From a virus, in IMG/VR virus record IMGVR_UViG_3300025133_000036, positions 32,001 to 96,000 of that record: DNA of 64,000 bases. One strand, 5' to 3'. Below the pieces are notes generated by a model. The model ran no database searches. It saw only the letters and a program-made list of their open reading frames with translations, and had not been told where the DNA came from. Every line of letters starts with the position of its first letter. Position 1 is the first letter of the stretch. The position numbers and the translations under genes are program-made. This document shows, in pieces, positions 1 to 64,000 of the stretch.

Positions 1-1164
1 ACTGAATATCAAAACTATGAAGTAGCACATTTCAGACTACTTTCCGATTCTAATTATGCTCCATACGGTAAAGCAATGGTTGAAGGTGCTAGAAGAACTT
101 GGAAACAATTAAGTCTTATGGAAGATGCTATGTTAATACATCGTATCATGAGAGCACCAGAAAAAAGAATTTTTAAAGTCGATATTGGTAATTTACCTCC
201 AAATGAAGTAGATACATACATGAAAAGAATCATCGATAAGATGAAAAAAGCCCCAGTCGTCGATGAAAATACAGGCGAATATAATCTAAAATACAATATG
301 CAAAACCTTACAGAAGATTTTTATCTACCAGTTCGAGGAGGCGATTCTGGAACATCAATTGAATCTCTTCCAGGATTAACATATGAAGCTGTTGAAGATA
401 TTGAGTATCTACGAAACAGAATGCTTGCTTCATTAAAGATTCCTAAAGCATTTTTAGGGTATGAAGAAAATGTTGGATCAAAAGCTACTTTAGCCGCCGA
501 AGATGTTAGATTTGCCCGCACAATTGAAAGAATTCAGCGAATTACAATTAGTGAATTAACAAAAATTGCCGTTGCGCACTTATATGCTCAAGGTTTTACT
601 GATTCCGGTTTAGTTGATTTTGAATTAGAATTAACTAATCCATCTACAATATATGAACAAGAACGACTTGAACTATGGGATTCAAAACAACGTATTGCTA
701 AAGATATGGCCGATGCAAATTTGGTTTCAAAACAGTGGCTTTATGATAACATCTTTAATTTCAGTGCTGAAGAAGTTTCTAAAGTTGAAGGTGAAATATT
801 AGACGATAAAAAGACATTATTTAGATTAGGTTCTATAGAAAATGAGGGAAATGATCCAGCGAAGCCGGCGGAAGAAGGGCAAATGCAACAGCCGGAATCA
901 AGTCCAAGAAACAATGAAGAAACTCACGAAAAAAGCAATAGGGACACAATGGACCGTGATACCTATGACGTTAAAGATGTCCTCGGTAAGCATGATTATA
1001 CTCACAGTATTGGACGTGACCCGTCTCCTGTTAAACATAATTATAGGAAGAGTCCATTAGCATTATCGCACATAGATCGTATGGCAAAGAGCTTTGGAAA
1101 TAAGGAAACCAAAATTATTCAAGAGATCGATAATCTAGACGACACACTAAAAGAAACCAAGTAA
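1..1164 (+). CDS. Portal vertex protein (T4 gp20-like), 5'-truncated by the window
   Basis: Frame is open from base 1 (TEYQNYEVAHFRLLSD...). Contains gp20-type motifs LMEDAMLIHRIMRAPEKRIFKVDIGNLP and EDFYLPVRGG. Confidence 0.93.
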   Translation, partial: TEYQNYEVAHFRLLSDSNYAPYGKAMVEGARRTWKQLSLMEDAMLIHRIMRAPEKRIFKVDIGNLPPNEVDTYMKRIIDKMKKAPVVDENTGEYNLKYNMQNLTEDFYLPVRGGDSGTSIESLPGLTYEAVEDIEYLRNRMLASLKIPKAFLGYEENVGSKATLAAEDVRFARTIERIQRITISELTKIAVAHLYAQGFTDSGLVDFELELTNPSTIYEQERLELWDSKQRIAKDMADANLVSKQWLYDNIFNFSAEEVSKVEGEILDDKKTLFRLGSIENEGNDPAKPAEEGQMQQPESSPRNNEETHEKSNRDTMDRDTYDVKDVLGKHDYTHSIGRDPSPVKHNYRKSPLALSHIDRMAKSFGNKETKIIQEIDNLDDTLKETK

Positions 1165-1180
1165 TTTATCTGTAATCCCA

Positions 1181-1189
1181 ATATTTATA
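1181..1189 (+). promoter_or_regulatory. Putative phage late promoter motif ATATTTATA
   Basis: The same motif precedes structural operons at 5123, 7974, 26602, 36864, 39389 and 41047. Confidence 0.55.
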
Positions 1190-1226
1190 AATGAACTACT
1201 TTAGCTAAAAGGAATTTTTTTCTAAA

Positions 1227-2069
1227 ATGAAACATTCAAAGTATAAAAACACAGGGCTTCTCTTTGAGTTGCTAGTAAGACAAATAACCGCAGACATCTT
1301 AAATAGCAATAAGACTGGAGTAGCCGAAACAATTTTGAAAACTAGTTTCAATAAAAACTCTGAATTATTTAAAGAGAATAAATATTTTAATGTGTTGATT
1401 GAAAACAAAGTTAAAACACCAGATCATGCTAAAGAGCTAATCGAAAATACTATTAAAGCATATACTAGGAACATTAATACTAGCAAGCTTAATAAAGAAA
1501 AATATTTGCTTATAAAACAAATGAAAGAAAATTTTCATTTAAATGATTTTTTAAAGTCAAAGGTTGCGAATTATAAATTACTAGCATCTATACACAATGT
1601 TTTATCTGAAAATATTGATAACCCAGTTTCATATACAAAATCAAAAACGACATTAATCGAACACATGACAGCTGTTGACAAAGAAGTGGATTCTTCAACA
1701 GTCGCAACATTAAGAAAAGAAAATAAAGATTTGCGAATTTTAGCATACAGAGTACTGGTTGAAAGGTTCAATAAGAAATATGATACATTATTGAGCAGTC
1801 AAAAAGACGTCTTGAGAGAATACATTAATAACATTAGTAATACAAATGGTTTACAAGAATATTTAACATCAAATTTTAATATGGTTTTACGTGAATTAAA
1901 AACGTCATTATCTAAAATTGAAAATAAAGTTATCAAGATAAAATTAAAAGAATGTATTACACTTATACGTGAAACAAAACCTTCAAATCGCTCGTATTCA
2001 AAAGATATTCTCAAGTTAATGAGATTCCATCAGCTTCTAGAAGATGTAAGAAATGCAATTAAAGCTTAA
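1227..2069 (+). CDS. Hypothetical protein in head module
   Basis: 280 aa helical, basic ORF between portal and protease genes. Confidence 0.75.
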   Translation: MKHSKYKNTGLLFELLVRQITADILNSNKTGVAETILKTSFNKNSELFKENKYFNVLIENKVKTPDHAKELIENTIKAYTRNINTSKLNKEKYLLIKQMKENFHLNDFLKSKVANYKLLASIHNVLSENIDNPVSYTKSKTTLIEHMTAVDKEVDSSTVATLRKENKDLRILAYRVLVERFNKKYDTLLSSQKDVLREYINNISNTNGLQEYLTSNFNMVLRELKTSLSKIENKVIKIKLKECITLIRETKPSNRSYSKDILKLMRFHQLLEDVRNAIKA

Positions 2070-2457
2070 AGAACTTATACGCAATATGATTCGTAAAGAA
2101 TTGGCAGAAATGTCAACATCTGGAGCTGCGGCCCCATATGCAACGCCAAATGCCTTTACTGATAAGGAAAAAGATAAAGATGAGTTAAAACTTTCTGACG
2201 GTATGAGCGTTGTTGAAGAAGGTTACTATCATTGGAGAAACGATGATAGCTTATCTACAAAGCAAAAAATTGCTAAGTCTATGACCGAAATCCGGAATAA
2301 AATTTCTGAAATAGAAAAAATTGTTAAGCATAATGTAAAGCTTAAAAATGAAACAAAGTTTAAATCAGATCAATATTACAAAAGAACAAAGGGCGCTCTT
2401 CATAAAATCTCTGAAAAATTAATGAGATTATCAACAAGAATTAAGGATTTAGTATAA
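2053..2457 (+). CDS. Hypothetical protein, possible prohead core/internal protein
   Basis: 134 aa with a KLKELI...LAE N-terminal leader and coiled-coil C-terminus; directly precedes the protease gene. Confidence 0.7.
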   Translation: MQLKLKELIRNMIRKELAEMSTSGAAAPYATPNAFTDKEKDKDELKLSDGMSVVEEGYYHWRNDDSLSTKQKIAKSMTEIRNKISEIEKIVKHNVKLKNETKFKSDQYYKRTKGALHKISEKLMRLSTRIKDLV

Positions 2458-3047
2458 TGGATAAGAGATTAATAGTAGACACAATACCATTTGATGTCAC
2501 ACCAGAAAAAATTAATGAATCAATGAGTTCCAATGGCGGCCGGCTTATTGTTAAGGGTGTATTGCAAAGAGCCGAATCTCAAAATCAGAATGGTCGGGTT
2601 TACCCAAGAGAAATTCTCATGAGAGAAGCCAAAAAATATACTGACGAGTTTATTAAAGAACGTAGAGCTATGGGAGAATTAGATCACCCAGATTCATCAG
2701 TAGTAAATTTACAAAATGTATCTCATAACATATTAGAAATGCATTGGCAAAATAATGATCTTGTTGGAACAGTCGAAGTATTAAGTACCCCAGCCGGAAA
2801 CATTTTAAAAGAATTATTTAAAGGTGGTATTAAATTAGGTATAAGTTCAAGGGGTTTAGGTTCAATTAAAAGTGAATCAAAGGGTGATGAAGTTCAAAGT
2901 GATTTTGAATTAATTGCGTTTGATTTTGTTTCTAATCCTTCTACTCACGGAGCATTTTTAAGCCCTGTGAATGAATCAAAAAATAATGTTCACAATAAGT
3001 GGGCAAAAGTTGAACGAGACATTATAAACATTTTATTAGGAAACTAA
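2457..3047 (+). CDS. Prohead core protease (T4 gp21-like)
   Basis: Motifs NQNGRVYP, AMGELDHP, VSHNI, GISSRGLGS and FDFVSNPST. Confidence 0.93.
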   Translation: MDKRLIVDTIPFDVTPEKINESMSSNGGRLIVKGVLQRAESQNQNGRVYPREILMREAKKYTDEFIKERRAMGELDHPDSSVVNLQNVSHNILEMHWQNNDLVGTVEVLSTPAGNILKELFKGGIKLGISSRGLGSIKSESKGDEVQSDFELIAFDFVSNPSTHGAFLSPVNESKNNVHNKWAKVERDIINILLGN

Positions 3048-3048
3048 A

Positions 3049-3534
3049 ATGAAATTAAAAGATATATTAGAAGAATCTATAGGTGGAATAGTATTTCCAC
3101 AAGCACTTAATTCCCCATTTAGAGAATCACGTTCAAATTCAAGCTTAGTAAAAGTTGCTAAAGAAGTATTAAAACATAATTCTGAAGCTTCAATAATGGA
3201 AAAAGAAGAACTAGTATCATCAGTAAATAAATTTCAATCTTTAGGTAAAGATATTTATGGACCGAAAAACATTGCTGAAATAGGCCAGCAACTTGTTAAA
3301 ATGGCTGAAGCTTCTCAGCAACATGTTGTTGATGAGACTAAAGATTGGTTCGATGCAGTTACTGTAAAAAGAAACATGACTGAATTAAAAAACCACGCTA
3401 ATAAGTTTAATAAGTTAGCGTCAGAAGCAAAAGCTTTACAAGATAGAATGTCCGCATTATACGAAGATATGGGCATGATATATAATCGCTATTTTGAAAT
3501 ACAAGAAATTAAAGAGATAGAAGATGCTTCTTAA
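3049..3534 (+). CDS. Hypothetical protein, putative internal head protein
   Basis: 161 aa; begins MKLKDILEE; coiled-coil C-terminus. Confidence 0.7.
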   Translation: MKLKDILEESIGGIVFPQALNSPFRESRSNSSLVKVAKEVLKHNSEASIMEKEELVSSVNKFQSLGKDIYGPKNIAEIGQQLVKMAEASQQHVVDETKDWFDAVTVKRNMTELKNHANKFNKLASEAKALQDRMSALYEDMGMIYNRYFEIQEIKEIEDAS

Positions 3535-4039
3535 AGAACATTATCAAGAAATGTATGGAAAGCTTCACGAAGCGAGTTATAGCTTATCAAAGGCCGCTGA
3601 ACTTATGGGAAGTGGCGATAAAGATGAACAATGGGATGCTGCAATTGCATTGACTGGTGGTAATATTCGTGCTACATCTTTAAAGAAAAATGAAATTTAT
3701 ATAATGCGCGAAAGAAATACCTCACATCATTTTAATTATTCAATGGACCGGTTTCCTGTTATATTTTTAGGATCTGGCAAAGGTACGTATGATCAAGATG
3801 CGAATAAAACAAAGTATGATTGGTTTGGTGCGAATAAGAAATTAAAAACCATGGATTACGGTGAATATTATTATTTTAAGGGTGCCGAGGTTAATCGATC
3901 AACAGGTAAATTTAAAAGAGCCTATATGTTTGGTGCATACGAATGGCGAGGAGCGTTAGCTATCGGATCCGGCGCCAATAAGGTTTCGTTATATAAATTT
4001 GATTCTTCAGAAGCTAAAAATTATGGAGTAGACCAATGA
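3524..4039 (+). CDS. Hypothetical protein
   Basis: 171 aa ORF overlapping both neighbours; ends in a TGA/ATG overlap. Confidence 0.7.
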   Translation: MLLKEHYQEMYGKLHEASYSLSKAAELMGSGDKDEQWDAAIALTGGNIRATSLKKNEIYIMRERNTSHHFNYSMDRFPVIFLGSGKGTYDQDANKTKYDWFGANKKLKTMDYGEYYYFKGAEVNRSTGKFKRAYMFGAYEWRGALAIGSGANKVSLYKFDSSEAKNYGVDQ

Positions 4040-4530
4040 TTAAACTTAAATCTTTATTAATCGAAAAACTTAAAGATACAGATTCAATATGGGATCCAAA
4101 TGGTCCTATGAATAGAGATATTATTTTAACTGCTCTAAAAAAAGATAGAAAAATTATGAAGCATGTTGGTAAAGCAGATGAAGATATGTATTGGGATGAC
4201 GTTGATCTTGTGGCCGGTGGAGATTCTGGAGAAACAATTGCTACTATGAAAAGAAATATGACATATGGTAAATTTAAAAACGCTATATTGAAAGCGAAGC
4301 CTAAAAAATGGCAAGAACAGGTTGAAAAACTTACAGAATCTACAGATGTTTTTGATTATAATGAAATGGTCATAGAAGAGATGCAAGATGAAGTTAATGG
4401 CTATACTAAGTCATGGTTAAAAAATAATCGTATAATGGAAGAATCGTATGCATACAAGGTATTAAAAAAGTATGATAAGTTATTGGCAGTATTGATGAAA
4501 AAATGCGATAAAGAACTACAACGATTTTAA
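4036..4530 (+). CDS. Hypothetical protein, putative internal head protein
   Basis: 164 aa; begins MIKLKSLLIE; GGAG SD upstream. Confidence 0.7.
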   Translation: MIKLKSLLIEKLKDTDSIWDPNGPMNRDIILTALKKDRKIMKHVGKADEDMYWDDVDLVAGGDSGETIATMKRNMTYGKFKNAILKAKPKKWQEQVEKLTESTDVFDYNEMVIEEMQDEVNGYTKSWLKNNRIMEESYAYKVLKKYDKLLAVLMKKCDKELQRF

Positions 4531-4532
4531 AT

Positions 4533-4904
4533 TTGGACACATCTATGAAAAACTCTAAAACTATGACTGAAAACTGGGCAAAGAAAATAGACATTCTTTC
4601 AAACCAAAAAGGACATATATCTAATCATCATCCTGCCAATGCATTTGTTCCTATAAAAGAAGCCGATGAGGATAGCGCAGCAAATGCAGATATGAAGGAA
4701 GCCGAAAAACTTAAAAAACCTCTAACAAATGCCATTGCAGGAATTGGAAGATCAATGGATAATATCAATAGAATGATGTCATCATTTAATGCTCCAGGTT
4801 TAAAGCATGCATTTATAGATGCAATTAAAGTAGGTGTTAAACGTCAAGGTAAGTTTGATGAACGAGCAGCATATAAACGTTTCGAAGAATATTTTAATCG
4901 ATAG
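4533..4904 (+). CDS. Hypothetical protein (start may be ATG at 4545)
   Basis: 123 aa ORF filling the operon gap. Confidence 0.65.
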   Translation: MDTSMKNSKTMTENWAKKIDILSNQKGHISNHHPANAFVPIKEADEDSAANADMKEAEKLKKPLTNAIAGIGRSMDNINRMMSSFNAPGLKHAFIDAIKVGVKRQGKFDERAAYKRFEEYFNR

Positions 4905-4912
4905 GAGGCCGC

Positions 4913-5110
4913 ATGGCAATATACGTTAAGGTTATGAATAATAAATTTGAATTTGCGCTAAAGAAATTCAAAAAGAAAGTTAAAGAGTCTGGTATTTTAC
5001 ATGAATTACAACAAAGACAGTTTTATGAAAAACCTTCAGCTATAAAACGCGATAAAAATGCTAAAGCCAGGTTACGCCAACAGATAAGATCAAAAAAAGC
5101 TGAACTTTAG
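4913..5110 (+). CDS. rpsU: Phage-encoded 30S ribosomal protein bS21
   Basis: 65 aa basic protein with ALKKFKKKVKESGILHELQQRQFYEKPSAIKR, the bS21 signature; AGGAGG SD upstream. Confidence 0.92.
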   Translation: MAIYVKVMNNKFEFALKKFKKKVKESGILHELQQRQFYEKPSAIKRDKNAKARLRQQIRSKKAEL

Positions 5111-5122
5111 TAATGTTATATC

Positions 5123-5131
5123 ATATTTATA
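5123..5131 (+). promoter_or_regulatory. Putative late promoter ATATTTATA for the scaffold/capsid operon
   Basis: Recurring intergenic motif. Confidence 0.55.
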
Positions 5132-5230
5132 CCAAAATATAATGCACCTACGTTTGTTAGGTGTTCCAACATTAATCAATTCTGATTATAGTTCCAAATA
5201 ACTATACAAATCTCTAAAAGGGAAAATAAA

Positions 5231-6259
5231 ATGGAAGACATTTTAAAAGAAGCAATTGCTGATGCCAAAGCAGTACGCGAAACAGCACTAGCAAATGCAA
5301 AATTAGTCCTTGAAGAGGCATTCACACCACATCTAAAATCAATGCTTTCTAAAAAGCTTCAAAGTGAAGAAGAAGGAATGGAAGCAGAAGATGAGGAAAT
5401 GACCGATGAGGAATATTCGGATGAAGATGAAGAAATGGCTTCATCAGATATAGGTGATGCTGAAAATGAAGAACCTGCCGCTGCTGCTTCTGAAGCAGAT
5501 GCACAAGGTCCTGAAGAAGAAGGCGCACCTGTTGAACCCGGTATGGAAGATGAAGATGCTGAAGAAGCATCTGATCAACCTATGGGTGAAACTGAAGAAC
5601 CTGGTATGGAAGACGAAGACGAAGAAGGAATGGAAGCTGAAGATGAAGATCTAGCAGAAGTTCTACGTCAACTTGAACAAGAAATGGGAATGGAAGACGA
5701 AGACGAAGAAGAAATCGCTGAAGAAGGCGAACCCGGCATGGAAGATGAAGAAGATGAGCCAGTTGCCGAAGAAGAAGGTATGGAAGATGAAGACGACGAT
5801 GTAGATCTTGACGAAATCATTAAAGCTCTTTCTGAAGAAGAAGGAATGGAAGATGAAGACGAAGATGAAGCTGCACCCGCTGAAGAAGCCATGGTACCTG
5901 CTGCTGAACTCGAAGAGTACAAGCAAACAGTACATTATCTAAAAGATAAGCTTTCTGAAGTTAACCTTCTCAACGCTAAACTTCTTTATACGAATAAGCT
6001 TTTCAGAAGCAGAAACGTATCTGAAACACAGAAAATGAAAGTTATCGAACAATTTGACCGCGCTGCTAACGTACGCGAAGTTAAACTTGTTTATACTACA
6101 TTTGCTGAGTCAATGACACGTACAACTGTTAATGAGTCCGCCAAGCGTAAGAGTCAAGCTTCTAAGCCTGTTGCTTCAACTAAGTCCAAAAGACCAATCA
6201 TCGGCGAATCTGTTGACTTTGTCAGCAGAATGCAAAAACTAGCTAACATTAATAAATAA
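5231..6259 (+). CDS. Prohead core scaffolding protein (gp22-like)
   Basis: Immediately upstream of the major capsid gene; helical termini flank a very acidic middle with GME(D/A)E repeats. Confidence 0.8.
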   Translation: MEDILKEAIADAKAVRETALANAKLVLEEAFTPHLKSMLSKKLQSEEEGMEAEDEEMTDEEYSDEDEEMASSDIGDAENEEPAAAASEADAQGPEEEGAPVEPGMEDEDAEEASDQPMGETEEPGMEDEDEEGMEAEDEDLAEVLRQLEQEMGMEDEDEEEIAEEGEPGMEDEEDEPVAEEEGMEDEDDDVDLDEIIKALSEEEGMEDEDEDEAAPAEEAMVPAAELEEYKQTVHYLKDKLSEVNLLNAKLLYTNKLFRSRNVSETQKMKVIEQFDRAANVREVKLVYTTFAESMTRTTVNESAKRKSQASKPVASTKSKRPIIGESVDFVSRMQKLANINK

Positions 6260-6269
6260 GGAGAATCTC

Positions 6270-7889
6270 ATGTCTTTTAACAAACAAATAAAAGATGTTA
6301 TGGGTGGATACAATCCTCATAATGAGTTGCTAGCTTCCTCTCGTAAATTGGTAAATAAGTGGGAACCCACTGGCCTCTTAGAAGGAATCAACAATGAGTC
6401 GGAAGTCGCTGGTATGGCTGTGCTCTTGGAAAACCAAGCAAAACAGCTTATCGACGAAGCTTCTCAAGTCGGAACTTCAGCTAATCAAGAACAATGGAGT
6501 GGCGTTGCCCTTCCTCTAGTTCGTAGGATTTTCGCTGAACTTTCTGCACAGGAATTTGTTTCTGTCCAACCAATGAATCTACCATCAGGTCTGATTTTCT
6601 ATCTTGATTTCAAGTATGGATCAACTCAGCAAGACGGTAAGCTTCATGCAAAAGACTCTGATCTTTATGGTAACACATCAAGTTCAGGGGACCCTAGCGG
6701 TGGCCTTTACGGCGCCGGCAAATGGGGCTATTCAATTAACGATACTCACTCAGATGTGACATATACGACTGCTTCTGCTACTATTGCGGATGTACGTTGG
6801 GATGCTAATCTATCTGCTTCACTAGCAGCTGGTAGTTTAGTAAAACTTATTGTCTCTTCATCTCAGTTGAGTGAACCGGACTTGGACGGTGTAAAAGCAT
6901 TTGCTATTACTGGTTCGGGTGTTGATGCACTTACTGCATTCTACCCAGCTTTTACTAGCTATGACGCTACAACTGGATTTATCAGCTTTATTGTTGATCC
7001 AACCGAAACCAACTTGTCTGGTTCTGGCAATTCGATTCACGTAGCTTATCACAAACAGCCAGTAGACACCTCTCGCGGTGACTTCGAAGCTGCATCAGCT
7101 GCTGAAGGATCTAATCCTGAAGAAACGAATGCTGGAATTCCTGAAGTTGACATTCAGATGAAGTCAATTCCAATTACTGCTAAAACTCGTAAGTTGAAAG
7201 CTGTTTGGACTCCTGAGCTTGCTCAAGATCTTAACGCTTATCATGCTGTCGATGCTGAAGCAGAATTGACTGCTCTTTTATCTGAGTATGTAACAATGGA
7301 AATCGATTTGGAAATAATCGATATGTTGAAGCAAAATGCTTCTGCTAAAACCGAAAACTGGTCAGCTAAAGTTGGCTATGAGTATAACAATAGTGTATAC
7401 AGTGAACTCACTGGTGCATCTAATGCATACACTAAAGGTGATTGGTATCAAACTCTTGGACATAAGATACAGTCAGTATCTAATGCAATTCACAAGAAAA
7501 CCTTAAGAGGTGGAGCTAACTTTATGGTCGTAAGTCCTGAAGTTGCTACTATTCTTGAAGTAATCCCTGGATTCGCTACAGATTCTGATGCTGATGTCAC
7601 GAAATCCTATGCGATGGGTGTTCAAAAGATTGGTAATTTAGCGAACCGTTTCAACGTATTTAAGAACCCTTACCTACAAGATGATCAAATTCTTATTGGA
7701 TTCAGGGGTGCTCAGTTCTTAGAAACTGGCGCTGTATATGCACCTTACGTGCCTATGATCTTAACACCGGTTGTTTACGATCCAACTAACTTCACTCCTC
7801 GTAGAGGCGTGATGACACGTTATGCTAAGAAAATGATTCGTTCTGAATTCTATGGCTTAGTTAACGTTGCCGATTCAGGTCTTGTTTAA
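6270..7889 (+). CDS. Major capsid protein (T4 gp23-like)
   Basis: Motifs LLENQ, LPLVRR, VQPMNLPSGLIFYL, AKTRKLKAVWTPELAQDLNAYH, YAPYVP and FTPRRGVMTRY. Confidence 0.96.
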   Translation: MSFNKQIKDVMGGYNPHNELLASSRKLVNKWEPTGLLEGINNESEVAGMAVLLENQAKQLIDEASQVGTSANQEQWSGVALPLVRRIFAELSAQEFVSVQPMNLPSGLIFYLDFKYGSTQQDGKLHAKDSDLYGNTSSSGDPSGGLYGAGKWGYSINDTHSDVTYTTASATIADVRWDANLSASLAAGSLVKLIVSSSQLSEPDLDGVKAFAITGSGVDALTAFYPAFTSYDATTGFISFIVDPTETNLSGSGNSIHVAYHKQPVDTSRGDFEAASAAEGSNPEETNAGIPEVDIQMKSIPITAKTRKLKAVWTPELAQDLNAYHAVDAEAELTALLSEYVTMEIDLEIIDMLKQNASAKTENWSAKVGYEYNNSVYSELTGASNAYTKGDWYQTLGHKIQSVSNAIHKKTLRGGANFMVVSPEVATILEVIPGFATDSDADVTKSYAMGVQKIGNLANRFNVFKNPYLQDDQILIGFRGAQFLETGAVYAPYVPMILTPVVYDPTNFTPRRGVMTRYAKKMIRSEFYGLVNVADSGLV

Positions 7890-7920
7890 TTAAATTAAAT
7901 TAAACTGATCTATTCAAATA

Positions 7921-7949
7921 AAAAAGGGGCTCTCTGAGCCCCTTTTTTT
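7921..7949 (+). terminator. Rho-independent terminator after the major capsid gene (bidirectional-looking)
   Basis: AAAAAGGGGCTC-TCT-GAGCCCCTTTTTTT. Confidence 0.9.
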
Positions 7950-8014
7950 ATGTACTACAACTCCTACTTCTTTATATTTATTCTTGAAAACGTTTTCAAT
8001 TGGAGAATAAAATT

Positions 8015-9169
8015 ATGGCTGTACCAATTTGGCAAGGTAGCAGTTCATTTTCTGCAGGAAATACTCCGTATGGTTTTTATGATGCAGAAAATAGCTTTAC
8101 ATCGTCCGCTGATCAATTTGCAGACTGGGCCGCAAGACGGCTTGGATACCCTATAGTCGATATAGAATTACAATCTGGTTCTTTTTATGCGTGCTTTGAA
8201 GAATCTGTTACAGAATATAGTGCACAAGTTAACCAATTCAACATAAGAGATAACATGTTGCACCTACAGGGCCAATCTACTGGTTCTAATTTAACGGGTA
8301 AAAAAATAACACCAACACTTGGACGTACTGTTTTTTTAAGTCAACAGTATGGAACAGAAGCAGGCGTTGGAGGATTTATTGATTGGAAAAAAGGAAGTAT
8401 TGACGTCGTAAGCGGAAGTCAAGATTATGATCTTAATGCATTGTGGTCTACTGTATCTGAATCCGGAAAAGCGATTGAAGTTAAAAAAGTTTATCACGAA
8501 GCGTTACCTGCAGCAAATAAATATTTCGATCCATATTCTACAACAGGATATGGAACAGCAAATTTTGTAGACAACTTCTTTGGCTCAGATAAATATTCGC
8601 CCGCGGTGTCATTTGTTTTAATGCCAATGTTTGAAGACTTATTACGAATGCAAGCAATAGAATTTAATGATCAATTTAGAAAATCTTCATATTCTTTTAC
8701 TCTGATAAATAATAAATTAAGAATATTCCCAATACCTGAGAACACAACAAAATTATGGTTCGATTACATCTTAACTGAGGAAAGAAATAATACTCTCATT
8801 ACGGCTAGCGGTGAAACTGCAAATGTAATTTCGGACTATTCTAATGTTCCATACAACAATATGCAATATTTACATATTAATGATGTTGGTAAACAATGGA
8901 TCCGGAAATATGGTTTAGCATTGTGTAAAGAATTATTAGGAACTATTAGAAGTAAATTCGCAACTGTACCGATTCCCAATTCGGAAATAACTTTAGACGG
9001 TGATACCTTAAGGGCTGAAGCTGCAACTGACAAGGAGGCTCTTTTAGCTGAATTAAGAGAAACTCTTGAACAGACTAGTCGAAAAATATTGATGGAAACG
9101 GATAGTGAAGAAAGTACACGACTACAAGAAAAACTTAATAAAGTTCCACTTAATATCTATATAGGATAA
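8015..9169 (+). CDS. Neck/head-tail adaptor protein (T4 gp13-like)
   Basis: RRLGYPIVDIEL at the N-terminus and ITLDGDTLRAEA...LRETLE at the C-terminus. GGAG SD favours ATG 8015 over TTG 8000. Confidence 0.8.
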   Translation: MAVPIWQGSSSFSAGNTPYGFYDAENSFTSSADQFADWAARRLGYPIVDIELQSGSFYACFEESVTEYSAQVNQFNIRDNMLHLQGQSTGSNLTGKKITPTLGRTVFLSQQYGTEAGVGGFIDWKKGSIDVVSGSQDYDLNALWSTVSESGKAIEVKKVYHEALPAANKYFDPYSTTGYGTANFVDNFFGSDKYSPAVSFVLMPMFEDLLRMQAIEFNDQFRKSSYSFTLINNKLRIFPIPENTTKLWFDYILTEERNNTLITASGETANVISDYSNVPYNNMQYLHINDVGKQWIRKYGLALCKELLGTIRSKFATVPIPNSEITLDGDTLRAEAATDKEALLAELRETLEQTSRKILMETDSEESTRLQEKLNKVPLNIYIG

Positions 9170-9173
9170 TCTT

Positions 9174-9656
9174 ATGGCTGGAAGATTTATACGATCAAGA
9201 GACGTAGAATTTTTTGATACCGTGAATAAAGAACTTGTAGGAGATCCTATAAAGTCAAAACCTGGGGTTATCAACCAAGAAGTTACAGCATTTAAAGTTT
9301 CTGTATACGAAACTAAAACAAATTTATATGGCGAATCGTCTTCAGGTAGAACATATCAAAAAGGTATATCGTTAAACTGTATAGTAGAAGCAGATGATTT
9401 CGATTATGAACTTACAGAATTTGGACCAGATGTAAACTTTAATGCTACTTTTTCATTTTTACGTCAATCATTAAAAGAAGCAAGTTATGTTCCCGATGTT
9501 GGGGATATTCTCAAATGGAACTATGCACATTGGGAAATTAATGCTATAAATGAGAATCAATTAATAGGCGGTATGCAAGATCAAAACCATTCTGTTGTAT
9601 GCACCGCCCATATTACAGAGATTTCTAGATTAAATATTGAAAGAGTGAGATCATAG
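9174..9656 (+). CDS. Head closure/neck protein (T4 gp14-like)
   Basis: Follows gp13-like gene; motifs NLYGES and PDVGDILKW. Confidence 0.7.
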   Translation: MAGRFIRSRDVEFFDTVNKELVGDPIKSKPGVINQEVTAFKVSVYETKTNLYGESSSGRTYQKGISLNCIVEADDFDYELTEFGPDVNFNATFSFLRQSLKEASYVPDVGDILKWNYAHWEINAINENQLIGGMQDQNHSVVCTAHITEISRLNIERVRS

Positions 9657-12295
9657 TGGCAAATATAGAGTTAAGCGATCCAAGACCGGTAGAAGAAAAG
9701 AAAACCCTGCAAGAAAAACAAAATCGAGGCAGAGAATTATCTAGGTCTGATGATAATGTTAAATCATTATCTGTTGGGCTTATGGATATTGATTCTGCTA
9801 TTTTTTACTATTTTGAAAACGTAATAAAACCAGATATCCGCGAACATGGCGAACGCGTAAAAGTTCCAGTAATGTATGCTAACCCAGAAAGATGGGCTTC
9901 AATCCAACAGCAAGGTGCGATACGAGATAAAAAACGAAAAATTATAACACCTGCAATTGCTTTTAGAAGAACTTCTATGGCAAAAGATGATACAATTCCT
10001 GTTGATAAGATCGACCCACAAGATCCTAAACTGTTTCAAACGTATCAATCACAGTATACTCGTCAAAATCGATATGATAAATTAAGTGCAACAAAAGGAA
10101 TAACGCCCAAAAAAGAAATGTACGCCGTTTCAGTACCAGATTATATGGTACTAACGTATGAGTTTATTGTTTGGACAAGCTTCACGGACCAAATGAATAC
10201 AATTATTGAAAGAATTAATTGGGCTGAAGGTGCGTACTGGGGAGAACCTGGTAAATTCAAATTTAGAACTTCAATAGATTCATTTGAAGATGCTAGTGAA
10301 TTTGAAGGTCAAAAGAGAAATATAAAAACAAATTTTTCTGTAACATTAAGAGGCTACCTATTACCGGAATCATTTAATCCTGTCAACACAGAAAAATTTA
10401 TAACTCCAAAACAATTAGTAGTAACAAACGAAACGGATGTTGACGTTATGTCTATTACTGATGTAGATACGGAAGGTGTCAAGTCAGTACGAGTTGTAAC
10501 TCAAACTAGTTCTGGTGGATCTACTACAACTACTAGTGGTGGCAGCGGTATTTTTGCACTTACTGGTTCAATACAATCAACAACTAATGATTTACAAGTA
10601 ACAGGTAGTTTAGTTGCAACATCATTTGTAGGTAGTGGAGCAGGGTTAACTGGTGTACCAGCAAGTGGTATAGAAGGACAACTTGGCATATTCAATACAA
10701 CTGGTTCTTTTGAATCAACAACAAACAATTTACAAATTACTGGTTCTATAGATACAACGGGTGATATTACTGCAAGTAATCTTAATGTTGGCCAATATAT
10801 TTATCATACAGATGATGTTAATACTTATCTTAATTTTACAAATGATAGACTTAGATTTAATATTGGTGGTATATCATACATAGATTTAAACGATGCAGGT
10901 TCTGCTCCACACGATGTTACATTCAACGATGGTGGTAATAATGTAGATTTAGTCATTAAAGGTGATTCTAATAATCCTTTATTTAAAACTGATTCTTCTG
11001 CAAATAGAATAGGAACACATGGTAAAGGTACGCCAGAAGTTGCTTTCCATATAGGTGGTTCTGAATTAAGGGTTGATGGGAATATAAGTGGTTCATCAAC
11101 TGGGACTGGTTCGTTTGGTTTACTACAAGGTGATGGTAGAGAACTAACAGGAGTTACAGCTGAATGGGATGGTACTCATGCAGGAGATGCTCAAATAACT
11201 GGATCGCTTAACGTTAGTAGTTCATTTTCAATAAATGATATAGAAGTTGATACTTCTGGAAGTATAAGAGATCAAGTATTAAAGTTTAACGGTACAAAAT
11301 GGGTTTCTGCAGCAGAAGGAAGTACTTTTGTATTTTCTATAGCTAGCTTTTCTGATGGTGAATCAACTTCACAAGTGGCTGGCACAGCAGGAGCAACTTG
11401 GAAAGCCGCCGATGCAATAACTTTTACTGCCACTTACAATAATGGACCACCTACTATTGCGGCTATTTCTGAATCTCAAACTAGCACTGGCATTTCAGAT
11501 TGGACAACTCCATTCGCAACTGATGATAATACTGTAGCAATTACATATCCAAATCCAGGAAGCACCCGGAGATTTCAAGTAATTGCTGATGGTCTTACTA
11601 CTAATGAAAGTTCTATAACTTTTAAAAATTATATTTTCTATGGCGCATCCACACAAGCAAATTCGTATGATGAGTCTTTTATTGAAGGTTTAACTTCAAC
11701 TTTATCTGAGGATAAAACACAAAATAATTTAAGTATAAATGCAAGTGGAAATAAATATGTATTTTGGATATATCCAAATAGATTAGGGACAGTATCTAAT
11801 TATTTTACTTGGGGAACTTCAACAAGCAACCAAGTAGTTATGGCAACTTCAGTAATTGGCTCTGCTTACAGTGTAACTAATTCAGCAGGTTTAACAGAGA
11901 ATTATAAAATATATCGTTCTGATGTTACTGTTAACGAAAGTGGAAGATTAGATACGGGAGTGTCATTAATAAATTATATTTATTGGGGTGCATCAGGAGC
12001 CGCTAGCGGATGGGATTCAGACGATATTAAGGCACTAGCATTTAAAGATAATTCTAATGATCAAACTCAAGTATGGACAGAAGTAACGGGAATGACAAGT
12101 GAATACATACTAATATGTATTCCAAGTAGGTTAACAGATCCAGCATCATTTTGGGATAATTCAACAGGATTTGGCGCAGATTTTGAATCTTCAGTCACTG
12201 TTAGTGTAACAAACTATGTTGGATATACAGAAAATTATGATGTTTTTAGATCAACCAATACTGTAACAGGTGATTTTACATTGGAAACTAAATAA
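9656..12295 (+). CDS. Tail terminator/completion protein (gp15-like N-terminal domain) fused to a long fibre-like C-terminal extension
   Basis: First ~265 aa carry KVPVMYANPERW, TPAIAFRR and VPDYMVLTYEFIVWT. The remaining ~600 aa are S/T/G-rich beta-type modules. Confidence 0.7.
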   Translation: MANIELSDPRPVEEKKTLQEKQNRGRELSRSDDNVKSLSVGLMDIDSAIFYYFENVIKPDIREHGERVKVPVMYANPERWASIQQQGAIRDKKRKIITPAIAFRRTSMAKDDTIPVDKIDPQDPKLFQTYQSQYTRQNRYDKLSATKGITPKKEMYAVSVPDYMVLTYEFIVWTSFTDQMNTIIERINWAEGAYWGEPGKFKFRTSIDSFEDASEFEGQKRNIKTNFSVTLRGYLLPESFNPVNTEKFITPKQLVVTNETDVDVMSITDVDTEGVKSVRVVTQTSSGGSTTTTSGGSGIFALTGSIQSTTNDLQVTGSLVATSFVGSGAGLTGVPASGIEGQLGIFNTTGSFESTTNNLQITGSIDTTGDITASNLNVGQYIYHTDDVNTYLNFTNDRLRFNIGGISYIDLNDAGSAPHDVTFNDGGNNVDLVIKGDSNNPLFKTDSSANRIGTHGKGTPEVAFHIGGSELRVDGNISGSSTGTGSFGLLQGDGRELTGVTAEWDGTHAGDAQITGSLNVSSSFSINDIEVDTSGSIRDQVLKFNGTKWVSAAEGSTFVFSIASFSDGESTSQVAGTAGATWKAADAITFTATYNNGPPTIAAISESQTSTGISDWTTPFATDDNTVAITYPNPGSTRRFQVIADGLTTNESSITFKNYIFYGASTQANSYDESFIEGLTSTLSEDKTQNNLSINASGNKYVFWIYPNRLGTVSNYFTWGTSTSNQVVMATSVIGSAYSVTNSAGLTENYKIYRSDVTVNESGRLDTGVSLINYIYWGASGAASGWDSDDIKALAFKDNSNDQTQVWTEVTGMTSEYILICIPSRLTDPASFWDNSTGFGADFESSVTVSVTNYVGYTENYDVFRSTNTVTGDFTLETK

Positions 12296-13110
12296 TGCCA
12301 AAGATATTAGGAAAATTTACACCATATGACGCGTCAAATAAATTACTTGATGGACGATATGTCGACGGTAATATAACCGGCAGCCAAGTAAGTGCAAGTG
12401 GAGCAATAGTTGCTAGTTCATTTACTGGAGACGGTAGTGGATTAACTGGATTAGCCGCTTCATATACTCAAGCTGAAATCAGTGGCGCATTAGGCACAAA
12501 TGCAGATTTTATAAGAAACCAAACCGCTGATAAAGTTAGTGGTTCATTGGGCACAAATGCAACATTTTTACGAAATTTAACTCCAGATAAAGTAAGTCAA
12601 TCGTTAGGTTCTAATGCCACTTTTTTACGATCACACACTTCTGCAAATGTAAGTGGTGCTTTGGGTGCAAATGCACCATTTATACGATCATTAACTCAAG
12701 CCGACGTAAGTGGTTCATTAGGAACCAACGCTAATTTTATACGAAATCAAACTGCTGGGAAAGTCAGTGGTTCATGGCAAGGGGAATTATCTTCAAGTGA
12801 GCTTACTTTTGCAGGTGGTGGTATTAGCGGTTCAGTTACGTCTACAGGTTCATTTAGTAGAGTAGAAGTTAGCGCAGACGGATTTGCTATCGGCGGAACA
12901 GAGATTAACCAAACTGTGGCCCAAAATATTACAGCTTTAGATCAACAACTATATACCGCTTCTACACCAACTTTCGCAGGAGTTACATTAACAGGTGATA
13001 GTACATTTGGTAATGCTCTTACTGATACGTATAAAGCTACCGGTAGCTTGAAAATTACAGGCTCTTTAGAAGTCGATGGTGTATTTAATATAGATGGAGG
13101 AACATTTTAA
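12295..13110 (+). CDS. Virion fibre/appendage protein with 19-aa tandem repeats
   Basis: S/G/T-rich; FTGDGSGLTG fibre motif; ends IDGGTF. Confidence 0.7.
   Translation: MPKILGKFTPYDASNKLLDGRYVDGNITGSQVSASGAIVASSFTGDGSGLTGLAASYTQAEISGALGTNADFIRNQTADKVSGSLGTNATFLRNLTPDKVSQSLGSNATFLRSHTSANVSGALGANAPFIRSLTQADVSGSLGTNANFIRNQTAGKVSGSWQGELSSSELTFAGGGISGSVTSTGSFSRVEVSADGFAIGGTEINQTVAQNITALDQQLYTASTPTFAGVTLTGDSTFGNALTDTYKATGSLKITGSLEVDGVFNIDGGTF
12469..12777 (+). repeat. Five and a half copies of a 19-aa (57-nt) repeat, xxxVSGsLGtNAxFlRxxT
   Basis: QAEISGALGTNADFIRNQT / ADKVSGSLGTNATFLRNLT / PDKVSQSLGSNATFLRSHT / SANVSGALGANAPFIRSLT / QADVSGSLGTNANFIRNQT / AGKVSGSW. Confidence 0.9.
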
Positions 13111-13301
13111 TGGATAAAGATATTGCAAAACGCGCAAAAGATATGATGGTCGAATTTAGTGCCTTAGGTCATAAACTTTCACGCTTAGCCCATGATGCGG
13201 CATTAACAGGGGATAAAACTCAAAACCGTCAGTTCGGGAAAGTCGCAAAAGAATACCAAAAGTTTTTTGGTGAATTAAAAAAATTACACAAACTATTATA
13301 G
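13110..13301 (+). CDS. Small hypothetical protein
   Basis: 63 aa; TAATG overlap with the upstream gene and GGAGG SD. Confidence 0.65.
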   Translation: MDKDIAKRAKDMMVEFSALGHKLSRLAHDAALTGDKTQNRQFGKVAKEYQKFFGELKKLHKLL

Positions 13302-13356
13302 TTTTAATCCTATTCATATGAGCAAATATATATTTGTATAAGGAGGCCGTTATATA

Positions 13357-16300
13357 ATGGCAAAACAGCACACAGTAAAACTTAAAAGATCTGCAGTCGA
13401 AGGTCGAGCGCCTAATACTGGAAGTTTAGTTCTTGGTGAATTAGCTATCAATACTTATGATGGTAAAATTTATTTTGAAAAAAGTGGAAGCGTTGAAAGT
13501 ATACAGCAAATTGTTACATCCGATGCACATACGTCAGGTTCAATAGATATTTCTGGTGCAGTTACGGCTTCTTTTTTCAAAGGTGATGCTTCAGGACTAT
13601 CAAATATACCCACTGGTCCACAAGGTAATCAAGGAAATCAAGGTAACCAAGGTAACCAAGGAAACCAAGGAAACCAAGGTAATCAAGGTAACCAAGGAAA
13701 CCAAGGAAACCAAGGTAATCAAGGTAACCAAGGTAATCAAGGTCGTCAAGGACCATTAGGTCCACTCGGCCCTCAAGGTAACCAAGGAAACCAGGGTAAT
13801 CAAGGTAATCAAGGTTCTGAAGGTAACTTCGGTGGTGCAACATTTGAATATGATTTTAGTACAACAACAACGACTTCTGATCCAGGAACAGGAAAATTAA
13901 GATTTAATCAAGCGGATCAAAATACTGCTACAAATATTTATATTGATGAAACGGATGTAAATGGTACTGATATTTCGAATTATCTAGTTACGATAGATGA
14001 TTCTACTTCAACTATCAAAGGCCATGTTAAAATATCAAATAAATTAGATTCCGCACAATTTATATTAGGAACGATATCAAGCCAAACTGACAATACCGGA
14101 TGGCATACAATTATCATATCTGTTATCGATTCTTCTGCTACATCACCATTCAGTGATACAGAAGATATATTGGTTACTTTTGCCAGAACAGGTGATAAAG
14201 GCGATACAGGAAATCAAGGACCCCAAGGAAACCAAGGCCCATTAGGTCCACAAGGCAACCAAGGCAACCAAGGTAATCAAGGCAACCAAGGTGATACCGG
14301 CGCTCAGGGTAACCAAGGTAATCAAGGTCCTACAGGCCAAACAGGTAATCAAGGTAATCAAGGCAATACTGGTCCATTAGGCCCACTCGGTCCTCAAGGT
14401 AATCAAGGCAACCAAGGCAATCAAGGTAACCAAGGTCGTCAAGGACCACTCGGTCCTCAAGGTAATCAAGGCAACCAAGGTAATCAAGGAAATCAAGGTC
14501 GTCAAGGCCCACTCGGTCCGCAGGGCAATCAAGGAAACACCGGTCCACTCGGCCCTCAAGGTAACCAAGGAAACCAAGGCCCATTAGGTCCACTCGGCCC
14601 TCAAGGTAACCAAGGAAATACCGGCCCACTCGGTCCTCAAGGAAATCAAGGCAATCAAGGTCGTCAAGGACCACTTGGCCCACTCGGTCCTCAAGGTAAT
14701 CAAGGTAACCAAGGTCGTCAAGGTCCACTCGGTCCACAAGGCAACCAAGGTCGTCAAGGACCACTCGGTCCACAAGGCAACCAAGGTAATCAAGGAAACC
14801 AAGGAAACCAAGGTCCAATCGGTAACACCGGCCCTCTTGGTCCTCAAGGTAATCAAGGCAACCAAGGTAATCAAGGCAACCAAGGTCGTCAAGGTCCACT
14901 CGGTCCTCAAGGTAACCAAGGAAATACTGGATCAACTGGTGCTCAAGGTAACCAAGGCAACCAAGGTAACCAAGGCAGACAAGGACCACTCGGTCCTCAA
15001 GGTAACCAAGGCAACCAAGGCAACCAAGGCAGACAAGGACCACTCGGTCATCAAGGTGCAAATGGTCCTTTAGGTCCTCAAGGCAACCAAGGTAATACTG
15101 GCGCTCAGGGTAATCAAGGAAATCAAGGTACTGAAGGTAATTTCGGTGGAGCTTCATTCGAATATAATTTTGCTACAGCCACTACAATGCAAGACCCAGG
15201 AAGCGGTGCTTTAAGACTTAATGCCGCAGACCAAAATACCGCTACTAACATAGCTATTGATGAATTAGATGCCGATGGTACTGATATATCATCGTATCTC
15301 CAAACTATAGATGACAGTACATCTACGATTAAAGGTCATGTAAAGATTTCAAACAAAACTGATAGTAGTCAGTTTATATTAGGTACGATATCAAGTCAAA
15401 CCGACAATACAGGATGGCACACAATTGTTATATCTGTAGTTGATTCATCAGCTACATCACCATTTAGTAATGCAGAAGATATTATAGTTACCTTTGCCAG
15501 AACAGGTGATAAAGGCGATACTGGAGCTCAAGGTAATATAGGTGCTCAAGGTAACCAAGGTAACCAAGGCAATCAAGGAAGACAAGGACCAGCAGGTACT
15601 GGTGCTCAAGGTAACCAAGGTAATCAAGGTAACCAAGGTAACCAAGGCAATCAAGGAAGACAAGGACCAGCAGGTACTGGTGCTCAAGGTAACCAAGGTA
15701 ATCAAGGCCGTCAAGGACCAATAGGAAATACTGGTCCAATTGGAAATACTGGTGCTCAAGGTAACCAAGGAAATCAAGGAAATACTGGATCAACTGGTTC
15801 TCAAGGTAACCAAGGTCCAATTGGAAATACTGGTGCTCAAGGTAATCAAGGTAACCAAGGAAATCAAGGAAATACTGGATCAACTGGTTCTCAAGGTAAC
15901 CAAGGTAATCAAGGTCGTCAAGGACCATTAGGTCCACTCGGCCCTCAAGGCAACCAAGGTAATCAAGGCAACCAAGGTAATCAAGGAAATACTGGCCCAC
16001 TCGGTCCTCAAGGAAATCAAGGTAACCAAGGTCGTCAAGGTCCACTTGGACCACAAGGTAATCAGGGAAATCAAGGTAACCAAGGTAATCACGGCAACCA
16101 AGGTAACCAAGGTAATCAAGGGCCATTAGGTCCACAAGGAAATCAAGGAAATCAAGGTTCTGAAGGTAACTTTGGTGGAGCATCTTTTAAATATACTTTT
16201 GAAGCCGATACAGATGCAACAGACCCGGGAGCCGGAAAAGTAAAATTAAATCAGACCGATCAAAATACCGCTACAAATATATACATTAACGATGCAGATG

Positions 16301-19300
16301 TAGATGCTACAGATATATCAAGTTATTTAGTTACTATTGACGATTCTACTTCTACTATTAAAGGTCATGTTAAAATTTCAAATAGAATTGATGCATCCCA
16401 ATTTATATTAGGTACAATATCAAGCCAAACGGATAACTCTTCTTACCATACTATTGTTATATCTGTAATTGACTCATCTGCTACGTCACCATTTTCAGAT
16501 GATGAAGGAGTACTAATAACATTTGCCAGAACAGGTGATAAAGGTGATACTGGCGCTCAAGGACCAACCGGTCCATTGGGCCCTCAAGGCAACCAAGGCA
16601 ACCAAGGTAATCAAGGAAATCAAGGTCGTCAAGGCCCACTCGGTCCGCAAGGTAACCAAGGTAATCAAGGTAATCAAGGAAATCAAGGAAATCAAGGTCG
16701 TCAAGGCCCACTCGGTCCTCAAGGAAATCAAGGCAATCAAGGTCGTCAAGGCCCACTCGGTCCTCAAGGAAATCAAGGCAATCAAGGTCGTCAAGGACCA
16801 CTCGGTCCTCAAGGCAACCAAGGTAACCAAGGCAGACAAGGACCAATCGGTCCTCAAGGAAATCAAGGTAACCAGGGTAACCAAGGTAATCAAGGGCCAT
16901 TAGGTCCACAAGGAAATCAAGGAAATCAAGGTTCTGAAGGTAATTTCGGCGGTGCAACATTTGCCTATACTTTTGAGACAAATACTAATAACGCAAATCC
17001 AGGTGCTGGTGATATTAGACTTGATAATGCTACACAAAATGCAGCAACAGGAATTTACATATGTGATACTGATGAAGATGGTACAGATATAGCATCTTAT
17101 TTACAAACTATTGACGATTCTACAAGTACTATAAAAGGTCATGTAAAGATTTCAAATAAATTAGACTCAAGTCAGTTTATACTATGGACAATTTCAAGTT
17201 TAACGGATAACAGTGGTTACTTTGACATTACAGTAAGTCCTGTTGATTCATCAGCTGCAGCACCATTTAGTGCTGCAGAAGATATCATAGTTACTTTTGC
17301 TAGAACAGGTGATAAAGGTACAACTGGAGCTCAAGGTAACCAAGGTCGTCAAGGCCCACTCGGTCCTCAAGGAAATCAAGGTAATCAAGGCAGACAAGGA
17401 CCAATCGGTCCTCAAGGAAACCAAGGCAACCAAGGTAACCAAGGCAGACAAGGACCAATCGGTCCTCAAGGAAACCAAGGTAACCAAGGAAACCAAGGTA
17501 ACCAAGGAAATCAAGGCAGACAAGGACCAATCGGTCCTCAAGGAAATCAAGGTAACCAAGGTAATCAAGGTCGTCAAGGTCCACTTGGTCCACTCGGTCC
17601 TCAAGGTTTTCAAGGAAATCAAGGTAACCAAGGAAATCAAGGCAACCAAGGTAACCAAGGTAATACAGGCGCTCAGGGTGATACTGGTGCTCAGGGTAAC
17701 CAAGGCAACCAAGGTCGTCAAGGCCCACTCGGTCCGCAAGGTAACCAAGGTAACCAAGGCAACCAAGGTAATCAGGGTAACCAAGGTCGTCAAGGTCCAC
17801 TTGGTCCACAAGGTAACCAAGGTAACCAAGGAAACCAAGGTAACCAAGGAAACCAAGGTAACACTGGCCCTCTCGGTCCTCAAGGTAATCAGGGCAATCA
17901 GGGTAATCAAGGCGATGAAGGTAATTTTGGTGGCGCCTCTTTCGAATATGATTTTAACACAGCCACTTCTGGAGATCCAGGGGCTGGCAAACTATTATTA
18001 AATCAAACAGATGAAAATACTGCTACTATTCTTCACTTAGATGATGTTGATATAGATGCAACAGATATACAATCTTACTTAAGAACTATTGATGATTCTG
18101 ATTCGACTATTAAAGGTCACGTTAGAATTTCTAATAAAGTTGATAGTTCACAATTTTTATTATTTCAAATTACAGCCACATCTGAAGAGACAGGATATTT
18201 TACTGTTACAATAAGTAATATAGCTTCTTCAGCTACATCTCCTTTTACATTAAATGAAAGAGTTATTGCCACATTCGCTAGAACAGGTGATAAAGGTGAT
18301 ACAGGAACACAAGGATCAACGGGCTCTCAAGGAAATCAAGGTAACCAGGGTAACCAAGGCAACCAAGGTCGTCAAGGCCCACTCGGTCCGCAAGGTAACC
18401 AAGGCAACCAAGGCAACCAAGGTCGTCAAGGTCCACTTGGACCAACTGGCCCACAAGGCAATCAAGGTAACCAAGGTAATCAAGGAAATACTGGCCCACT
18501 CGGTCCTCAAGGAAATCAAGGTAACCAGGGAAGACAAGGACCATTAGGTCCTCAAGGTAACCAAGGTAATCAAGGCAACCAAGGTCGTCAAGGTCCACTT
18601 GGACCTCAAGGAAACCAAGGTAACACCGGCCCTCTCGGTCCTCAAGGTAATCAAGGCAACCAAGGTAATCAAGGCAACCAAGGTCGTCAAGGTCCACTTG
18701 GACCTCAAGGAAACCAAGGTAATACTGGCCCAACTGGGCCCCAAGGTAATCAAGGAAGACAAGGCCCACTTGGACCACAAGGTTTTCAAGGTAATCAAGG
18801 CAATCAAGGCAATACCGGTCCACTCGGTCCTCAAGGAAATCAAGGCAATCAAGGCAATCAAGGCAACCAAGGTCGTCAAGGACCACTTGGACCACTTGGA
18901 CCACAAGGCAACCAAGGTAATCAGGGTAACCAAGGTCGTCAAGGACCACTTGGACCACTTGGACCACAAGGCAATCAAGGTAACCAAGGTCGTCAAGGAC
19001 CACTCGGTCCTCAAGGCAACCAAGGTAATCAGGGCCCACTTGGCCCACAAGGTAATCAGGGTGATACCGGTTCAGCAGATATATCATCTGCAGCGAATAA
19101 TAGAGTAATAACGTCTACAGGTACATCTACTGGTTTAGTAGCAGAGGGTAATTTGACATTTGATGGTTCTACATTAAATCTGTCCGGTGATCAAGTAATT
19201 ACAGGAGATCTTAGAGCAGTTGGATCAATAACGGCTAATGAATTAATTGTAAGTTCTTCTGTAACACATATGACACAATCATTTAGTAGTGGTTCAACAA

Positions 19301-20679
19301 TATTCGGTGATACTTTAGATGATACTCATCAGTTTACAGGTTCACTATTAGTTACAGGCTCAGCAACTATAGGTGGTGCTGCAACATTTGCTAAGACTAT
19401 TACTTCGATAGGTCAACTTTCAGTTGAAAATGCTGCACCCCAAGTAGTCATAAAGAGTACAGATACAAGTAATGGTGATGCTACTCTATCACTTATTTCT
19501 GATAATGGTGCCACAAACGCAGATTATTGGAAAATAAAAGCAGTTGCACCAGGGGATGAATTACAGTTTCTAAATGGAAATGATGCATCTTGTTTTACAC
19601 TAAACTCTTCTGGCAACGCCACATTTGCTTCGAGTGTACAATTAAGTGATGGTCAGCAAGTCCAATGGGGAGGAGGCAATAATGCTATTTTTGGACACGA
19701 TGCAAGTGATTATGTTGCTATAAAAACCAATGGAACAGATAGATTAAAAATAGATGATACAGGATTTGCCTTTTATAATATGCCAATCAAACTATCGGCT
19801 ACTGAAAAATTATATTTAGATGGTGGTAGCAACACTTACATAGAAGAAGATTCAGCAGATACCATTATAATTGCGACGGGTGGCACTACTGCTTTAACGC
19901 TTGACTCGTCCCAAAACGCCACATTTGCTGGTACAATAGGTTCAGGAGTAATTACATCTACAGGTCATAGTACTTTTGGTACTGTTGGTACTACCAGTGT
20001 GTGGGTAACTAATTTATATGATGGGAATAGTGCAGATAATTCAAGCATTGTTTTTGGTGGTACGAGTGATTTTATAAAATTTTATACAGATGGTCAAACG
20101 AGTGCAGACTTGGCTCTAACTCTTGATTCATCTCATAATGCTACGTTTGGTGGAAACATAAGTGGTTCAGCAACCTCAACTGGTTCGTTTGGTTCATTAG
20201 TAGTTTCTGATAAAGTACAAGGTGCAATCACATTTGGTAGTACCGTATCAGCACAAGGAAATGTAGAAATTAGAAAATCATATCCTGATTTAAATCTAAG
20301 AGCTGGAGATGAACAAAGAATTAATTTTGTTGATGATGGTAATGGTACTCAAAGTGGAATAAAGAACAACGCTGGTACAATGAAGTTTTATGGTAATAGT
20401 AGTTCTACTAAAATAAGAATGACCATAGATGATGATAATGCAACGTTTACTACTGACATATTACCTTCAGCTGATGCAACCTATGATTTAGGTTCAGGTG
20501 CTGCAAGATGGGCTAACTTATTTACAGCAGATTTAAATTTATCTAATGAAGGTACTCAAGGAAATGATGTTGATGGAACAAATGGTAATTGGACCATCCA
20601 AGAAGGCGCAGAAGACTTATATTTATTGAATAATAAGAACGGTAAAAAATACAAATTTAAGCTTGAGGAGATCATATAA
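13357..20679 (+). CDS. Giant collagen-like fibre protein 1 (2440 aa)
   Basis: N-terminal [11 protein letters not shown]...[15 protein letters not shown] fibre-anchor motif. Six G-X-Y blocks ([12 protein letters not shown]) are separated by five copies of a ~128-aa domain. The beta-rich C-terminus ends in DLNLSNEG...[23 protein letters not shown], a module I recognise from T4-like fibre proteins. Confidence 0.9.
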
Positions 20680-23600
20680 ATGCCTATACAATCAGAAGAT
20701 CTAGTACTAAGTGGATCGATTATATACAACCTCGATGAGGGTGGTGAGTTAACATTACCAAAAGTATCATCAGATCCCGCTACGTCAACGCTTGAAACCG
20801 GCTCTTTATTTTTTAATACAACAGATGATTTACCTAAATTTTTTACTGGTAATCAAATCTCTATATTTAGAGGTCCTCAAGGTTTTCAAGGTAATCAAGG
20901 TCGCCAAGGCCCGTTAGGACCATTAGGTCCACAAGGTAACCAAGGTAACCAAGGTAATCAAGGAAATACCGGCCCACTCGGTCCTCAAGGTAATCAAGGT
21001 CGCCAAGGCCCGTTAGGACCAACCGGACCACTCGGTCCTCAAGGAAATCAAGGCAATACAGGTCCACTCGGTCCTCAAGGTAATCAAGGCAATCAGGGCA
21101 ATCAAGGCAACCAAGGAAGACAAGGACCATTAGGTCCAACTGGTAATACAGGTCCACTCGGTCCTCAAGGTAACCAAGGCAATCAAGGAAGACAAGGACC
21201 ATTAGGTCCACTTGGACCATTAGGTCCACAAGGCAACCAAGGTCGTCAAGGTCCACTCGGCCCAACCGGTCCACTCGGTCCTCAAGGAAATCAAGGCAAT
21301 ACAGGTCCACTCGGTCCTCAAGGTTTTCAAGGTAATCAAGGTAACCAAGGAAATCAAGGCAGACAAGGACCACTCGGTCCTCAAGGTAACCAAGGTAATC
21401 AAGGCAGACAAGGACCACTCGGTCCTCAAGGTAACCAAGGTAATCAAGGAAGACAAGGCCCATTAGGTCCAACTGGTAATACAGGACCACTCGGTCCTCA
21501 AGGCAATCAAGGAAATCAAGGTGATGAAGGTAATTTTGGCGGAGCAGCTTTTTCATATGATTTTAGTACCTCAACAACTGATTCTGACCCTGGTTCCGGA
21601 ATTATTCGATTAAATAATATTCTTCAAGCCAATGCAACTATAATTTATATCGATGATGCTGATAAAGATGGCACCGATATACAAACTTATTTACGAACAA
21701 TAGATGACTCTACTTCAACCATTAAGGGTCACGTTAAAATTACAAATAAATTAGACTCAAGTCAGTTTATACTATGGACAATTTCTTCACTTGCTGAAGC
21801 ATCAGGATATTTTAAAATAACTGTTTCACCAGTTGATGATTCTAATGAAACACCTGGCCCATTTGATAACGGTGAAGATATTTTAATCACATTTGCCAGA
21901 ACAGGTGATAAAGGTGATACAGGAGCACAAGGCAATCAAGGTAGACAAGGTCCACTTGGACCACAGGGACCAACCGGTCCACTTGGACCACAAGGAAATC
22001 AAGGTAACCAAGGTAATCAAGGCAGACAAGGCCCACTCGGCCCTCAAGGTAACCAAGGAAGACAAGGACCATTAGGTCCACTCGGTCCTCAAGGTAATCA
22101 AGGAAATACTGGCCCACTCGGTCCTCAAGGAAATCAAGGTAACCAAGGTAATCAAGGTCGCCAAGGACCATTAGGTCCAACCGGACCATTAGGTCCAACC
22201 GGACCACTCGGACCCCAAGGCAATCAAGGAAGACAAGGCCCACTTGGACCACTCGGACCCCAAGGCAATCAAGGCAATACCGGCCCAACCGGTCCACTCG
22301 GCCCAACCGGTCCTCAAGGAAATCAAGGTAATCAAGGCAGACAAGGCCCATTAGGTCCTACAGGTAGTATTGGTCCTCAAGGCCCAACAGGCCTAACTGG
22401 ACCCCAAGGTAATCAAGGAAGACAAGGCCCACTTGGACCACAAGGTTTTCAAGGTAATCAAGGAAGACAAGGCCCACTTGGACCACAAGGTTTTCAAGGT
22501 AATCAAGGAAGACAAGGCCCACTTGGACCAGTCGGTCCAGACGGTCCTAGAGGCTATCAAGGTTTTCAAGGTAATCAAGGTCGTCAAGGCCCACTTGGAC
22601 CACAAGGTAATCAAGGTCGTCAAGGCCCACTTGGACCACAAGGTTTTCAAGGTAATCAAGGTCGTCAAGGCCCACTTGGACCACAAGGTTTTCAAGGTAA
22701 TCAAGGTCGTCAAGGCCCAATCGGTCCACAAGGTTTTCAAGGTAACCAAGGAAGACAAGGCCCACTTGGTCCAGTCGGTCCAGACGGTCCTAGAGGCTAT
22801 CAAGGTTTTCAAGGTAATCAAGGAAGACAAGGCCCACTCGGCCCTCAAGGTAACCAAGGAAGACAAGGCCCACTTGGACCAGTCGGTCCAGACGGTCCTA
22901 GAGGCTATCAAGGTTTTCAAGGTAATCAAGGAAGACAAGGCCCACTTGGACCACAAGGTAATCAAGGAAGACAAGGCCCACTTGGACCACAAGGTTTTCA
23001 AGGTAATCAAGGTCCACTTGGACCAGACGGTCCAGACGGTCCTAGAGGTTATCAAGGTTATCAAGGTAATCAAGGTCGTCAAGGCCCACTTGGACCACAA
23101 GGTAATCAAGGAAGACAAGGCCCACTTGGACCACAAGGTAATCAAGGAAGACAAGGCCCACTTGGACCACAAGGTTTTCAAGGTAATCAAGGTCCACTTG
23201 GACCAGACGGTCCAGACGGTCCTAGAGGTTATCAAGGTTATCAAGGTAATCAAGGTCGTCAAGGCCCACTTGGACCACAAGGTTTTCAAGGTAATCAAGG
23301 TCGTCAAGGACCACTTGGACCAGACGGTCCAGACGGTCCTAGAGGTTATCAAGGTTATCAAGGTAATCAAGGTCGTCAAGGACCACTCGGTCCTCAAGGC
23401 AGACAAGGCCCAATCGGTCCTCAAGGCAGACAAGGCCCAATCGGTCCACAAGGTTTTCAAGGTAATCAAGGTCGTCAAGGCCCAATCGGTCCACAAGGTT
23501 TTCAAGGTAATCAAGGTCGTCAAGGCCCAATCGGACCACAAGGACCTAGAGGTTATCAAGGTTATCAAGGTAATCAAGGTCGTCAAGGACCACAGGGTGA

Positions 23601-24060
23601 TAGAGGCTATCAAGGTTATCAAGGTAATCAAGGTCGTCAAGGCCCACTCGGACCAACAGGAAATACAGGACCAACAGGAAATACAGGACCAACAGGAAAT
23701 ACAGGCCCAACTGGAAATACAGGTCCAGCTGGTGCAGCAACTACAATATTTAGTTGGGATTTAGCAGGTGGATTTGCTGGAACATGGTATACTTTACCCA
23801 AGCATGCTAGTATGGGCGCATTCACTACAGTAAACCTTTATAGAGTTTGTTCAACAGGGACAGCAACAATAACTGTTCAATACAAAACCAGTATTGGTGG
23901 ATCTTGGTCCAGTGTTACTAATTTAACAAGTGAAACTTTTGATACTACAGAAAGATTAGAAACAGATGGTTCATTGTCTACTTCCGGAAATGTTTGGTTT
24001 AGAATCTATGCATCTGCATCATCTATGTCTAACGGAATTGTTTGTGTCTCTATCTCTTAG
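20680..24060 (+). CDS. Collagen-like fibre protein 2 (1126 aa)
   Basis: Two G-X-Y blocks around one copy of the shared ~128-aa domain, then a ~110-aa C-terminal beta domain; GAGGAG SD. Confidence 0.9.
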
Positions 24061-24400
24061 TACAACTTTATCTAATGGTAAAACTTTATCTCAATTTTAT
24101 GATGACTACTTTCAATGGACAGCGGATAATCTTTTTGACGACTTTACGAATGAAGAGCAATCCGCATTGAAAGATGTCTTTATTATTTCAGATAATACGA
24201 TTGTTGAAGCATATAAAAATGATAATTCTATAACCTGGGATTCTTCAATAACTACAGAAAACGGTACAGAGGTAATTTCCCAATACTATTTAAATGTCTT
24301 TATACCATATAGGAGTTATCATGATGATCTTGTAGCTATGGATTGCTACACTGAATATAAATATGAATCTTTAATGGAAGTAATAGGAGACCTAATTTAA
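24044..24400 (+). CDS. Hypothetical protein, possible fibre chaperone or adaptor (probable GTG start at 24044)
   Basis: The ORF-track start 23966 overlaps the fibre gene by 95 nt. The in-frame GTG at 24044 gives a short overlap, and the stop overlaps the next ATG. Confidence 0.6.
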
Positions 24401-26595
24401 TGGCTTACGGATTTCAACTAATGGGCGGAAACCATGATATAGATGATGGATCAGCTATTAATCGAAAATATACTCATGGTTTTTGGTCGCATAAAAACCC
24501 ATTTGTGATTAAAGATACTAAAGCTGAAGATAATGGTGCCAATCCTTATTATGGTTATACTGCTATTCCATACATTAGTAAAGAAAGCAGTAGTACTTAT
24601 TATGATATAAGATTGGCTATGTTAGGTAATGATGATTCCAAAATAGAAGATAATTATTTAGTTACCTACTATACTAGTAAATATTCTTATTTCCCTATTG
24701 CTTATTGGGTTAAATGGGATGTTCTTTTAGTTATATGGTGTACGAGAAAGATTGGGATGAGAAGGGCCGTACTTAAATATAATGGGGGAACAAGCTTTAC
24801 TGTTATAGCATCGGCAGCTACTATTTTTTCTCATACAGGTAATTATGATTATAATGTATGGCCCCTTATAAAAAGGGATGCTTATGGAGCTTTGCATATT
24901 ATATACGGATATAGGGGTACTACTTGTAAATTGAGATATTATTATTTTAATAATGACGGAGGAGATGGCAATGAATATGATTCCACCTATTGGGCGACAG
25001 CCAATTTTTTATTGGGTAAGGAATGGACTAGTAGTTCTTCGCCCGCTTTCGGTGGGAATGCCACCTACCCTGAGGCTACTTTCTTAGACATTATAGATGA
25101 TACTCTTATAATAGGAGGTGTATCTCCAGAATCATCCAATGTAAATAAGATAAAGGTAACACATAAGAGTTTAGCTACGGCTTATAATAGTTGGCCCAGT
25201 TCTTGGACTTTAGATTCCGGCGAATTACCGGCGAACTCTGTATCCTACAGTAGTAAGTGGAGACATTATGGTCCGGGAAATACAACTGTAGTTAATGCTT
25301 CAGATGGGAGTACTTATGGGGGTGCTAGATATCTGATATTTTCTTTTAATAAAGTTTATTATAGCTCAACTTATTATTGCCCATTTGTATCAAAAATAAC
25401 ATTAGATTCATCTGGGGCACCCACGGCTATTACTGTATCTGGCGGGGATTTAGGTTTCATGTATCCCACTGCTGCTGCTGGCACTGGACCACTTATTAAT
25501 GATGGAAAATCTTGTAGGGGTATGGGAATATTTCCTGTTTATCCTGCTGGATTTACACAGCTTTACGTAGATAGAGCAAGTCAACAAACTACTGATGCAA
25601 GAACTCTACAAGCTGTAAGGTGGACCCTTGGAAGCTCCGCGGATGATAATTCTACTATTAATACAAATCCACAACGAGTACATTTTGATGCGGCCGGCCT
25701 AGGAGGTGGAACCGCAGATAACTCAATGCTCATGATTGAAGGCGGATCTTCAGGCATCCGGGAATTTGAGCACCTTCTTCAAGATGTTGCTAACTGGGGA
25801 CAATTTAATCAGCAACATTCTGAAATGCACGTTTCTACCCCGGGTACTTTTTTGTCCCAGTTTGCCACTCATCCTCGAGCTGGCGTATATTTTGCGGACC
25901 ATGGTCCAACAGCTGACGATAGTAAGGGTGTAACATATAACCTAGGTAAACAAAACAAAGCATGGAGATGGATCGCAAGAGAAAAAAGTGATACTACAGA
26001 TAAATATTTAAGAGTTAGTGATACTCATGCTGAATTTCATAATACTATTTCCCCTGGTGGTGGTACTGAAAAGCTGGATAGTGAAATATTTTGGTCTATG
26101 GATAGAGAATCGACTTATGCAGCCAGGGGTGCTTGTGTATTAAGTGCAATGGACAATGATCCTGGGTCCTTATCTTTTAGTAATGAAGGATCAGATGATA
26201 GTGAGATGGACTTTGAAATTTCTGATATTGATTCTTTACTAACCAGTACAGCCTCTCCTTCTTCCACTAATCATCAAATGCCGGCTTATATTAGGGTTGT
26301 AGCTTTTGTACAGGGGGATGAACCTTCAAATGCGGACTTTAATAAATCTCTAGATCCATTTGGAAGTACAAGTATTATAGGTGATGCTGCAGGGGAAACA
26401 GGAATGGTTCCTTTAGATTTTAATAACAATATTTTTACCGGGAATATACAATGGTCTGTACCTAGTCAGGAGCCAATGGTGATATTTTATGCTTTTTATG
26501 ATGGTAGAAGATTACCTTGTATGATGAATACAACAGTATCTACAAATGGTTATAGAAGCGGTCAATATTATGGAAAGGCAACAACGGCCGCTTAA
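24400..26595 (+). CDS. Hypothetical Tyr/Ser/Gly-rich beta protein, candidate receptor-binding or fibre-tip protein
   Basis: 731 aa between collagen fibre genes; AGGAG SD; no family motif recognised. Confidence 0.65.
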   Translation: MAYGFQLMGGNHDIDDGSAINRKYTHGFWSHKNPFVIKDTKAEDNGANPYYGYTAIPYISKESSSTYYDIRLAMLGNDDSKIEDNYLVTYYTSKYSYFPIAYWVKWDVLLVIWCTRKIGMRRAVLKYNGGTSFTVIASAATIFSHTGNYDYNVWPLIKRDAYGALHIIYGYRGTTCKLRYYYFNNDGGDGNEYDSTYWATANFLLGKEWTSSSSPAFGGNATYPEATFLDIIDDTLIIGGVSPESSNVNKIKVTHKSLATAYNSWPSSWTLDSGELPANSVSYSSKWRHYGPGNTTVVNASDGSTYGGARYLIFSFNKVYYSSTYYCPFVSKITLDSSGAPTAITVSGGDLGFMYPTAAAGTGPLINDGKSCRGMGIFPVYPAGFTQLYVDRASQQTTDARTLQAVRWTLGSSADDNSTINTNPQRVHFDAAGLGGGTADNSMLMIEGGSSGIREFEHLLQDVANWGQFNQQHSEMHVSTPGTFLSQFATHPRAGVYFADHGPTADDSKGVTYNLGKQNKAWRWIAREKSDTTDKYLRVSDTHAEFHNTISPGGGTEKLDSEIFWSMDRESTYAARGACVLSAMDNDPGSLSFSNEGSDDSEMDFEISDIDSLLTSTASPSSTNHQMPAYIRVVAFVQGDEPSNADFNKSLDPFGSTSIIGDAAGETGMVPLDFNNNIFTGNIQWSVPSQEPMVIFYAFYDGRRLPCMMNTTVSTNGYRSGQYYGKATTAA

Positions 26596-26653
26596 TAACA
26601 TTATTTATAATTCAAAGGAAACCGAAAAATGAATAAAATAAATGAGATAGTAA

Positions 26654-29600
26654 ATGGCTAGCCCTCCTAGTTTAAAGTCATCTTTATCATTTAGGAAAAA
26701 ATTATTTGTTAAAGCTAGTACTTCAACACATAAATCTGCAATTTCGAGTTCTTCCGATGTTTCATTTGACAGATCTGGTGTAAGGGCTGATGCAGCCGTT
26801 CATACATATGTAAAAGCATCCGATGAGCATGTCGTTTCAGAACAGTTTTATGATCAAATATCTCAATCAAGAGATTCAGGGTCATATATTTTTGATCAGG
26901 GAGTAGCTTTTTATACTGCACCGTTAGCACTTTCCATAGAAGAAATGCGCGATGATGTAGAGAATATTCATACATATGTTGCAAATGCCGGCGTACAAGG
27001 TAACCAAGGCAACCAAGGTAACCAAGGAAGACAAGGAAGACAGGGTCCAACTGGCGCTGACGGTACAAGAGGCGCTACAGGAGCTACAGGAGCAAAAGGT
27101 TCTACAGGTACACAAGGAAATCAAGGCAACCAAGGTCGTCAAGGACCACAGGGTCCTCAAGGCAATCAAGGAAATCAAGGTCGTCAAGGACCACTCGGAC
27201 CTCAAGGCAATCAAGGAAATCAAGGTCGTCAAGGTCGTCAAGGACCACTCGGACCTCAAGGCAATCAAGGAAATCAAGGCAACCAAGGCAATCAAGGACC
27301 AATAGGAAATACCGGCACTACAGGTACAACAGGCGCTCAAGGCAGACAAGGACCAGAAGGTAATTTTGGAGGGTCCACATTCGAATATAAATTTAATACA
27401 TCAACTAGTACGGCAGACCCGGGCGCTGGATTTTTTTCATTAAATAATTCTACTCAAAATTCTTCAACTGTTATGTCTATAGATGATGCTGACGTCGGTG
27501 GAGAAGATATACAAACCTATTTGAGAACTATTGATGATTCTACGTCTACAATTAAGGGTCATTTTAAAATGTCAAATAAGACCGATAGTGATCAGTTTAT
27601 TCTTATGACGATCACCAGGGTGTCAGAGGGAACTGGATATTTTGAAGTTACTGGAGCAGTTGTAGCTTCATCTGATAGTTCGCCATTTAGTAGTGGTGAA
27701 GAATGTATAATTACATTTGCTAGAACTGGTGACAAAGGAGATACAGGCGCAAAAGGTAGTACAGGTGCAAAAGGTAGTACAGGCGATACCGGTCCTAGAG
27801 GTTATCAAGGTTTTCAAGGCAATCAAGGAAATCAAGGTCGTCAAGGACCACAGGGTCCTCAAGGCAATCAAGGCAACCAAGGTCGTCAAGGACCACTTGG
27901 ACCACTTGGACCACAAGGCAACCAAGGTAATCAAGGAAGACAAGGTCCACTTGGTCCTCAAGGCAATCAAGGCAATCAAGGTAGACAAGGACCATTAGGC
28001 CCAACTGGTGGCGACGGTGCAAAAGGCAGTACAGGTGCAAAAGGCGATACAGGTTCTAGAGGCTATCAGGGTTTTCAAGGCAATCAAGGTAATCAGGGCA
28101 ACCAAGGCCGACAAGGACCATTAGGCCCAACTGGAAATGTTGGACCAACTGGTGCTGCCGGTGCAAAAGGTAGTACTGGTACAACAGGTGCTCAAGGTGA
28201 CACTGGTGCAACAGGCGATACAGGCTCAACAGGCGGTACAGGCCCAACAGGTTCTAGAGGTTATCAGGGTTTTCAAGGTAATCAAGGTAATCAGGGTAGA
28301 CAAGGACCATTAGGCCCAACCGGACCATTAGGTAATAGGGGTGCTCAGGGAAATACAGGACCAACCGGACCAACCGGACCAATCGGTCCTAGAGGCTATC
28401 AGGGTTTTCAAGGTAATCAAGGAAGACAAGGACCATTAGGCCCAACCGGTACTACAGGTCCAACAGGCGGTACAGGTGCAAAAGGTAGTACAGGTGCAAA
28501 AGGTAGTACAGGTGGTACCGGTCCTAGAGGTTATCAAGGTTTTCAAGGAAATCAAGGAAATCAAGGTAATCAAGGTAGACAAGGACCACTAGGCCCAACT
28601 GGAAATACAGGTCCAACTGGTGCAAAAGGTGATACCGGTCCTAGAGGTTATCAAGGTTTTCAAGGTAATCAAGGAAGACAAGGCCCACTCGGACCTACAG
28701 GAAATATAGGACCTACAGGAAATATAGGACCTACAGGAAATATAGGACCTAGAGGTTATCAAGGTAATCAGGGCAACCAAGGCCGACAAGGACCATTAGG
28801 CCCAACTGGAAATGTTGGACCAACTGGTGCTGCCGGTGCAAAAGGTAGTACTGGTGATAGAGGTGCTCAAGGTAATACAGGTCCAACAGGCGGTACAGGT
28901 GCAAAAGGCGATACAGGCTCAACAGGCGGTACAGGTTCTAGAGGCTATCAGGGTTTTCAAGGTAATCAAGGAAGACAGGGACCATTAGGTCCAATTGGAA
29001 ATACGGGTCCCAGAGGTAACACAGGCGCAATAGGTACACAAGGCGCTACAGGAGCTACTGGTGCAAAGGGTAGTACAGGAGCTGCTGGTCCAACAGGCGG
29101 TACAGGTCCAACAGGCGGTACAGGTTCTAGAGGCTATCAGGGTTTTCAAGGCAATCAAGGAAGACAAGGACCATTAGGCCCAACAGGACCAACAGGAAAT
29201 ATAGGTCCACTCGGTCCTAGAGGCTATCAGGGTTTTCAAGGCAATCAAGGTAGACAAGGACCACTAGGCCCAACTGGAAATACAGGTCCAACTGGTGCAA
29301 AAGGTGATACCGGTGCAAAGGGTAGTACAGGCGCAAAAGGTAGTACAGGCCCAACAGGCGGTACAGGTACTCAAGGTCGTCAAGGACCAATCGGTCCAGG
29401 TTCGAATGTAGCCGGACCACAAGGCCTAACAGGCCCACTAGGCCCAACAGGAAATACTGGTCCAACTGGAACTACAGGACCAGCTGGTCCTAGAGGCTAT
29501 CAGGGTTTTCAAGGCAATCAAGGTAGACAAGGACCACTAGGCCCAACTGGAAATACAGGTCCAACAGGTGGTGCTGGAAGTACTGGCCCACAAGGAAGAC

Positions 29601-29704
29601 AAGGACCTGCAGGATCCGGCACTTATTCTACAACATGGAATTTAAACTCTAGAACTAGTTATACAGTTACCGTGACAAAAGGATTAATAACAAATATCAG
29701 ATAA
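26654..29704 (+). CDS. Collagen-like fibre protein 3 (1016 aa), rich in G-X-T triplets
   Basis: G-X-Y blocks (GPT, GST, GDT, GNT, GAK, GNQ) with one copy of the shared domain; short C-terminus [13 protein letters not shown]. Confidence 0.9.
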
Positions 29705-29720
29705 TTTTCTGTTTTTTACG

Positions 29721-29746
29721 TGTTAGATAAATATATATTATAAATA
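29721..29746 (+). promoter_or_regulatory. Putative promoter TGTTAGAT-nn-ATATATATTA (overlapping TATAAATA) for the modification-enzyme cluster
   Basis: Matches 39993-40012 at 18 of 20 nt; ATATATATT also occurs at 13326, 51456, 56028 and 56510. Confidence 0.55.
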
Positions 29747-29759
29747 ATAGAGGTTTTTT

Positions 29760-30356
29760 TTGAATACAGAATGGTGTTATTATAGTAATGCTTTTACAAG
29801 TGACGAGTGTGATGAAATAGTTAAATTGGGTAAAACTTACGATTTAACTACTGGTTTTTTAGGTGATGGTTCTTATGGAGTTGACTCTAGAAGAGATTTT
29901 ACATATAGAAATAGCAATCTAAGGTTCATTGATAAAGACGAACCTGGCAGTAATTGGATATTTGATAAAATGTGGAAACTTGCTATTCAGTGCAATGAAG
30001 AGTGGTTCAATTTTCATATATCTACATTGCCAGCATTCCAATTTACAGAATATATAGGCAATACTGAAAATCCACAGTTTTATACAGAACATATAGACGT
30101 GTTTTGGGTTACAGAAGCTCCTTTTCATAGAAAACTTTCAGCGGTAGTACAATTATCAGAAAATACTGAGTATACAGGTGGAACATTAGAGTTTACTTCT
30201 TCTAATCAACCGCTGCATGATCAACAAATATATGAAATGGCTCAAAAAGGTACAGTTATTTTTTTCCCATCATTTCTGCAACATGCAGTCTCACCAGTGA
30301 CAGAGGGGTTACGACATAGTTTAGTTGGATGGTTTGAAGGACCTAAATGGAGATAA
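29760..30356 (+). CDS. 2OG-Fe(II) oxygenase (prolyl-hydroxylase/PKHD-like)
   Basis: HxD (EHID), RKLSAVVQLS, YTGGTLEF and FPSFLQHAVSPVTEGLRHSLVGW supply the HxD...H...RxS motifs. Confidence 0.9.
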   Translation: MNTEWCYYSNAFTSDECDEIVKLGKTYDLTTGFLGDGSYGVDSRRDFTYRNSNLRFIDKDEPGSNWIFDKMWKLAIQCNEEWFNFHISTLPAFQFTEYIGNTENPQFYTEHIDVFWVTEAPFHRKLSAVVQLSENTEYTGGTLEFTSSNQPLHDQQIYEMAQKGTVIFFPSFLQHAVSPVTEGLRHSLVGWFEGPKWR

Positions 30357-30357
30357 C

Positions 30358-31422
30358 ATGAAAAAGTTTTGTATTAATACATTAGTACATAATGCTAAAG
30401 ATAGAAAAAGATTGCTTAAATCTACAATACAATATTTTATGACTAACACTGATTTAAATCAAGAATTAGATTGGTATGTACTTGTTAATGGATCTACAGA
30501 TAATTGGAAAACTTTTGCCACACAAATAACGTCAGAATTTTCAAATATTAATTGGCATTTTGAACATTCAGAAGTCAATTTAGGTGTTGGGGCAGGAATT
30601 AATAAATTAAATCAGATTTCAAGTGAATACGAGTATACATTATTTTTAGAGGGAGATTGGTTTTGTGTTCCTGAACATGTATCATTTATACCTAAAGATT
30701 GGCTATCAACATCTTTAAAATATCTCGATACCAATGTAGATATTTCACAAATAGTTTTACGAAAATATATAGATGATACTGATGATAGACAGTATGGTTA
30801 TGGGTATTGGATTCAGAATGAAAATGTGGACAAAGTAGATACTTTTAACGGTATTGAATTTATAAGACTTCTTAAACGTGAATATTCAAACAATCCACAT
30901 ATTCGACGAAATAGTGAGTATTTCACCACCGGAATATTTCCGTTAAAGGAATTTTATGATGAGAAAGGAGTACCTTCAGAACATAAAGATCATGTCGATT
31001 GGGGTCAAGCCGAAATACATGCTGAATCTAAAGGCTATAACATAAAATCTGTATTTCCAAAATTTGGAAAATTTATACACGGCGACGGATACTCGTACGA
31101 TTTACAATTACTTCAACCAACAGGCTGTGGATCTTGTAAATACGGATTAATGACTCCTATAAAAATGTGGTGCTATTCTTGTACTGATGATAATGATTTT
31201 GGGCAATTTTCACAACATCAACAATTTTTTGAACGCAATATACATCCTGTATTAAATGAGTCAATTGACAAAGCTAAACAAATTTGTAGAACATATCATA
31301 CGGCCGATCATGATGAAGTTTTTGTTAAAAGAAAAAACTCTTATAAATTATCAGAAGAAGAATTAAACGATGAAGAACGCTTCAATCCAGTCAGTCGTAT
31401 AACAAAAGAAGGAACAACGTAA
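30358..31422 (+). CDS. Putative glycosyltransferase (GT-A fold) with C-terminal CxxC...CxxC
   Basis: VLVNGSTD, NLGVGAGINK, LFLEGDW (DxD-like) and YSNNPHIRR. GGAG SD supports ATG 30358. Confidence 0.7.
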   Translation: MKKFCINTLVHNAKDRKRLLKSTIQYFMTNTDLNQELDWYVLVNGSTDNWKTFATQITSEFSNINWHFEHSEVNLGVGAGINKLNQISSEYEYTLFLEGDWFCVPEHVSFIPKDWLSTSLKYLDTNVDISQIVLRKYIDDTDDRQYGYGYWIQNENVDKVDTFNGIEFIRLLKREYSNNPHIRRNSEYFTTGIFPLKEFYDEKGVPSEHKDHVDWGQAEIHAESKGYNIKSVFPKFGKFIHGDGYSYDLQLLQPTGCGSCKYGLMTPIKMWCYSCTDDNDFGQFSQHQQFFERNIHPVLNESIDKAKQICRTYHTADHDEVFVKRKNSYKLSEEELNDEERFNPVSRITKEGTT

Positions 31423-32348
31423 TGTTAAGACCTGAAAATATATTTTGCCATGAAACTTTTGATGATGGCGTTTTTATATTCATAGAAGATAATTTATTTA
31501 ATGGATGGATTGCATCAAAATATAAAATAAATGAGCTTTTACTTGGAACACAAAAAGTTGTAATAAGCGACAACCTTCGCCAAGACGTTATTGATGAATA
31601 TGCAACACAAGGTATAATCATACAAGAAGCGTGGGAAGTTCAATTTCCTATTTCTGATTCGAGTCAAGCATTTGATCCTTTATATGTCAAATATAATTCG
31701 GGCACCAGTGAAGTAACTTCAAAATTAGGTACACTTGAAAAGTTTTACGTATATGGTTCTGGATTCCATAATACTGATGCTAAAGAGATTATAGTTGTCG
31801 ATAATTTTTATGAAGATCCCATGGCGATCAGAAACTTTGCTATCAATAATTTACAGTTTGAAGAGAAAGAGTATCACAGAGGCCTTTCTACCGCACCATG
31901 GACTTTATTTGGAACACAAGAGAAATTCGAAAAAATATTGGGTACGAATATACTCGATTGGAATAATCCAAATTTAAGAAATGGTCAATTTCAATATGTA
32001 ATAGGAAGCGATCCTATAGTTCATCATGTCGATGAAAATATCATGGCCGGCTTGGTATATTTAACACCAGATGCTCCGTTCGATTCCGGAACGAGTTTAT
32101 ATCAAAGCAAAATATCAGAAAAAAGGAAGTATGATCCCAATGGACCAGATACCACGGAATACGAGAAAGTATTCAATGACAATTTTTATAGTCGATATAA
32201 ATTTACAGAAACTGACAGAATTGGAAACGTTTTTAATAGATTAGTACTATTTAATTCGTTTAATATACATTCTGCAACACAACACTTTGGAGCAACCCTT
32301 ACAGATGCACGATTCTTTCATATATTCTTTTTTAACGTGGAATTCTAA
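31422..32348 (+). CDS. 2OG-Fe(II) oxygenase-like protein (DUF6445-type C-terminal domain) with N-terminal extension
   Basis: IIVVDNFYEDP, HVD, AGLVYLTPDAP, SGTSLY and NVFNRLVLF...HSA. Confidence 0.75.
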   Translation: MLRPENIFCHETFDDGVFIFIEDNLFNGWIASKYKINELLLGTQKVVISDNLRQDVIDEYATQGIIIQEAWEVQFPISDSSQAFDPLYVKYNSGTSEVTSKLGTLEKFYVYGSGFHNTDAKEIIVVDNFYEDPMAIRNFAINNLQFEEKEYHRGLSTAPWTLFGTQEKFEKILGTNILDWNNPNLRNGQFQYVIGSDPIVHHVDENIMAGLVYLTPDAPFDSGTSLYQSKISEKRKYDPNGPDTTEYEKVFNDNFYSRYKFTETDRIGNVFNRLVLFNSFNIHSATQHFGATLTDARFFHIFFFNVEF

Positions 32349-34210
32349 TGAAGATTGACATTATAACACGCTGTACACGACTAGACAATCTAGCAAAAAT
32401 ACAGCAAAGCATATACGATAATAAATTCGGCCATAATATTTCCTGGCATATTTTATTTGATACTTCAGTGATACGAGACATACCGGCAGAACTTATTGAA
32501 AATTTATCATTAGACTCTCGAACGACTCTTCATTACATTAAAGGTCAGAAAGGTGATTTACTTTATCCTCAGTCAATGCCTGTTGTTAAACAATTCTCTA
32601 CTGGATGGGTCTATTATCTTGATGATGATAACATGTTACATCCTAATTATTATGAAGAAATGTACGCGCATGAACACACAAAAGTTAAACATCCAGATAA
32701 AATAATTATTGGAAATCAATTTGTCAATTTCAAAGACTTTACTGGTCAAGAGTATCGACAGGCATCCCCGGACAATACTAAATATCAACATGTTGATTTA
32801 GCACAAATAACATGGCATTCTTCAATATTTAAGGTTTATAATTTTATAGGTGACTATGCAGCGGATGGAAAATTAGTTGAAAAAATACATATCGATCATC
32901 CAGATTGGTTCACTTTTATTGATAGAGAATTATGTTATTATAACTACTTGGTTAATTCACCAAATAAGTTTGTTCCAAAAGTTATGTATATTGGCCCAGG
33001 TAAACCAATGTTAAAGTCAGATCAACCAGTAGACTGGGAAGATAGCGATTTAAATGTTTTACATTTAAAGAATGATAATAACATATCTGAACATCTCTAT
33101 TCATTTAACCCGGATGCTATAATAACTTTAACGGATGATCCTTTAAAAGTTCCTGAATTATATAATCAAGGACTTGAAGTTAGAAATAAATGGTTTACCG
33201 CATCTGATATCGACAGCAAAGAAAGTCTTAAAAAGGCCGGCGATGCTGCATATCGGGTTGCAATGTACAACATACTAGTAAATGATGTACAGAAAGACAT
33301 GGTTTCTTGGTTTACGCCAATATACAATACAGGCGAAAGACTTAGACACACCTATCAGTCTTTACAGAATCAGACAAATCCATATTGGGAATGGGTACTC
33401 GTAAATGATTCAACGGATGGTAATGTAACTATCTCTATTGCTGAAGAAATTGCAAAAATGGATCCACGAGTAAAGTTATATGATTTTGTTAATAAGAGCG
33501 GCGGAATAGTTGGAGAAGCGAAATACAGAGCAGCAGTACTATGCAAGGGAGAATTATTAGCGGAATTAGACCATGACGATTATTTAACACCAGAGGCTAC
33601 ACAAATGTTATATGATGCGATGGAAGCTTATCCTGACGCTGGATTTTATTATACTGACAGTGTTGAAGTTGATGAAGATTGGGTGTCATTAGAATACGGT
33701 GAAGGCTTTGCATGTGGATACGGTCAATATAGAGACGAAACTGTAATGGGAAGAAAGTTTAGTGTTCAAATTACACCAAACTTAAACCCAAAAACGATAA
33801 GACACATTGTAGGTGTGCCAAACCATATAAGATCTTGGAGAAGAGATTTATATTTTCAAATAGGTGGTCACAATAGAGGATTATCAATAGCGGACGATTA
33901 TGAACTTCTCGTTAGAACTTTTTTATCAACTAAAATGTGCTTAATACCTAGACTCGCTTACATTCAATTCATATATAATGATGGCTTGAATACAAATACA
34001 CATAGCACGTCAAGACGTGACATACAACGAAGAGTTAGAACTATACAAGAGCATTATAATGAAGATATTGCAAAAAGATTTGAAGATTTTGGATTAAAAG
34101 ACTGGGCGTATGAAGAAAACCCTAGTTATCCCGGGAACGTAGAATCTAAGTACGGCGATGAAGAAAATTATGTTAACTATATCCATGGAGAAGCAATATG
34201 GTCACAATAG
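32348..34210 (+). CDS. Tandem two-domain glycosyltransferase (GT2-like)
   Basis: Domain 1 has YYLDDDN. Domain 2 has FTPIYNT, WEWVLVNDSTD, AELDHDD and ADDYELLVR. Confidence 0.85.
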   Translation: MKIDIITRCTRLDNLAKIQQSIYDNKFGHNISWHILFDTSVIRDIPAELIENLSLDSRTTLHYIKGQKGDLLYPQSMPVVKQFSTGWVYYLDDDNMLHPNYYEEMYAHEHTKVKHPDKIIIGNQFVNFKDFTGQEYRQASPDNTKYQHVDLAQITWHSSIFKVYNFIGDYAADGKLVEKIHIDHPDWFTFIDRELCYYNYLVNSPNKFVPKVMYIGPGKPMLKSDQPVDWEDSDLNVLHLKNDNNISEHLYSFNPDAIITLTDDPLKVPELYNQGLEVRNKWFTASDIDSKESLKKAGDAAYRVAMYNILVNDVQKDMVSWFTPIYNTGERLRHTYQSLQNQTNPYWEWVLVNDSTDGNVTISIAEEIAKMDPRVKLYDFVNKSGGIVGEAKYRAAVLCKGELLAELDHDDYLTPEATQMLYDAMEAYPDAGFYYTDSVEVDEDWVSLEYGEGFACGYGQYRDETVMGRKFSVQITPNLNPKTIRHIVGVPNHIRSWRRDLYFQIGGHNRGLSIADDYELLVRTFLSTKMCLIPRLAYIQFIYNDGLNTNTHSTSRRDIQRRVRTIQEHYNEDIAKRFEDFGLKDWAYEENPSYPGNVESKYGDEENYVNYIHGEAIWSQ

Positions 34211-35016
34211 TTATACCTACACTTTGGAAAGCTCCGGACTCATTACGTCACACGTTAAAATCGTATGAAGATAATGCACATGACTATCCAGATACTGAAT
34301 TTATTTTAATAGATAATTCAAATTCCGATTATACATCTGATATTATAAACGTAATTAAGCCCCGTAAAAATCTAGGTGTTAATCCAGCATGGAATATTGG
34401 TGTTGATATAGCAGCCAATGAACATGTGATAATAATGAATGATGATGTTACTATTAATTTTAAACCATTATTTAAATGCCTTAGTGCACTTGATCTTAAC
34501 AACCTAAAGTATTCAACAATTACCGTGGATCCACGTCATATTTGTCAATCTGAAACGATTACGAATAATGATGATGATGAAATTAAAATAGTTAGAAACT
34601 TTCATGGTCGATATTTTGGTTTTGGTTGTTTTTTTATGATAAGAAAATCTACCCATCACTCTATCCCGCGAAAGTGGTCTATTTTCCATGGAGACGACTT
34701 TATTTACTATGTACAAGAACATCAACTCCAGCAAAAAGCTTACATGTTCAAAAATTTATTTCTCCCGGGTAGATTTTCAGTAACTTCTGATGAATGTCCA
34801 CCAGGTCAACTTGACGCAGAACACGCATCTTGGACTGAAACGATAGAAGCTATTGATGTGTATTATCGACGACTTGGATCACCATTTCATACAGGTGATT
34901 TGATAGACGATAAAGTTTGTGGATGTACTATTTGTAATTGCGACGCAAACCCAGGTAATGTTGCCCATTGTATAGAATCTAGGCACGAATGTTGTAATCA
35001 TGAAATCGAAATTTAA
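34198..35016 (+). CDS. Glycosyltransferase (GT2-like) with Cys-rich C-terminal tail
   Basis: TIVIPTLW, LIDNS, NLGVNPAWN, IMNDDV, FGCFF and HGDDF; tail CGCTICNC...C...CC. Confidence 0.8.
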   Translation: MVTIVIPTLWKAPDSLRHTLKSYEDNAHDYPDTEFILIDNSNSDYTSDIINVIKPRKNLGVNPAWNIGVDIAANEHVIIMNDDVTINFKPLFKCLSALDLNNLKYSTITVDPRHICQSETITNNDDDEIKIVRNFHGRYFGFGCFFMIRKSTHHSIPRKWSIFHGDDFIYYVQEHQLQQKAYMFKNLFLPGRFSVTSDECPPGQLDAEHASWTETIEAIDVYYRRLGSPFHTGDLIDDKVCGCTICNCDANPGNVAHCIESRHECCNHEIEI

Positions 35017-35620
35017 AAATATTTTTTCCCCGTTCATATGGACTACTTCCATACAAGAACATAATAAATTAAAATCCTATATGCTGCCGCAAATTGAACA
35101 GGGCCGCGCGCAAGGCGATAACAGTCCTGATTGGTATGTTGATACTTCATATGATATGGATCATACAATTGACTGGTGGCCGTGTATAGAAGTTTATAAG
35201 AAATATGTTAATGAGTTCCATAATGAATATTTCGGTCAGTATCCAAATTGGCAAATTTCTGGTGAACCATGGTACACTGCGTATGGAAAAAATCAATCTG
35301 CTCAAGTACATGATCATATACCAGATCATTTTTCTGTTTTACATCTACTTAAATATGATAAAGAAGTACATAAACCAACAACCTTTATAAACCCTCTTCA
35401 GTCACTTGGAAGAGCTTTATATACGCAAGGACCAATTGCCGATCTTTTAAGAAGTAGTCAAGATTTCAGAGGCAATGGAACACTTTTTAATAATTGGTTT
35501 TTTTCTGAAGCAAAAGAAGGTGATATCGTTATTTGGCCGAGTGTATTAGAACACTTTGTTCAAAAAAATGAAGTTGACGATTTACGAGCAACTATAGCAT
35601 TTAATTATTTAATAGAATAA
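35000..35620 (+). CDS. Putative 2OG-Fe(II) oxygenase
   Basis: W...Y...Q.HDH, FSVLHLL, EGDIVIWPSVLEHFV and RATIAFN. Confidence 0.75.
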   Translation: MKSKFKNIFSPFIWTTSIQEHNKLKSYMLPQIEQGRAQGDNSPDWYVDTSYDMDHTIDWWPCIEVYKKYVNEFHNEYFGQYPNWQISGEPWYTAYGKNQSAQVHDHIPDHFSVLHLLKYDKEVHKPTTFINPLQSLGRALYTQGPIADLLRSSQDFRGNGTLFNNWFFSEAKEGDIVIWPSVLEHFVQKNEVDDLRATIAFNYLIE

Positions 35621-35629
35621 AGGATAAGC

Positions 35630-36526
35630 ATGAAAAACATATTAGTTACAGGCGGTGCAGGATTTGTCGGTACAAATTTGATAAAAAAATTAGTAAACCA
35701 AGGACACAGAGTTTTATCAATTGATAATTATTCAACGGGTACTCGAGAAAATGAAATAGACGGGTGTAAGTATTGGGATTTCGATTTATCAGATGATACT
35801 CCTTTTGACGAAATTTTACTTACCATGCAAATTAAAAAAATAGATTGTATATACCACTTGGCAGCATTAGCGAGAATTCAACCGTCGTTAGTACATCCAG
35901 ATCGGACAATAAAGAACAATTTTATTTCAACTCTTAATATTCTTGAATATGCCCGATTAAACAATGTTCAAGTTATTTATTCAGGATCTAGCTCATACCA
36001 TCACGGATTATATGGTAGCCCATATTCATGGTCAAAATGGACTGGTGAAGAATTATGCAAGCTTTATTCACGAGTTTATGATATTAACACGAGCATATGT
36101 AGATTTTACAATGTATATGGACCCCACCAAATATTAACAGGTGATTATGCAGCAGTTGTTGGTATATTTCAACATCAATTTTTAAATAATCAACTTTTGA
36201 CTATTACTGGGAATGGTGAGCAACGAAGAGATTTTACACACGTATCTGATATAACAGATGCACTTATATTATTAATGACAAAAAATAACCGAGCGGATAT
36301 ATTCGAGTTAGGACGTGGAAAAAATCATTCCATCAATGAACTAGCAGATATGTTTGGTTTAGAGAAAACTTATCTTCCTCCACGAAAAGGAGAATATGAT
36401 AAAACACTATGCGACTATACAGTTGCACATGAAAGACTTGGATGGCAACCGTCTTTAGACTTAAATGACTATATAAATGAGTGGTTGCAAACAAACAACA
36501 TAAACAAGGAGAATAATCATGGCTGA
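35630..36526 (+). CDS. NAD-dependent nucleotide-sugar epimerase/dehydratase (GalE-like extended SDR)
   Basis: GGAGFVG, HLAA, YSWSK (YxxxK), RFYNVYGP and GNGEQRRDFTHVSD. Confidence 0.92.
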   Translation: MKNILVTGGAGFVGTNLIKKLVNQGHRVLSIDNYSTGTRENEIDGCKYWDFDLSDDTPFDEILLTMQIKKIDCIYHLAALARIQPSLVHPDRTIKNNFISTLNILEYARLNNVQVIYSGSSSYHHGLYGSPYSWSKWTGEELCKLYSRVYDINTSICRFYNVYGPHQILTGDYAAVVGIFQHQFLNNQLLTITGNGEQRRDFTHVSDITDALILLMTKNNRADIFELGRGKNHSINELADMFGLEKTYLPPRKGEYDKTLCDYTVAHERLGWQPSLDLNDYINEWLQTNNINKENNHG

Positions 36527-36830
36527 AATAAAATTCACCGATGAGGAAATGAAGTCGCTTAATGAGATTCAAACGCAATATAGAAATTTGCAGATGTCTA
36601 TGGGCGCATTAAAGCTTCAACAAATAGCCCACGAAAAACAACACGAGACACTTGAACAAGCCGAAACGGATATGTTATTAAAACTGTCCGAAATGCAGAA
36701 TAGTGAGGCAGACTTAGCTAAAACGTTAAACGACAAGTATGGTCAAGGGTCTTTAGATCCGGCTACAGGAGTTTTTACGCCGAATGAAGTTCAACCAGTT
36801 GCTGCAGATGATAAACCTGCAGATGATTAA
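36519..36830 (+). CDS. Small coiled-coil hypothetical protein
   Basis: 103 aa; AGGAG SD; KYGQGSLDPATGVF near the C-terminus. Confidence 0.7.
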   Translation: MAEIKFTDEEMKSLNEIQTQYRNLQMSMGALKLQQIAHEKQHETLEQAETDMLLKLSEMQNSEADLAKTLNDKYGQGSLDPATGVFTPNEVQPVAADDKPADD

Positions 36831-36929
36831 CTATCATAAACAGCATTTTGACGTTTAGGGAATATATTTATTAAAGAAATATATTGTCTGTAACGACAAT
36901 CATTAACGTTAATTAACCGGAGAAATTCA

Positions 36930-39308
36930 ATGGCCGAGAGAATCGTCTCACCAGGCGTATTTACTCGAGAAAAAGACTTGTCATTTCTACCTCAAGGAAT
37001 TGCAGCTATCGGTGCAGCAATTATAGGACCAACCAAAAAAGGTCCTGCATTTGTACCGACAGTTATTCGTAATTTTACTGATTTTAAAGAAATGTTTGGA
37101 GGTCTATCTCAAGATTTATACGTTCCGTTTACCGTAAGAGAGTACTTGCGCAGTGCTGGTACGGTAACAATAGTACGTGTTCTTGGATTAGGTGGATATA
37201 GCGTAGGACAAATTGCAATTGGAGCTCATGCTTCAGGATCTTCAGGATCTGCCAATTATAAAACCTATGCCGTGTTAGCACCAAATGCAACGGACGCAAC
37301 TGCAACTTTTGCAGGAACAACTGTATCAGGTACAGTTGGGGGCTTTGAAGTAGTAAGTGGATCTTATGTCACTTCAGCCTCATTAACTACAACCAATGCA
37401 AAGTGGGTTGAAAATGTATTTAGTAAAAGTCCATTATCAACAAAAGCTGCTGGCGCTACGGCACCATGGTATCTTTATAAAGTATATAAGGCAGCCGCAT
37501 TAAGTAACTTAACTAGTGCTTCTGCAACCGTAGATACAGAAATAGGAACAATTTCACTAGCCCAAGATTATCAAAACGCATCAACACCAATGATTACTTC
37601 ACAAAAAATTGATGGTGCAACTGATGACCTTTTTAAAGTAAAATTAAGGTCACATGGTGAAACTGATACTCAAACAAGCTATAAAGTAGGTATCCTCAAT
37701 GTAAAAAAAGCCGGCACAGTAGCTGGTTCTGATTATGGTACCTTTTCTGTTCAAGTACGCTCAATTGATACGCAAACGTGGAAAGAATCTGATGATACAA
37801 TTGTTGAACAGTTTGACAATTTAAGTATGGATCCAACAGCCGCTAATTATTTTGCTCGTAAGATCGGTGATAGATATGTAACAATAGACACAAATGGTAA
37901 ACTCACCTACAATGGTGATTGGCCAAACATGTCTAAATATATTTACATTTCTGATGCTACTGATATACAAGCAGGTAATAAGCCTAAGTCGTATGTACCA
38001 TTTGGTCATGCTGCTGTAATTCAATCACATGTTTCGTCATCAAAAGCAAACTCAAGTTCAGAAGTAGCCGTATCGTTTACAACTGGACAGGTAAACTCTA
38101 CAACGTCCGCATTTGACACGACCGTTTTCCATGGCTTTAATTATTCAAGTCAAGATAACAGACAATTTCTTGGACCTGTAGACACTGCAGCTAAGGCATA
38201 TGCAAATGTGACATTCAGCTTGAATGACATGACTGGTCATACCGATGCTACAGCAGCAGATTTTGCTGGATCTTCAACGTTTGTAACAAGTGCTTCAAAT
38301 ATAGCACTTGGATCTTCAAATGTTGCGCAGCATAAGTTTGTTATCCCTTTCCAAGGTGGATTTGATGGAGCTAATCCAGCGAAAGAAAAGAAAACAGCGG
38401 GTAATATCACTGCAACCAATCAGCAAGGCTTTGACTGTTCAACTGCAACTGCAAGTGGATCAGTAGCTTATAAGCGTGCTATGGATGCAGTAAGTAATCA
38501 GGACGAGTTTGACATCAATATGCTTGTCACACCAGGCTTGATTTACACATTACATCCAAACCCAATCAATCATGGAATATCAGTTGTCGAAGCTAGAGGC
38601 GATAGCTTTTATGTATTCGATGCATCTACTTGGTCAGCGAACATATCAGCTACTACTAATGCTGTATCAACGCTAGATACCAATTATGCAGCAACATATT
38701 ATCCATGGGTGAAAGTACTTGATGATAGTATTAATTTGCCAACTTGGGTACCACCTTCAGTAGTATTACCAGGAGTATATTCTCAGAACGACAGAGTCGC
38801 TCATGAATGGTTTGCTCCTGCCGGTTTGAATAGAGGTGGATTGAGCAACGTAATTGAAGCAAAAACAAGATTAACTCACGCCGAGCGTGATCTTCTATAT
38901 GAAGATAGAATTAATCCTATTGCTTCATTTCCAGGTCAAGGTGTTGTAGTTTTCGGACAGAAAACCTTACAAGCTAAACCTTCTGCTCTTGATAGAATCA
39001 ATGTAAGAAGACTATTAATCAGATTGAAGAAATTTATTGCTTCTTCAAGCAGATATTTAGTATTTGAACAGAATACTGTTGCTACACGTAACAGGTTCTT
39101 AAACATTGTTAATCCTTACTTAGAATCAGTACAGTCCAATTCTGGTCTGTCTGCATTTAGAGTTGTTATGGATGATTCTAATAATACGCCTGACGTAATA
39201 GATCGAAACCAATTAGTTGGTCAGATCTTTGTTCAGCCGACACGTACTGCAGAGTTCATTGTATTAGACTTCGTTGTACAACCTACTGGAGCAAGCTTCC
39301 CAGCTTAA
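36930..39308 (+). CDS. Contractile tail sheath protein (gp18-like)
   Basis: SPGVFTREKD, AIIGPTKKGP, YYPWV, WFAPAGLNRG, RINVRRLL and PTRTAEFIVLDF. Confidence 0.95.
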   Translation: MAERIVSPGVFTREKDLSFLPQGIAAIGAAIIGPTKKGPAFVPTVIRNFTDFKEMFGGLSQDLYVPFTVREYLRSAGTVTIVRVLGLGGYSVGQIAIGAHASGSSGSANYKTYAVLAPNATDATATFAGTTVSGTVGGFEVVSGSYVTSASLTTTNAKWVENVFSKSPLSTKAAGATAPWYLYKVYKAAALSNLTSASATVDTEIGTISLAQDYQNASTPMITSQKIDGATDDLFKVKLRSHGETDTQTSYKVGILNVKKAGTVAGSDYGTFSVQVRSIDTQTWKESDDTIVEQFDNLSMDPTAANYFARKIGDRYVTIDTNGKLTYNGDWPNMSKYIYISDATDIQAGNKPKSYVPFGHAAVIQSHVSSSKANSSSEVAVSFTTGQVNSTTSAFDTTVFHGFNYSSQDNRQFLGPVDTAAKAYANVTFSLNDMTGHTDATAADFAGSSTFVTSASNIALGSSNVAQHKFVIPFQGGFDGANPAKEKKTAGNITATNQQGFDCSTATASGSVAYKRAMDAVSNQDEFDINMLVTPGLIYTLHPNPINHGISVVEARGDSFYVFDASTWSANISATTNAVSTLDTNYAATYYPWVKVLDDSINLPTWVPPSVVLPGVYSQNDRVAHEWFAPAGLNRGGLSNVIEAKTRLTHAERDLLYEDRINPIASFPGQGVVVFGQKTLQAKPSALDRINVRRLLIRLKKFIASSSRYLVFEQNTVATRNRFLNIVNPYLESVQSNSGLSAFRVVMDDSNNTPDVIDRNQLVGQIFVQPTRTAEFIVLDFVVQPTGASFPA

Positions 39309-39327
39309 CCCAACTAGGTACACATAT

Positions 39328-39362
39328 AAAAAAGCCCGGACTTAATTGATCTGGGCTTTTTT
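39328..39362 (+). terminator. Rho-independent terminator after the sheath gene
   Basis: AAAAAAGCCCGGA...TCTGGGCTTTTTT. Confidence 0.85.
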
Positions 39363-39428
39363 ATGTCTCGTTTTTTCTCCGGTTCCTAATATTTATAATC
39401 AAATAATATACTTTAATGGAGAATTAGA

Positions 39429-39917
39429 ATGCCACAATTAATTGATCCGAACGATATAATGTTCACACAATTTGAACCGAAAACTCAAAATCGGTTTATC
39501 ATGTATATAGAGGGAATTCCTGCTTATACAATTAAAGCTGCTGCACGACCAACAATCACATTTGAATCAGTTACACTGGACCATATCAATACAAAACGAT
39601 ATGTTAAAGGTAAAGGCGAATGGCAAACTTTAGATATTACACTTTATGACCCTGTTGTACCATCTGCTGCACAGGCATGTATGGAATGGGTAAGATTATC
39701 CCATGAATCTGTAACAGGTCGCGATGGCTACTCAGATTTTTATAAGAAAAATGTTACTTTCAACGTTCTCGGACCAGTCGGAGATATTGTTGAAGAATGG
39801 CAGTTAGTTGGAACTTATATAGAGTCTGCTAACTTTGGTGAAATGGATTGGAGCACAACTGATCCAGTTAATATTACATTAACACTTCGCTACGATTACG
39901 CTATATTACAATTCTAA
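39429..39917 (+). CDS. Tail tube protein (gp19-like)
   Basis: FEPKTQNRF, WQTLDITLYD, EEWQLVG and ITLTLRYDY; follows the sheath gene. Confidence 0.9.
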   Translation: MPQLIDPNDIMFTQFEPKTQNRFIMYIEGIPAYTIKAAARPTITFESVTLDHINTKRYVKGKGEWQTLDITLYDPVVPSAAQACMEWVRLSHESVTGRDGYSDFYKKNVTFNVLGPVGDIVEEWQLVGTYIESANFGEMDWSTTDPVNITLTLRYDYAILQF

Positions 39918-40035
39918 TAATCGTATAATCACATATCAATTAAGAATGAAGTTGTGGCATTCTTTATTCGTTAATTGTACCAAAATTGTTATTGTTAGAT
40001 GTATATATATTAAAGGTTAACATCAAGGAGTTATA

Positions 40036-40848
40036 ATGGCAAAACAACCTATAACAAAGGGCCCTGTGTCCTCACAGGCGTCTAAGGAAATTGAGAAATC
40101 GAAATTTCCATCGGAAATCGTGGATCTCCCTAGCAAAGGTCTTCTTTATCCAAAAGGTCACCCTCTAGAACAAGGGACAATCGAGATTAAATACATGACT
40201 GCTAGGGAGGAAGATATCCTTACATCAAGTAATCTCATACAAAAAGGCCTAGTGATAGATGAACTGTTAAAATCAGTAATAACAACAAAAGTTAATTTTG
40301 ATGACTTATTGATTGGAGATAAAAACGCTGTCATGTTAGCAACTCGGATATTTGGATATGGTAAAAACTATTCAACCGATGTAACTTGTCCTCAATGTGC
40401 AAATATTGAAACAGATTGCGAATTTGATCTTACAGCACTAGAGTATAAAGAGATCAACGAAGAAGATTATCAAAATGGTAATTCTTTTACGTTTGAACTT
40501 CCTAATTCAAAACGAACCCTAGAATACAAATATCTTACACAAAAAGATGAAACAGGTATTCAGAAAGAACTTGAAAGAGTTTCTAAACATGTTGGAAAAG
40601 TTCAACCCGAAGTAACAACTCGTCTTAGATACCAAATTATTAGCGTAGATGGTGAAAAAGATCCTACTTATATTAATAATTTTATTCAAAATGAGTTATT
40701 CGCAATGGATTCTAGAGAATTTAGAGAACATTATATCGAGTATCAGCCGGATGTTGAATTCGATACTGGTTATGCGTGTCCTTCATGTGGTGCAGAAGTT
40801 ACTGTTGATTTACCGATCTCAGTAAATTTCTTTTGGCCCTCCCGGTAA
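40036..40848 (+). CDS. Baseplate hub/tail assembly chaperone (T4 gp26-like)
   Basis: LPSKG.LY, MTAREEDIL, two CxxC pairs (CPQC, CPSC); ends NFFWP. Confidence 0.8.
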   Translation: MAKQPITKGPVSSQASKEIEKSKFPSEIVDLPSKGLLYPKGHPLEQGTIEIKYMTAREEDILTSSNLIQKGLVIDELLKSVITTKVNFDDLLIGDKNAVMLATRIFGYGKNYSTDVTCPQCANIETDCEFDLTALEYKEINEEDYQNGNSFTFELPNSKRTLEYKYLTQKDETGIQKELERVSKHVGKVQPEVTTRLRYQIISVDGEKDPTYINNFIQNELFAMDSREFREHYIEYQPDVEFDTGYACPSCGAEVTVDLPISVNFFWPSR

Positions 40849-41027
40849 CCCCGGAATATAGACCTAAAATACATGAAATGATTTTCCAGCTAAGTTATTT
40901 TAGCGAAGGATCAATTTCATTCAGCGAAGCATACGATATGCCGCTACATCTTAGAAGGTTCTATATGGATCAACTGGTTAAACAGAAGAAAACAGAAAAT
41001 GAACGTGTCAACAAGGCATCAAAGTAG
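40833..41027 (+). CDS. gp51-like/GT-like chaperone segment, probably reached by a -1 frameshift from the upstream ORF
   Basis: HEMIFQL...SFSEAYDMPLHLRRFY. No SD-led ATG at its 5' end; slippery A-AAT-TTC at 40824-40830. Confidence 0.7.
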   Translation: MALPVTPEYRPKIHEMIFQLSYFSEGSISFSEAYDMPLHLRRFYMDQLVKQKKTENERVNKASK

Positions 41028-41090
41028 GAAATATTAACATCTTTTCATATTTATTCTTGTACTAATCCGTCTAACAAATGGGAGTTTACA

Positions 41091-41339
41091 ATGTCTAAGA
41101 AAGATAAAATTGACGAATCATTCATAAGCGATCTTGCAAAAAATGCAGCAGTGTATTTAACTGTATCCGCATTAAAGCGCAAAAAATCTAATTTAAACGA
41201 TGATCCTGTTATGAAACAAATGTTTAATGATCTATCTGATAAAATAGATAAGATCGAAAAACAAGCTTCAAAACGTATATCACAAATGAGCCCTGAGCAA
41301 CAAAAAGTAATTGCGAAGGTCTTAAAACAAGCGAAGTAA
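41091..41339 (+). CDS. Hypothetical protein
   Basis: 82 aa; GGGAG SD; downstream of an ATATTTAT motif. Confidence 0.7.
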   Translation: MSKKDKIDESFISDLAKNAAVYLTVSALKRKKSNLNDDPVMKQMFNDLSDKIDKIEKQASKRISQMSPEQQKVIAKVLKQAK

Positions 41340-41347
41340 CATAACCA

Positions 41348-44300
41348 ATGCCTGCTGCTAAAAAAGGTAAAGGTCCTAACAAACCGCCTAAACAACAAAG
41401 CACTAGTAAGGTGTGGCGGGAATCAATAAAGGCCGCTGGCGAATCTGAAAAAGCATGGAAAAAAGCTGAGAAAGCTGCTGAAAGTGGGGAAAAAGCTAAA
41501 ATAGCTGCTGCTAAAGCAGCAAAAGCTGCGTGGGATCAATCTATACAAACCTCTAAAGAGGCTAGAAAAGAATACTTCGTAGCTAGAAAATACGCAAATA
41601 CCTTTTATAATGAAGTTATGGCCGGAGCCAAAGCAATTGCCGATCAAGGCGGTGAGTTTGGTAAACTAACTGGAAAAGCCAAAAAAACCTGGGCATCTGC
41701 CGGTGCAGCCGCACAAAAATATTATCAGAATGGTGATAAAGCTAATTTAAAATCAATGCGAGTTCTGAAGGACGTTGAAGACAAATTGAATTCAGCTCAA
41801 AATGATAAATCACAACTTACCGCTGCAAATCTTGCACTATTAGAAGCAGAAATTTTAACTAAAGATCAAATACTCCAATTAGATAAGGAAGATCAAGCTA
41901 CTGCTGAAAAAATTGTAGAAGTTCAAAAAGATAAGCTTGCTATTTTAAAACGAGAAGCAAAGTTACAAGACAAAATAAACGATGCTAAAACAGAAGGCCT
42001 AAATATGGTTGAAAAAATGAAACAAGGCTTCCATAATTTAATGTCAGTTCAGGGCCTATTGTTGGCCGGTGTAACTGCACTTATTGCAGTATTAAAACAA
42101 GGCATTGTAAACACGAAGGCGATTAATACTCAATTAGGTGTAGGTGTTGCATCTTCTGCGGCAATGGCAAAAAATCTAGCATTTGCCGCTCCACTTGCAG
42201 CAGCAGCTGGTTTCAGTGAAGAAATGTCATCTGCGGCAGCAAACGCAGCTTTAGTCTCAGGTAATCTAGATTTAGCAAAGAATGCCGCTATCGCAGTTAG
42301 CGATGCAGCAATAGCTTTTCAGACTGGAATGGAGCCAGAACAAGTTGCTCAACTAGCAGAAAATTTAGCAATAACAACAGACCTATCAAGAGAAGGCGCT
42401 TCAGCAATGTTAGGATCAGTAGCATCTTTAGCTGAAATGAATAAAGTTGCACCTAAAAAGGTCTTAGAAGATTTAGCGAACAATGCAGAATCAATGGCAA
42501 AATTTACGGATGGAAGTGCAGAGAGCTTAGCTAAAGCAGCAGTTCAAGCCGCAAGACTTGGCATTGAACTTTCAAAATCTGCTGCTATCGGTGATAAGTT
42601 ACTCGATCTTGAAGAATCTATTGCATCAGAATTTGAAGCATCTGTATTAATCGGGAAAGAATTAAATTATGATAGAGCTAGACAATTAGCTCTAAATAAT
42701 GATATTGAAGGTGCCGTTGGCGAAATTGTGAATCAATTAGGTTCTGAAGCAGAATTTAATAAAATGAACGCAATACAGAGACAGGCACTTGCAGATTCAA
42801 TCGGTGTCGGCGTTGAGGATTTAGCGTCAATGGTTTCTAAACGTGGCAAAGCAGATTTAGATACAGGTAGCGATGTCCCGGCGAAACAATTAAAAACGCA
42901 AATGGATCTTGTCAAACAAGGTTATATTATGAGTGGTAAAGCAGAAGAGCATTTGGATTTATTAGGTAATATACTTTCTGCAATTATAGCTCTTGGTGCT
43001 GGCCAATTACTCGGTAAACTCACCGGTAGAATGGGAAAAGGAATAGGACGAGCAGTTACGAACATGTTAAGTAGAGGAAAAGCAGGAGCTAGACTCGCAA
43101 GAATGAGCGGCGGAGGAAAATTTGCGCGCGCTAGAGGTATGATTCGAGGTGCTGCAGGCTCTGGTTTAGGTAAAGCTGTAGGAATTGCAGGAGCAGCTAT
43201 TGAAGGATTTAAAGCGTTTGGTAATTTGAAAAAAGGTTTCTTTGACAAAGGTGTTCCTGAAGCTGAAAGAAATGAAGCCCGAGGTGCAGGTGTTGGTGGC
43301 GCTGCTGGACTTGCGATTGGTGCAGTATTAGGCGGTCCAATCGGTGCTGCAATAGGAGGTTTTGTCGGTAGAAAACTTGGCGGATATATGGGTAAGAATT
43401 GGAAGAGTATCAAAAAATTTGGTAAAAATTTAGGTGCTCTAACGAAAAAAGGATTCATAGCAGGTGTAAAAGGAATTAAAGCATACTACGGCGGAATATA
43501 TGATTTAGGTAAAAAAGGATTTGAAAAAGGTAAAGAAATATTAGGAGAGTTTGGACCTAAAGTAGTTGATATGGGTAAAAAGATTGGTGGATTTGGATTG
43601 AAAATTCTTAAAACTGCAACACCAATTGGATTAGCTCAAAAAGCAATTGCTGGACTTAAAGATAATATGCCAGCAATCAAAGAAGGTTTATCAAAAGCAC
43701 GAGATACTTTTGTTAACGTGGCAAATTCTATAGGTGAGAAAGTCGGTTCAGGTTTAAAGACTGCAAAGGACAAATTTGTTAGCGTGGCAAATTCTATAGG
43801 TGAGAAAGTCGGTTCAGGTTTAATGGCTGCAAAGAACAAAGCTAACGAATTCAAAGAAAACGTTAAACAAAAATTCTCATCGGCTATCAACACTGCAAAA
43901 AGTAAAATGGCTGAATTAAGTTCAGCTACACACGAAGCTTTAGTTACGAAATTTCAAAGCGTAAAAACAAAAGTTCAGGAAGTTGCAAATGCTTTACCTG
44001 GACTAATTTCTGGAGCATTAAGTAAAGCTGGAGCTCTTCATGCGGCATTTGTTGAAAATGGCGGTTTAGTGGGCGCAGCAACTGATGCATGGAAGTTCGG
44101 GAAGGAATTTGTCTTTGGAAAAGAAAAACAAAAAGAAAAAGGTGGCCCAATTACTAAGTCAGGTACGTATCTTGTAGGTGAAGCAGGTCCTGAATTGGTT
44201 AATCTCTCTGCTGGATCCCATGTTGTTCCAAATAATAAACTACAAGGAGGTTTAGAACAAGGACAATACGGTGAAGTAGACCTTGAACCTTTAGTTGCAG

Positions 44301-44398
44301 CAATAATGAGTTTAAAAACTGAATTACAGCAAATTAAAGGACATACTAAAAATACCTCAAAAGGCGTTTCTAATATTTCAATAGGGAGTACAACGTAA
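41348..44398 (+). CDS. Tape measure protein
   Basis: 1016 aa Ala/Gly/Lys-rich helical protein with GGxxG hydrophobic stretches and C-terminal GGPI...YLVGEAGPELV; lies after the tube and chaperone genes. Confidence 0.85.
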   Translation: MPAAKKGKGPNKPPKQQSTSKVWRESIKAAGESEKAWKKAEKAAESGEKAKIAAAKAAKAAWDQSIQTSKEARKEYFVARKYANTFYNEVMAGAKAIADQGGEFGKLTGKAKKTWASAGAAAQKYYQNGDKANLKSMRVLKDVEDKLNSAQNDKSQLTAANLALLEAEILTKDQILQLDKEDQATAEKIVEVQKDKLAILKREAKLQDKINDAKTEGLNMVEKMKQGFHNLMSVQGLLLAGVTALIAVLKQGIVNTKAINTQLGVGVASSAAMAKNLAFAAPLAAAAGFSEEMSSAAANAALVSGNLDLAKNAAIAVSDAAIAFQTGMEPEQVAQLAENLAITTDLSREGASAMLGSVASLAEMNKVAPKKVLEDLANNAESMAKFTDGSAESLAKAAVQAARLGIELSKSAAIGDKLLDLEESIASEFEASVLIGKELNYDRARQLALNNDIEGAVGEIVNQLGSEAEFNKMNAIQRQALADSIGVGVEDLASMVSKRGKADLDTGSDVPAKQLKTQMDLVKQGYIMSGKAEEHLDLLGNILSAIIALGAGQLLGKLTGRMGKGIGRAVTNMLSRGKAGARLARMSGGGKFARARGMIRGAAGSGLGKAVGIAGAAIEGFKAFGNLKKGFFDKGVPEAERNEARGAGVGGAAGLAIGAVLGGPIGAAIGGFVGRKLGGYMGKNWKSIKKFGKNLGALTKKGFIAGVKGIKAYYGGIYDLGKKGFEKGKEILGEFGPKVVDMGKKIGGFGLKILKTATPIGLAQKAIAGLKDNMPAIKEGLSKARDTFVNVANSIGEKVGSGLKTAKDKFVSVANSIGEKVGSGLMAAKNKANEFKENVKQKFSSAINTAKSKMAELSSATHEALVTKFQSVKTKVQEVANALPGLISGALSKAGALHAAFVENGGLVGAATDAWKFGKEFVFGKEKQKEKGGPITKSGTYLVGEAGPELVNLSAGSHVVPNNKLQGGLEQGQYGEVDLEPLVAAIMSLKTELQQIKGHTKNTSKGVSNISIGSTT
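43709..43840 (+). repeat. 66-nt (22-aa) tandem duplication in the tape measure gene
   Basis: FVNVANSIGEKVGSGLKTAKDK / FVSVANSIGEKVGSGLMAAKNK. Confidence 0.9.
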
Positions 44399-47300
44399 TG
44401 GCATTAAAGGATTTCAACGCAAGTAAAATTAAAAGTTGGACATACCATGATACGTCTGCGAAAGAGCCACAAACATTTGATGACATCCATTCAGGTACTA
44501 TCGTCACTGGACAAAGAGACAAAATTGAAGAGCAATATATGGAAGGTCTGAAAACAACTCAGGATGTATCCGCCTATGACATACAATCTGATCCTCCATC
44601 AGCCCAAACTTTTCAAGCAGGTACATATACGGTCACCGGTATTCGGGATTTAATTGAGGCGAAATTTTTAGAAGGTAATCCATTAACAAGTAAAAATAAC
44701 GCTACTACATTAGATGACGTAATCGGTTTTAAACCTGATACGGGACAAACATATAACGTTGGTCCCTACACTGTTACAGGTGATAAAACAAAAATAGAAA
44801 CACTATTAGATTCATTTGAAGCGGATCCGTTACAATATGTGGATTCATTGGCTGGATATAGTCAAGTTGTTGATCAAATTGATAGTGCGAACCCACAAAT
44901 CTTTACTATATCAAACAGTGCCGGAGAATATTCAATAACAGGTTTACATGGTTCTATTGTATTTGATGATTTAGATGATTTAAAAACAAAAAGTCTAGTT
45001 ATAAAAACACTTGGTGATAAAATAGAATCTGCAACAATGCGTTCATGGGCTGCACCAGATGTTAATAGTGCACAAAAAGGGTGGAGACAGGTTCCAATTG
45101 GACTTAGAGATTTTGGAACAGGTGAACTTGATTCAACTCCAATTAAACTTGGTGGAGATGCGACATTCCCAGGGTTTACAGTATATCCTAAAACACCGCA
45201 ATGGGCCCAATCTGTAACGGAAAACTATACAGATATTATAACAACAAATAGTTTTTATGGCAGATTCACTGGAAAATTATCTTCGCTCGCACTCGATAAT
45301 CCATCAGGTGGAGATTCCGTATTAGGTAACCCGTTTACGTCTGTTGATACACTATTTGGTTTATCAGCCGGCTTTTATTTAGGCATCCGCGGGATAACGT
45401 TAGGTAATATTTTAGGTAAACCTCAATATACTAAGCATACAACTATTTACGGGTATGATGAAAGTGGAGTTACAGGTGAAGCAGCTTTAGTAGAACCTGA
45501 TGAATGGGATGGTCAAAGTGACTTTGATCGCGATGAAATGCCAAAAATGATGTATCTGTATGATAAGTTCATTCTTGGACCCGATACAGTAGACGACCCA
45601 CATGTGGAAGCTTACCAGTTTAAAGCCGGTCATTTAGGTTTTTCAAAAGACGCATTGCAAGGTGCATCAAATTTCGCAGCTGCTGGTGCAAGTTTCGTTA
45701 TGAACTGGATTCTTAGTTCATTTGATGAAAAATATCCTATAATTCCTACAAGGAATCAAGTTAATATGAAGGGTGCCGGCAAAGATTACTTGTCTCAAAC
45801 TAGCACAAAATATTTTGATTCTTCAAATGATAAAGCTTCAAGTGATACAAGCAAATCCGTTCCATCTTTAGCAACCATTGTATTAAACAGAGATGATTCA
45901 CCGTTTATTTCACAGACTTTTCTTGATGCATCTGGAACTGATCCGTCAAAGCTTGAAGACGCAGACTTAAAAAATAAACCTTTATTAGTAACCTTATATA
46001 AAAAATTAATACTAGATGGCAGTCAAATACTTGGTGATGAATATAAAACATTATTTGATAAATCTGCACATAAAAGCATGTTTCCAAATTCATCGGTATT
46101 ACCACAACATCCTCAAGGTGGAACAGCACAAGGTAAAGCATATACAGATTCTCAAAAATATGTTTCACAAGCCGAAAAACCTAGAACATATCAAGGCGAT
46201 AAAGCAACAATAGCTGGAGGAGATAATCCATTTTTATTTTATTCAAAACACTCCACAACAAATTTACGATATGACGTAGACGGCGATACAGAATTATCAT
46301 CAAGATATGATACAAGTGAATTCGCAAAACATGAGGTTCTTAAAGGTTTTATTGCAACTGGAAGCTTAGACCATACGAAACCTATGAAAAGTAAACTTGT
46401 TGATAAAATTGAAAATGATATCACATCGCCACTTGGCTTTACAGATGATGATTCAGCAGGTAAAATTCCAATCGTTGGACGTAAAAAATTAACAGAAAAG
46501 GGTCATGCATTACCATATGACAAACTTGGAAAAGAAAAAAATAGAAAATATGGTGAAATATTAATGAGCCCAAGTGAATTCGCGGCGGTTGAAGAACTTC
46601 CAACTGAAGTAGCTGGACTAGTTAAATTAAACGAGAATAAACAACTAGATATGACCAGTACAGAACCTAAATTTGCTAGAAATGAAGGAGCTAAAAAAGT
46701 TTATAACATTGGAAAAAATGGTTTTGTTAAAATAGATCCGGCCAGTACACAGACAACCTCTGTATACGATGATGCACTTGGGTTAGTCAAATTAAGTGGT
46801 GATGGTGATAACAAGTATAAAACAGATCACATTGATAAAGTTAATATGGTTGCTTACCGGAATTCTGAGGATGATCATAGCGTTGGAACATATGAAGACT
46901 TAGATTTTGTGCCATTAGTATTTCAAGATGTTTACAATGAAAAGGATATAGTATTTAGGGCTATCCTTGGTGCTATAGAAGATAAACATACCCCAGATTG
47001 GGAAGAACAGAGTTTTATCGGCAGACCAGTAAAGAGTCATGTATATAAAGGAGTCGATAGAGAAATAAGTTTTGACTTTAAAGTTTATCCTAAAACAAAA
47101 CAAGAATTTCCTGTTTTGCTAGAAAAAGTAAATTATCTTTCAGGGTTAGCATATCCAAATTTAGATCAATATTATAGAATGTCTGGACCATTATGTAAAT
47201 TAACACTTGGAGATATCTGTAAACGTCAATTAGGCTTCTTAAGTGATATTAGTGTTACATTTCCTGAAGACAGTCCTTGGGAAATTCAAAAAGGATTAAG

Positions 47301-47505
47301 ATTTACGAAACTGATCAATGTTGCCGTTACTTTCAAATATATTGGCGGATACATCCCAGTTTCAACCGGAAAACACTATGAATTAAATTGGCTTGACGGT
47401 GAGCATTATAGTAAAACTGGTGTAGCATTTGGATCCGACGAAGTTGATAGAAGTAATGATTCAAATATGCAAAAGATATTCGCCTCAGCGACGAAGGTAA
47501 CATAG
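44398..47505 (+). CDS. Baseplate/tail-tube initiator-like protein (gp48/gp54-like C-terminal domain) with long N-terminal region
   Basis: The C-terminal ~200 aa have FRA.L..I.D...PDW....IGR....VYKG..REISFDFKV and PLCKLTLGD. Confidence 0.7.
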   Translation: MALKDFNASKIKSWTYHDTSAKEPQTFDDIHSGTIVTGQRDKIEEQYMEGLKTTQDVSAYDIQSDPPSAQTFQAGTYTVTGIRDLIEAKFLEGNPLTSKNNATTLDDVIGFKPDTGQTYNVGPYTVTGDKTKIETLLDSFEADPLQYVDSLAGYSQVVDQIDSANPQIFTISNSAGEYSITGLHGSIVFDDLDDLKTKSLVIKTLGDKIESATMRSWAAPDVNSAQKGWRQVPIGLRDFGTGELDSTPIKLGGDATFPGFTVYPKTPQWAQSVTENYTDIITTNSFYGRFTGKLSSLALDNPSGGDSVLGNPFTSVDTLFGLSAGFYLGIRGITLGNILGKPQYTKHTTIYGYDESGVTGEAALVEPDEWDGQSDFDRDEMPKMMYLYDKFILGPDTVDDPHVEAYQFKAGHLGFSKDALQGASNFAAAGASFVMNWILSSFDEKYPIIPTRNQVNMKGAGKDYLSQTSTKYFDSSNDKASSDTSKSVPSLATIVLNRDDSPFISQTFLDASGTDPSKLEDADLKNKPLLVTLYKKLILDGSQILGDEYKTLFDKSAHKSMFPNSSVLPQHPQGGTAQGKAYTDSQKYVSQAEKPRTYQGDKATIAGGDNPFLFYSKHSTTNLRYDVDGDTELSSRYDTSEFAKHEVLKGFIATGSLDHTKPMKSKLVDKIENDITSPLGFTDDDSAGKIPIVGRKKLTEKGHALPYDKLGKEKNRKYGEILMSPSEFAAVEELPTEVAGLVKLNENKQLDMTSTEPKFARNEGAKKVYNIGKNGFVKIDPASTQTTSVYDDALGLVKLSGDGDNKYKTDHIDKVNMVAYRNSEDDHSVGTYEDLDFVPLVFQDVYNEKDIVFRAILGAIEDKHTPDWEEQSFIGRPVKSHVYKGVDREISFDFKVYPKTKQEFPVLLEKVNYLSGLAYPNLDQYYRMSGPLCKLTLGDICKRQLGFLSDISVTFPEDSPWEIQKGLRFTKLINVAVTFKYIGGYIPVSTGKHYELNWLDGEHYSKTGVAFGSDEVDRSNDSNMQKIFASATKVT

Positions 47506-47508
47506 ACA

Positions 47509-47814
47509 ATGTTTAATAGATATAATAATGCAAGAATAAAAAGAGATGAAAAAACCCAATCTAGGTATTTTAAGCCGTCTTTTTACCCGGACATACCTGA
47601 AAAAGATACAGATATTTTTCATACTGTTAGACCTGGTGAACGTTTAGATTTATTAGCACATAAATACTATAAAGATGTCGGACTGTGGTGGATCATAAGT
47701 AGAGCAAATAGATTAGATCCATCTGATATAGGGTTACGAGCTGCAACTCAACTTAGAATACCTACCGATATTGGAGAAGTAATCCGATCTTTTAAATCTA
47801 TAAACATGGAGTAA
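47509..47814 (+). CDS. LysM-like baseplate wedge protein (gp53/tail-X-like)
   Basis: GERLDLLAHKYYKDVGLWWIISRAN...LRIP. Confidence 0.85.
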   Translation: MFNRYNNARIKRDEKTQSRYFKPSFYPDIPEKDTDIFHTVRPGERLDLLAHKYYKDVGLWWIISRANRLDPSDIGLRAATQLRIPTDIGEVIRSFKSINME

Positions 47815-47818
47815 TTCA

Positions 47819-50764
47819 TTGGGAATATTCAGAAAAAATATAGATCGCAATATTCAGATCGGATTAAATGCACGAATAAACGCAATGAGTACTTATGGTG
47901 AGACGCCCATCATAAATGATCAATTATCTTCTGTTTCAGATCCAGAGTTACAAGCCGCTGAATTTACATTAAGTAAAGAGGCCCAAATTGCAAAATCACC
48001 ATTCGTACGCTTAATCGCTCCAGGTACACAAAATACTCATATCCTATATGGTATGTTTAATACGACTATTGAATCTTCTGGTGTAACTAAAGCTGAATTT
48101 GGATCTTCTGCGGTAGATGCATTTACTTCTTTACAAGATAATGTTAAAGGCTCTGAACAAGCGTTTTATAATCTAGATGATGCAACAAATTCTCAATCTG
48201 CGGGTTATGAGTTCGGAAGACCAACACCTGGAATAACACAAGTATCTGTTGATTTTATTAAGACAGGAGGAGCCGTAAGGAAAGCCACGATTAATTGGAC
48301 AGTATTTGGACTTAGCGATTTAGAAAAATATCATGAAACTTTTTTGTCTTTAGGCAGGTATGTGATATTAGATTGGGGTTGGGTTAGGAGCGTTAAAGGA
48401 TTAGACAATATTCCTTCATTAGTTAAAACTGAAGGTTCGCGAACACAAGTCGATCCTTCTCTATTTAAAAAGGAAGAAAAAGAGATTGACGGTAAAAAAG
48501 TTTCTAATGGCCCTTCAATGTGGCAAAAAATGTTTACTGATTATTATGGCGATTGGTCCGGACTAGTTGGAGTTATATCAAAATTCGATTGGGAACAAAG
48601 AGAAGATGGCGGCTTCAATTGTACTACAGAAGTAATGGCCCAAGGAACTAGCATATTTCAACAAGATTTACCTAAAGTAAAAGATAAAGCACTACGTCAA
48701 GAAGTTTCGATGGACGTAAAAAGTTTTGACGATTTTATGCTGGATTTTGCAAACGATTTATCCGGAGCCGTTAGAGATCATGAAGGAAATCCAATGCGAC
48801 TTGATCCATCTAAAGTACAAGAGACTATGTCCGGTCCCAAATTAAATATTGTAGAACGTATTGCAAGTCTTGACGTTGAAATAATGGATAAATATTTCGG
48901 ACACATTATTGCGGAAAGACTTGATCTATTATCTAGAGTTCAGTCTGGAGAATTAACTGCGGGTACAGAAGAGTATGAAGGAGACAGTACTTATGAATTA
49001 CCTGGAGCATTTCTTTCTAACGATAAAAATATTGCAGCAATAATACACCCAACTAATACTACCATTCCTGGAGGTTATGTTGAACTGTTCAGTAGTGAAA
49101 ACGAAGATTCGACTAAACGCGCAGCAGATTTTTCATCTAATATATGGGTCAAATGGGGTTGGTTTGAAGATAATGTCGTATCGTATTATTGTAGAACTAG
49201 ATCAAAAGATGGTCCACGTGACATTGAATTTAGATCTATAATGCCAGAAAAATTAAACGGTCCAACACACGCAATACCAATATACAATTCACCAGAACTT
49301 TGGACATATGATCCATCATTGTTCATACTCCCAGGCCAAACTAATGAAGAGTGGTTTCAGCAAACTATACCAAAAGATGAAAACGGAAAAAACGGACCGC
49401 CCATAGCGTCTTTATACGAAAAATTAGCAAAAAAAATTAATTCAAATTGTGAACCATTTGGTAATGATGCAAAAGATGTCGGATATCTTAGAAATATGTA
49501 TGTAAACTTAAAACTCATCCAAAATAATTTCACCGCCGGCGCTCAAAGTATTAATAGTGCAATGTTAAATGTTTGTAGAGCATTAAATTCCGGAATAAAA
49601 ATTTGGGATTGGGAAACATATTCACAAGACAATTTAACAAATACTTTAGTTACTCAATTCATATATGATAAAAATGACCCACCACGAATAACGAAACCGG
49701 CAACGGATTCTAGTAGCGATCCACTTCCATCATTTGATGACGACCCTAAAAAAGCTTACATTTTTGAAAATTACGGTTTTAATTCGATAATAAAAGACGT
49801 TACTGTTAAAACAGAAATATCGAGTAAAATGTCCGCAATGATGGGAATAAATAGAGGGAATCCGGATAGTGAAACTACTGACGCAATAAAAACAATAATT
49901 AGTAAACCGCCTGGAAGTAAAAGTGATGCAGAAGTAGAAGCTGAAGCTTATGCAAACTTTTTTTCATCATTTAACCAAACAGATAAAGATACGTTAGCTT
50001 CTGGCGTTATTTCTGAAGACGATTCTACTTATGGAAATTCTTCCGTTACCACTTCTTCTCCGGGAAATTTAAATATATCTGGATTAGATTCGGCAACTAC
50101 AAAGTGGAATCACAATATAAATCCATTATTGATACGCGCTAATCCAACGTCAAAAGCCAACTTTGCAGAAATGGCAGAAAAAAAGATGCATGAACAATTA
50201 GCTTCACAAGAATCAGAAATAACAACTGCCAGTGGAGATAAAGTAAAAGTAAGTGGCAATGCATTACCTACAGTAAAAGGTTCAAGTCAAGATCAAACCA
50301 TTTTACTCGAATACAGAAAACCCTATGGACTTGATGGAAAAATGAGAGCTCATTTTATACGAACATTACAATGGTACCATGAAGATAGTCCAATGACAAT
50401 GGTTAAAGCTTCTTCATCAGATATATTAATGCCGTTAAGCGTTGATATGACATTGGAGGGCTGCGGTGGAATTTATCCAGGAAATGTATTTAGACTTGCG
50501 TATTTACCGGAAAGATACGGTCAAGTACCCACACCAGGGCAACTTCCTAAAACAGGTTTTGTTATAATGGGTGTAAACCATGAAATAACTGATGGCGGTT
50601 GGGAGACAAAAATAGATGCTCAAATGTATATGATAAAAAATAATGATCCAAAATCTGGAGAATCATCAGGTGAAATAACAAAGCGCGAATTCTATGCAGA
50701 GAATAAAAACAAAATTGATGCTGCATTTAAAAAGAATTTCCAAAAGATGATTGATTTAGAATAA
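47819..50764 (+). CDS. Putative baseplate hub protein
   Basis: 981 aa after the LysM gene; PTPGITQVSV, LDWGW and C-terminal LEGCGGIYPGNVF...GVNHEITDGGWETKI. Confidence 0.65.
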   Translation: MGIFRKNIDRNIQIGLNARINAMSTYGETPIINDQLSSVSDPELQAAEFTLSKEAQIAKSPFVRLIAPGTQNTHILYGMFNTTIESSGVTKAEFGSSAVDAFTSLQDNVKGSEQAFYNLDDATNSQSAGYEFGRPTPGITQVSVDFIKTGGAVRKATINWTVFGLSDLEKYHETFLSLGRYVILDWGWVRSVKGLDNIPSLVKTEGSRTQVDPSLFKKEEKEIDGKKVSNGPSMWQKMFTDYYGDWSGLVGVISKFDWEQREDGGFNCTTEVMAQGTSIFQQDLPKVKDKALRQEVSMDVKSFDDFMLDFANDLSGAVRDHEGNPMRLDPSKVQETMSGPKLNIVERIASLDVEIMDKYFGHIIAERLDLLSRVQSGELTAGTEEYEGDSTYELPGAFLSNDKNIAAIIHPTNTTIPGGYVELFSSENEDSTKRAADFSSNIWVKWGWFEDNVVSYYCRTRSKDGPRDIEFRSIMPEKLNGPTHAIPIYNSPELWTYDPSLFILPGQTNEEWFQQTIPKDENGKNGPPIASLYEKLAKKINSNCEPFGNDAKDVGYLRNMYVNLKLIQNNFTAGAQSINSAMLNVCRALNSGIKIWDWETYSQDNLTNTLVTQFIYDKNDPPRITKPATDSSSDPLPSFDDDPKKAYIFENYGFNSIIKDVTVKTEISSKMSAMMGINRGNPDSETTDAIKTIISKPPGSKSDAEVEAEAYANFFSSFNQTDKDTLASGVISEDDSTYGNSSVTTSSPGNLNISGLDSATTKWNHNINPLLIRANPTSKANFAEMAEKKMHEQLASQESEITTASGDKVKVSGNALPTVKGSSQDQTILLEYRKPYGLDGKMRAHFIRTLQWYHEDSPMTMVKASSSDILMPLSVDMTLEGCGGIYPGNVFRLAYLPERYGQVPTPGQLPKTGFVIMGVNHEITDGGWETKIDAQMYMIKNNDPKSGESSGEITKREFYAENKNKIDAAFKKNFQKMIDLE

Positions 50765-51426
50765 TGGCAATAGAACGAACAGACGGGCCCTTTTTAACGG
50801 GTGATCATGAATTTCACTATATAGATAGTGATTTATGGGTATTACCCGAAACATCATATTTTGTCCATTATTCAACTAATAAAATAGTAACATATGAATT
50901 AGAACAAACAAAAGAACAGATTGTCGCTATGCGCAAAAAACCTTTTGAAGTATATCAAAGGATAACTAATCGATTAAGAGATATTTACCCAAAGAAAATT
51001 TATCCAACGGTGAAAAAATTACCGTTTGGACAGAAATTTATATCAAGGGTTTTTACACAAAGCAAGCTAATCCCTGGCGCGGAAATATATGAAACTATCT
51101 CTAAAACAAAGACAGCTAGTTATCGATTTGTAAAATTGGAATGGCAAATATCAGGGGCTGCAAGTCAAGCTGAATTACATAATTTTAATGAATTACAAAA
51201 AGCGGAAGCAATAATACCTGGTATATCTGAAGTAATTCCGGTTCTTCAATTGCATAAGACAAAAATCAGACGCGAAAAAGATCCTGCAAATTTGATTAAA
51301 AAGAACCATCTTTACGCTAATTCAGCTACTGATGAGGTTTTACAAAATTTAACATCCCCTACAAAAGAACAATCTAGAACGTTTAAAAAGAAACGCAAGA
51401 GAAGACGAAAATCTAAAAAGAAATAA
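50764..51426 (+). CDS. Hypothetical protein with a very basic C-terminal tail
   Basis: 220 aa; ends KKKRKRRRKSKKK. Confidence 0.7.
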   Translation: MAIERTDGPFLTGDHEFHYIDSDLWVLPETSYFVHYSTNKIVTYELEQTKEQIVAMRKKPFEVYQRITNRLRDIYPKKIYPTVKKLPFGQKFISRVFTQSKLIPGAEIYETISKTKTASYRFVKLEWQISGAASQAELHNFNELQKAEAIIPGISEVIPVLQLHKTKIRREKDPANLIKKNHLYANSATDEVLQNLTSPTKEQSRTFKKKRKRRRKSKKK

Positions 51427-51468
51427 AATAAGTCAGATTTTTCTCGAAAAAATTCATATATATTAAAA

Positions 51469-52764
51469 ATGGTTATAGAATCTCAATCAATGTATGATGA
51501 CATGTTACGACATATTGCTGGCAAAGAGGTGTATGCAGTTGCGATAAGAGATGATTTTAGAACACATCCGGCCGAATCTATTCCTATTATTTTTTCAATA
51601 TCTTGTGAAACTAAAATTTATGATATAGTATTTGACCATAGTGAATCAATGTCAAATAATTTAGATTTTACGCTATTATCATGTGCAAAACGTTTTTATG
51701 TTGAAGACATTAAACAGTTTTACCATCTCACAAAATTTAAAAACATATATGATGTCAAATTAAATTGCTGGATAAACGATAAACAATTTAAAGAAATAGA
51801 ATTACCAAAAGTATTCTCTCATATTTATTCTAATGCACCGGTAAATAGAGAGTCAAATAAAATAGTTCCACTATTTAAGGTTTTAGAGTATTCGCGTAAC
51901 AAGCTTGCAAACGTTTTATTTCACTGTAATTCATTAGGCGTTTCTAAGCCGTTTTTAAAATATAACGATGCATTAATTCAATTGGCGATCGTGGAATCAA
52001 ACGGTTTAAGAATTACTCCAGGATCCTATCATACTACTTTTAAAAACGGATATGCATTTAGTAATTACAATATACATACTGTAACCGGAAGACCTTCAAA
52101 TACATTTAATAATATTAATTTTGGTGCACTTAATAAATCTGATGGTACTAGGACCGCATTTATTTCTCGACATAAAAACGGCATGCTGATTGAAATGGAC
52201 TATGACGCATACCATTTAAGACTTTTAGCAGACATATTAGATTGGGATTTTCCCAAGCATAAGTCAGTACATCAATATTTTGCAGATGAAGTTTATCATT
52301 GTGAATATAAAGAAGCAAAGAAATTATCATTTCAAATGTTATACGGTCAAATACAAACAACAGCTGAAAGAAACCCCTTTTTTTACGGTGTAGATAGGCT
52401 GTCTCAAGTACTGCTCGATTCTTTTACATCTGATAAATGTCTAAAATCTCATATTTATGGAAAAGAATTTTGTTTAAAGAATGTTGAAGATCTTAATAGG
52501 AGCAAACTATTAAATTATTTTATTCAATCTTTTGAAACTGAAAGAAACTTAAATGTGATAAAATCTGTCAACAAATTTCTTAAGACTAAGAGAACTAAAA
52601 TGACATTATATACTTATGATAGTTTTTTGTTTGATTTTGATATTAATGAGGGACTAAATACATTGAAAGAATTAAAAGCACTATTAGAATCCGGCGGCTA
52701 CCCTATCAAAGCAAAAGCCGGTCAAACGTATCATGATATGAATGACATTACCGGGAGGTTATAA
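51469..52764 (+). CDS. Compact, divergent family A DNA polymerase
   Basis: TVTGRPSN...INF; motif A DYDAYHLRLLA; motif B AKKLSFQMLYG; motif C YTYDSFLFD. Confidence 0.8.
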   Translation: MVIESQSMYDDMLRHIAGKEVYAVAIRDDFRTHPAESIPIIFSISCETKIYDIVFDHSESMSNNLDFTLLSCAKRFYVEDIKQFYHLTKFKNIYDVKLNCWINDKQFKEIELPKVFSHIYSNAPVNRESNKIVPLFKVLEYSRNKLANVLFHCNSLGVSKPFLKYNDALIQLAIVESNGLRITPGSYHTTFKNGYAFSNYNIHTVTGRPSNTFNNINFGALNKSDGTRTAFISRHKNGMLIEMDYDAYHLRLLADILDWDFPKHKSVHQYFADEVYHCEYKEAKKLSFQMLYGQIQTTAERNPFFYGVDRLSQVLLDSFTSDKCLKSHIYGKEFCLKNVEDLNRSKLLNYFIQSFETERNLNVIKSVNKFLKTKRTKMTLYTYDSFLFDFDINEGLNTLKELKALLESGGYPIKAKAGQTYHDMNDITGRL

Positions 52765-54971
52765 TGATACCAAAAAAATATAAAACTATGATAGCTGATG
52801 CACTAACTAGAGCATCTTATCGTACAAAAAATGGAATGATAGATCTATCAAACGATTTAGATTTATTCATAGTTGTTGAAGAATTACGTAAAGAATTTTC
52901 GGAAGATATAATTCAAAAAGCGTTATTTATTGAAATTTCTCAAAATGATGATGATTATACAAATATTGGCGGTTCTGGTTATGTATTGACAAAAGCTCTC
53001 CCAGATGATTGGGACCAAGAAAAAGATGGTATCCCTTCTGATGCTCAACGGTTCACTAAAGGTAAAGATGGAAAATATAGTTCTTCAGGAAAGGAGAAGA
53101 AGGTGAAGGCTACATCACAAGCTTTAAGCCCACAGGATTTTCCAGAAATGGGAGACGAGGGTAAACCTGACGTTGATCCAAAACAAGTTGAAAAAGATAA
53201 GAAAAAAGCCGAAAAATTAGAAAGAGAAACAGAAGCTAAAAAAGAAGTTGTTAAAACTGAAACGAGTGGAACACTTGACCAGGTAGCATGGGAAAACGAT
53301 ACAGATCAAGAAGAGTTTCAAACTGCATTTGATAAACTCGTCAATGGTGAAGAGCTCACTGAAGAAGAACTAGCAATGATAAATAAATATGCAGCCGTAA
53401 AAGACAGCGATAGTGAAGCTGCCCTTTATTTGCCAAATCAAACGCCAGGTGATTTTAGACAAGGAGCAAGGGTTAAAGTAGAATTGGGAGGCAGTGCGGC
53501 AGCAAAAAGAGTATTGGCTCAAATGGTTGAAAATGGAATCCAAACTGCAGATCCTGTTACAACAGCTGAATCAGTACCAGCGAAATTGAAAACAAAAGAT
53601 GCTACATTAGGTAAAATATCGGGTGGAAAAACAAAATCACATACAATAACAACTGAAAAAGATAAAGACGGTAGGGTTATTTCTGTAACAGTTGCAGGTA
53701 AGGTTATGCGAAGGCAGCTTGAGCCTGATGCTGATGTACTCATTAAAGAAGTTGTTGAAATGATTGATCAAGGGAAATCTCCCGAAGACGCTGCACGTGA
53801 AGCGCAAAAAATCCTTGCTGGAATAAAACGATACAATAATTTAATTGATAAGTACGCATCTGCAGATCCTGCAGTAATGGAAACAGTTGAACTCGTCCCA
53901 GGCGCGGATGTATCTACACCAGAAGGAAGAAATAGAGTTGCTTCAGAAGGTCCAGGCATAGTAGCGGATGCATTAGAAAAAATGATAGATGACCCTACTG
54001 AAGCTGAACGGAAAGTACTTGATAGGATCAGAAAATTAGGTGATATTGAAGACGCAGAAGAATATGAACGTGAAGCCATGGCTATTTTAAAACGTATGGG
54101 TGAAATTTCATCTATTAAAAAAGGAGCTCCTGATGTTGCTGAAGCATTAGTATTATGCGCAATGAATAAAAAGGGTATACCAACTGTAGCGCCAGCAGGA
54201 GAAACTTTTAAGGTTGCAGATTTAATACAATTAGCTGAAGAAGATCTAGATCCTACAGATCCGGAATATTTACAAAAATTAGCAGCTGGTGGACCAGTTG
54301 TAGTATTTATGACAACTGCTGGTGGATTAAGTGTTAAAAAAGATGGCGGCGCTGCATCAGGGTTTGAAGCAAAATTAGGAATGACAACGTTTAAGCTTCC
54401 TGAAACAAAAAACATGCTAACAGCAATTTTAGACCACCACAATCATGGCATTGCAACTACAAAGAAGGGTGAAGAGTTATCTCCAACAAGAATAGCGACA
54501 GCAAAAAAGAAATTAGATGAAGTTGAAAAATGGGCCAGAGAAAATGATTTAGTTGATGATAACGATTTAAAATTTAAAGATGGTAGATCACCGGAAGAAT
54601 GGGCAACTGATAGCGTTGCGGATTGGCAAGCAAAAGGTACATTACCACCAGATTGTCCAACAAAAAACGCTAAAGGTGAGTGCCTATCGGACGATAATAA
54701 GAAGAATTTGATCGACGGTCTTCACCAATACGCTCGGGGCGGGTTACTAGCTCAAGCAATTCACAATAACGATTTAGATTTCCAAGATTATCATAACGCA
54801 AACGCAAATACTAGAACTGGTGAAATTGAACTTAGTGATGGAATTGAGTGTTTAAATGATATGCAATTTTCTGCTAATCCAGGCTTTAAAATGAAAAAAG
54901 ATAAAAACGGAAATTTTATAATGCGACCTAACGCTGTTTATGCCGGTAATTTACACAAGCGCTGCAGATGA
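52764..54971 (+). CDS. Large hypothetical protein, possible PD-(D/E)xK-like C-terminal domain
   Basis: 735 aa; AEALV...PAGETFKVADL...GLSVK spacing is reminiscent of a restriction-endonuclease-like fold. Confidence 0.55.
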   Translation: MIPKKYKTMIADALTRASYRTKNGMIDLSNDLDLFIVVEELRKEFSEDIIQKALFIEISQNDDDYTNIGGSGYVLTKALPDDWDQEKDGIPSDAQRFTKGKDGKYSSSGKEKKVKATSQALSPQDFPEMGDEGKPDVDPKQVEKDKKKAEKLERETEAKKEVVKTETSGTLDQVAWENDTDQEEFQTAFDKLVNGEELTEEELAMINKYAAVKDSDSEAALYLPNQTPGDFRQGARVKVELGGSAAAKRVLAQMVENGIQTADPVTTAESVPAKLKTKDATLGKISGGKTKSHTITTEKDKDGRVISVTVAGKVMRRQLEPDADVLIKEVVEMIDQGKSPEDAAREAQKILAGIKRYNNLIDKYASADPAVMETVELVPGADVSTPEGRNRVASEGPGIVADALEKMIDDPTEAERKVLDRIRKLGDIEDAEEYEREAMAILKRMGEISSIKKGAPDVAEALVLCAMNKKGIPTVAPAGETFKVADLIQLAEEDLDPTDPEYLQKLAAGGPVVVFMTTAGGLSVKKDGGAASGFEAKLGMTTFKLPETKNMLTAILDHHNHGIATTKKGEELSPTRIATAKKKLDEVEKWARENDLVDDNDLKFKDGRSPEEWATDSVADWQAKGTLPPDCPTKNAKGECLSDDNKKNLIDGLHQYARGGLLAQAIHNNDLDFQDYHNANANTRTGEIELSDGIECLNDMQFSANPGFKMKKDKNGNFIMRPNAVYAGNLHKRCR

Positions 54972-55369
54972 TTAAACTAAAAGGCATATTAATGGAAGAT
55001 AAGATTGTGGATACCGCCGGTATAATAGTACGTTCAGATGCCGGCATTATTTTATGTAAAGAAAGAAATAGTGATTATCAATGGGGAATTCCAAAGGGTA
55101 AAGTTGACCCAGGTGAAACACCGATACATGCGGCATGCCGTGAGACGCTTGAAGAAGCTTCAATATTAGTTAAAGTAAATGGAAGCCATTTAAACACACC
55201 GGTCGAGGAAGTTAAAATTGCAAAAAATTCTAGAGGAGGTAAGTTTTTTATCTATGAATGCACTTTAAAACTATCAATAATACCAAATAAAAGTTTAGAA
55301 CACGATGAAGTAAAATATTTTAGAAACCTTCCAGAAAATATTGACACACGATTAGAAGGATTATTATAA
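54968..55369 (+). CDS. NUDIX hydrolase
   Basis: Nudix box WGIPKGKVDPGETPIHAACRETLEE. Confidence 0.9.
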   Translation: MIKLKGILMEDKIVDTAGIIVRSDAGIILCKERNSDYQWGIPKGKVDPGETPIHAACRETLEEASILVKVNGSHLNTPVEEVKIAKNSRGGKFFIYECTLKLSIIPNKSLEHDEVKYFRNLPENIDTRLEGLL

Positions 55370-55758
55370 TGAAAACACAATTACTATGCACTTTTTGCGT
55401 AAAACACGAATTTGACACAACTGTTGACCTAATATCTTTAGCTGCAAACGTTGTATTTAATAAAATATATGCGTTTGAAAATCTAGACGATCCTCAGCAA
55501 ATAATTTGTACTTATAATGTAGAAAAATTGGATGACTTTGTTCAAAACAATAAAACAATGGCGATCCACCGGAAAAAAGAAACTAATACTTTATATACTA
55601 TAAATGCTTTAAATGAAGCAATTCGTGAGAATAATGATGGAGTATTAGATAAGTCTTTTTCTTTAGACTGGTCAATGTATCAAAACAGTTTACTTCTTAC
55701 GAACGATAAAGGTCTTAACGTTGTAAAAACAAAATTATATAAAATTGTAAACGTCTAG
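55369..55758 (+). CDS. Conserved-looking hypothetical protein
   Basis: 129 aa; LLCTF, ICTYNV and HRKKETNTLYTINALN. Confidence 0.75.
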   Translation: MKTQLLCTFCVKHEFDTTVDLISLAANVVFNKIYAFENLDDPQQIICTYNVEKLDDFVQNNKTMAIHRKKETNTLYTINALNEAIRENNDGVLDKSFSLDWSMYQNSLLLTNDKGLNVVKTKLYKIVNV

Positions 55759-55766
55759 GACCTCCC

Positions 55767-56000
55767 ATGGAAATTTCAATCGAATATTGTATGCAATGAA
55801 ATTACGAGCCACGAGCCTTCAGGTTGAGGGACGAACTTGGAATTAAATATCCGAATATTGATGATTTTGATATGATACAATCAAAGGGCGGAGTATTCGA
55901 AATTAAACAAATAAACTCATCTAGCGATGAAATATTGCTATTTAGTAAAATTGCCACAGGAAGATTTCCACATCAAGATGAAATAAAAATAAAGTTATAA
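55767..56000 (+). CDS. SelW/SelT/SelH (Rdx family) selenoprotein, 77 aa, Sec encoded by in-frame TGA at 55797-55799
   Basis: Not in the ORF track. After an AGGA SD it reads MEISIEYCMQ-U-NYEPRAFRLRDELGIKYPNIDDFDMIQSKGGVFEIKQINSSSDEILLFSKIATGRFPHQDEIKIKL. It has CxxU, GGVFEI and FSK...GRFP Rdx motifs. Confidence 0.88.
55812..55833 (+). promoter_or_regulatory. Bacterial-type SECIS hairpin
   Basis: CG-ag-CCTTC-AGGTT-GAGGG-a-CG; the apical loop begins about 22 nt after the UGA and contains GU. Confidence 0.7.
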
Positions 56001-56067
56001 AAAACCTGCTTTTCGCCTTTTAATATTATATATATTTTATTACACTTACAAATGTAATAGTTTTTTG

Positions 56068-56495
56068 AAAATTTGAATTTTTTGGAAAGTACAGAGGAGT
56101 AATTAACTCTGTATGGGATTGGCCGAACAATGAGTGGATGAAGAAGCTCATAAGGCAATCTACCTTCAGATCTATAGTGGATCGGTATTCGGGCAAAATG
56201 CACAATATCTTACGACAGTATTGAGGGCTAATGTACTTCTAGAAAAACTTAAAGAACAGCGATTCTTTGACCTTGTTGTGGGTAAGGGTAATACCGAAAT
56301 CCCACCAAGCTGGCTGAATAATCCAAACTTAGAGGGATAAGGCTCCTAACAGAGGTTGTGCTCGCTCAAATGTAAGGTAACACTTATGAGGAGAATCGAC
56401 TTAACCGTCGGGGAAAGGGAACAAGGTAGAAAAATCTAAGCTAGAAGTTGTAGTGTAATCGCAAATCCTACATCCTACCAAATAATTCAGATTTT
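56068..56495 (+). ncRNA. Candidate large structured non-coding RNA (~428 nt), family unassigned
   Basis: 18-bp terminal stem 56068-56085/56478-56495 (one mismatch, one GU), several perfect 7-8-bp internal and long-range helices, a probable pseudoknot, higher GC than the flanks, and a promoter-like ATATATATT at 56028. Confidence 0.75.
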
Positions 56496-56560
56496 GACAA
56501 TGTAACTGTATATATATTAATGTAAATAAACAATGACAAATAAAAATAGGAGTAAATGTT

Positions 56561-57316
56561 ATGGATATTACCGCCATTAAGGCTCGCCTTAATCAACTTC
56601 AACAAGTTAATACAAGAACCTCTTCACTGTGGAAACCTTCACCAGGAAAATCTCAAGTGCGTATAGTACCTTATAAGCACAATCCGGATTCGCCATTTAT
56701 TGAATTATATTTCCATTATGATATCGGTGAAAGATCATACTTGTCACCTGCATCATTTGGCCGTCCAGATCCAATTGAAGAATTTGCAGTTAAGTTGAAA
56801 ACATCTGGAAATAAAGACGATTACAAATTAGGAAGAAAAATCGAGGCTAAAATGCGTACTTTCGCACCTGTTATAGTCCGCGGTGAAGAATCCGAAGGTG
56901 TAAAGTTTTGGGGTTTTGGTAAAACAGTTTATCAAGAGCTTCTTTCTATCATTGCAGATCCAGATTATGGTGATATTACTGATCCAGTAAGTGGTCGCGA
57001 TATTGTAGTTGAGTTTAAAACTAAAGAAGAAACTGGTAAGTCATTTCCAATGACGGCTGTTCGTGCAAAACCAAATCAAACTCCGGTAACGGAAGATCCT
57101 GAGGTTATGAAGACAATCAAAGACACTCAAAAACAAATTACTGAGATTTACCAAGAGCAATCTTATGATGATTTAAAAGAAGTCCTAAGTGGATTTCTAA
57201 ATCAAGAATCAGAGCTCAGTGATAGTGACTTAAATACTGATGCAGTAAAGACTCCAGTTAAAGCTGGTAAAACTGAAGATGTATCGAGTGCTTTTGACGA
57301 TCTATTCAACAACTAG
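56561..57316 (+). CDS. Single-stranded DNA-binding protein (gp32-like)
   Basis: LWKPSPG..VRIVP, FGRPDPI, FWGFGKTVY and DITDPVSGRDI; acidic/aromatic tail SAFDDLFNN. Confidence 0.85.
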   Translation: MDITAIKARLNQLQQVNTRTSSLWKPSPGKSQVRIVPYKHNPDSPFIELYFHYDIGERSYLSPASFGRPDPIEEFAVKLKTSGNKDDYKLGRKIEAKMRTFAPVIVRGEESEGVKFWGFGKTVYQELLSIIADPDYGDITDPVSGRDIVVEFKTKEETGKSFPMTAVRAKPNQTPVTEDPEVMKTIKDTQKQITEIYQEQSYDDLKEVLSGFLNQESELSDSDLNTDAVKTPVKAGKTEDVSSAFDDLFNN

Positions 57317-57330
57317 AAACAAATAAACGA

Positions 57331-57356
57331 TTCGGAGCCCTAATTAGGGCTCCGAA
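57331..57356. other. Perfect 26-bp palindrome/hairpin between ssb and recA
   Basis: TTCGGAGCCCTAATTAGGGCTCCGAA; no U-tract follows. Confidence 0.85.
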
Positions 57357-57373
57357 CTACAAAGGGGAATAAT

Positions 57374-58480
57374 ATGCCTAAAAAGAACAAAGATTCATTG
57401 GCGGTTGATTTAGCGGCTTCATTGAATAGTAAATTTAAAGGTCAAAAAGTTGCGTATTTCTTAGATGGAAAACACCAAACACCTACAGATGTAACAGACT
57501 TTATCTCAACCGGTTCATCAATGCTAGATTTAGCAATATCTAATCAAGCGGATGGTGGAATAGCCGTAGGAAGAATTACAGAAATTAACGGTTTATCTTC
57601 AACAGGTAAATCTTTATTAGGTGCACACATACTTGCTGAAACACAAAAGAACGATGGTGTTGCCGTTTATATTGATACTGAAACATCTGTAAGTCGACAA
57701 TTTTTAGAAGCCATTGGATGTGATATTCCAAATTTACTTTATCTTCATATTGAAACAGTAGAACAAATTTTTCAAGCAATAGAAGATATTATTTTAAAAG
57801 TTAGAGAGTCTGATAAAGACAAACAGGTTACAATTCTTGTAGATAGTTTAGCTGCAGCATCAACTGATGTCGAAATGGAATCAGATTACGGTAAAGACGG
57901 TTGGGCAACAACCAAAGCTCTTATTGTTTCAAAAGCTCTACGAAAACTTACACAGCTAATTGGACGACACAAAATTACTTTAGTTTTTACAAATCAATTA
58001 AGACAAAAATTAGGTGTTATGTTCGGTGATCCATATACTACAAGTGGTGGACTTGCTTTACCATTTCATTCGTCAACGCGTATCAGACTTAAAAATATGG
58101 GCCAGATAAAAGATAAAGAAAAAAATGTTATCGGTGTTAAATGTAGAGCTCAAATTATTAAAAATAGAATTGGACCTCCAATGAGAACTGCGGATTATGA
58201 CATGTATTTCGATCGTGGCATTGATGATGAAGGTGGATGGTTACAAGTTTTAAAAGGATTAGGCTACGCTAAAAGTAGTGGAGCATGGTGGACAATTGAC
58301 TATAAAGGTGAACTTAAAAAATTCATGTCTAAAGATTTTGTCGAAATGCTAAATGATGATTCTGAATTTAAACAATATCTTTACGAGCTAATATGCAGTG
58401 AATCTATCCTCGAATATCAAGAACAACGAGGAATAGATGACGTTGAATTCACAGATGAAGTGATCAACGAAGATGCGTAA
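57374..58480 (+). CDS. recA: RecA/UvsX-like recombinase
   Basis: ISTGS..LD, GRITEI, Walker A GLSSTGKS, YIDTE, VDSLAA, FTNQLRQK and TSGGLALPFHSS. Confidence 0.92.
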   Translation: MPKKNKDSLAVDLAASLNSKFKGQKVAYFLDGKHQTPTDVTDFISTGSSMLDLAISNQADGGIAVGRITEINGLSSTGKSLLGAHILAETQKNDGVAVYIDTETSVSRQFLEAIGCDIPNLLYLHIETVEQIFQAIEDIILKVRESDKDKQVTILVDSLAAASTDVEMESDYGKDGWATTKALIVSKALRKLTQLIGRHKITLVFTNQLRQKLGVMFGDPYTTSGGLALPFHSSTRIRLKNMGQIKDKEKNVIGVKCRAQIIKNRIGPPMRTADYDMYFDRGIDDEGGWLQVLKGLGYAKSSGAWWTIDYKGELKKFMSKDFVEMLNDDSEFKQYLYELICSESILEYQEQRGIDDVEFTDEVINEDA

Positions 58481-59486
58481 GCGATATGCCGACATTTTAA
58501 AACAAATCAATTCGACAGTTAACGTCACATCTACATTAGATGATCATGTTTTACTTGTTGATGGTTTGAATAACTTCATCCGGGCTTGGTCTGCTTCCCC
58601 TGCGACCAACTCGGATGGAGATCATATTGGTGGAATGCTTGGCTTCTTACAAAGTGTTGGATTAGCAATTCGGACTATCCGACCAACAAGAGTCATCATT
58701 GCTTTTGATGGTCCTGGTGGAAGTCAACGAAGACGTAAAATCTATCCAGGTTATAAAGATAAACGAAAACCGCCAAAACGTCCTCATAGATTTAGGGAAA
58801 TGGATAATGAAGATGATCAAGAAAGTCTAAGTAGACAGATAAAACGATTAGGCGAATACCTCCAAAATCTTCCACTAACTTCAGTAACAATACCAAATAT
58901 CGAAGCAGACGATACTATTGGCTACATAGCAAAGTCTCTTCTCAGTAATTCTAAGATAACTATAATGTCTTCGGATAAAGATTTTTTACAATTAGTCGAT
59001 GACAGAATAACCGTATGGTCTCCGACTAAAAAAATCTTATTTGATAGAGCAAAAACAGAATCTGAGTATGAAATGCTTTCAGAGAATTTAGTATATTATA
59101 GAATTATCGATGGAGACAAGTCTGATAATATTCCAGGTATAAAGGGTTACGGATTAAAAACAATACTAAAAAAAGTGCCATTTTTGAAAGATACGAAAAT
59201 AACTAATATTAGTGACTTTATTGTAAATTCCGGACTAACATTGCATAAAGAGCTATTAGAAAGAAATTATACACTAATGCAGTTACATGACGTAAATATA
59301 TCAGGAAATGCAAAATCAAACATAATGGAAATAGTCTCTGCACAGCCAAGCAGATTAGTGAAATATAAGTTGCATACAATGTTTTTAGAAGATAAAATTA
59401 ATCAATCAATTCGAAATCCGGATGTATGGCTTCAAGATACTTTTAACGCGTTAGACTTAGTGATCGCAAATGCCTCCAGTAATTGA
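58473..59486 (+). CDS. 5'-3' exonuclease/flap endonuclease (PolI N-terminal / T4 RNase H-like)
   Basis: LLVDGLN, IAFDG, YPGYK, EADDTIG, SSDKDFLQ and GDKSDNIPGIKGYG. Confidence 0.92.
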   Translation: MRKRYADILKQINSTVNVTSTLDDHVLLVDGLNNFIRAWSASPATNSDGDHIGGMLGFLQSVGLAIRTIRPTRVIIAFDGPGGSQRRRKIYPGYKDKRKPPKRPHRFREMDNEDDQESLSRQIKRLGEYLQNLPLTSVTIPNIEADDTIGYIAKSLLSNSKITIMSSDKDFLQLVDDRITVWSPTKKILFDRAKTESEYEMLSENLVYYRIIDGDKSDNIPGIKGYGLKTILKKVPFLKDTKITNISDFIVNSGLTLHKELLERNYTLMQLHDVNISGNAKSNIMEIVSAQPSRLVKYKLHTMFLEDKINQSIRNPDVWLQDTFNALDLVIANASSN

Positions 59487-60849
59487 TTCATTACAAAAAT
59501 TTGGAACAGGATTCCAAACAAAGGTTATAACGTGTATTCTTGTAGACGAAGAGTTTATACAAACAATTTATGATATGATTCAACCTGAACAACTTGATAC
59601 TGAAGCTAAGCAGTGGATTGTTCGAGAAATCAAATCATATTTTTATGAGTATAAACACGTCCCAACACTTGATAGTTTAAAAGTAAAATTAAATTCTGTT
59701 AAAAGTGAGATATTAAAAGAGGCAATAATAGACGAACTTCGTCAAGTTATGAAGTACGTTGAAGCAACCGATTTAGCATTTGTAAAGGATCAGACATTAG
59801 AATTTTGTAAAAATCAAGCACTTAAAGCCGCAATAATGCAATCAGTTGACCTGTTACATCAGCAACGATATGATGAAATAAAACGTGTAGTTGATAATGC
59901 ATTACGAGCTGGAACACGAAGAGATATAGGTTTAAATTATGTAAAAGATTTTGATACTATATTAGAAGATGTTTCAAGATTGACGGTAAGTACTGGCTGG
60001 GACGCTGTAGATGGTATTACAGATGGCGGTTTAGCAGGAGGTGAATTAGGAATCGTTGTTGCACCTTCTGGTGTTGGTAAAAGCTGGTTATTGCAAGCGC
60101 TAGGTGCGAATGCGTTAAGAGCCGGAAAAAATGTTATGCATTATACACTTGAATTAAATCAAGCGTATGTTGGTTTGAGATATGCGGCGATATTTTCTAA
60201 GCTTGAAACTTCACAAATTAAAGAGCAAAAAGATAAAGTCAAAAAAATGATTACAGATCAAGTTAAAGGTGAATTGCTCATTAAATATTGGCCTTCAAAA
60301 TCCGCAACTGTACAGACCGTGTTTACACATCTAAAGACCGCGGAATTATTAGGCCATTCTCCAGATATAATACTATTAGATTATGCGGATTTACTAAATG
60401 ATACTTCAGGTCAAGGGGAAATCCGTCATCAGCTTGGAACAATTTATGAAGATTTACGAGGTTTAAGTGGAGAATTTAATGTTCCAATTTGGACCGCATC
60501 GCAATCAAATCGTTCAAGTATTGATTCAGAAACAATTGGAGCTGAAAAAATCGCAGAATCTTATAATAAAATAATGACCGCGGATTTCGTAATGAGTTTA
60601 TCTCGAAAAGTTGAAGATAAAATCGCAAATACCGGTAGAGTACATATAATTAAGAATAGATTCGGTCCCGATGGTTTAACATTTCCAACAACAATGAATA
60701 CCTCTAATGGCCAAATAGACGTTTATGAAGCCGGCAGCGGTAGCGGTGTTCAAGTGCAAAATAAAATGAAAAATGGGAATGAATATGTTAGGAAATTACT
60801 TAAAAAACGTTATGATGAATTTGAAACTGTTATTAATGAACCCGATTAA
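59470..60849 (+). CDS. Replicative DnaB-like helicase (gp41-like)
   Basis: Walker A APSGVGKS, HYTLEL, LDYADLL, WTASQSNR and KNRFG. Confidence 0.92.
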   Translation: MPPVIDSLQKFGTGFQTKVITCILVDEEFIQTIYDMIQPEQLDTEAKQWIVREIKSYFYEYKHVPTLDSLKVKLNSVKSEILKEAIIDELRQVMKYVEATDLAFVKDQTLEFCKNQALKAAIMQSVDLLHQQRYDEIKRVVDNALRAGTRRDIGLNYVKDFDTILEDVSRLTVSTGWDAVDGITDGGLAGGELGIVVAPSGVGKSWLLQALGANALRAGKNVMHYTLELNQAYVGLRYAAIFSKLETSQIKEQKDKVKKMITDQVKGELLIKYWPSKSATVQTVFTHLKTAELLGHSPDIILLDYADLLNDTSGQGEIRHQLGTIYEDLRGLSGEFNVPIWTASQSNRSSIDSETIGAEKIAESYNKIMTADFVMSLSRKVEDKIANTGRVHIIKNRFGPDGLTFPTTMNTSNGQIDVYEAGSGSGVQVQNKMKNGNEYVRKLLKKRYDEFETVINEPD

Positions 60850-60867
60850 AAGTTAAGGAGAGTTATT

Positions 60868-62841
60868 ATGAATGAAAAATTTACGTTGTCACTTGGGTTT
60901 ATAGATAAGTACAAAAGAAAAAAACCACCATTCGGATTTAATGGATTAGGAGAGTTAGTTTATATGCGGACCTATTCTCGCATAAAAGATGACGGTAAAA
61001 ATGAAATGTGGTGGGAAACTATTCAACGAGTTGTAGAAGGCACATATTCTATGCAAAAAAGTTGGATTGACCAACATCAACTTGGTTGGAATCCTTGGCA
61101 AGCACAAGCGTCTGCTCAAGAAATGTATGACAGAATGTTTAACATGAAGTTTTTACCTCCTGGTCGGGGGTTATGGGCGATGGGAACCGCGATAACAGAA
61201 GAAAAGAATCTTTACGCAGCGCTTAATAATTGTGCATTTGTATCTACAAAAACACTAAAAGAAGATCACGCAAAACCGTTTTGTTTTTTGATGGATGCGT
61301 CAATGTTAGGTGTAGGGGTCGGTTTTGATACAAAAGGTGCCGGCGAGATAATGATAAAAGGTATCGCGACTAACAGAGATGTACAACAGTATGAAATACC
61401 AGATACTCGTGAGGGGTGGGTAGATTCTGTTAGAATTCTATTAGAAAGTTATTTCCATGGAACTGCTCCAATTGAATTTGATTATACAAAAATAAGACCT
61501 GCAGGAATTCCAATTAAAGGTTTTGGAGGACAGTCAAGTGGACCGGATCCGTTAAAAGAAGTTCATGAAAAAATCCGGATAACTTTAGAAACCAATACTG
61601 GAGATCCAATTACAATAACTACAATCGTCAACATAATGAACCTTATTGGCAAGTGTGTAGTAGCAGGAAACGTAAGAAGAACTGCTGAGATCGTGTTTGG
61701 AGATCCAGATTCTGAAGAATATCTAGATCTTAAAAATTATAAAGTTAATCCTGAGAGAGAAGAATTTGGATGGACGTCAAATAATTCTATATTTGCAGAA
61801 CTTGGTATGGATTATACCGAATCAGCAAAAAGAATTATAGATAATGGTGAACCAGGATTCGCATGGTTAGAAAACATGAGAAAATATTCTCGCATGAAAA
61901 ATGGTGGAGACAATAAAGATCATCGTGCTATGGGTGGTAATCCTTGTTTAGAGCAAACATTAGAGTCTTATGAATTATGTTGTCTTGTTGAAACTTTTCC
62001 AAATAATCATGAGTCTTTGGATGATTATGCTAGAACATTAAAATACGCATATTTGTATGCAAAAACCGTCACTCTTGGTAAAACACAGTGGTCTGAAACA
62101 AATCGTGTAATGTTAAGAAATCGAAGAATAGGATGTTCAGTGAGTGGCGTTGCTCAATTTATCACCAATCACGGTTTAGGAGAATTAAAGACTTGGTTAA
62201 ATTCTGGATATGACGTTATACAAGAATGGGACAAAATGTATTCTGATTGGTTTGCAGTACCACGTTCAATCAAAACTACATCTGTTAAACCTAGCGGTAC
62301 AGTTTCACTCCTCGCGGGAGCAACACCTGGATTACATTACCCAGAAAGTCGATTCTATATACGAAGGATCCGATTAGGAATCAATTCAGAATTAATTATG
62401 CCACTAGAAAAAGCCGGATATAAAATAGAACCCGCATTCGGTTCAGAATCTACTACAGTTGTTGTTGAAGTTCCAGTCGATGCCGGTCAAGGTATCAGAA
62501 CAGTTAATGACTTATCTATTTGGGAACAATTCAGTTTAGCTGCATTTATGCAAAGACATTGGGCCGATAATCAGGTGAGCTGCACAGTCACATTTGATCC
62601 TAAAACAGAAGGCGTAGAATTACCTCAAGCATTAACTTACTTTCAATATCATTTAAAAGGAATCAGTTGTTTACCGAAACATGATTCTGGTGCTTATCGT
62701 CAAATGCCGTATGAAGAAATAGATAAAAAAACTTATAAAGGTATGCTTTTAAAATTAAAAAAATTAAGCTTTAGAAAAGTCAAAGGTAATGAGGCTATTG
62801 TTGAAAAATTTTGCGATGGAGATACGTGTGAACTTGAATAA
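60868..62841 (+). CDS. nrdJ: Class II (adenosylcobalamin-dependent, monomeric RTPR-like) ribonucleotide reductase
   Basis: RTYSR, PPGRGLW, LNNC, GNVRRTAE, NPCLEQ, VKPSGTVS and DNQVSCT; C-terminal CDGDTC. Confidence 0.9.
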   Translation: MNEKFTLSLGFIDKYKRKKPPFGFNGLGELVYMRTYSRIKDDGKNEMWWETIQRVVEGTYSMQKSWIDQHQLGWNPWQAQASAQEMYDRMFNMKFLPPGRGLWAMGTAITEEKNLYAALNNCAFVSTKTLKEDHAKPFCFLMDASMLGVGVGFDTKGAGEIMIKGIATNRDVQQYEIPDTREGWVDSVRILLESYFHGTAPIEFDYTKIRPAGIPIKGFGGQSSGPDPLKEVHEKIRITLETNTGDPITITTIVNIMNLIGKCVVAGNVRRTAEIVFGDPDSEEYLDLKNYKVNPEREEFGWTSNNSIFAELGMDYTESAKRIIDNGEPGFAWLENMRKYSRMKNGGDNKDHRAMGGNPCLEQTLESYELCCLVETFPNNHESLDDYARTLKYAYLYAKTVTLGKTQWSETNRVMLRNRRIGCSVSGVAQFITNHGLGELKTWLNSGYDVIQEWDKMYSDWFAVPRSIKTTSVKPSGTVSLLAGATPGLHYPESRFYIRRIRLGINSELIMPLEKAGYKIEPAFGSESTTVVVEVPVDAGQGIRTVNDLSIWEQFSLAAFMQRHWADNQVSCTVTFDPKTEGVELPQALTYFQYHLKGISCLPKHDSGAYRQMPYEEIDKKTYKGMLLKLKKLSFRKVKGNEAIVEKFCDGDTCELE

Positions 62842-62889
62842 AAATTCGATTTTGACGAAAATAAAATATATATAAAATAAAGAGGTTAT

Positions 62890-63759
62890 ATGCAAGGTTT
62901 TAAAAATCTTAATGAAATGTATTGGTATCTTTTAGCGGATCTTGATAGTGAAGGGCTAGAAGTTAGCAGTAGAGGTTCAAATCAAAAAGAAAAAATATAT
63001 GTTCAATGTGGATTTAATGATCCAACTGATTTACAAGTACTATATCCAAGTAGAAAATTTAATCAGGAATATGCAATGACTGAATGGTTGTGGTATTGTT
63101 CACTTGATTCAAACGTAAAAAACATAGGAAAATTGGCTCAACTATGGAAACGCATATCAGATGACAATAATCACGTTGAATCTAATTATGGTCCTTATTT
63201 CTTTAATCCCATTAATCAACCACATTTTCAAGGTAGTCAATGGGAATGGGTTAAAGAAGAACTAATTAATGATCCAGATAGTAGAAGAGCCTCGATTGTT
63301 ATTAATCAACCATATCATAAAGGAAAAAATCCATTAGACGTTCCATGTACACAATATGTTCAATTTTTCATTCGCCAAAATAAATTACACTTAGGCGTTT
63401 CAATGAGATCAAATGATATTGTTTATGGTTTAACCAATGATGCGTTTACATTCAGTTTATTTCAGCAGATGATGTATAATGAGTTAAAACTTAAAATGCC
63501 AGATTTAGAGCTTGGAACGTATAATCATTTTGCTGGATCGATGCATGTGTATGAAATGCATTATGAAATGGCAAGCAAAATCTTATCAGAATCCGAATAT
63601 ATCAATGAGAAAACTGATAGGAAATTTAAGCTTAAAGAAGATATCACATGGAATGTTATGATGAAAGATATAAATCCAAAATCAAAACTTATTGCGGATT
63701 CTCCTAAAGACGAAATTTTAGAGTATGTTAAAGAAAAAGAAAAGGAATTATTTGAATGA
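62890..63759 (+). CDS. Thymidylate synthase-family enzyme, dCMP-hydroxymethylase-like
   Basis: SNYG, DSRRA, catalytic PC, MRSNDIVYGLTND (Asp at the position of ThyA Asn177) and AGSMHVYE. Confidence 0.8.
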   Translation: MQGFKNLNEMYWYLLADLDSEGLEVSSRGSNQKEKIYVQCGFNDPTDLQVLYPSRKFNQEYAMTEWLWYCSLDSNVKNIGKLAQLWKRISDDNNHVESNYGPYFFNPINQPHFQGSQWEWVKEELINDPDSRRASIVINQPYHKGKNPLDVPCTQYVQFFIRQNKLHLGVSMRSNDIVYGLTNDAFTFSLFQQMMYNELKLKMPDLELGTYNHFAGSMHVYEMHYEMASKILSESEYINEKTDRKFKLKEDITWNVMMKDINPKSKLIADSPKDEILEYVKEKEKELFE

Positions 63760-64000
63760 TAGTATTTGTTGAAGGTTTATCAAAATCCGGAAAAACTCTT
63801 TTAATAAATAAATATTGTAAAAAATATCCTGATGCTGTAAGGTTCAAGGGAGCCGGACAAATTGTCATAGGATATGGCAATCGTTGGGATGAATACAATT
63901 ATTGGATGCATAATATTGTTGAGCGAATGGACGAATTAAATGATTACAAAAAAGTAATACTTTGGGACAGAGGACTTACTGAATCTGTATATGGTAATTC
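63756..64000 (+). CDS. dNMP/thymidylate-kinase-like P-loop protein, 3'-truncated by the window
   Basis: Not in the ORF track. ATGA overlap with the upstream gene; reads MIVFVEGLSKSGKT...VILWDRGLTESVYG. Confidence 0.8.
   Translation, partial: MIVFVEGLSKSGKTLLINKYCKKYPDAVRFKGAGQIVIGYGNRWDEYNYWMHNIVERMDELNDYKKVILWDRGLTESVYGN

Follow-up and report, generated by a model that had tools for sequence, protein, structure and literature searches.

A SelW-like gene with an in-frame UGA codon and a bacterial-type SECIS hairpin in an uncultured marine T4-like phage

Recruitment of SelB by a hairpin lying just 3' of the UGA codon is the standard bacterial mechanism of selenocysteine (Sec) insertion. So far, Sec recoding is known from cells and from two poxviruses, and we found none described for bacterial viruses. 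The accessible part of a 2021 recoding review names only two poxvirus selenoproteins, the glutathione peroxidase homologues of molluscum contagiosum and fowlpox (PMC8310308), and an excerpt of a further article reports predicted tRNA-SeC genes in Basilisk-like Bacillus phages (PMC6145125). According to the extracts available, SelW-like proteins are the most abundant selenoprotein family of marine prokaryotes, with 427 Sec forms against 56 Cys forms in GOS (PMC2398784), and make up 11.3% of selenoprotein genes (PMC9402790). As far as its available text goes, the latter study reports viral sequences as absent or very few in families other than RNR II, plastocyanin and Cu-Zn SOD (PMC9402790), and the words phage, virus and viral do not occur in the available portion of a 2026 review of the prokaryotic selenoproteome (PMC13188914). 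We found no report of a phage-encoded selenoprotein in the full-text literature, and the supplements of PMC9402790 and PMC2398784, which give sequences of selenoproteins together with taxonomic assignments, could show viral SelW-like matches.

Here we describe a gene of this family in a viral record. The window (the whole stretch of DNA that was analysed, 64,000 nucleotides) comprises bases 32001-96000 of a 132,165-bp linear IMG/VR virus record, rated by CheckV as about 70% complete. Only one in-frame TGA occurs in 55767-56000, and reading through it gives MEISIEYCMQ-U-NYEPRA...GGVFEI...LFSK..TGRFP..DEI. Every feature that the initial annotation had named here (AGGA, ATG 55767, CMQ-TGA, TAA 56000 and the hairpin) was recovered at the position given for it (Table 1). 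The AGGA shares bases with the TAG (55756-55758) that ends the 129-aa gene upstream, and in the syntenic relative L008 an AGGAGG precedes a GTG start. The promoter-like site that lies before the 129-aa gene could possibly be the start of a transcript also covering the selenoprotein gene, a suggestion that we regard as weak. The gene had been described as invisible to standard gene callers, and this proved to be the case: both the ordinary ORF list and the public protein collection entry for the contig (P0002) hold only a truncated 58-aa stub, beginning at TTG 55824.

Table 1 Features of the SelW-like locus and of the tRNA genes discussed in the text
Feature	Position	Strand	Basis or remark
Shine-Dalgarno-like AGGA	55757-55760	+	read from sequence; 6 nt before ATG 55767
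SelW-like (Rdx family) selenoprotein gene, 77 residues	55767-56000	+	ATG 55767; TAA 55998-56000
C-x-x-U redox motif: Cys8 (TGT 55788-55790), Met, Gln, Sec11 (TGA)	55788-55799	+	translation
In-frame UGA, inferred Sec codon	55797-55799	+	TGA conserved in relatives; same TGA in runs X2, X3
Bacterial-type SECIS hairpin within the coding sequence	55816-55830	+	covariation; register common to bacterial Sec-form genes; bSECIS model
Promoter-like TTGACA-18-TATAAT, 12/12 consensus	55341-55370	+	consensus match only, weak evidence
tRNA-Ala/tRNA-Cys genes	record G000 100456-100605 (after the window); L137 830-903, 1502-1576		tRNA finding

We estimate a probability of about 85% that the locus is a functional gene of the phage, encoding a thiol/selenol oxidoreductase of the SelW-like type (Rdx-fold, thioredoxin-like), and that its UGA is read as Sec by means of the hairpin and the host machinery. 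Sec insertion, host dependence and redox function are inferences, and direct evidence is lacking for both Sec insertion and expression.

Family, fold and motif could be established directly. With Sec replaced by Cys for the profile searches, the protein matched the Pfam family Rdx (PF10262; E 4.2e-17, 62.5 bits against a cut-off of 22.6) over residues 2-74, and the Rdx-family similarity thus runs on both sides of the UGA, as had been claimed. The cut-off of the NCBIfam model TIGR02174 (SelT/SelW/SelH) was also met (51.8 bits, cut-off 34.2). The top-scoring NCBIfam model was the equivalog NF041051 (SelTWH_Campy), for which membership was not met (76.4 bits, below the cut-off of 88). The AlphaFold2 model (pLDDT 95.5, pTM 0.84) consists of a strand at 2-8, a helix at 14-27 and strands at 33-39, 44-49 and 55-60, with C8-x-x-U11 placed between the strand 2-8 and the helix 14-27; it passed a test for a thioredoxin-like beta-alpha-beta-beta-beta-alpha fold with CxxC/CxxU between strand 1 and helix 1. 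Foldseek aligned it to 2oka, 2obk and 2fa8 with TM 0.81 and rmsd 1.6-1.7 A. A PDB search with a profile of 31 relatives returned the bacterial SelW-related 2fa8 (E 2.4e-18) and, more weakly, 3dex, 2oka, 2obk and 2p0g, as well as MIEN1 and mouse SelW, with Cys at the UGA-aligned position in all matches. The fold model and the structural matches agree with the two family models that scored above their cut-offs, and the proposed Rdx/SelW membership holds. To our knowledge, no physiological substrate has been established for the solved SelW-related proteins.

We then consider the UGA codon itself. IMG/VR was searched with degenerate DNA patterns of the surrounding motif in which the third base of the codon was left free (TGN). 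The tightest pattern found TGA in 8/8 loci and a looser one in 16/16, while the loosest matched 28 loci, 19 of them SelW-like, and all 19 carry TGA. The remaining nine loci encode unrelated proteins, have TGY or TGG at the site and form 0-4 of the 6 hairpin pairs; they therefore act as a built-in negative control. The same pattern, applied to one genome per prokaryotic species, matched at least 120 bacterial loci, and among the matches listed the codon was TGA in 117 of 120, TGC in two and TGG in one. Both TGC loci (among the matches listed) are true Cys forms from Nitrospirota; the single TGG locus among these matches was set aside as a chance match. The Cys homologues looked for at the UGA column exist: 14 representative proteins besides the query, the two TGC genomic homologues and the solved structures. 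The criterion for a bacterial selenoprotein, namely an in-frame UGA aligned with Cys in homologues and a coding sequence conserved on both sides, is met.

The initial annotation had allowed that the TGA might be a sequencing error. This is excluded, because contigs from other samples and studies carry the identical TGA: the X2 contig spans 55367-56600 with 0 differences, the X3 contig spans 55571-56289 with 1 difference (56167), and neither has another letter at 55797-55799. Sixteen studies have runs, labelled marine or seawater metagenomes, that contain the stretch, and contigs over it were compared for four of these runs only. Run X5 (DNA) leaves 55784-55871 uncovered. The RNA run X15 has contigs on 55571-55617 and 56229-56600 only, none over the selenoprotein gene, and is uninformative on its expression.

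Among 50 aligned public-database relatives, the UGA site holds W in 33 and a real Cys in 14. Taken at face value, the W residues would favour TGA being a sense codon throughout the phage or its host (code 4 or 25), an ordinary Trp or Gly. However, the W letters come from code-4 gene models and are artefacts: P0008 is identical to L013 translated with TGA=W. The genome itself also argues against a changed code. Under table 11 its coding density is 95%; TGA ends 15 of the 104 plus-strand genes, and beyond it the frame meets another stop after a median of 3 codons; no suppressor tRNA was found in the record; and the TGA stops at 4039, 54971 and 63759, put forward initially as true stops, each lie in an ATGA overlap with the next gene. 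Moreover, the SelW-like gene of four relatives (L009, L015, L014 and L016) ends in a second TGA at the normal C-terminus. We consider a changed code barely conceivable: the code is standard elsewhere in the genome, and the recoding is specific to this site, as first argued.

Metagenome gene callers chose a TGA=Trp model for many stored SelW-like selenoproteins (P0003-P0053; L013), and other SelW-like selenoproteins are stored as stubs starting after the UGA, for example P0002 and P0027. Standard gene callers hide or garble such genes, with a 58-aa stub here and W at the Sec site in relatives. Two crude scans, which would miss unusual motifs, were made for a second selenoprotein gene in the 132-kb record. 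One of them, for in-frame TGA in uncovered gaps, gave 8 candidates, and the 7 besides the SelW-like gene all lie on the minus strand and look non-coding. In the other, for a TGA with redox-like context and a G-loop hairpin, 2 of 21 TGAs passed, that of the SelW-like gene and one inside a 1054-aa gene (record 6617-9781).

The hairpin, CCUUCA-GGU-UGAGGG, has a 6-bp stem (55816-55821 with 55825-55830) and the loop GGU (55822-55824). The distance from the UGA is 16 nt to the start of the stem and 22 nt to that of the loop, in agreement with the spacing of about 22 nt given initially. It is small and weak, which is a caveat on our main reading: the MFE is -9.4 kcal/mol for 55800-55845 and -4.6 kcal/mol for the stem alone, and the fold of the single sequence is no better than chance (z -0.69, equalled by 43 of 200 shuffles). 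The support for this putative element comes from comparison, not from the single sequence. Across 11 distinct phage sequences, 97% of the 66 cells are paired, and three of the six pairs show compensatory changes (both sides changed, 8 cells), for example a Leu-to-Arg change (CUC to CGU) opposite an Arg codon switch from AGA to CGA. The covariation score was reached by none of 500 shuffles, slid controls pair at 18-59%, and RNAalifold finds the same helix unaided. It is worth noting that the conserved peptide A-[LF]-[SR]-L-R partly confounds the conservation of the hairpin, but the compensatory changes lie largely at synonymous positions. In the 115 distinct bacterial Sec-form sequences among the matches listed, at least five of the six pairs are present in the hairpin register in 110 and the loop starts with G in 114; the commonest bacterial loops among these matches are GUC, GUU and GUG, and the GGU of the window occurs 4 times. 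An alternative 8-bp hairpin that is found in the window only (55818-55825 with 55834-55841) was rejected, being apparently unconserved by eye against L008 alone.

The published bSECIS model, in the part of the source that is available, requires an apical loop of 3-9 nt, an upper stem of 4-16 bp, a G at loop position 1 or 2, a UGA-to-loop distance of 16-37 nt and an MFE at or below -7.5 kcal/mol (PMC13188914). On these terms the SECIS prediction stands, since the window satisfies them (loop 3 nt, stem 6 bp, G position, spacing 22 nt, MFE -9.4); it does not stand with Rfam, whose SECIS families gave no match at E up to 1 in 55600-56700, where a 15-nt hairpin carries little score. The limit of -7.5 kcal/mol, as stated in the same partial source, is met by 4 of the 10 other phage sequences, and the remaining six give -3.4 to -7.2.

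Conservation of the UGA and hairpin in related phages, proposed as a check, was borne out by the 19 TGA loci, by the covariation and by purifying selection on the gene. Between the window gene and 7 of the 11 other distinct phage homologues, dN/dS was 0.10-0.49; the other four were saturated at synonymous sites and gave no ratio. Over the whole frame, 10 of the 16 phage pairs listed gave 0.08-0.49, and the other six were saturated at synonymous sites. These results bear on the reading in which the UGA terminates translation, so that the locus would be a decaying pseudogene, or just the downstream 58-aa ORF (TTG 55824-56000) would be made. Ordinary gene calling does yield exactly this ORF, and UGA is a normal stop elsewhere in the genome. 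In contrast, the 10 codons before the UGA encode the most conserved part of the protein (IEYCxxU) and lie within the Rdx profile match, and a 58-aa product would, according to the structural model, be without strand 1 and the redox motif. The decay that had been named as a possible refutation is not seen either: dN/dS is below 1 in every pair giving a ratio, and 19 viral loci, from four or more genome contexts, have preserved the frame, the UGA and the hairpin. We therefore give termination a very slim chance, and retain Sec insertion as the preferred reading.

The record carries genes for a major head protein, a head-tail adaptor, a tail sheath, gp32, UvsX, a 5'-3' exonuclease, a DnaB-like helicase and a class II RNR. 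It belongs to an uncultured marine T4-like phage, a myovirus, and the viral origin assumed at the outset is supported by the capsid, sheath, adaptor, gp32, UvsX, DnaB and RNR genes. Judged by capsid and UvsX, it comes closest among cultured phages to Microcystis phage Mel-JY01 and Flavobacterium phage immuto, at only about 50% identity. Neither megablast of 54900-56400 nor tblastn of the protein (E up to 0.01) matched any GenBank phage, the short query limiting sensitivity; consequently, no cultured phage relative of the selenoprotein gene was seen. We also observed two giant plus-strand ORFs, 13357-20679 (2440 aa) and 20680-24060 (1126 aa), in the same frame with a single TAA stop between them, and a single 5310-aa ORF before the window, at record G000 10074-26006 (+).

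The selenoprotein gene sits among phage genes for NUDIX, gp32, UvsX and exonuclease. In four relatives (L007, L008, L011 and L012) it occupies the same slot, between the 129-aa gene and gp32, where the flanking proteins are 74-94% identical and SelW only 51-68%. In other related phages it is found beside a SNase-like gene and ThyX, between Fe-S assembly and GlnA-like genes, or near a baseplate gene. We counted four or more distinct neighbourhoods across these phages (L001, L003, L006, L009, L010 and L014-L016), and in L006 the gene is close to HNH endonuclease genes. No constant partner gene emerged among the neighbours (SNase-like, ThyX, Fe-S assembly protein, GlnA-like, HNH endonucleases, baseplate wedge). 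The gene order suggests that the selenoprotein gene may move as a small cassette. The 560-nt gap between the selenoprotein gene and gp32 contains a match of full model length to the Rfam manA RNA (RF01745) at 56277-56481 (+), with E 9e-09 and 40.5 bits, below the gathering score of 55.2; the contigs of RNA run X15 on 56229-56600 overlie it.

In the tree, 12 distinct phage proteins and one long-branch bacterial row form a cluster (SH-aLRT 98), and the AU test does not reject a tree in which the viral proteins form one clade (p-AU 0.709); the alignment behind the tree has 76 columns, and all its rows were selected by motif. Further searches for related loci added nothing: none of 13 pattern matches was confirmed with a single-protein search, and an alignment-based search returned 12 contigs, none beyond those already found. 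One could still argue that the contig is bacterial or chimeric and the gene simply a bacterial SelW-like gene, because the family is widespread in bacteria and IMG/VR records are predictions. Against this stand the phage genes flanking the gene and elsewhere in the record, the location of 104 of the 114 genes on one strand, and the slot occupied alike in four relatives. In addition, the best identity to a bacterial protein is only about 49% among the matches listed, and the phage sequences cluster together. We give this explanation next to no weight, and take the gene to be a phage gene.

How could the phage decode the UGA? The initial annotation had found no SelA, SelB, SelD or tRNA-Sec in the window. 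We widened the search to the full 132-kb record, and tRNA-Sec, selA, selB and selD are likewise absent from it; Sec genes carried by the phage cannot be ruled out completely, since the record lacks about 30% of its genome. Neither selD nor a tRNA-Sec above the cut-off occurs in five further viral records with SelW, among them one of 216 kb that is rated 100% complete. Matches to the tRNA-Sec model in G001 and G002 (25-32 bits, cut-off 47) were discarded as ordinary tRNA-Cys, tRNA-Glu and tRNA-Gly genes. From these results we infer that the Sec machinery must come from the host, which is unknown. The only tRNAs of the 132-kb record are tRNA-Ala(UGC) and tRNA-Cys(GCA), which are adjacent. Both are also found in the 216-kb complete SelW-carrying phage G001, and the tRNA-Cys is an ordinary cloverleaf in both phages.

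The tRNA-Cys leads to the possibility that the UGA is read through with Cys or Trp, by a near-cognate tRNA (possibly the phage tRNA-Cys(GCA)) or by a SelB-delivered Cys-charged tRNA, giving a CxxC or CxxW protein. The presence of this tRNA in both phages and the weakness of the hairpin in several relatives would fit such a reading. However, its anticodon GCA does not pair with UGA. Furthermore, a Cys codon would need only a one-base change to TGY, yet none of the 19 phage loci has TGY, and 110-114 of the 115 bacterial Sec-form genes among the matches listed share the register and the G-first loop of the hairpin. We judge read-through without Sec highly unlikely.

Our model, with Sec as the residue inserted, is the following. 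Translation would start at ATG 55767, and the UGA at codon 11 would be read as Sec, with the hairpin recruiting the SelB of the infected cell together with Sec-tRNA(Sec). The phage would supply the mRNA signal only, and tRNA-Sec, SelA, SelB and SelD would be those of the host. Since the Sec machinery comes from the host, the protein could be made only in a Sec-competent host with selenium. The predicted product would carry its C-x-x-U redox centre at the end of strand 1 and would most likely serve as a small redoxin during infection, with a partner that is unknown. The inferred dependence on host SelB and tRNA-Sec would be a new kind of host dependency and a host-range marker.

A wider hypothesis can be formulated, which we regard as speculative and rather unlikely: that marine T4-like phages of an entire lineage maintain a selenoprotein of their own, which would act as the phage redoxin and supply phage nucleotide synthesis with electrons. 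The 132 kb gave no match to the Pfam models of glutaredoxin or thioredoxin, which leaves room for the SelW-like protein in this role, and a class II (B12-type) RNR is present (window 60868-62841). The hypothesis is based on this RNR without a glutaredoxin or thioredoxin match, and on the ThyX or Fe-S assembly neighbours in relatives. If it were true, replication of these phages would be selenium-dependent and the phages confined to Sec-competent hosts, and part of the very abundant marine 'SelW-like' signal would be viral. Independently of that hypothesis, our results suggest that the marine SelW-like genes attributed to bacteria include some viral ones. The locus also offers a small, tractable test case for the minimum strength at which a bacterial SECIS still functions.

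Compared with the known systems, the solved bacterial SelW-related proteins (2fa8, Atu0228; 2obk, 2oka, 2p0g and 3dex) have a fold like that of the phage protein (TM 0.79-0.84); these structures are CxxC forms, whereas the phage protein is CxxU. MIEN1 (2ljk) and mouse SelW (2npb) align to its model with TM 0.68 and 0.56, respectively, with the CxxC/CxxU motif aligned. Unlike members of the equivalog family NF041051, the phage protein scores below the cut-off. The poxvirus selenoproteins resemble the phage case, to the extent that the available text describes them, in being virus-borne and in relying on host Sec machinery (inferred for the phage), and the fowlpox SECIS lies in the coding region, as it does here (PMC8310308). 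In contrast, they belong to eukaryotic viruses, have the GPx fold and use a eukaryotic SECIS/SBP2 mechanism (PMC8310308, same partial text), whereas the gene described here belongs to a bacterial virus, has the Rdx fold and carries a bacterial SelB-type hairpin just 3' of the UGA. The Basilisk-like Bacillus phages also link phages to selenocysteine, but in the accessible excerpt they appear with the tRNA gene and without a selenoprotein gene (PMC6145125), the reverse of the present case.

The closest likeness is with the bacterial SelW-like Sec-form genes, which share with the phage gene the fold, the length, the N-terminal IEYCxxU, the in-frame UGA, the hairpin register and the G-first triloop; decoding is presumably identical. 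In every testable respect the phage gene is a typical SelW-like selenoprotein gene. It differs from its bacterial counterparts in lying in a myovirus without Sec machinery in the known sequence, in encoding proteins that form their own cluster with at most about 49% identity to bacterial ones (among the matches listed), and in having hairpins that are AU-richer and weaker. What is new is a SelW-like selenoprotein gene kept as a lineage of its own by marine myoviruses that must borrow the recoding machinery, by inference that of the host.

What the first reader, a model, noticed from the sequence alone, without database searches (positions are those of the whole stretch)
56068..56495. Unassigned ~430-nt highly structured RNA between the selenoprotein and ssb genes
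Seen: closing stem AAAATTTGAATTTTTTGG (56068-85) with CCAAATAATTCAGATTTT (56478-95); TACAGAG/CTCTGTA (56090/56107); GATTG-CC/GGCAATC enclosing ATGAGT/GCTCAT (56117-56160); GATCTA/TGGATC; CAATAT/GTATTG; nested long-range ACTTCTAG (56235) with CTAGAAGT (56441) and ACCTTGTT (56270) with AACAAGGT (56420); AAAGAA/TTCTTT; TGTAG/CTACA. The hairpin GTGGG...CCCAC (56278-56305) has a loop AATACCGA complementary to TCGGTATT (56182), which would form a pseudoknot. It has its own promoter-like motif at 56028. Known: phages carry large ornate RNAs such as GOLLD and ROOL. Inference: a large structured ncRNA, possibly a new class (ribozyme, protein sponge, or replication-linked RNA given its place at the head of the ssb-recA-helicase operon).
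Basis: partly seen in the sequence, partly recalled or inferred. Interest (0 to 1): 0.85.

Follow-up and report, generated by a model that had tools for sequence, protein, structure and literature searches.

The report
Two-core manA-type phage RNA gene
The gene-free stretch before this marine phage's single-strand-DNA-binding protein gene encodes a real, elaborately folded RNA of about 410-430 bases, but it is an enlarged two-core relative of the known "manA" phage RNA and not a new class.

Summary
The stretch 56068-56495 (+ strand) holds a real structured non-coding RNA. I collected 54 distinct relatives, 52 of them near full length, from viral and metagenome contigs. A hand-curated structure is kept by compensatory changes in both halves of the family: 43 of 103 pairs in 19 sequences and 38 of 113 in 33. 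Controls with slid partners gave 3-10.

Its pseudoknot and one hairpin do not. A different 6-bp pseudoknot (56328-33 with 56435-40) is paired in all 51 sequences with letters there.

It is not a new class. Rfam manA (RF01745) matches 56277-56481 at 40.5 bits (E 8e-9), below the 55.2-bit gathering score. A model built from this family's inner core finds the canonical manA of phage P-SSM2 (E 2e-6). The fold is one manA frame holding two P3-P4 cores.

It has its own promoter-like box, and the 68-aa ORF is not conserved. The distance to the next gene (gp32, Hsp20 or another) varies, and that gene keeps its own promoter. I therefore read it as a stand-alone RNA gene and not a gp32 riboswitch. A 2026 preprint reports that manA RNAs self-assemble into cages in vitro.

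Earlier notes of this scan describe the same family on other phage DNA.

The parts
56027..56035 (+). promoter-like TATATATAT box of the RNA; in relatives a TTTTGRR box precedes it
   Evidence: 48 of 52 homologs have the box, 45 also the upstream box; the same kind of box lies before gp32 in relatives without the RNA
56040..56066 (+). short AT-rich hairpin followed by a run of six U; absent in part of the relatives
   Evidence: arms change together in relatives; gapped in about a third of alignment A3
56068..56085 (+). 5' strand of the AU-rich closing stem H0 (pairs with 56478-56495)
   Evidence: (helix 1)
56089..56114 (+). P1 hairpin (8 pairs)
   Evidence: compensatory changes at 4 and 6 pairs
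56115..56119 (+). P2 5' strand GGGAU, pairs with 56472-56476 and closes the whole manA frame
   Evidence: (A-U in 19 sequences, G-C in 33); homologous to manA P2
56122..56156 (+). outer P3 hairpin with asymmetric inner loop (GAACA on one side, AA then GG on the other)
   Evidence: aligned to manA P3
56163..56227 (+). outer P4 domain: closing helix plus three hairpins (56169-83, 56184-209, 56211-20)
   Evidence: L039 counterpart aligned to manA P4 at E 0.014
56235..56242 (+). P5o 5' strand, pairs with 56441-56448 (long-range helix around the inner core)
   Evidence: searches (helix 9; helix 10): 100% paired, compensatory changes
56251..56268 (+). P5h hairpin
   Evidence: 86-90% paired, weak covariation
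56270..56276 (+). P5i 5' strand, pairs with 56421-56427
   Evidence: five of seven pairs are 52 of 52 paired, four of them with compensatory changes
56278..56305 (+). inner P1-like hairpin (iP1)
56313..56343 (+). inner P3 hairpin with the manA-type inner loop; its end loop 56328-33 forms the pseudoknot
56346..56417 (+). inner P4 domain with three hairpins (56352-63, 56365-90, 56396-411); its closing helix is weak in the window itself (2 pairs)
56435..56440 (+). 3' strand of the new pseudoknot PK1 (pairs with 56328-56333)
   Evidence: 19 of 19 and 32 of 32 paired, compensatory changes at two positions in each set
56441..56448 (+). P5o 3' strand
56450..56471 (+). P6 hairpin
56472..56476 (+). P2 3' strand
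56478..56495 (+). 3' strand of closing stem H0
56494..56517 (+). gp32's own promoter-like site (TTGACA, 9 bases, TATATATAT); its first two bases overlap the end of H0
56561..57316 (+). gp32-type ssDNA-binding protein gene, the next gene downstream

Best explanation
It is a stand-alone gene for a folded non-coding RNA of the manA class. The core spans about 56089-56476, or about 430 nt with the closing stem. It is read on the + strand from its own promoter-like box.

Shown:
- One manA-type frame (P1, closing helix P2, P6, 3' tail) encloses two P3-P4 cores of about 110 nt each.
- Two long-range helices (P5o, P5i) clamp the second core. They occupy the place of the local P5 hairpin of canonical manA.
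- A 6-bp pseudoknot ties the inner P3 loop to the strand between those helices.

Inferred:
- The RNA is not a switch built into the gp32 leader. It is an optional module that works through its three-dimensional fold.
- By homology with canonical manA RNAs, which a 2026 preprint reports to form closed homo-oligomers in vitro through loop-loop contacts, the most likely mode of action is RNA-RNA assembly. On that reading the two cores are a covalently linked pair.
- PK1 may be an in-chain version of a loop-loop contact that forms between copies in canonical manA.

My odds:
- Real manA-class two-core RNA: 0.85.
- Stand-alone gene and not a gp32 switch: 0.6.
- Self-assembly as the working principle in cells: 0.3.
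The confidence figure of this field (0.6) is for identity plus the stand-alone reading.
For: Homologs. 12 of 80 gp32 loci carry it over its full length. Pattern scans added 35 viral and 49 metagenome stretches. After removing duplicates there were 54 distinct copies, 52 near full length.

Structure.
- 19 sequences, 103 pairs, 88.8% of cells paired against 35-46% when partners are slid; 43 pairs with changes on both sides against 5-9; 0 of 500 shuffles reached this.
- 33 sequences, 113 pairs, 95.5% against 41-52%; 38 pairs against 3-10; 0 of 500.
- The two sets are about 53% identical. Folded separately, they give the same layout.
- PK1 is 100% paired in both sets.

Family.
- Rfam manA is the only significant hit: 40.5 bits, E 8e-9, over the whole model.
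- It scores 37-52 bits in 11 of 11 element-bearing loci scanned.
- The 5' half alone again finds only manA: window 10.1 bits, E 1.5; L039 17.2 bits, E 0.014, through P4.
- Model R1, built only from this family's inner core, hits the P-SSM2 manA at 38.9 bits, E 2e-6.

Non-coding and strand. No conserved ORF. G-U pairs are frequent on the + strand.

Stand-alone.
- It has its own promoter-like box.
- gp32 keeps the same kind of box in relatives with and without the RNA.
- 59 of the 80 loci have a measurable 86-471 nt spacer and no element.
- The distance from the P2 3' end to the next start codon is 84 nt in the window and 136-910 nt elsewhere.
- In 6 relatives a strong hairpin plus a U-run follows the fold without overlapping it.
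- The next gene downstream is gp32 in 38, Hsp20 in 8, a 736-aa protein in 2, no room in 4 and unknown in 1, of 53.

Assembly. Ren et al., bioRxiv 10.64898/2026.07.01.735769; I read the abstract, passages and the discussion.

RNA libraries. 21 RNA-labelled runs of 18 studies hold part of the stretch. Letter-perfect contigs cover 56096-56561 in four laid runs.
Against: - Every family member scores below Rfam's gathering score, so formal membership fails.
- The manA likeness of the outer core is weak on sequence. Rfam gives E 1.5 in the window. R1 gives only 7-12 bits (E 0.3-8) at the outer cores, none at L015, and chance hits score as high.
- Homologs beyond the first 12 were fished with a pattern taken from the inner core. 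That favours copies with a conserved inner core.
- The structures were drawn by hand on the same alignments they were counted on.
- The RNA evidence is assembled contigs only. It shows no strand and no ends, DNA carry-over cannot be excluded, and gp32 is covered too.
- The RNA always points the same way as the next gene (48 of 48 assignable). The window has no terminator before gp32. So co-transcription as a long leader is possible.
- The canonical P-SSM2 manA ends 16 nt before an ORF, which suits cis-regulation.
- Cage formation is an in vitro result from a preprint on RNAs under 200 nt.
- I found no consistently complementary loop pairs between the two cores.
- Minimum-free-energy folding does not favour the + strand.
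Confidence: 0.6

Rival explanations
1. It is a cis-acting leader, a riboswitch-like sensor with two binding cores. It would be transcribed from its own promoter into gp32-recA and would tune read-through, stability or translation of the downstream genes in response to a metabolite. This is what was first proposed for manA.
For: manA was listed as a riboswitch candidate upstream of nucleotide-synthesis, ibpA-chaperone, sugar and photosynthesis genes (Weinberg 2010, PMC2864571, passages read). The P-SSM2 manA ends 16 nt before purL, followed by hsp20. Here the RNA has the same orientation as the next gene in 48 of 48 assignable loci, and 8 of those genes are Hsp20. There is no terminator between the RNA and gp32 in the window. 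The inner loops of both P3 copies are strongly conserved. One exact contig in an RNA library runs from the RNA into the gp32 start, 56309-56561.
Against: The spacer to the start codon is long and variable (84-910 nt) and carries the downstream gene's own promoter-like box. I found no conserved expression platform overlapping the fold. Six relatives have a non-overlapping terminator right after it. Close relatives lack the RNA yet keep the same gp32 leader. No ligand is known for manA after 16 years.
Confidence: 0.25
2. It is a trans-acting RNA that binds or sequesters a host or phage protein, or an RNA. On this reading it works without self-assembly.
For: It has its own promoter-like box, and in some relatives its own terminator. 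It has large conserved single-stranded loops. It is an optional module among relatives.
Against: No partner is indicated by any result. The only experimental property reported for the family is RNA-only assembly.
Confidence: 0.1
3. It is a protein-coding stretch (the 68-aa ORF 56134-56340) or a mobile element with terminal inverted repeats.
For: An ORF of 68 aa exists in the window. The closing stem looks like inverted repeats. The element is present in some relatives and absent in others.
Against: The ORF is absent from all 12 homolog loci checked. Pfam finds nothing in it. Substitutions follow base pairs, not codons. Only one copy lies in the 132-kb record.
Confidence: 0.02

Closest known systems
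manA RNA motif (Rfam RF01745; Weinberg et al. 2010, PMC2864571); canonical example Prochlorococcus phage P-SSM2, 142837-143034, 181.6 bits
   Same: - A P1 hairpin, the long-range P2 helix (GGGRU with AYCCC), and a P3 hairpin with the asymmetric GAAYAA / UAAGG inner loop.
- A P4 domain with three hairpins, including the G-U-rich loop and the UAAC loop.
- A P6 hairpin and the C-rich 3' tail.
- A marine phage setting, with a promoter directly upstream.
- An Hsp20 gene downstream in part of the members.
- Reciprocal model hits.
   Different: - About 390-430 nt instead of about 190-215.
- Two P3-P4 cores inside one P2.
- The local P5 hairpin is replaced by two long-range helices plus a covarying pseudoknot.
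- An extra AU-rich closing stem.
- Scores of 37-52 bits, all below the 55.2-bit gathering score.
- It lies 84-910 nt from the next ORF, which has its own promoter-like box, instead of 16 nt.
- The carrier phages have a true RecA. Their nearest named relative is a Microcystis phage at 51% identity, not a T4-like cyanophage.
manA homo-oligomers: 8-, 10- and 60-subunit closed assemblies seen by cryo-EM in vitro (Ren et al. 2026 preprint, bioRxiv 10.64898/2026.07.01.735769; abstract, passages and discussion read)
   Same: The same RNA family. The preprint describes assembly through kissing loops (L5-L7', L8-L9', L3-L8') and a GNRA-receptor contact. Here a loop of P3 also makes a conserved base-paired contact (PK1).
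   Different: Here two cores are in one chain, and the P3-loop contact can form within the chain. No oligomer has been shown for this variant. I could not map the preprint's helix numbers onto this RNA with certainty, because its figures and supplements were not available.
Large ornate phage and bacterial RNAs GOLLD and ROOL
   Same: Several hundred nucleotides, many helices, phage-borne, function unknown. Both are reported to form RNA-only multimers (abstract seen in the listing).
   Different: No Rfam match to either at E up to 10 in the region. The architecture is unrelated.

Membership tests
manA RNA (Rfam RF01745) | Covariance-model score at or above the curated gathering score (55.2 bits) | tested here: not met
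   Window 40.5 bits. Eleven relatives score 37.2-52.0 bits, none over the cut-off. P-SSM2 control: 181.6 bits.
manA RNA (Rfam RF01745) | Statistically significant, full-length similarity to the family model | tested here: met
   E 8.2e-9 over model positions 1-192. E 2.6e-10 for the whole 132-kb record. It was the only family below E 0.1 in the region.
manA RNA (Rfam RF01745) | Reciprocal recognition: a model made from this RNA finds a canonical manA | tested here: met
   R1 (inner core, 51 sequences) hits L167:1525-1626, inside the P-SSM2 manA, at 38.9 bits, E 1.9e-6.
manA RNA (Rfam RF01745) | P3 hairpin with the conserved asymmetric inner loop, and a P4 domain with three hairpins | tested here: met
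   The inner copy aligns with high posterior probability and covaries. A second, outer copy has the same layout, but its model support is weak.
manA RNA (Rfam RF01745) | Long-range P2 helix closing the junction | tested here: inconclusive
   56115-19 with 56472-76 is paired in every sequence with letters there. A-U occurs in 19 and G-C in 33. A mutually exclusive local pairing with 56157-60 shows the same exchange.
manA RNA (Rfam RF01745) | P5 as a local hairpin between P4 and P6 | tested here: not met
   The model's P5 columns are mismatched in every hit. Their place is taken by the 3' strands of P5i and P5o and by PK1.
manA RNA (Rfam RF01745) | Position directly 5' of a gene, as a cis-regulatory leader | tested here: inconclusive
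   Same strand as the next gene in 48 of 48 assignable loci. But it lies 84-910 nt away, with a separate promoter-like box in between.
manA RNA (Rfam RF01745) | Self-assembly into closed homo-oligomers (preprint, in vitro) | not testable with these tools
   Needs purified RNA. A by-eye comparison of the loops of both cores in all distinct sequences found no loop pair that is complementary in all five groups.
Riboswitch (generic) | An aptamer joined to an expression platform that overlaps it (terminator or ribosome-binding-site sequestration) | tested here: not met
   No terminator in the window. Terminator-like sites appear in 12 of 49 spacers and do not overlap the fold. Ligand binding cannot be tested here.
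GOLLD / ROOL / other large ornate RNAs in Rfam | A match to the family model | tested here: not met
   No hit at gathering scores in the whole window and none at E up to 10 in 55700-56700.
IMES-4 RNA (RF02037) | A match to the family model | tested here: not met
   21.8 bits against a gathering score of 48, E 0.64, at 56036-56115. No such hit at E up to 0.1 in the 12 loci scanned, 11 of which carry the element.

The most novel reading that the evidence does not exclude
The RNA is a natural covalent pair of manA units. Contacts that hold separate manA copies together in the reported cages have here become in-chain contacts (PK1 and the long-range helices). The two-core RNA would still assemble into higher-order RNA-only particles in infected cells, made together with the replication and recombination genes. 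That would be a phage-built RNA compartment or scaffold, not a gene switch.
Probability: 0.2. Interest if true: 0.8.

Novelty: new variant of a known kind. Interest (0 to 1): 0.5.

Why it matters
manA has been an orphan RNA since 2010. It was first filed as a riboswitch candidate, and a 2026 preprint now reports that it builds RNA-only cages in vitro. A natural two-core form bears on this in three ways.

- It stands apart from its neighbour genes, is optional among close relatives, and recurs before gp32 and Hsp20 genes. This argues that the family works as a folded RNA object and not as a switch for one gene.
- It offers a ready-made construct for testing which contacts matter: PK1, the long-range helices, and the two copies of the conserved P3 loop.
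- Rfam's manA model misses the whole subfamily at its gathering score, so these RNAs go unannotated in marine phage genomes.

Tried and rejected
- Rfam at gathering scores over the whole window: nothing.
- tRNA and tmRNA scan: nothing.
- blastn of the region against 50,697 phage records: no match.
- Simple promoter and terminator scan of 55700-56700: 4 promoter-like sites against 3.8 expected, none at the RNA's box, and 0 terminators. The boxes I describe are family-specific motifs, not matches to that consensus.
- IMES-4: weak hit, rejected.
- My own small hairpin 56428-30 with 56435-37: rejected, 64% paired. PK1 replaces it.
- RNAalifold on MAFFT alignments of all groups together mis-registers several helices. 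I therefore treated the two halves of the family separately.
- Complementary loop pairs between the two cores, after the preprint's L5-L7' contact. I compared outer L5 with inner L7, inner L5 with outer L7, and outer L5 with the inner P4b loop. I found only 3-5 bp matches, and only in some groups, nothing consistent.
- Model R1 on the outer cores: not significant.
- Depth in RNA contigs cannot rank the RNA against gp32, so it is not used.
- Parts of the stretch without contig cover in single runs say nothing.
- Literature. I found no paper describing a two-core, tandem or nested manA. PMC7266159 does not mention manA. The supplements of Weinberg 2010 and of the 2026 preprint were not available. 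They may hold variant alignments or helix numbering that bear on the novelty claim and on the PK1 analogy.
- Rows dropped:
  - 4 pattern loci without an nhmmer hit (L139, L143, L148, L149).
  - Identical or contained copies: 93 collapsed to 54.
  - Partial copies L009 and L125 were left out of the alignments.
  - L117 was left out of A4.

Full report
WHERE IT LIES. The window is part of a 132-kb linear IMG/VR virus record estimated 70% complete. The flagged stretch lies between a small Rdx-family ORF ending at 56000 and a gp32-type ssDNA-binding protein gene at 56561-57316. After that come RecA, a 5'-3' exonuclease and a DnaB-like helicase. The nearest named phage by RecA is Microcystis phage Mel-JY01, at 51.5% identity.

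IS IT CODING? The 68-aa ORF 56134-56340 has no Pfam match. None of the 12 homolog loci first found has a + strand ORF of 60 aa or more inside the element. Substitutions follow base pairs, as shown below.

HOMOLOGS.
- I used gp32 as an anchor to fetch 80 related loci from viral contigs. nhmmer found the element, over its full ~460 nt, in 12 of them.
- Of the other loci, 59 have a measurable spacer of 86-471 nt before gp32 and no element. 9 have too little upstream DNA to tell. The RNA is therefore an optional module.
- A degenerate pattern from the most conserved part found 35 stretches in viral contigs and 49 in metagenome contigs. Four of the latter had no nhmmer hit and were dropped.
- After removing identical or contained copies there were 54 distinct sequences, 52 near full length.
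- They fall into five identity groups, which form two halves. S1 has 19 sequences and includes the window. S2 has 33. The halves are about 53% identical to each other.

STRUCTURE. I then counted it on MAFFT alignments of each half.
- S1: 103 pairs, 88.8% of cells paired against 35-46% with slid partners. 43 pairs have changes on both sides, against 5-9. No shuffle of 500 reached this.
- S2: 113 pairs, 95.5% against 41-52%, and 38 pairs against 3-10. Again 0 of 500.
- Several helices use quite different letters in the two halves but keep their place. P5o and iP1 are examples.

An all-against-all scan for further covarying runs turned up a pseudoknot in both halves independently. The end loop of the inner P3 hairpin (56328-33) pairs with 56435-40. 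It is paired in 19 of 19 and 32 of 32 sequences, with compensatory changes at two positions in each set, against 4-52% for slid partners.

The AU-rich closing stem holds. In the window the full model has 114 nested pairs plus 6 pseudoknot pairs, all standard pairs. Its energy of -87 kcal/mol is above the computed minimum of -113. Shuffling tests on single-sequence folding do not favour the + strand. The evidence is therefore evolutionary, not thermodynamic.

WHAT FAMILY. Rfam gives nothing at gathering scores. At relaxed thresholds the only significant hit is manA (RF01745) at 56277-56481: 40.5 bits, E 8e-9, over the whole model. All 11 element-bearing relatives scanned hit manA at 37-52 bits, none reaching 55.2.

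In these alignments P1, P3, P4 with its three hairpins, P6 and the 3' tail fit. P2's 5' strand and P5 do not. The reason is the layout.
- The partner of the 3' P2 strand lies 160 nt further upstream (GGGAU, 56115-19).
- It sits right after a P1-like hairpin and before a second P3-like hairpin and a second three-hairpin domain.
- Searched alone, this 5' half again finds only manA, but weakly: 10.1 bits, E 1.5 in the window, and 17.2 bits, E 0.014 through P4 in L039.
- The two cores are nearly the same length, 107-116 and 109-113 nt.

A model built only from the inner cores of this family (R1) finds the canonical manA of phage P-SSM2 at E 2e-6. So the homology is reciprocal. At the outer cores the same model scores only 7-12 bits. 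It starts at exactly the outer-core boundary in five of eight element-bearing sources and falls inside that core in two more, but chance hits score as high.

I conclude that the RNA is a manA-class frame with a duplicated P3-P4 core. The inner core and the frame are securely manA. The outer core is manA-like by architecture, with weak model support. Whether GGGAU pairs with the 3' end (P2) or locally with 56157-60 cannot be settled, because both show the same exchange.

CONTEXT AND MODE OF ACTION.
- A TATATATAT box lies at 56027-35 and again at 56509-17 before gp32. These are two of only four in the window.
- 48 of 52 homologs have the box before the RNA, and 45 also have a TTTTGRR box upstream of it.
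- Relatives without the RNA have the same kind of box before gp32. So both the RNA and gp32 carry this phage group's promoter-like motif.
- The next gene on the same strand is gp32 in 38, an Hsp20 gene in 8 (Pfam HSP20, E 6e-22), a 736-aa protein in 2, no room in 4 and unknown in 1, of 53.
- The distance from the fold to the start codon is 84 nt in the window, the shortest, and 136-910 nt elsewhere.
- What fills that distance differs between relatives: a plain terminator, another conserved hairpin motif, or about 500 nt of unknown sequence.
- By contrast the canonical P-SSM2 manA sits behind a TTGACA-17-TATAAT promoter and ends 16 nt before purL, followed by hsp20.

The shared Hsp20 link speaks for functional kinship with manA. 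The loose and variable coupling to the next gene speaks against a switch built into the gp32 leader.

LITERATURE.
- Weinberg et al. 2010 (passages read) list manA as a riboswitch candidate upstream of sugar, nucleotide, ibpA-chaperone and photosynthesis genes.
- A 2023 cyanophage paper only annotates it.
- An orphan-riboswitch review does not mention it.
- Earlier notes of this scan pointed me to a July 2026 preprint (Ren et al.). I then read its abstract, its manA passages and its discussion. It reports that manA RNAs under 200 nt form octamers, decamers and a 60-subunit cage in vitro, held by kissing loops (L5-L7', L8-L9', L3-L8') and a GNRA-receptor contact.
- No paper I could search describes a two-core form. 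Supplements were closed.

I had worked out the two-core layout before reading those notes. The preprint moved my reading of the mechanism away from a riboswitch. PK1 involves the P3 loop, as does the L3-L8' contact in the preprint. That analogy is inference. My by-eye comparison of the loops of the two cores found no loop-loop pair that is complementary in all five groups.

EXPRESSION. 21 RNA-labelled runs from 18 studies hold part of the stretch. In four laid runs from four studies, letter-perfect contigs cover 56096-56291, 56218-56426, 56272-56520 and 56309-56561. Many contigs of relatives overlap the conserved parts. These are assembled contigs, which give no strand, ends or level, and DNA carry-over is possible. 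gp32 is covered too.

VERDICT. This is a real RNA gene and a new variant of a known family, not a new class. It is most likely a stand-alone folded RNA whose action rests on its architecture, possibly on RNA-RNA assembly. A leader or riboswitch role is the main rival. The same family was noted by this scan on other marine phage DNA.

Noticed in passing
L128, L043, L162, L136, L004, L012 (just after the RNA); also L006 and L010, which lack the RNA: A second conserved element of about 75-100 nt. It is a long G+C-rich stem enclosing a conserved stretch (TTTTTAGTTTCCAC ... CTTAAAAA) and ends in a U-run. It is not in the window. There was no Rfam hit at E up to 0.1 in the loci scanned that contain it (L043, L012, L004). 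It may be an elaborate terminator or a small RNA.
   Followed up: partly
L039, L037, L099, L094, L160 (about 470-520 nt between the RNA and gp32): These relatives carry a further conserved spacer of about 500 nt. It starts with a Shine-Dalgarno-like GGAGG and a 3-codon ORF and holds long-range complementary stretches. No ORF of 60 aa or more lies in it. There was no Rfam hit at E up to 0.1 in the two of these loci scanned (L039, L099).
   Followed up: no
L035:1496-1567: A tRNA gene (Rfam tRNA, 38.2 bits) lies directly upstream of the RNA's promoter-like box in one relative.
   Followed up: no
window 56518-56552, and the same place in about 20 relatives: The gp32 leaders are A/C-rich, with repeated AACAAT/TAACAA units between the promoter-like box and the ribosome-binding site. 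From memory, T4 gene 32 mRNA has an unstructured leader that gp32 binds to repress its own translation. A similar autoregulation may apply here.
   Followed up: no
window 55767-56000: The small Rdx-family ORF just upstream (Pfam Rdx, E 1.5e-7 for the part after an in-frame TGA) looks like a CxxU selenoprotein gene.
   Followed up: no
window 56115-56119 with 56157-56160 or with 56472-56476: The GGGAU segment can pair either locally, extending P3, or with the 3' end (P2). All three segments changed in concert between the two halves of the family. This could be a chance side effect of a shifted P4, or a sign of two alternative conformations.
   Followed up: partly
L129:9976-12186 and L155 (oriented 706-2940): In two relatives the RNA precedes a 736-744-aa protein without Pfam match, instead of gp32 or Hsp20.
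   Followed up: no
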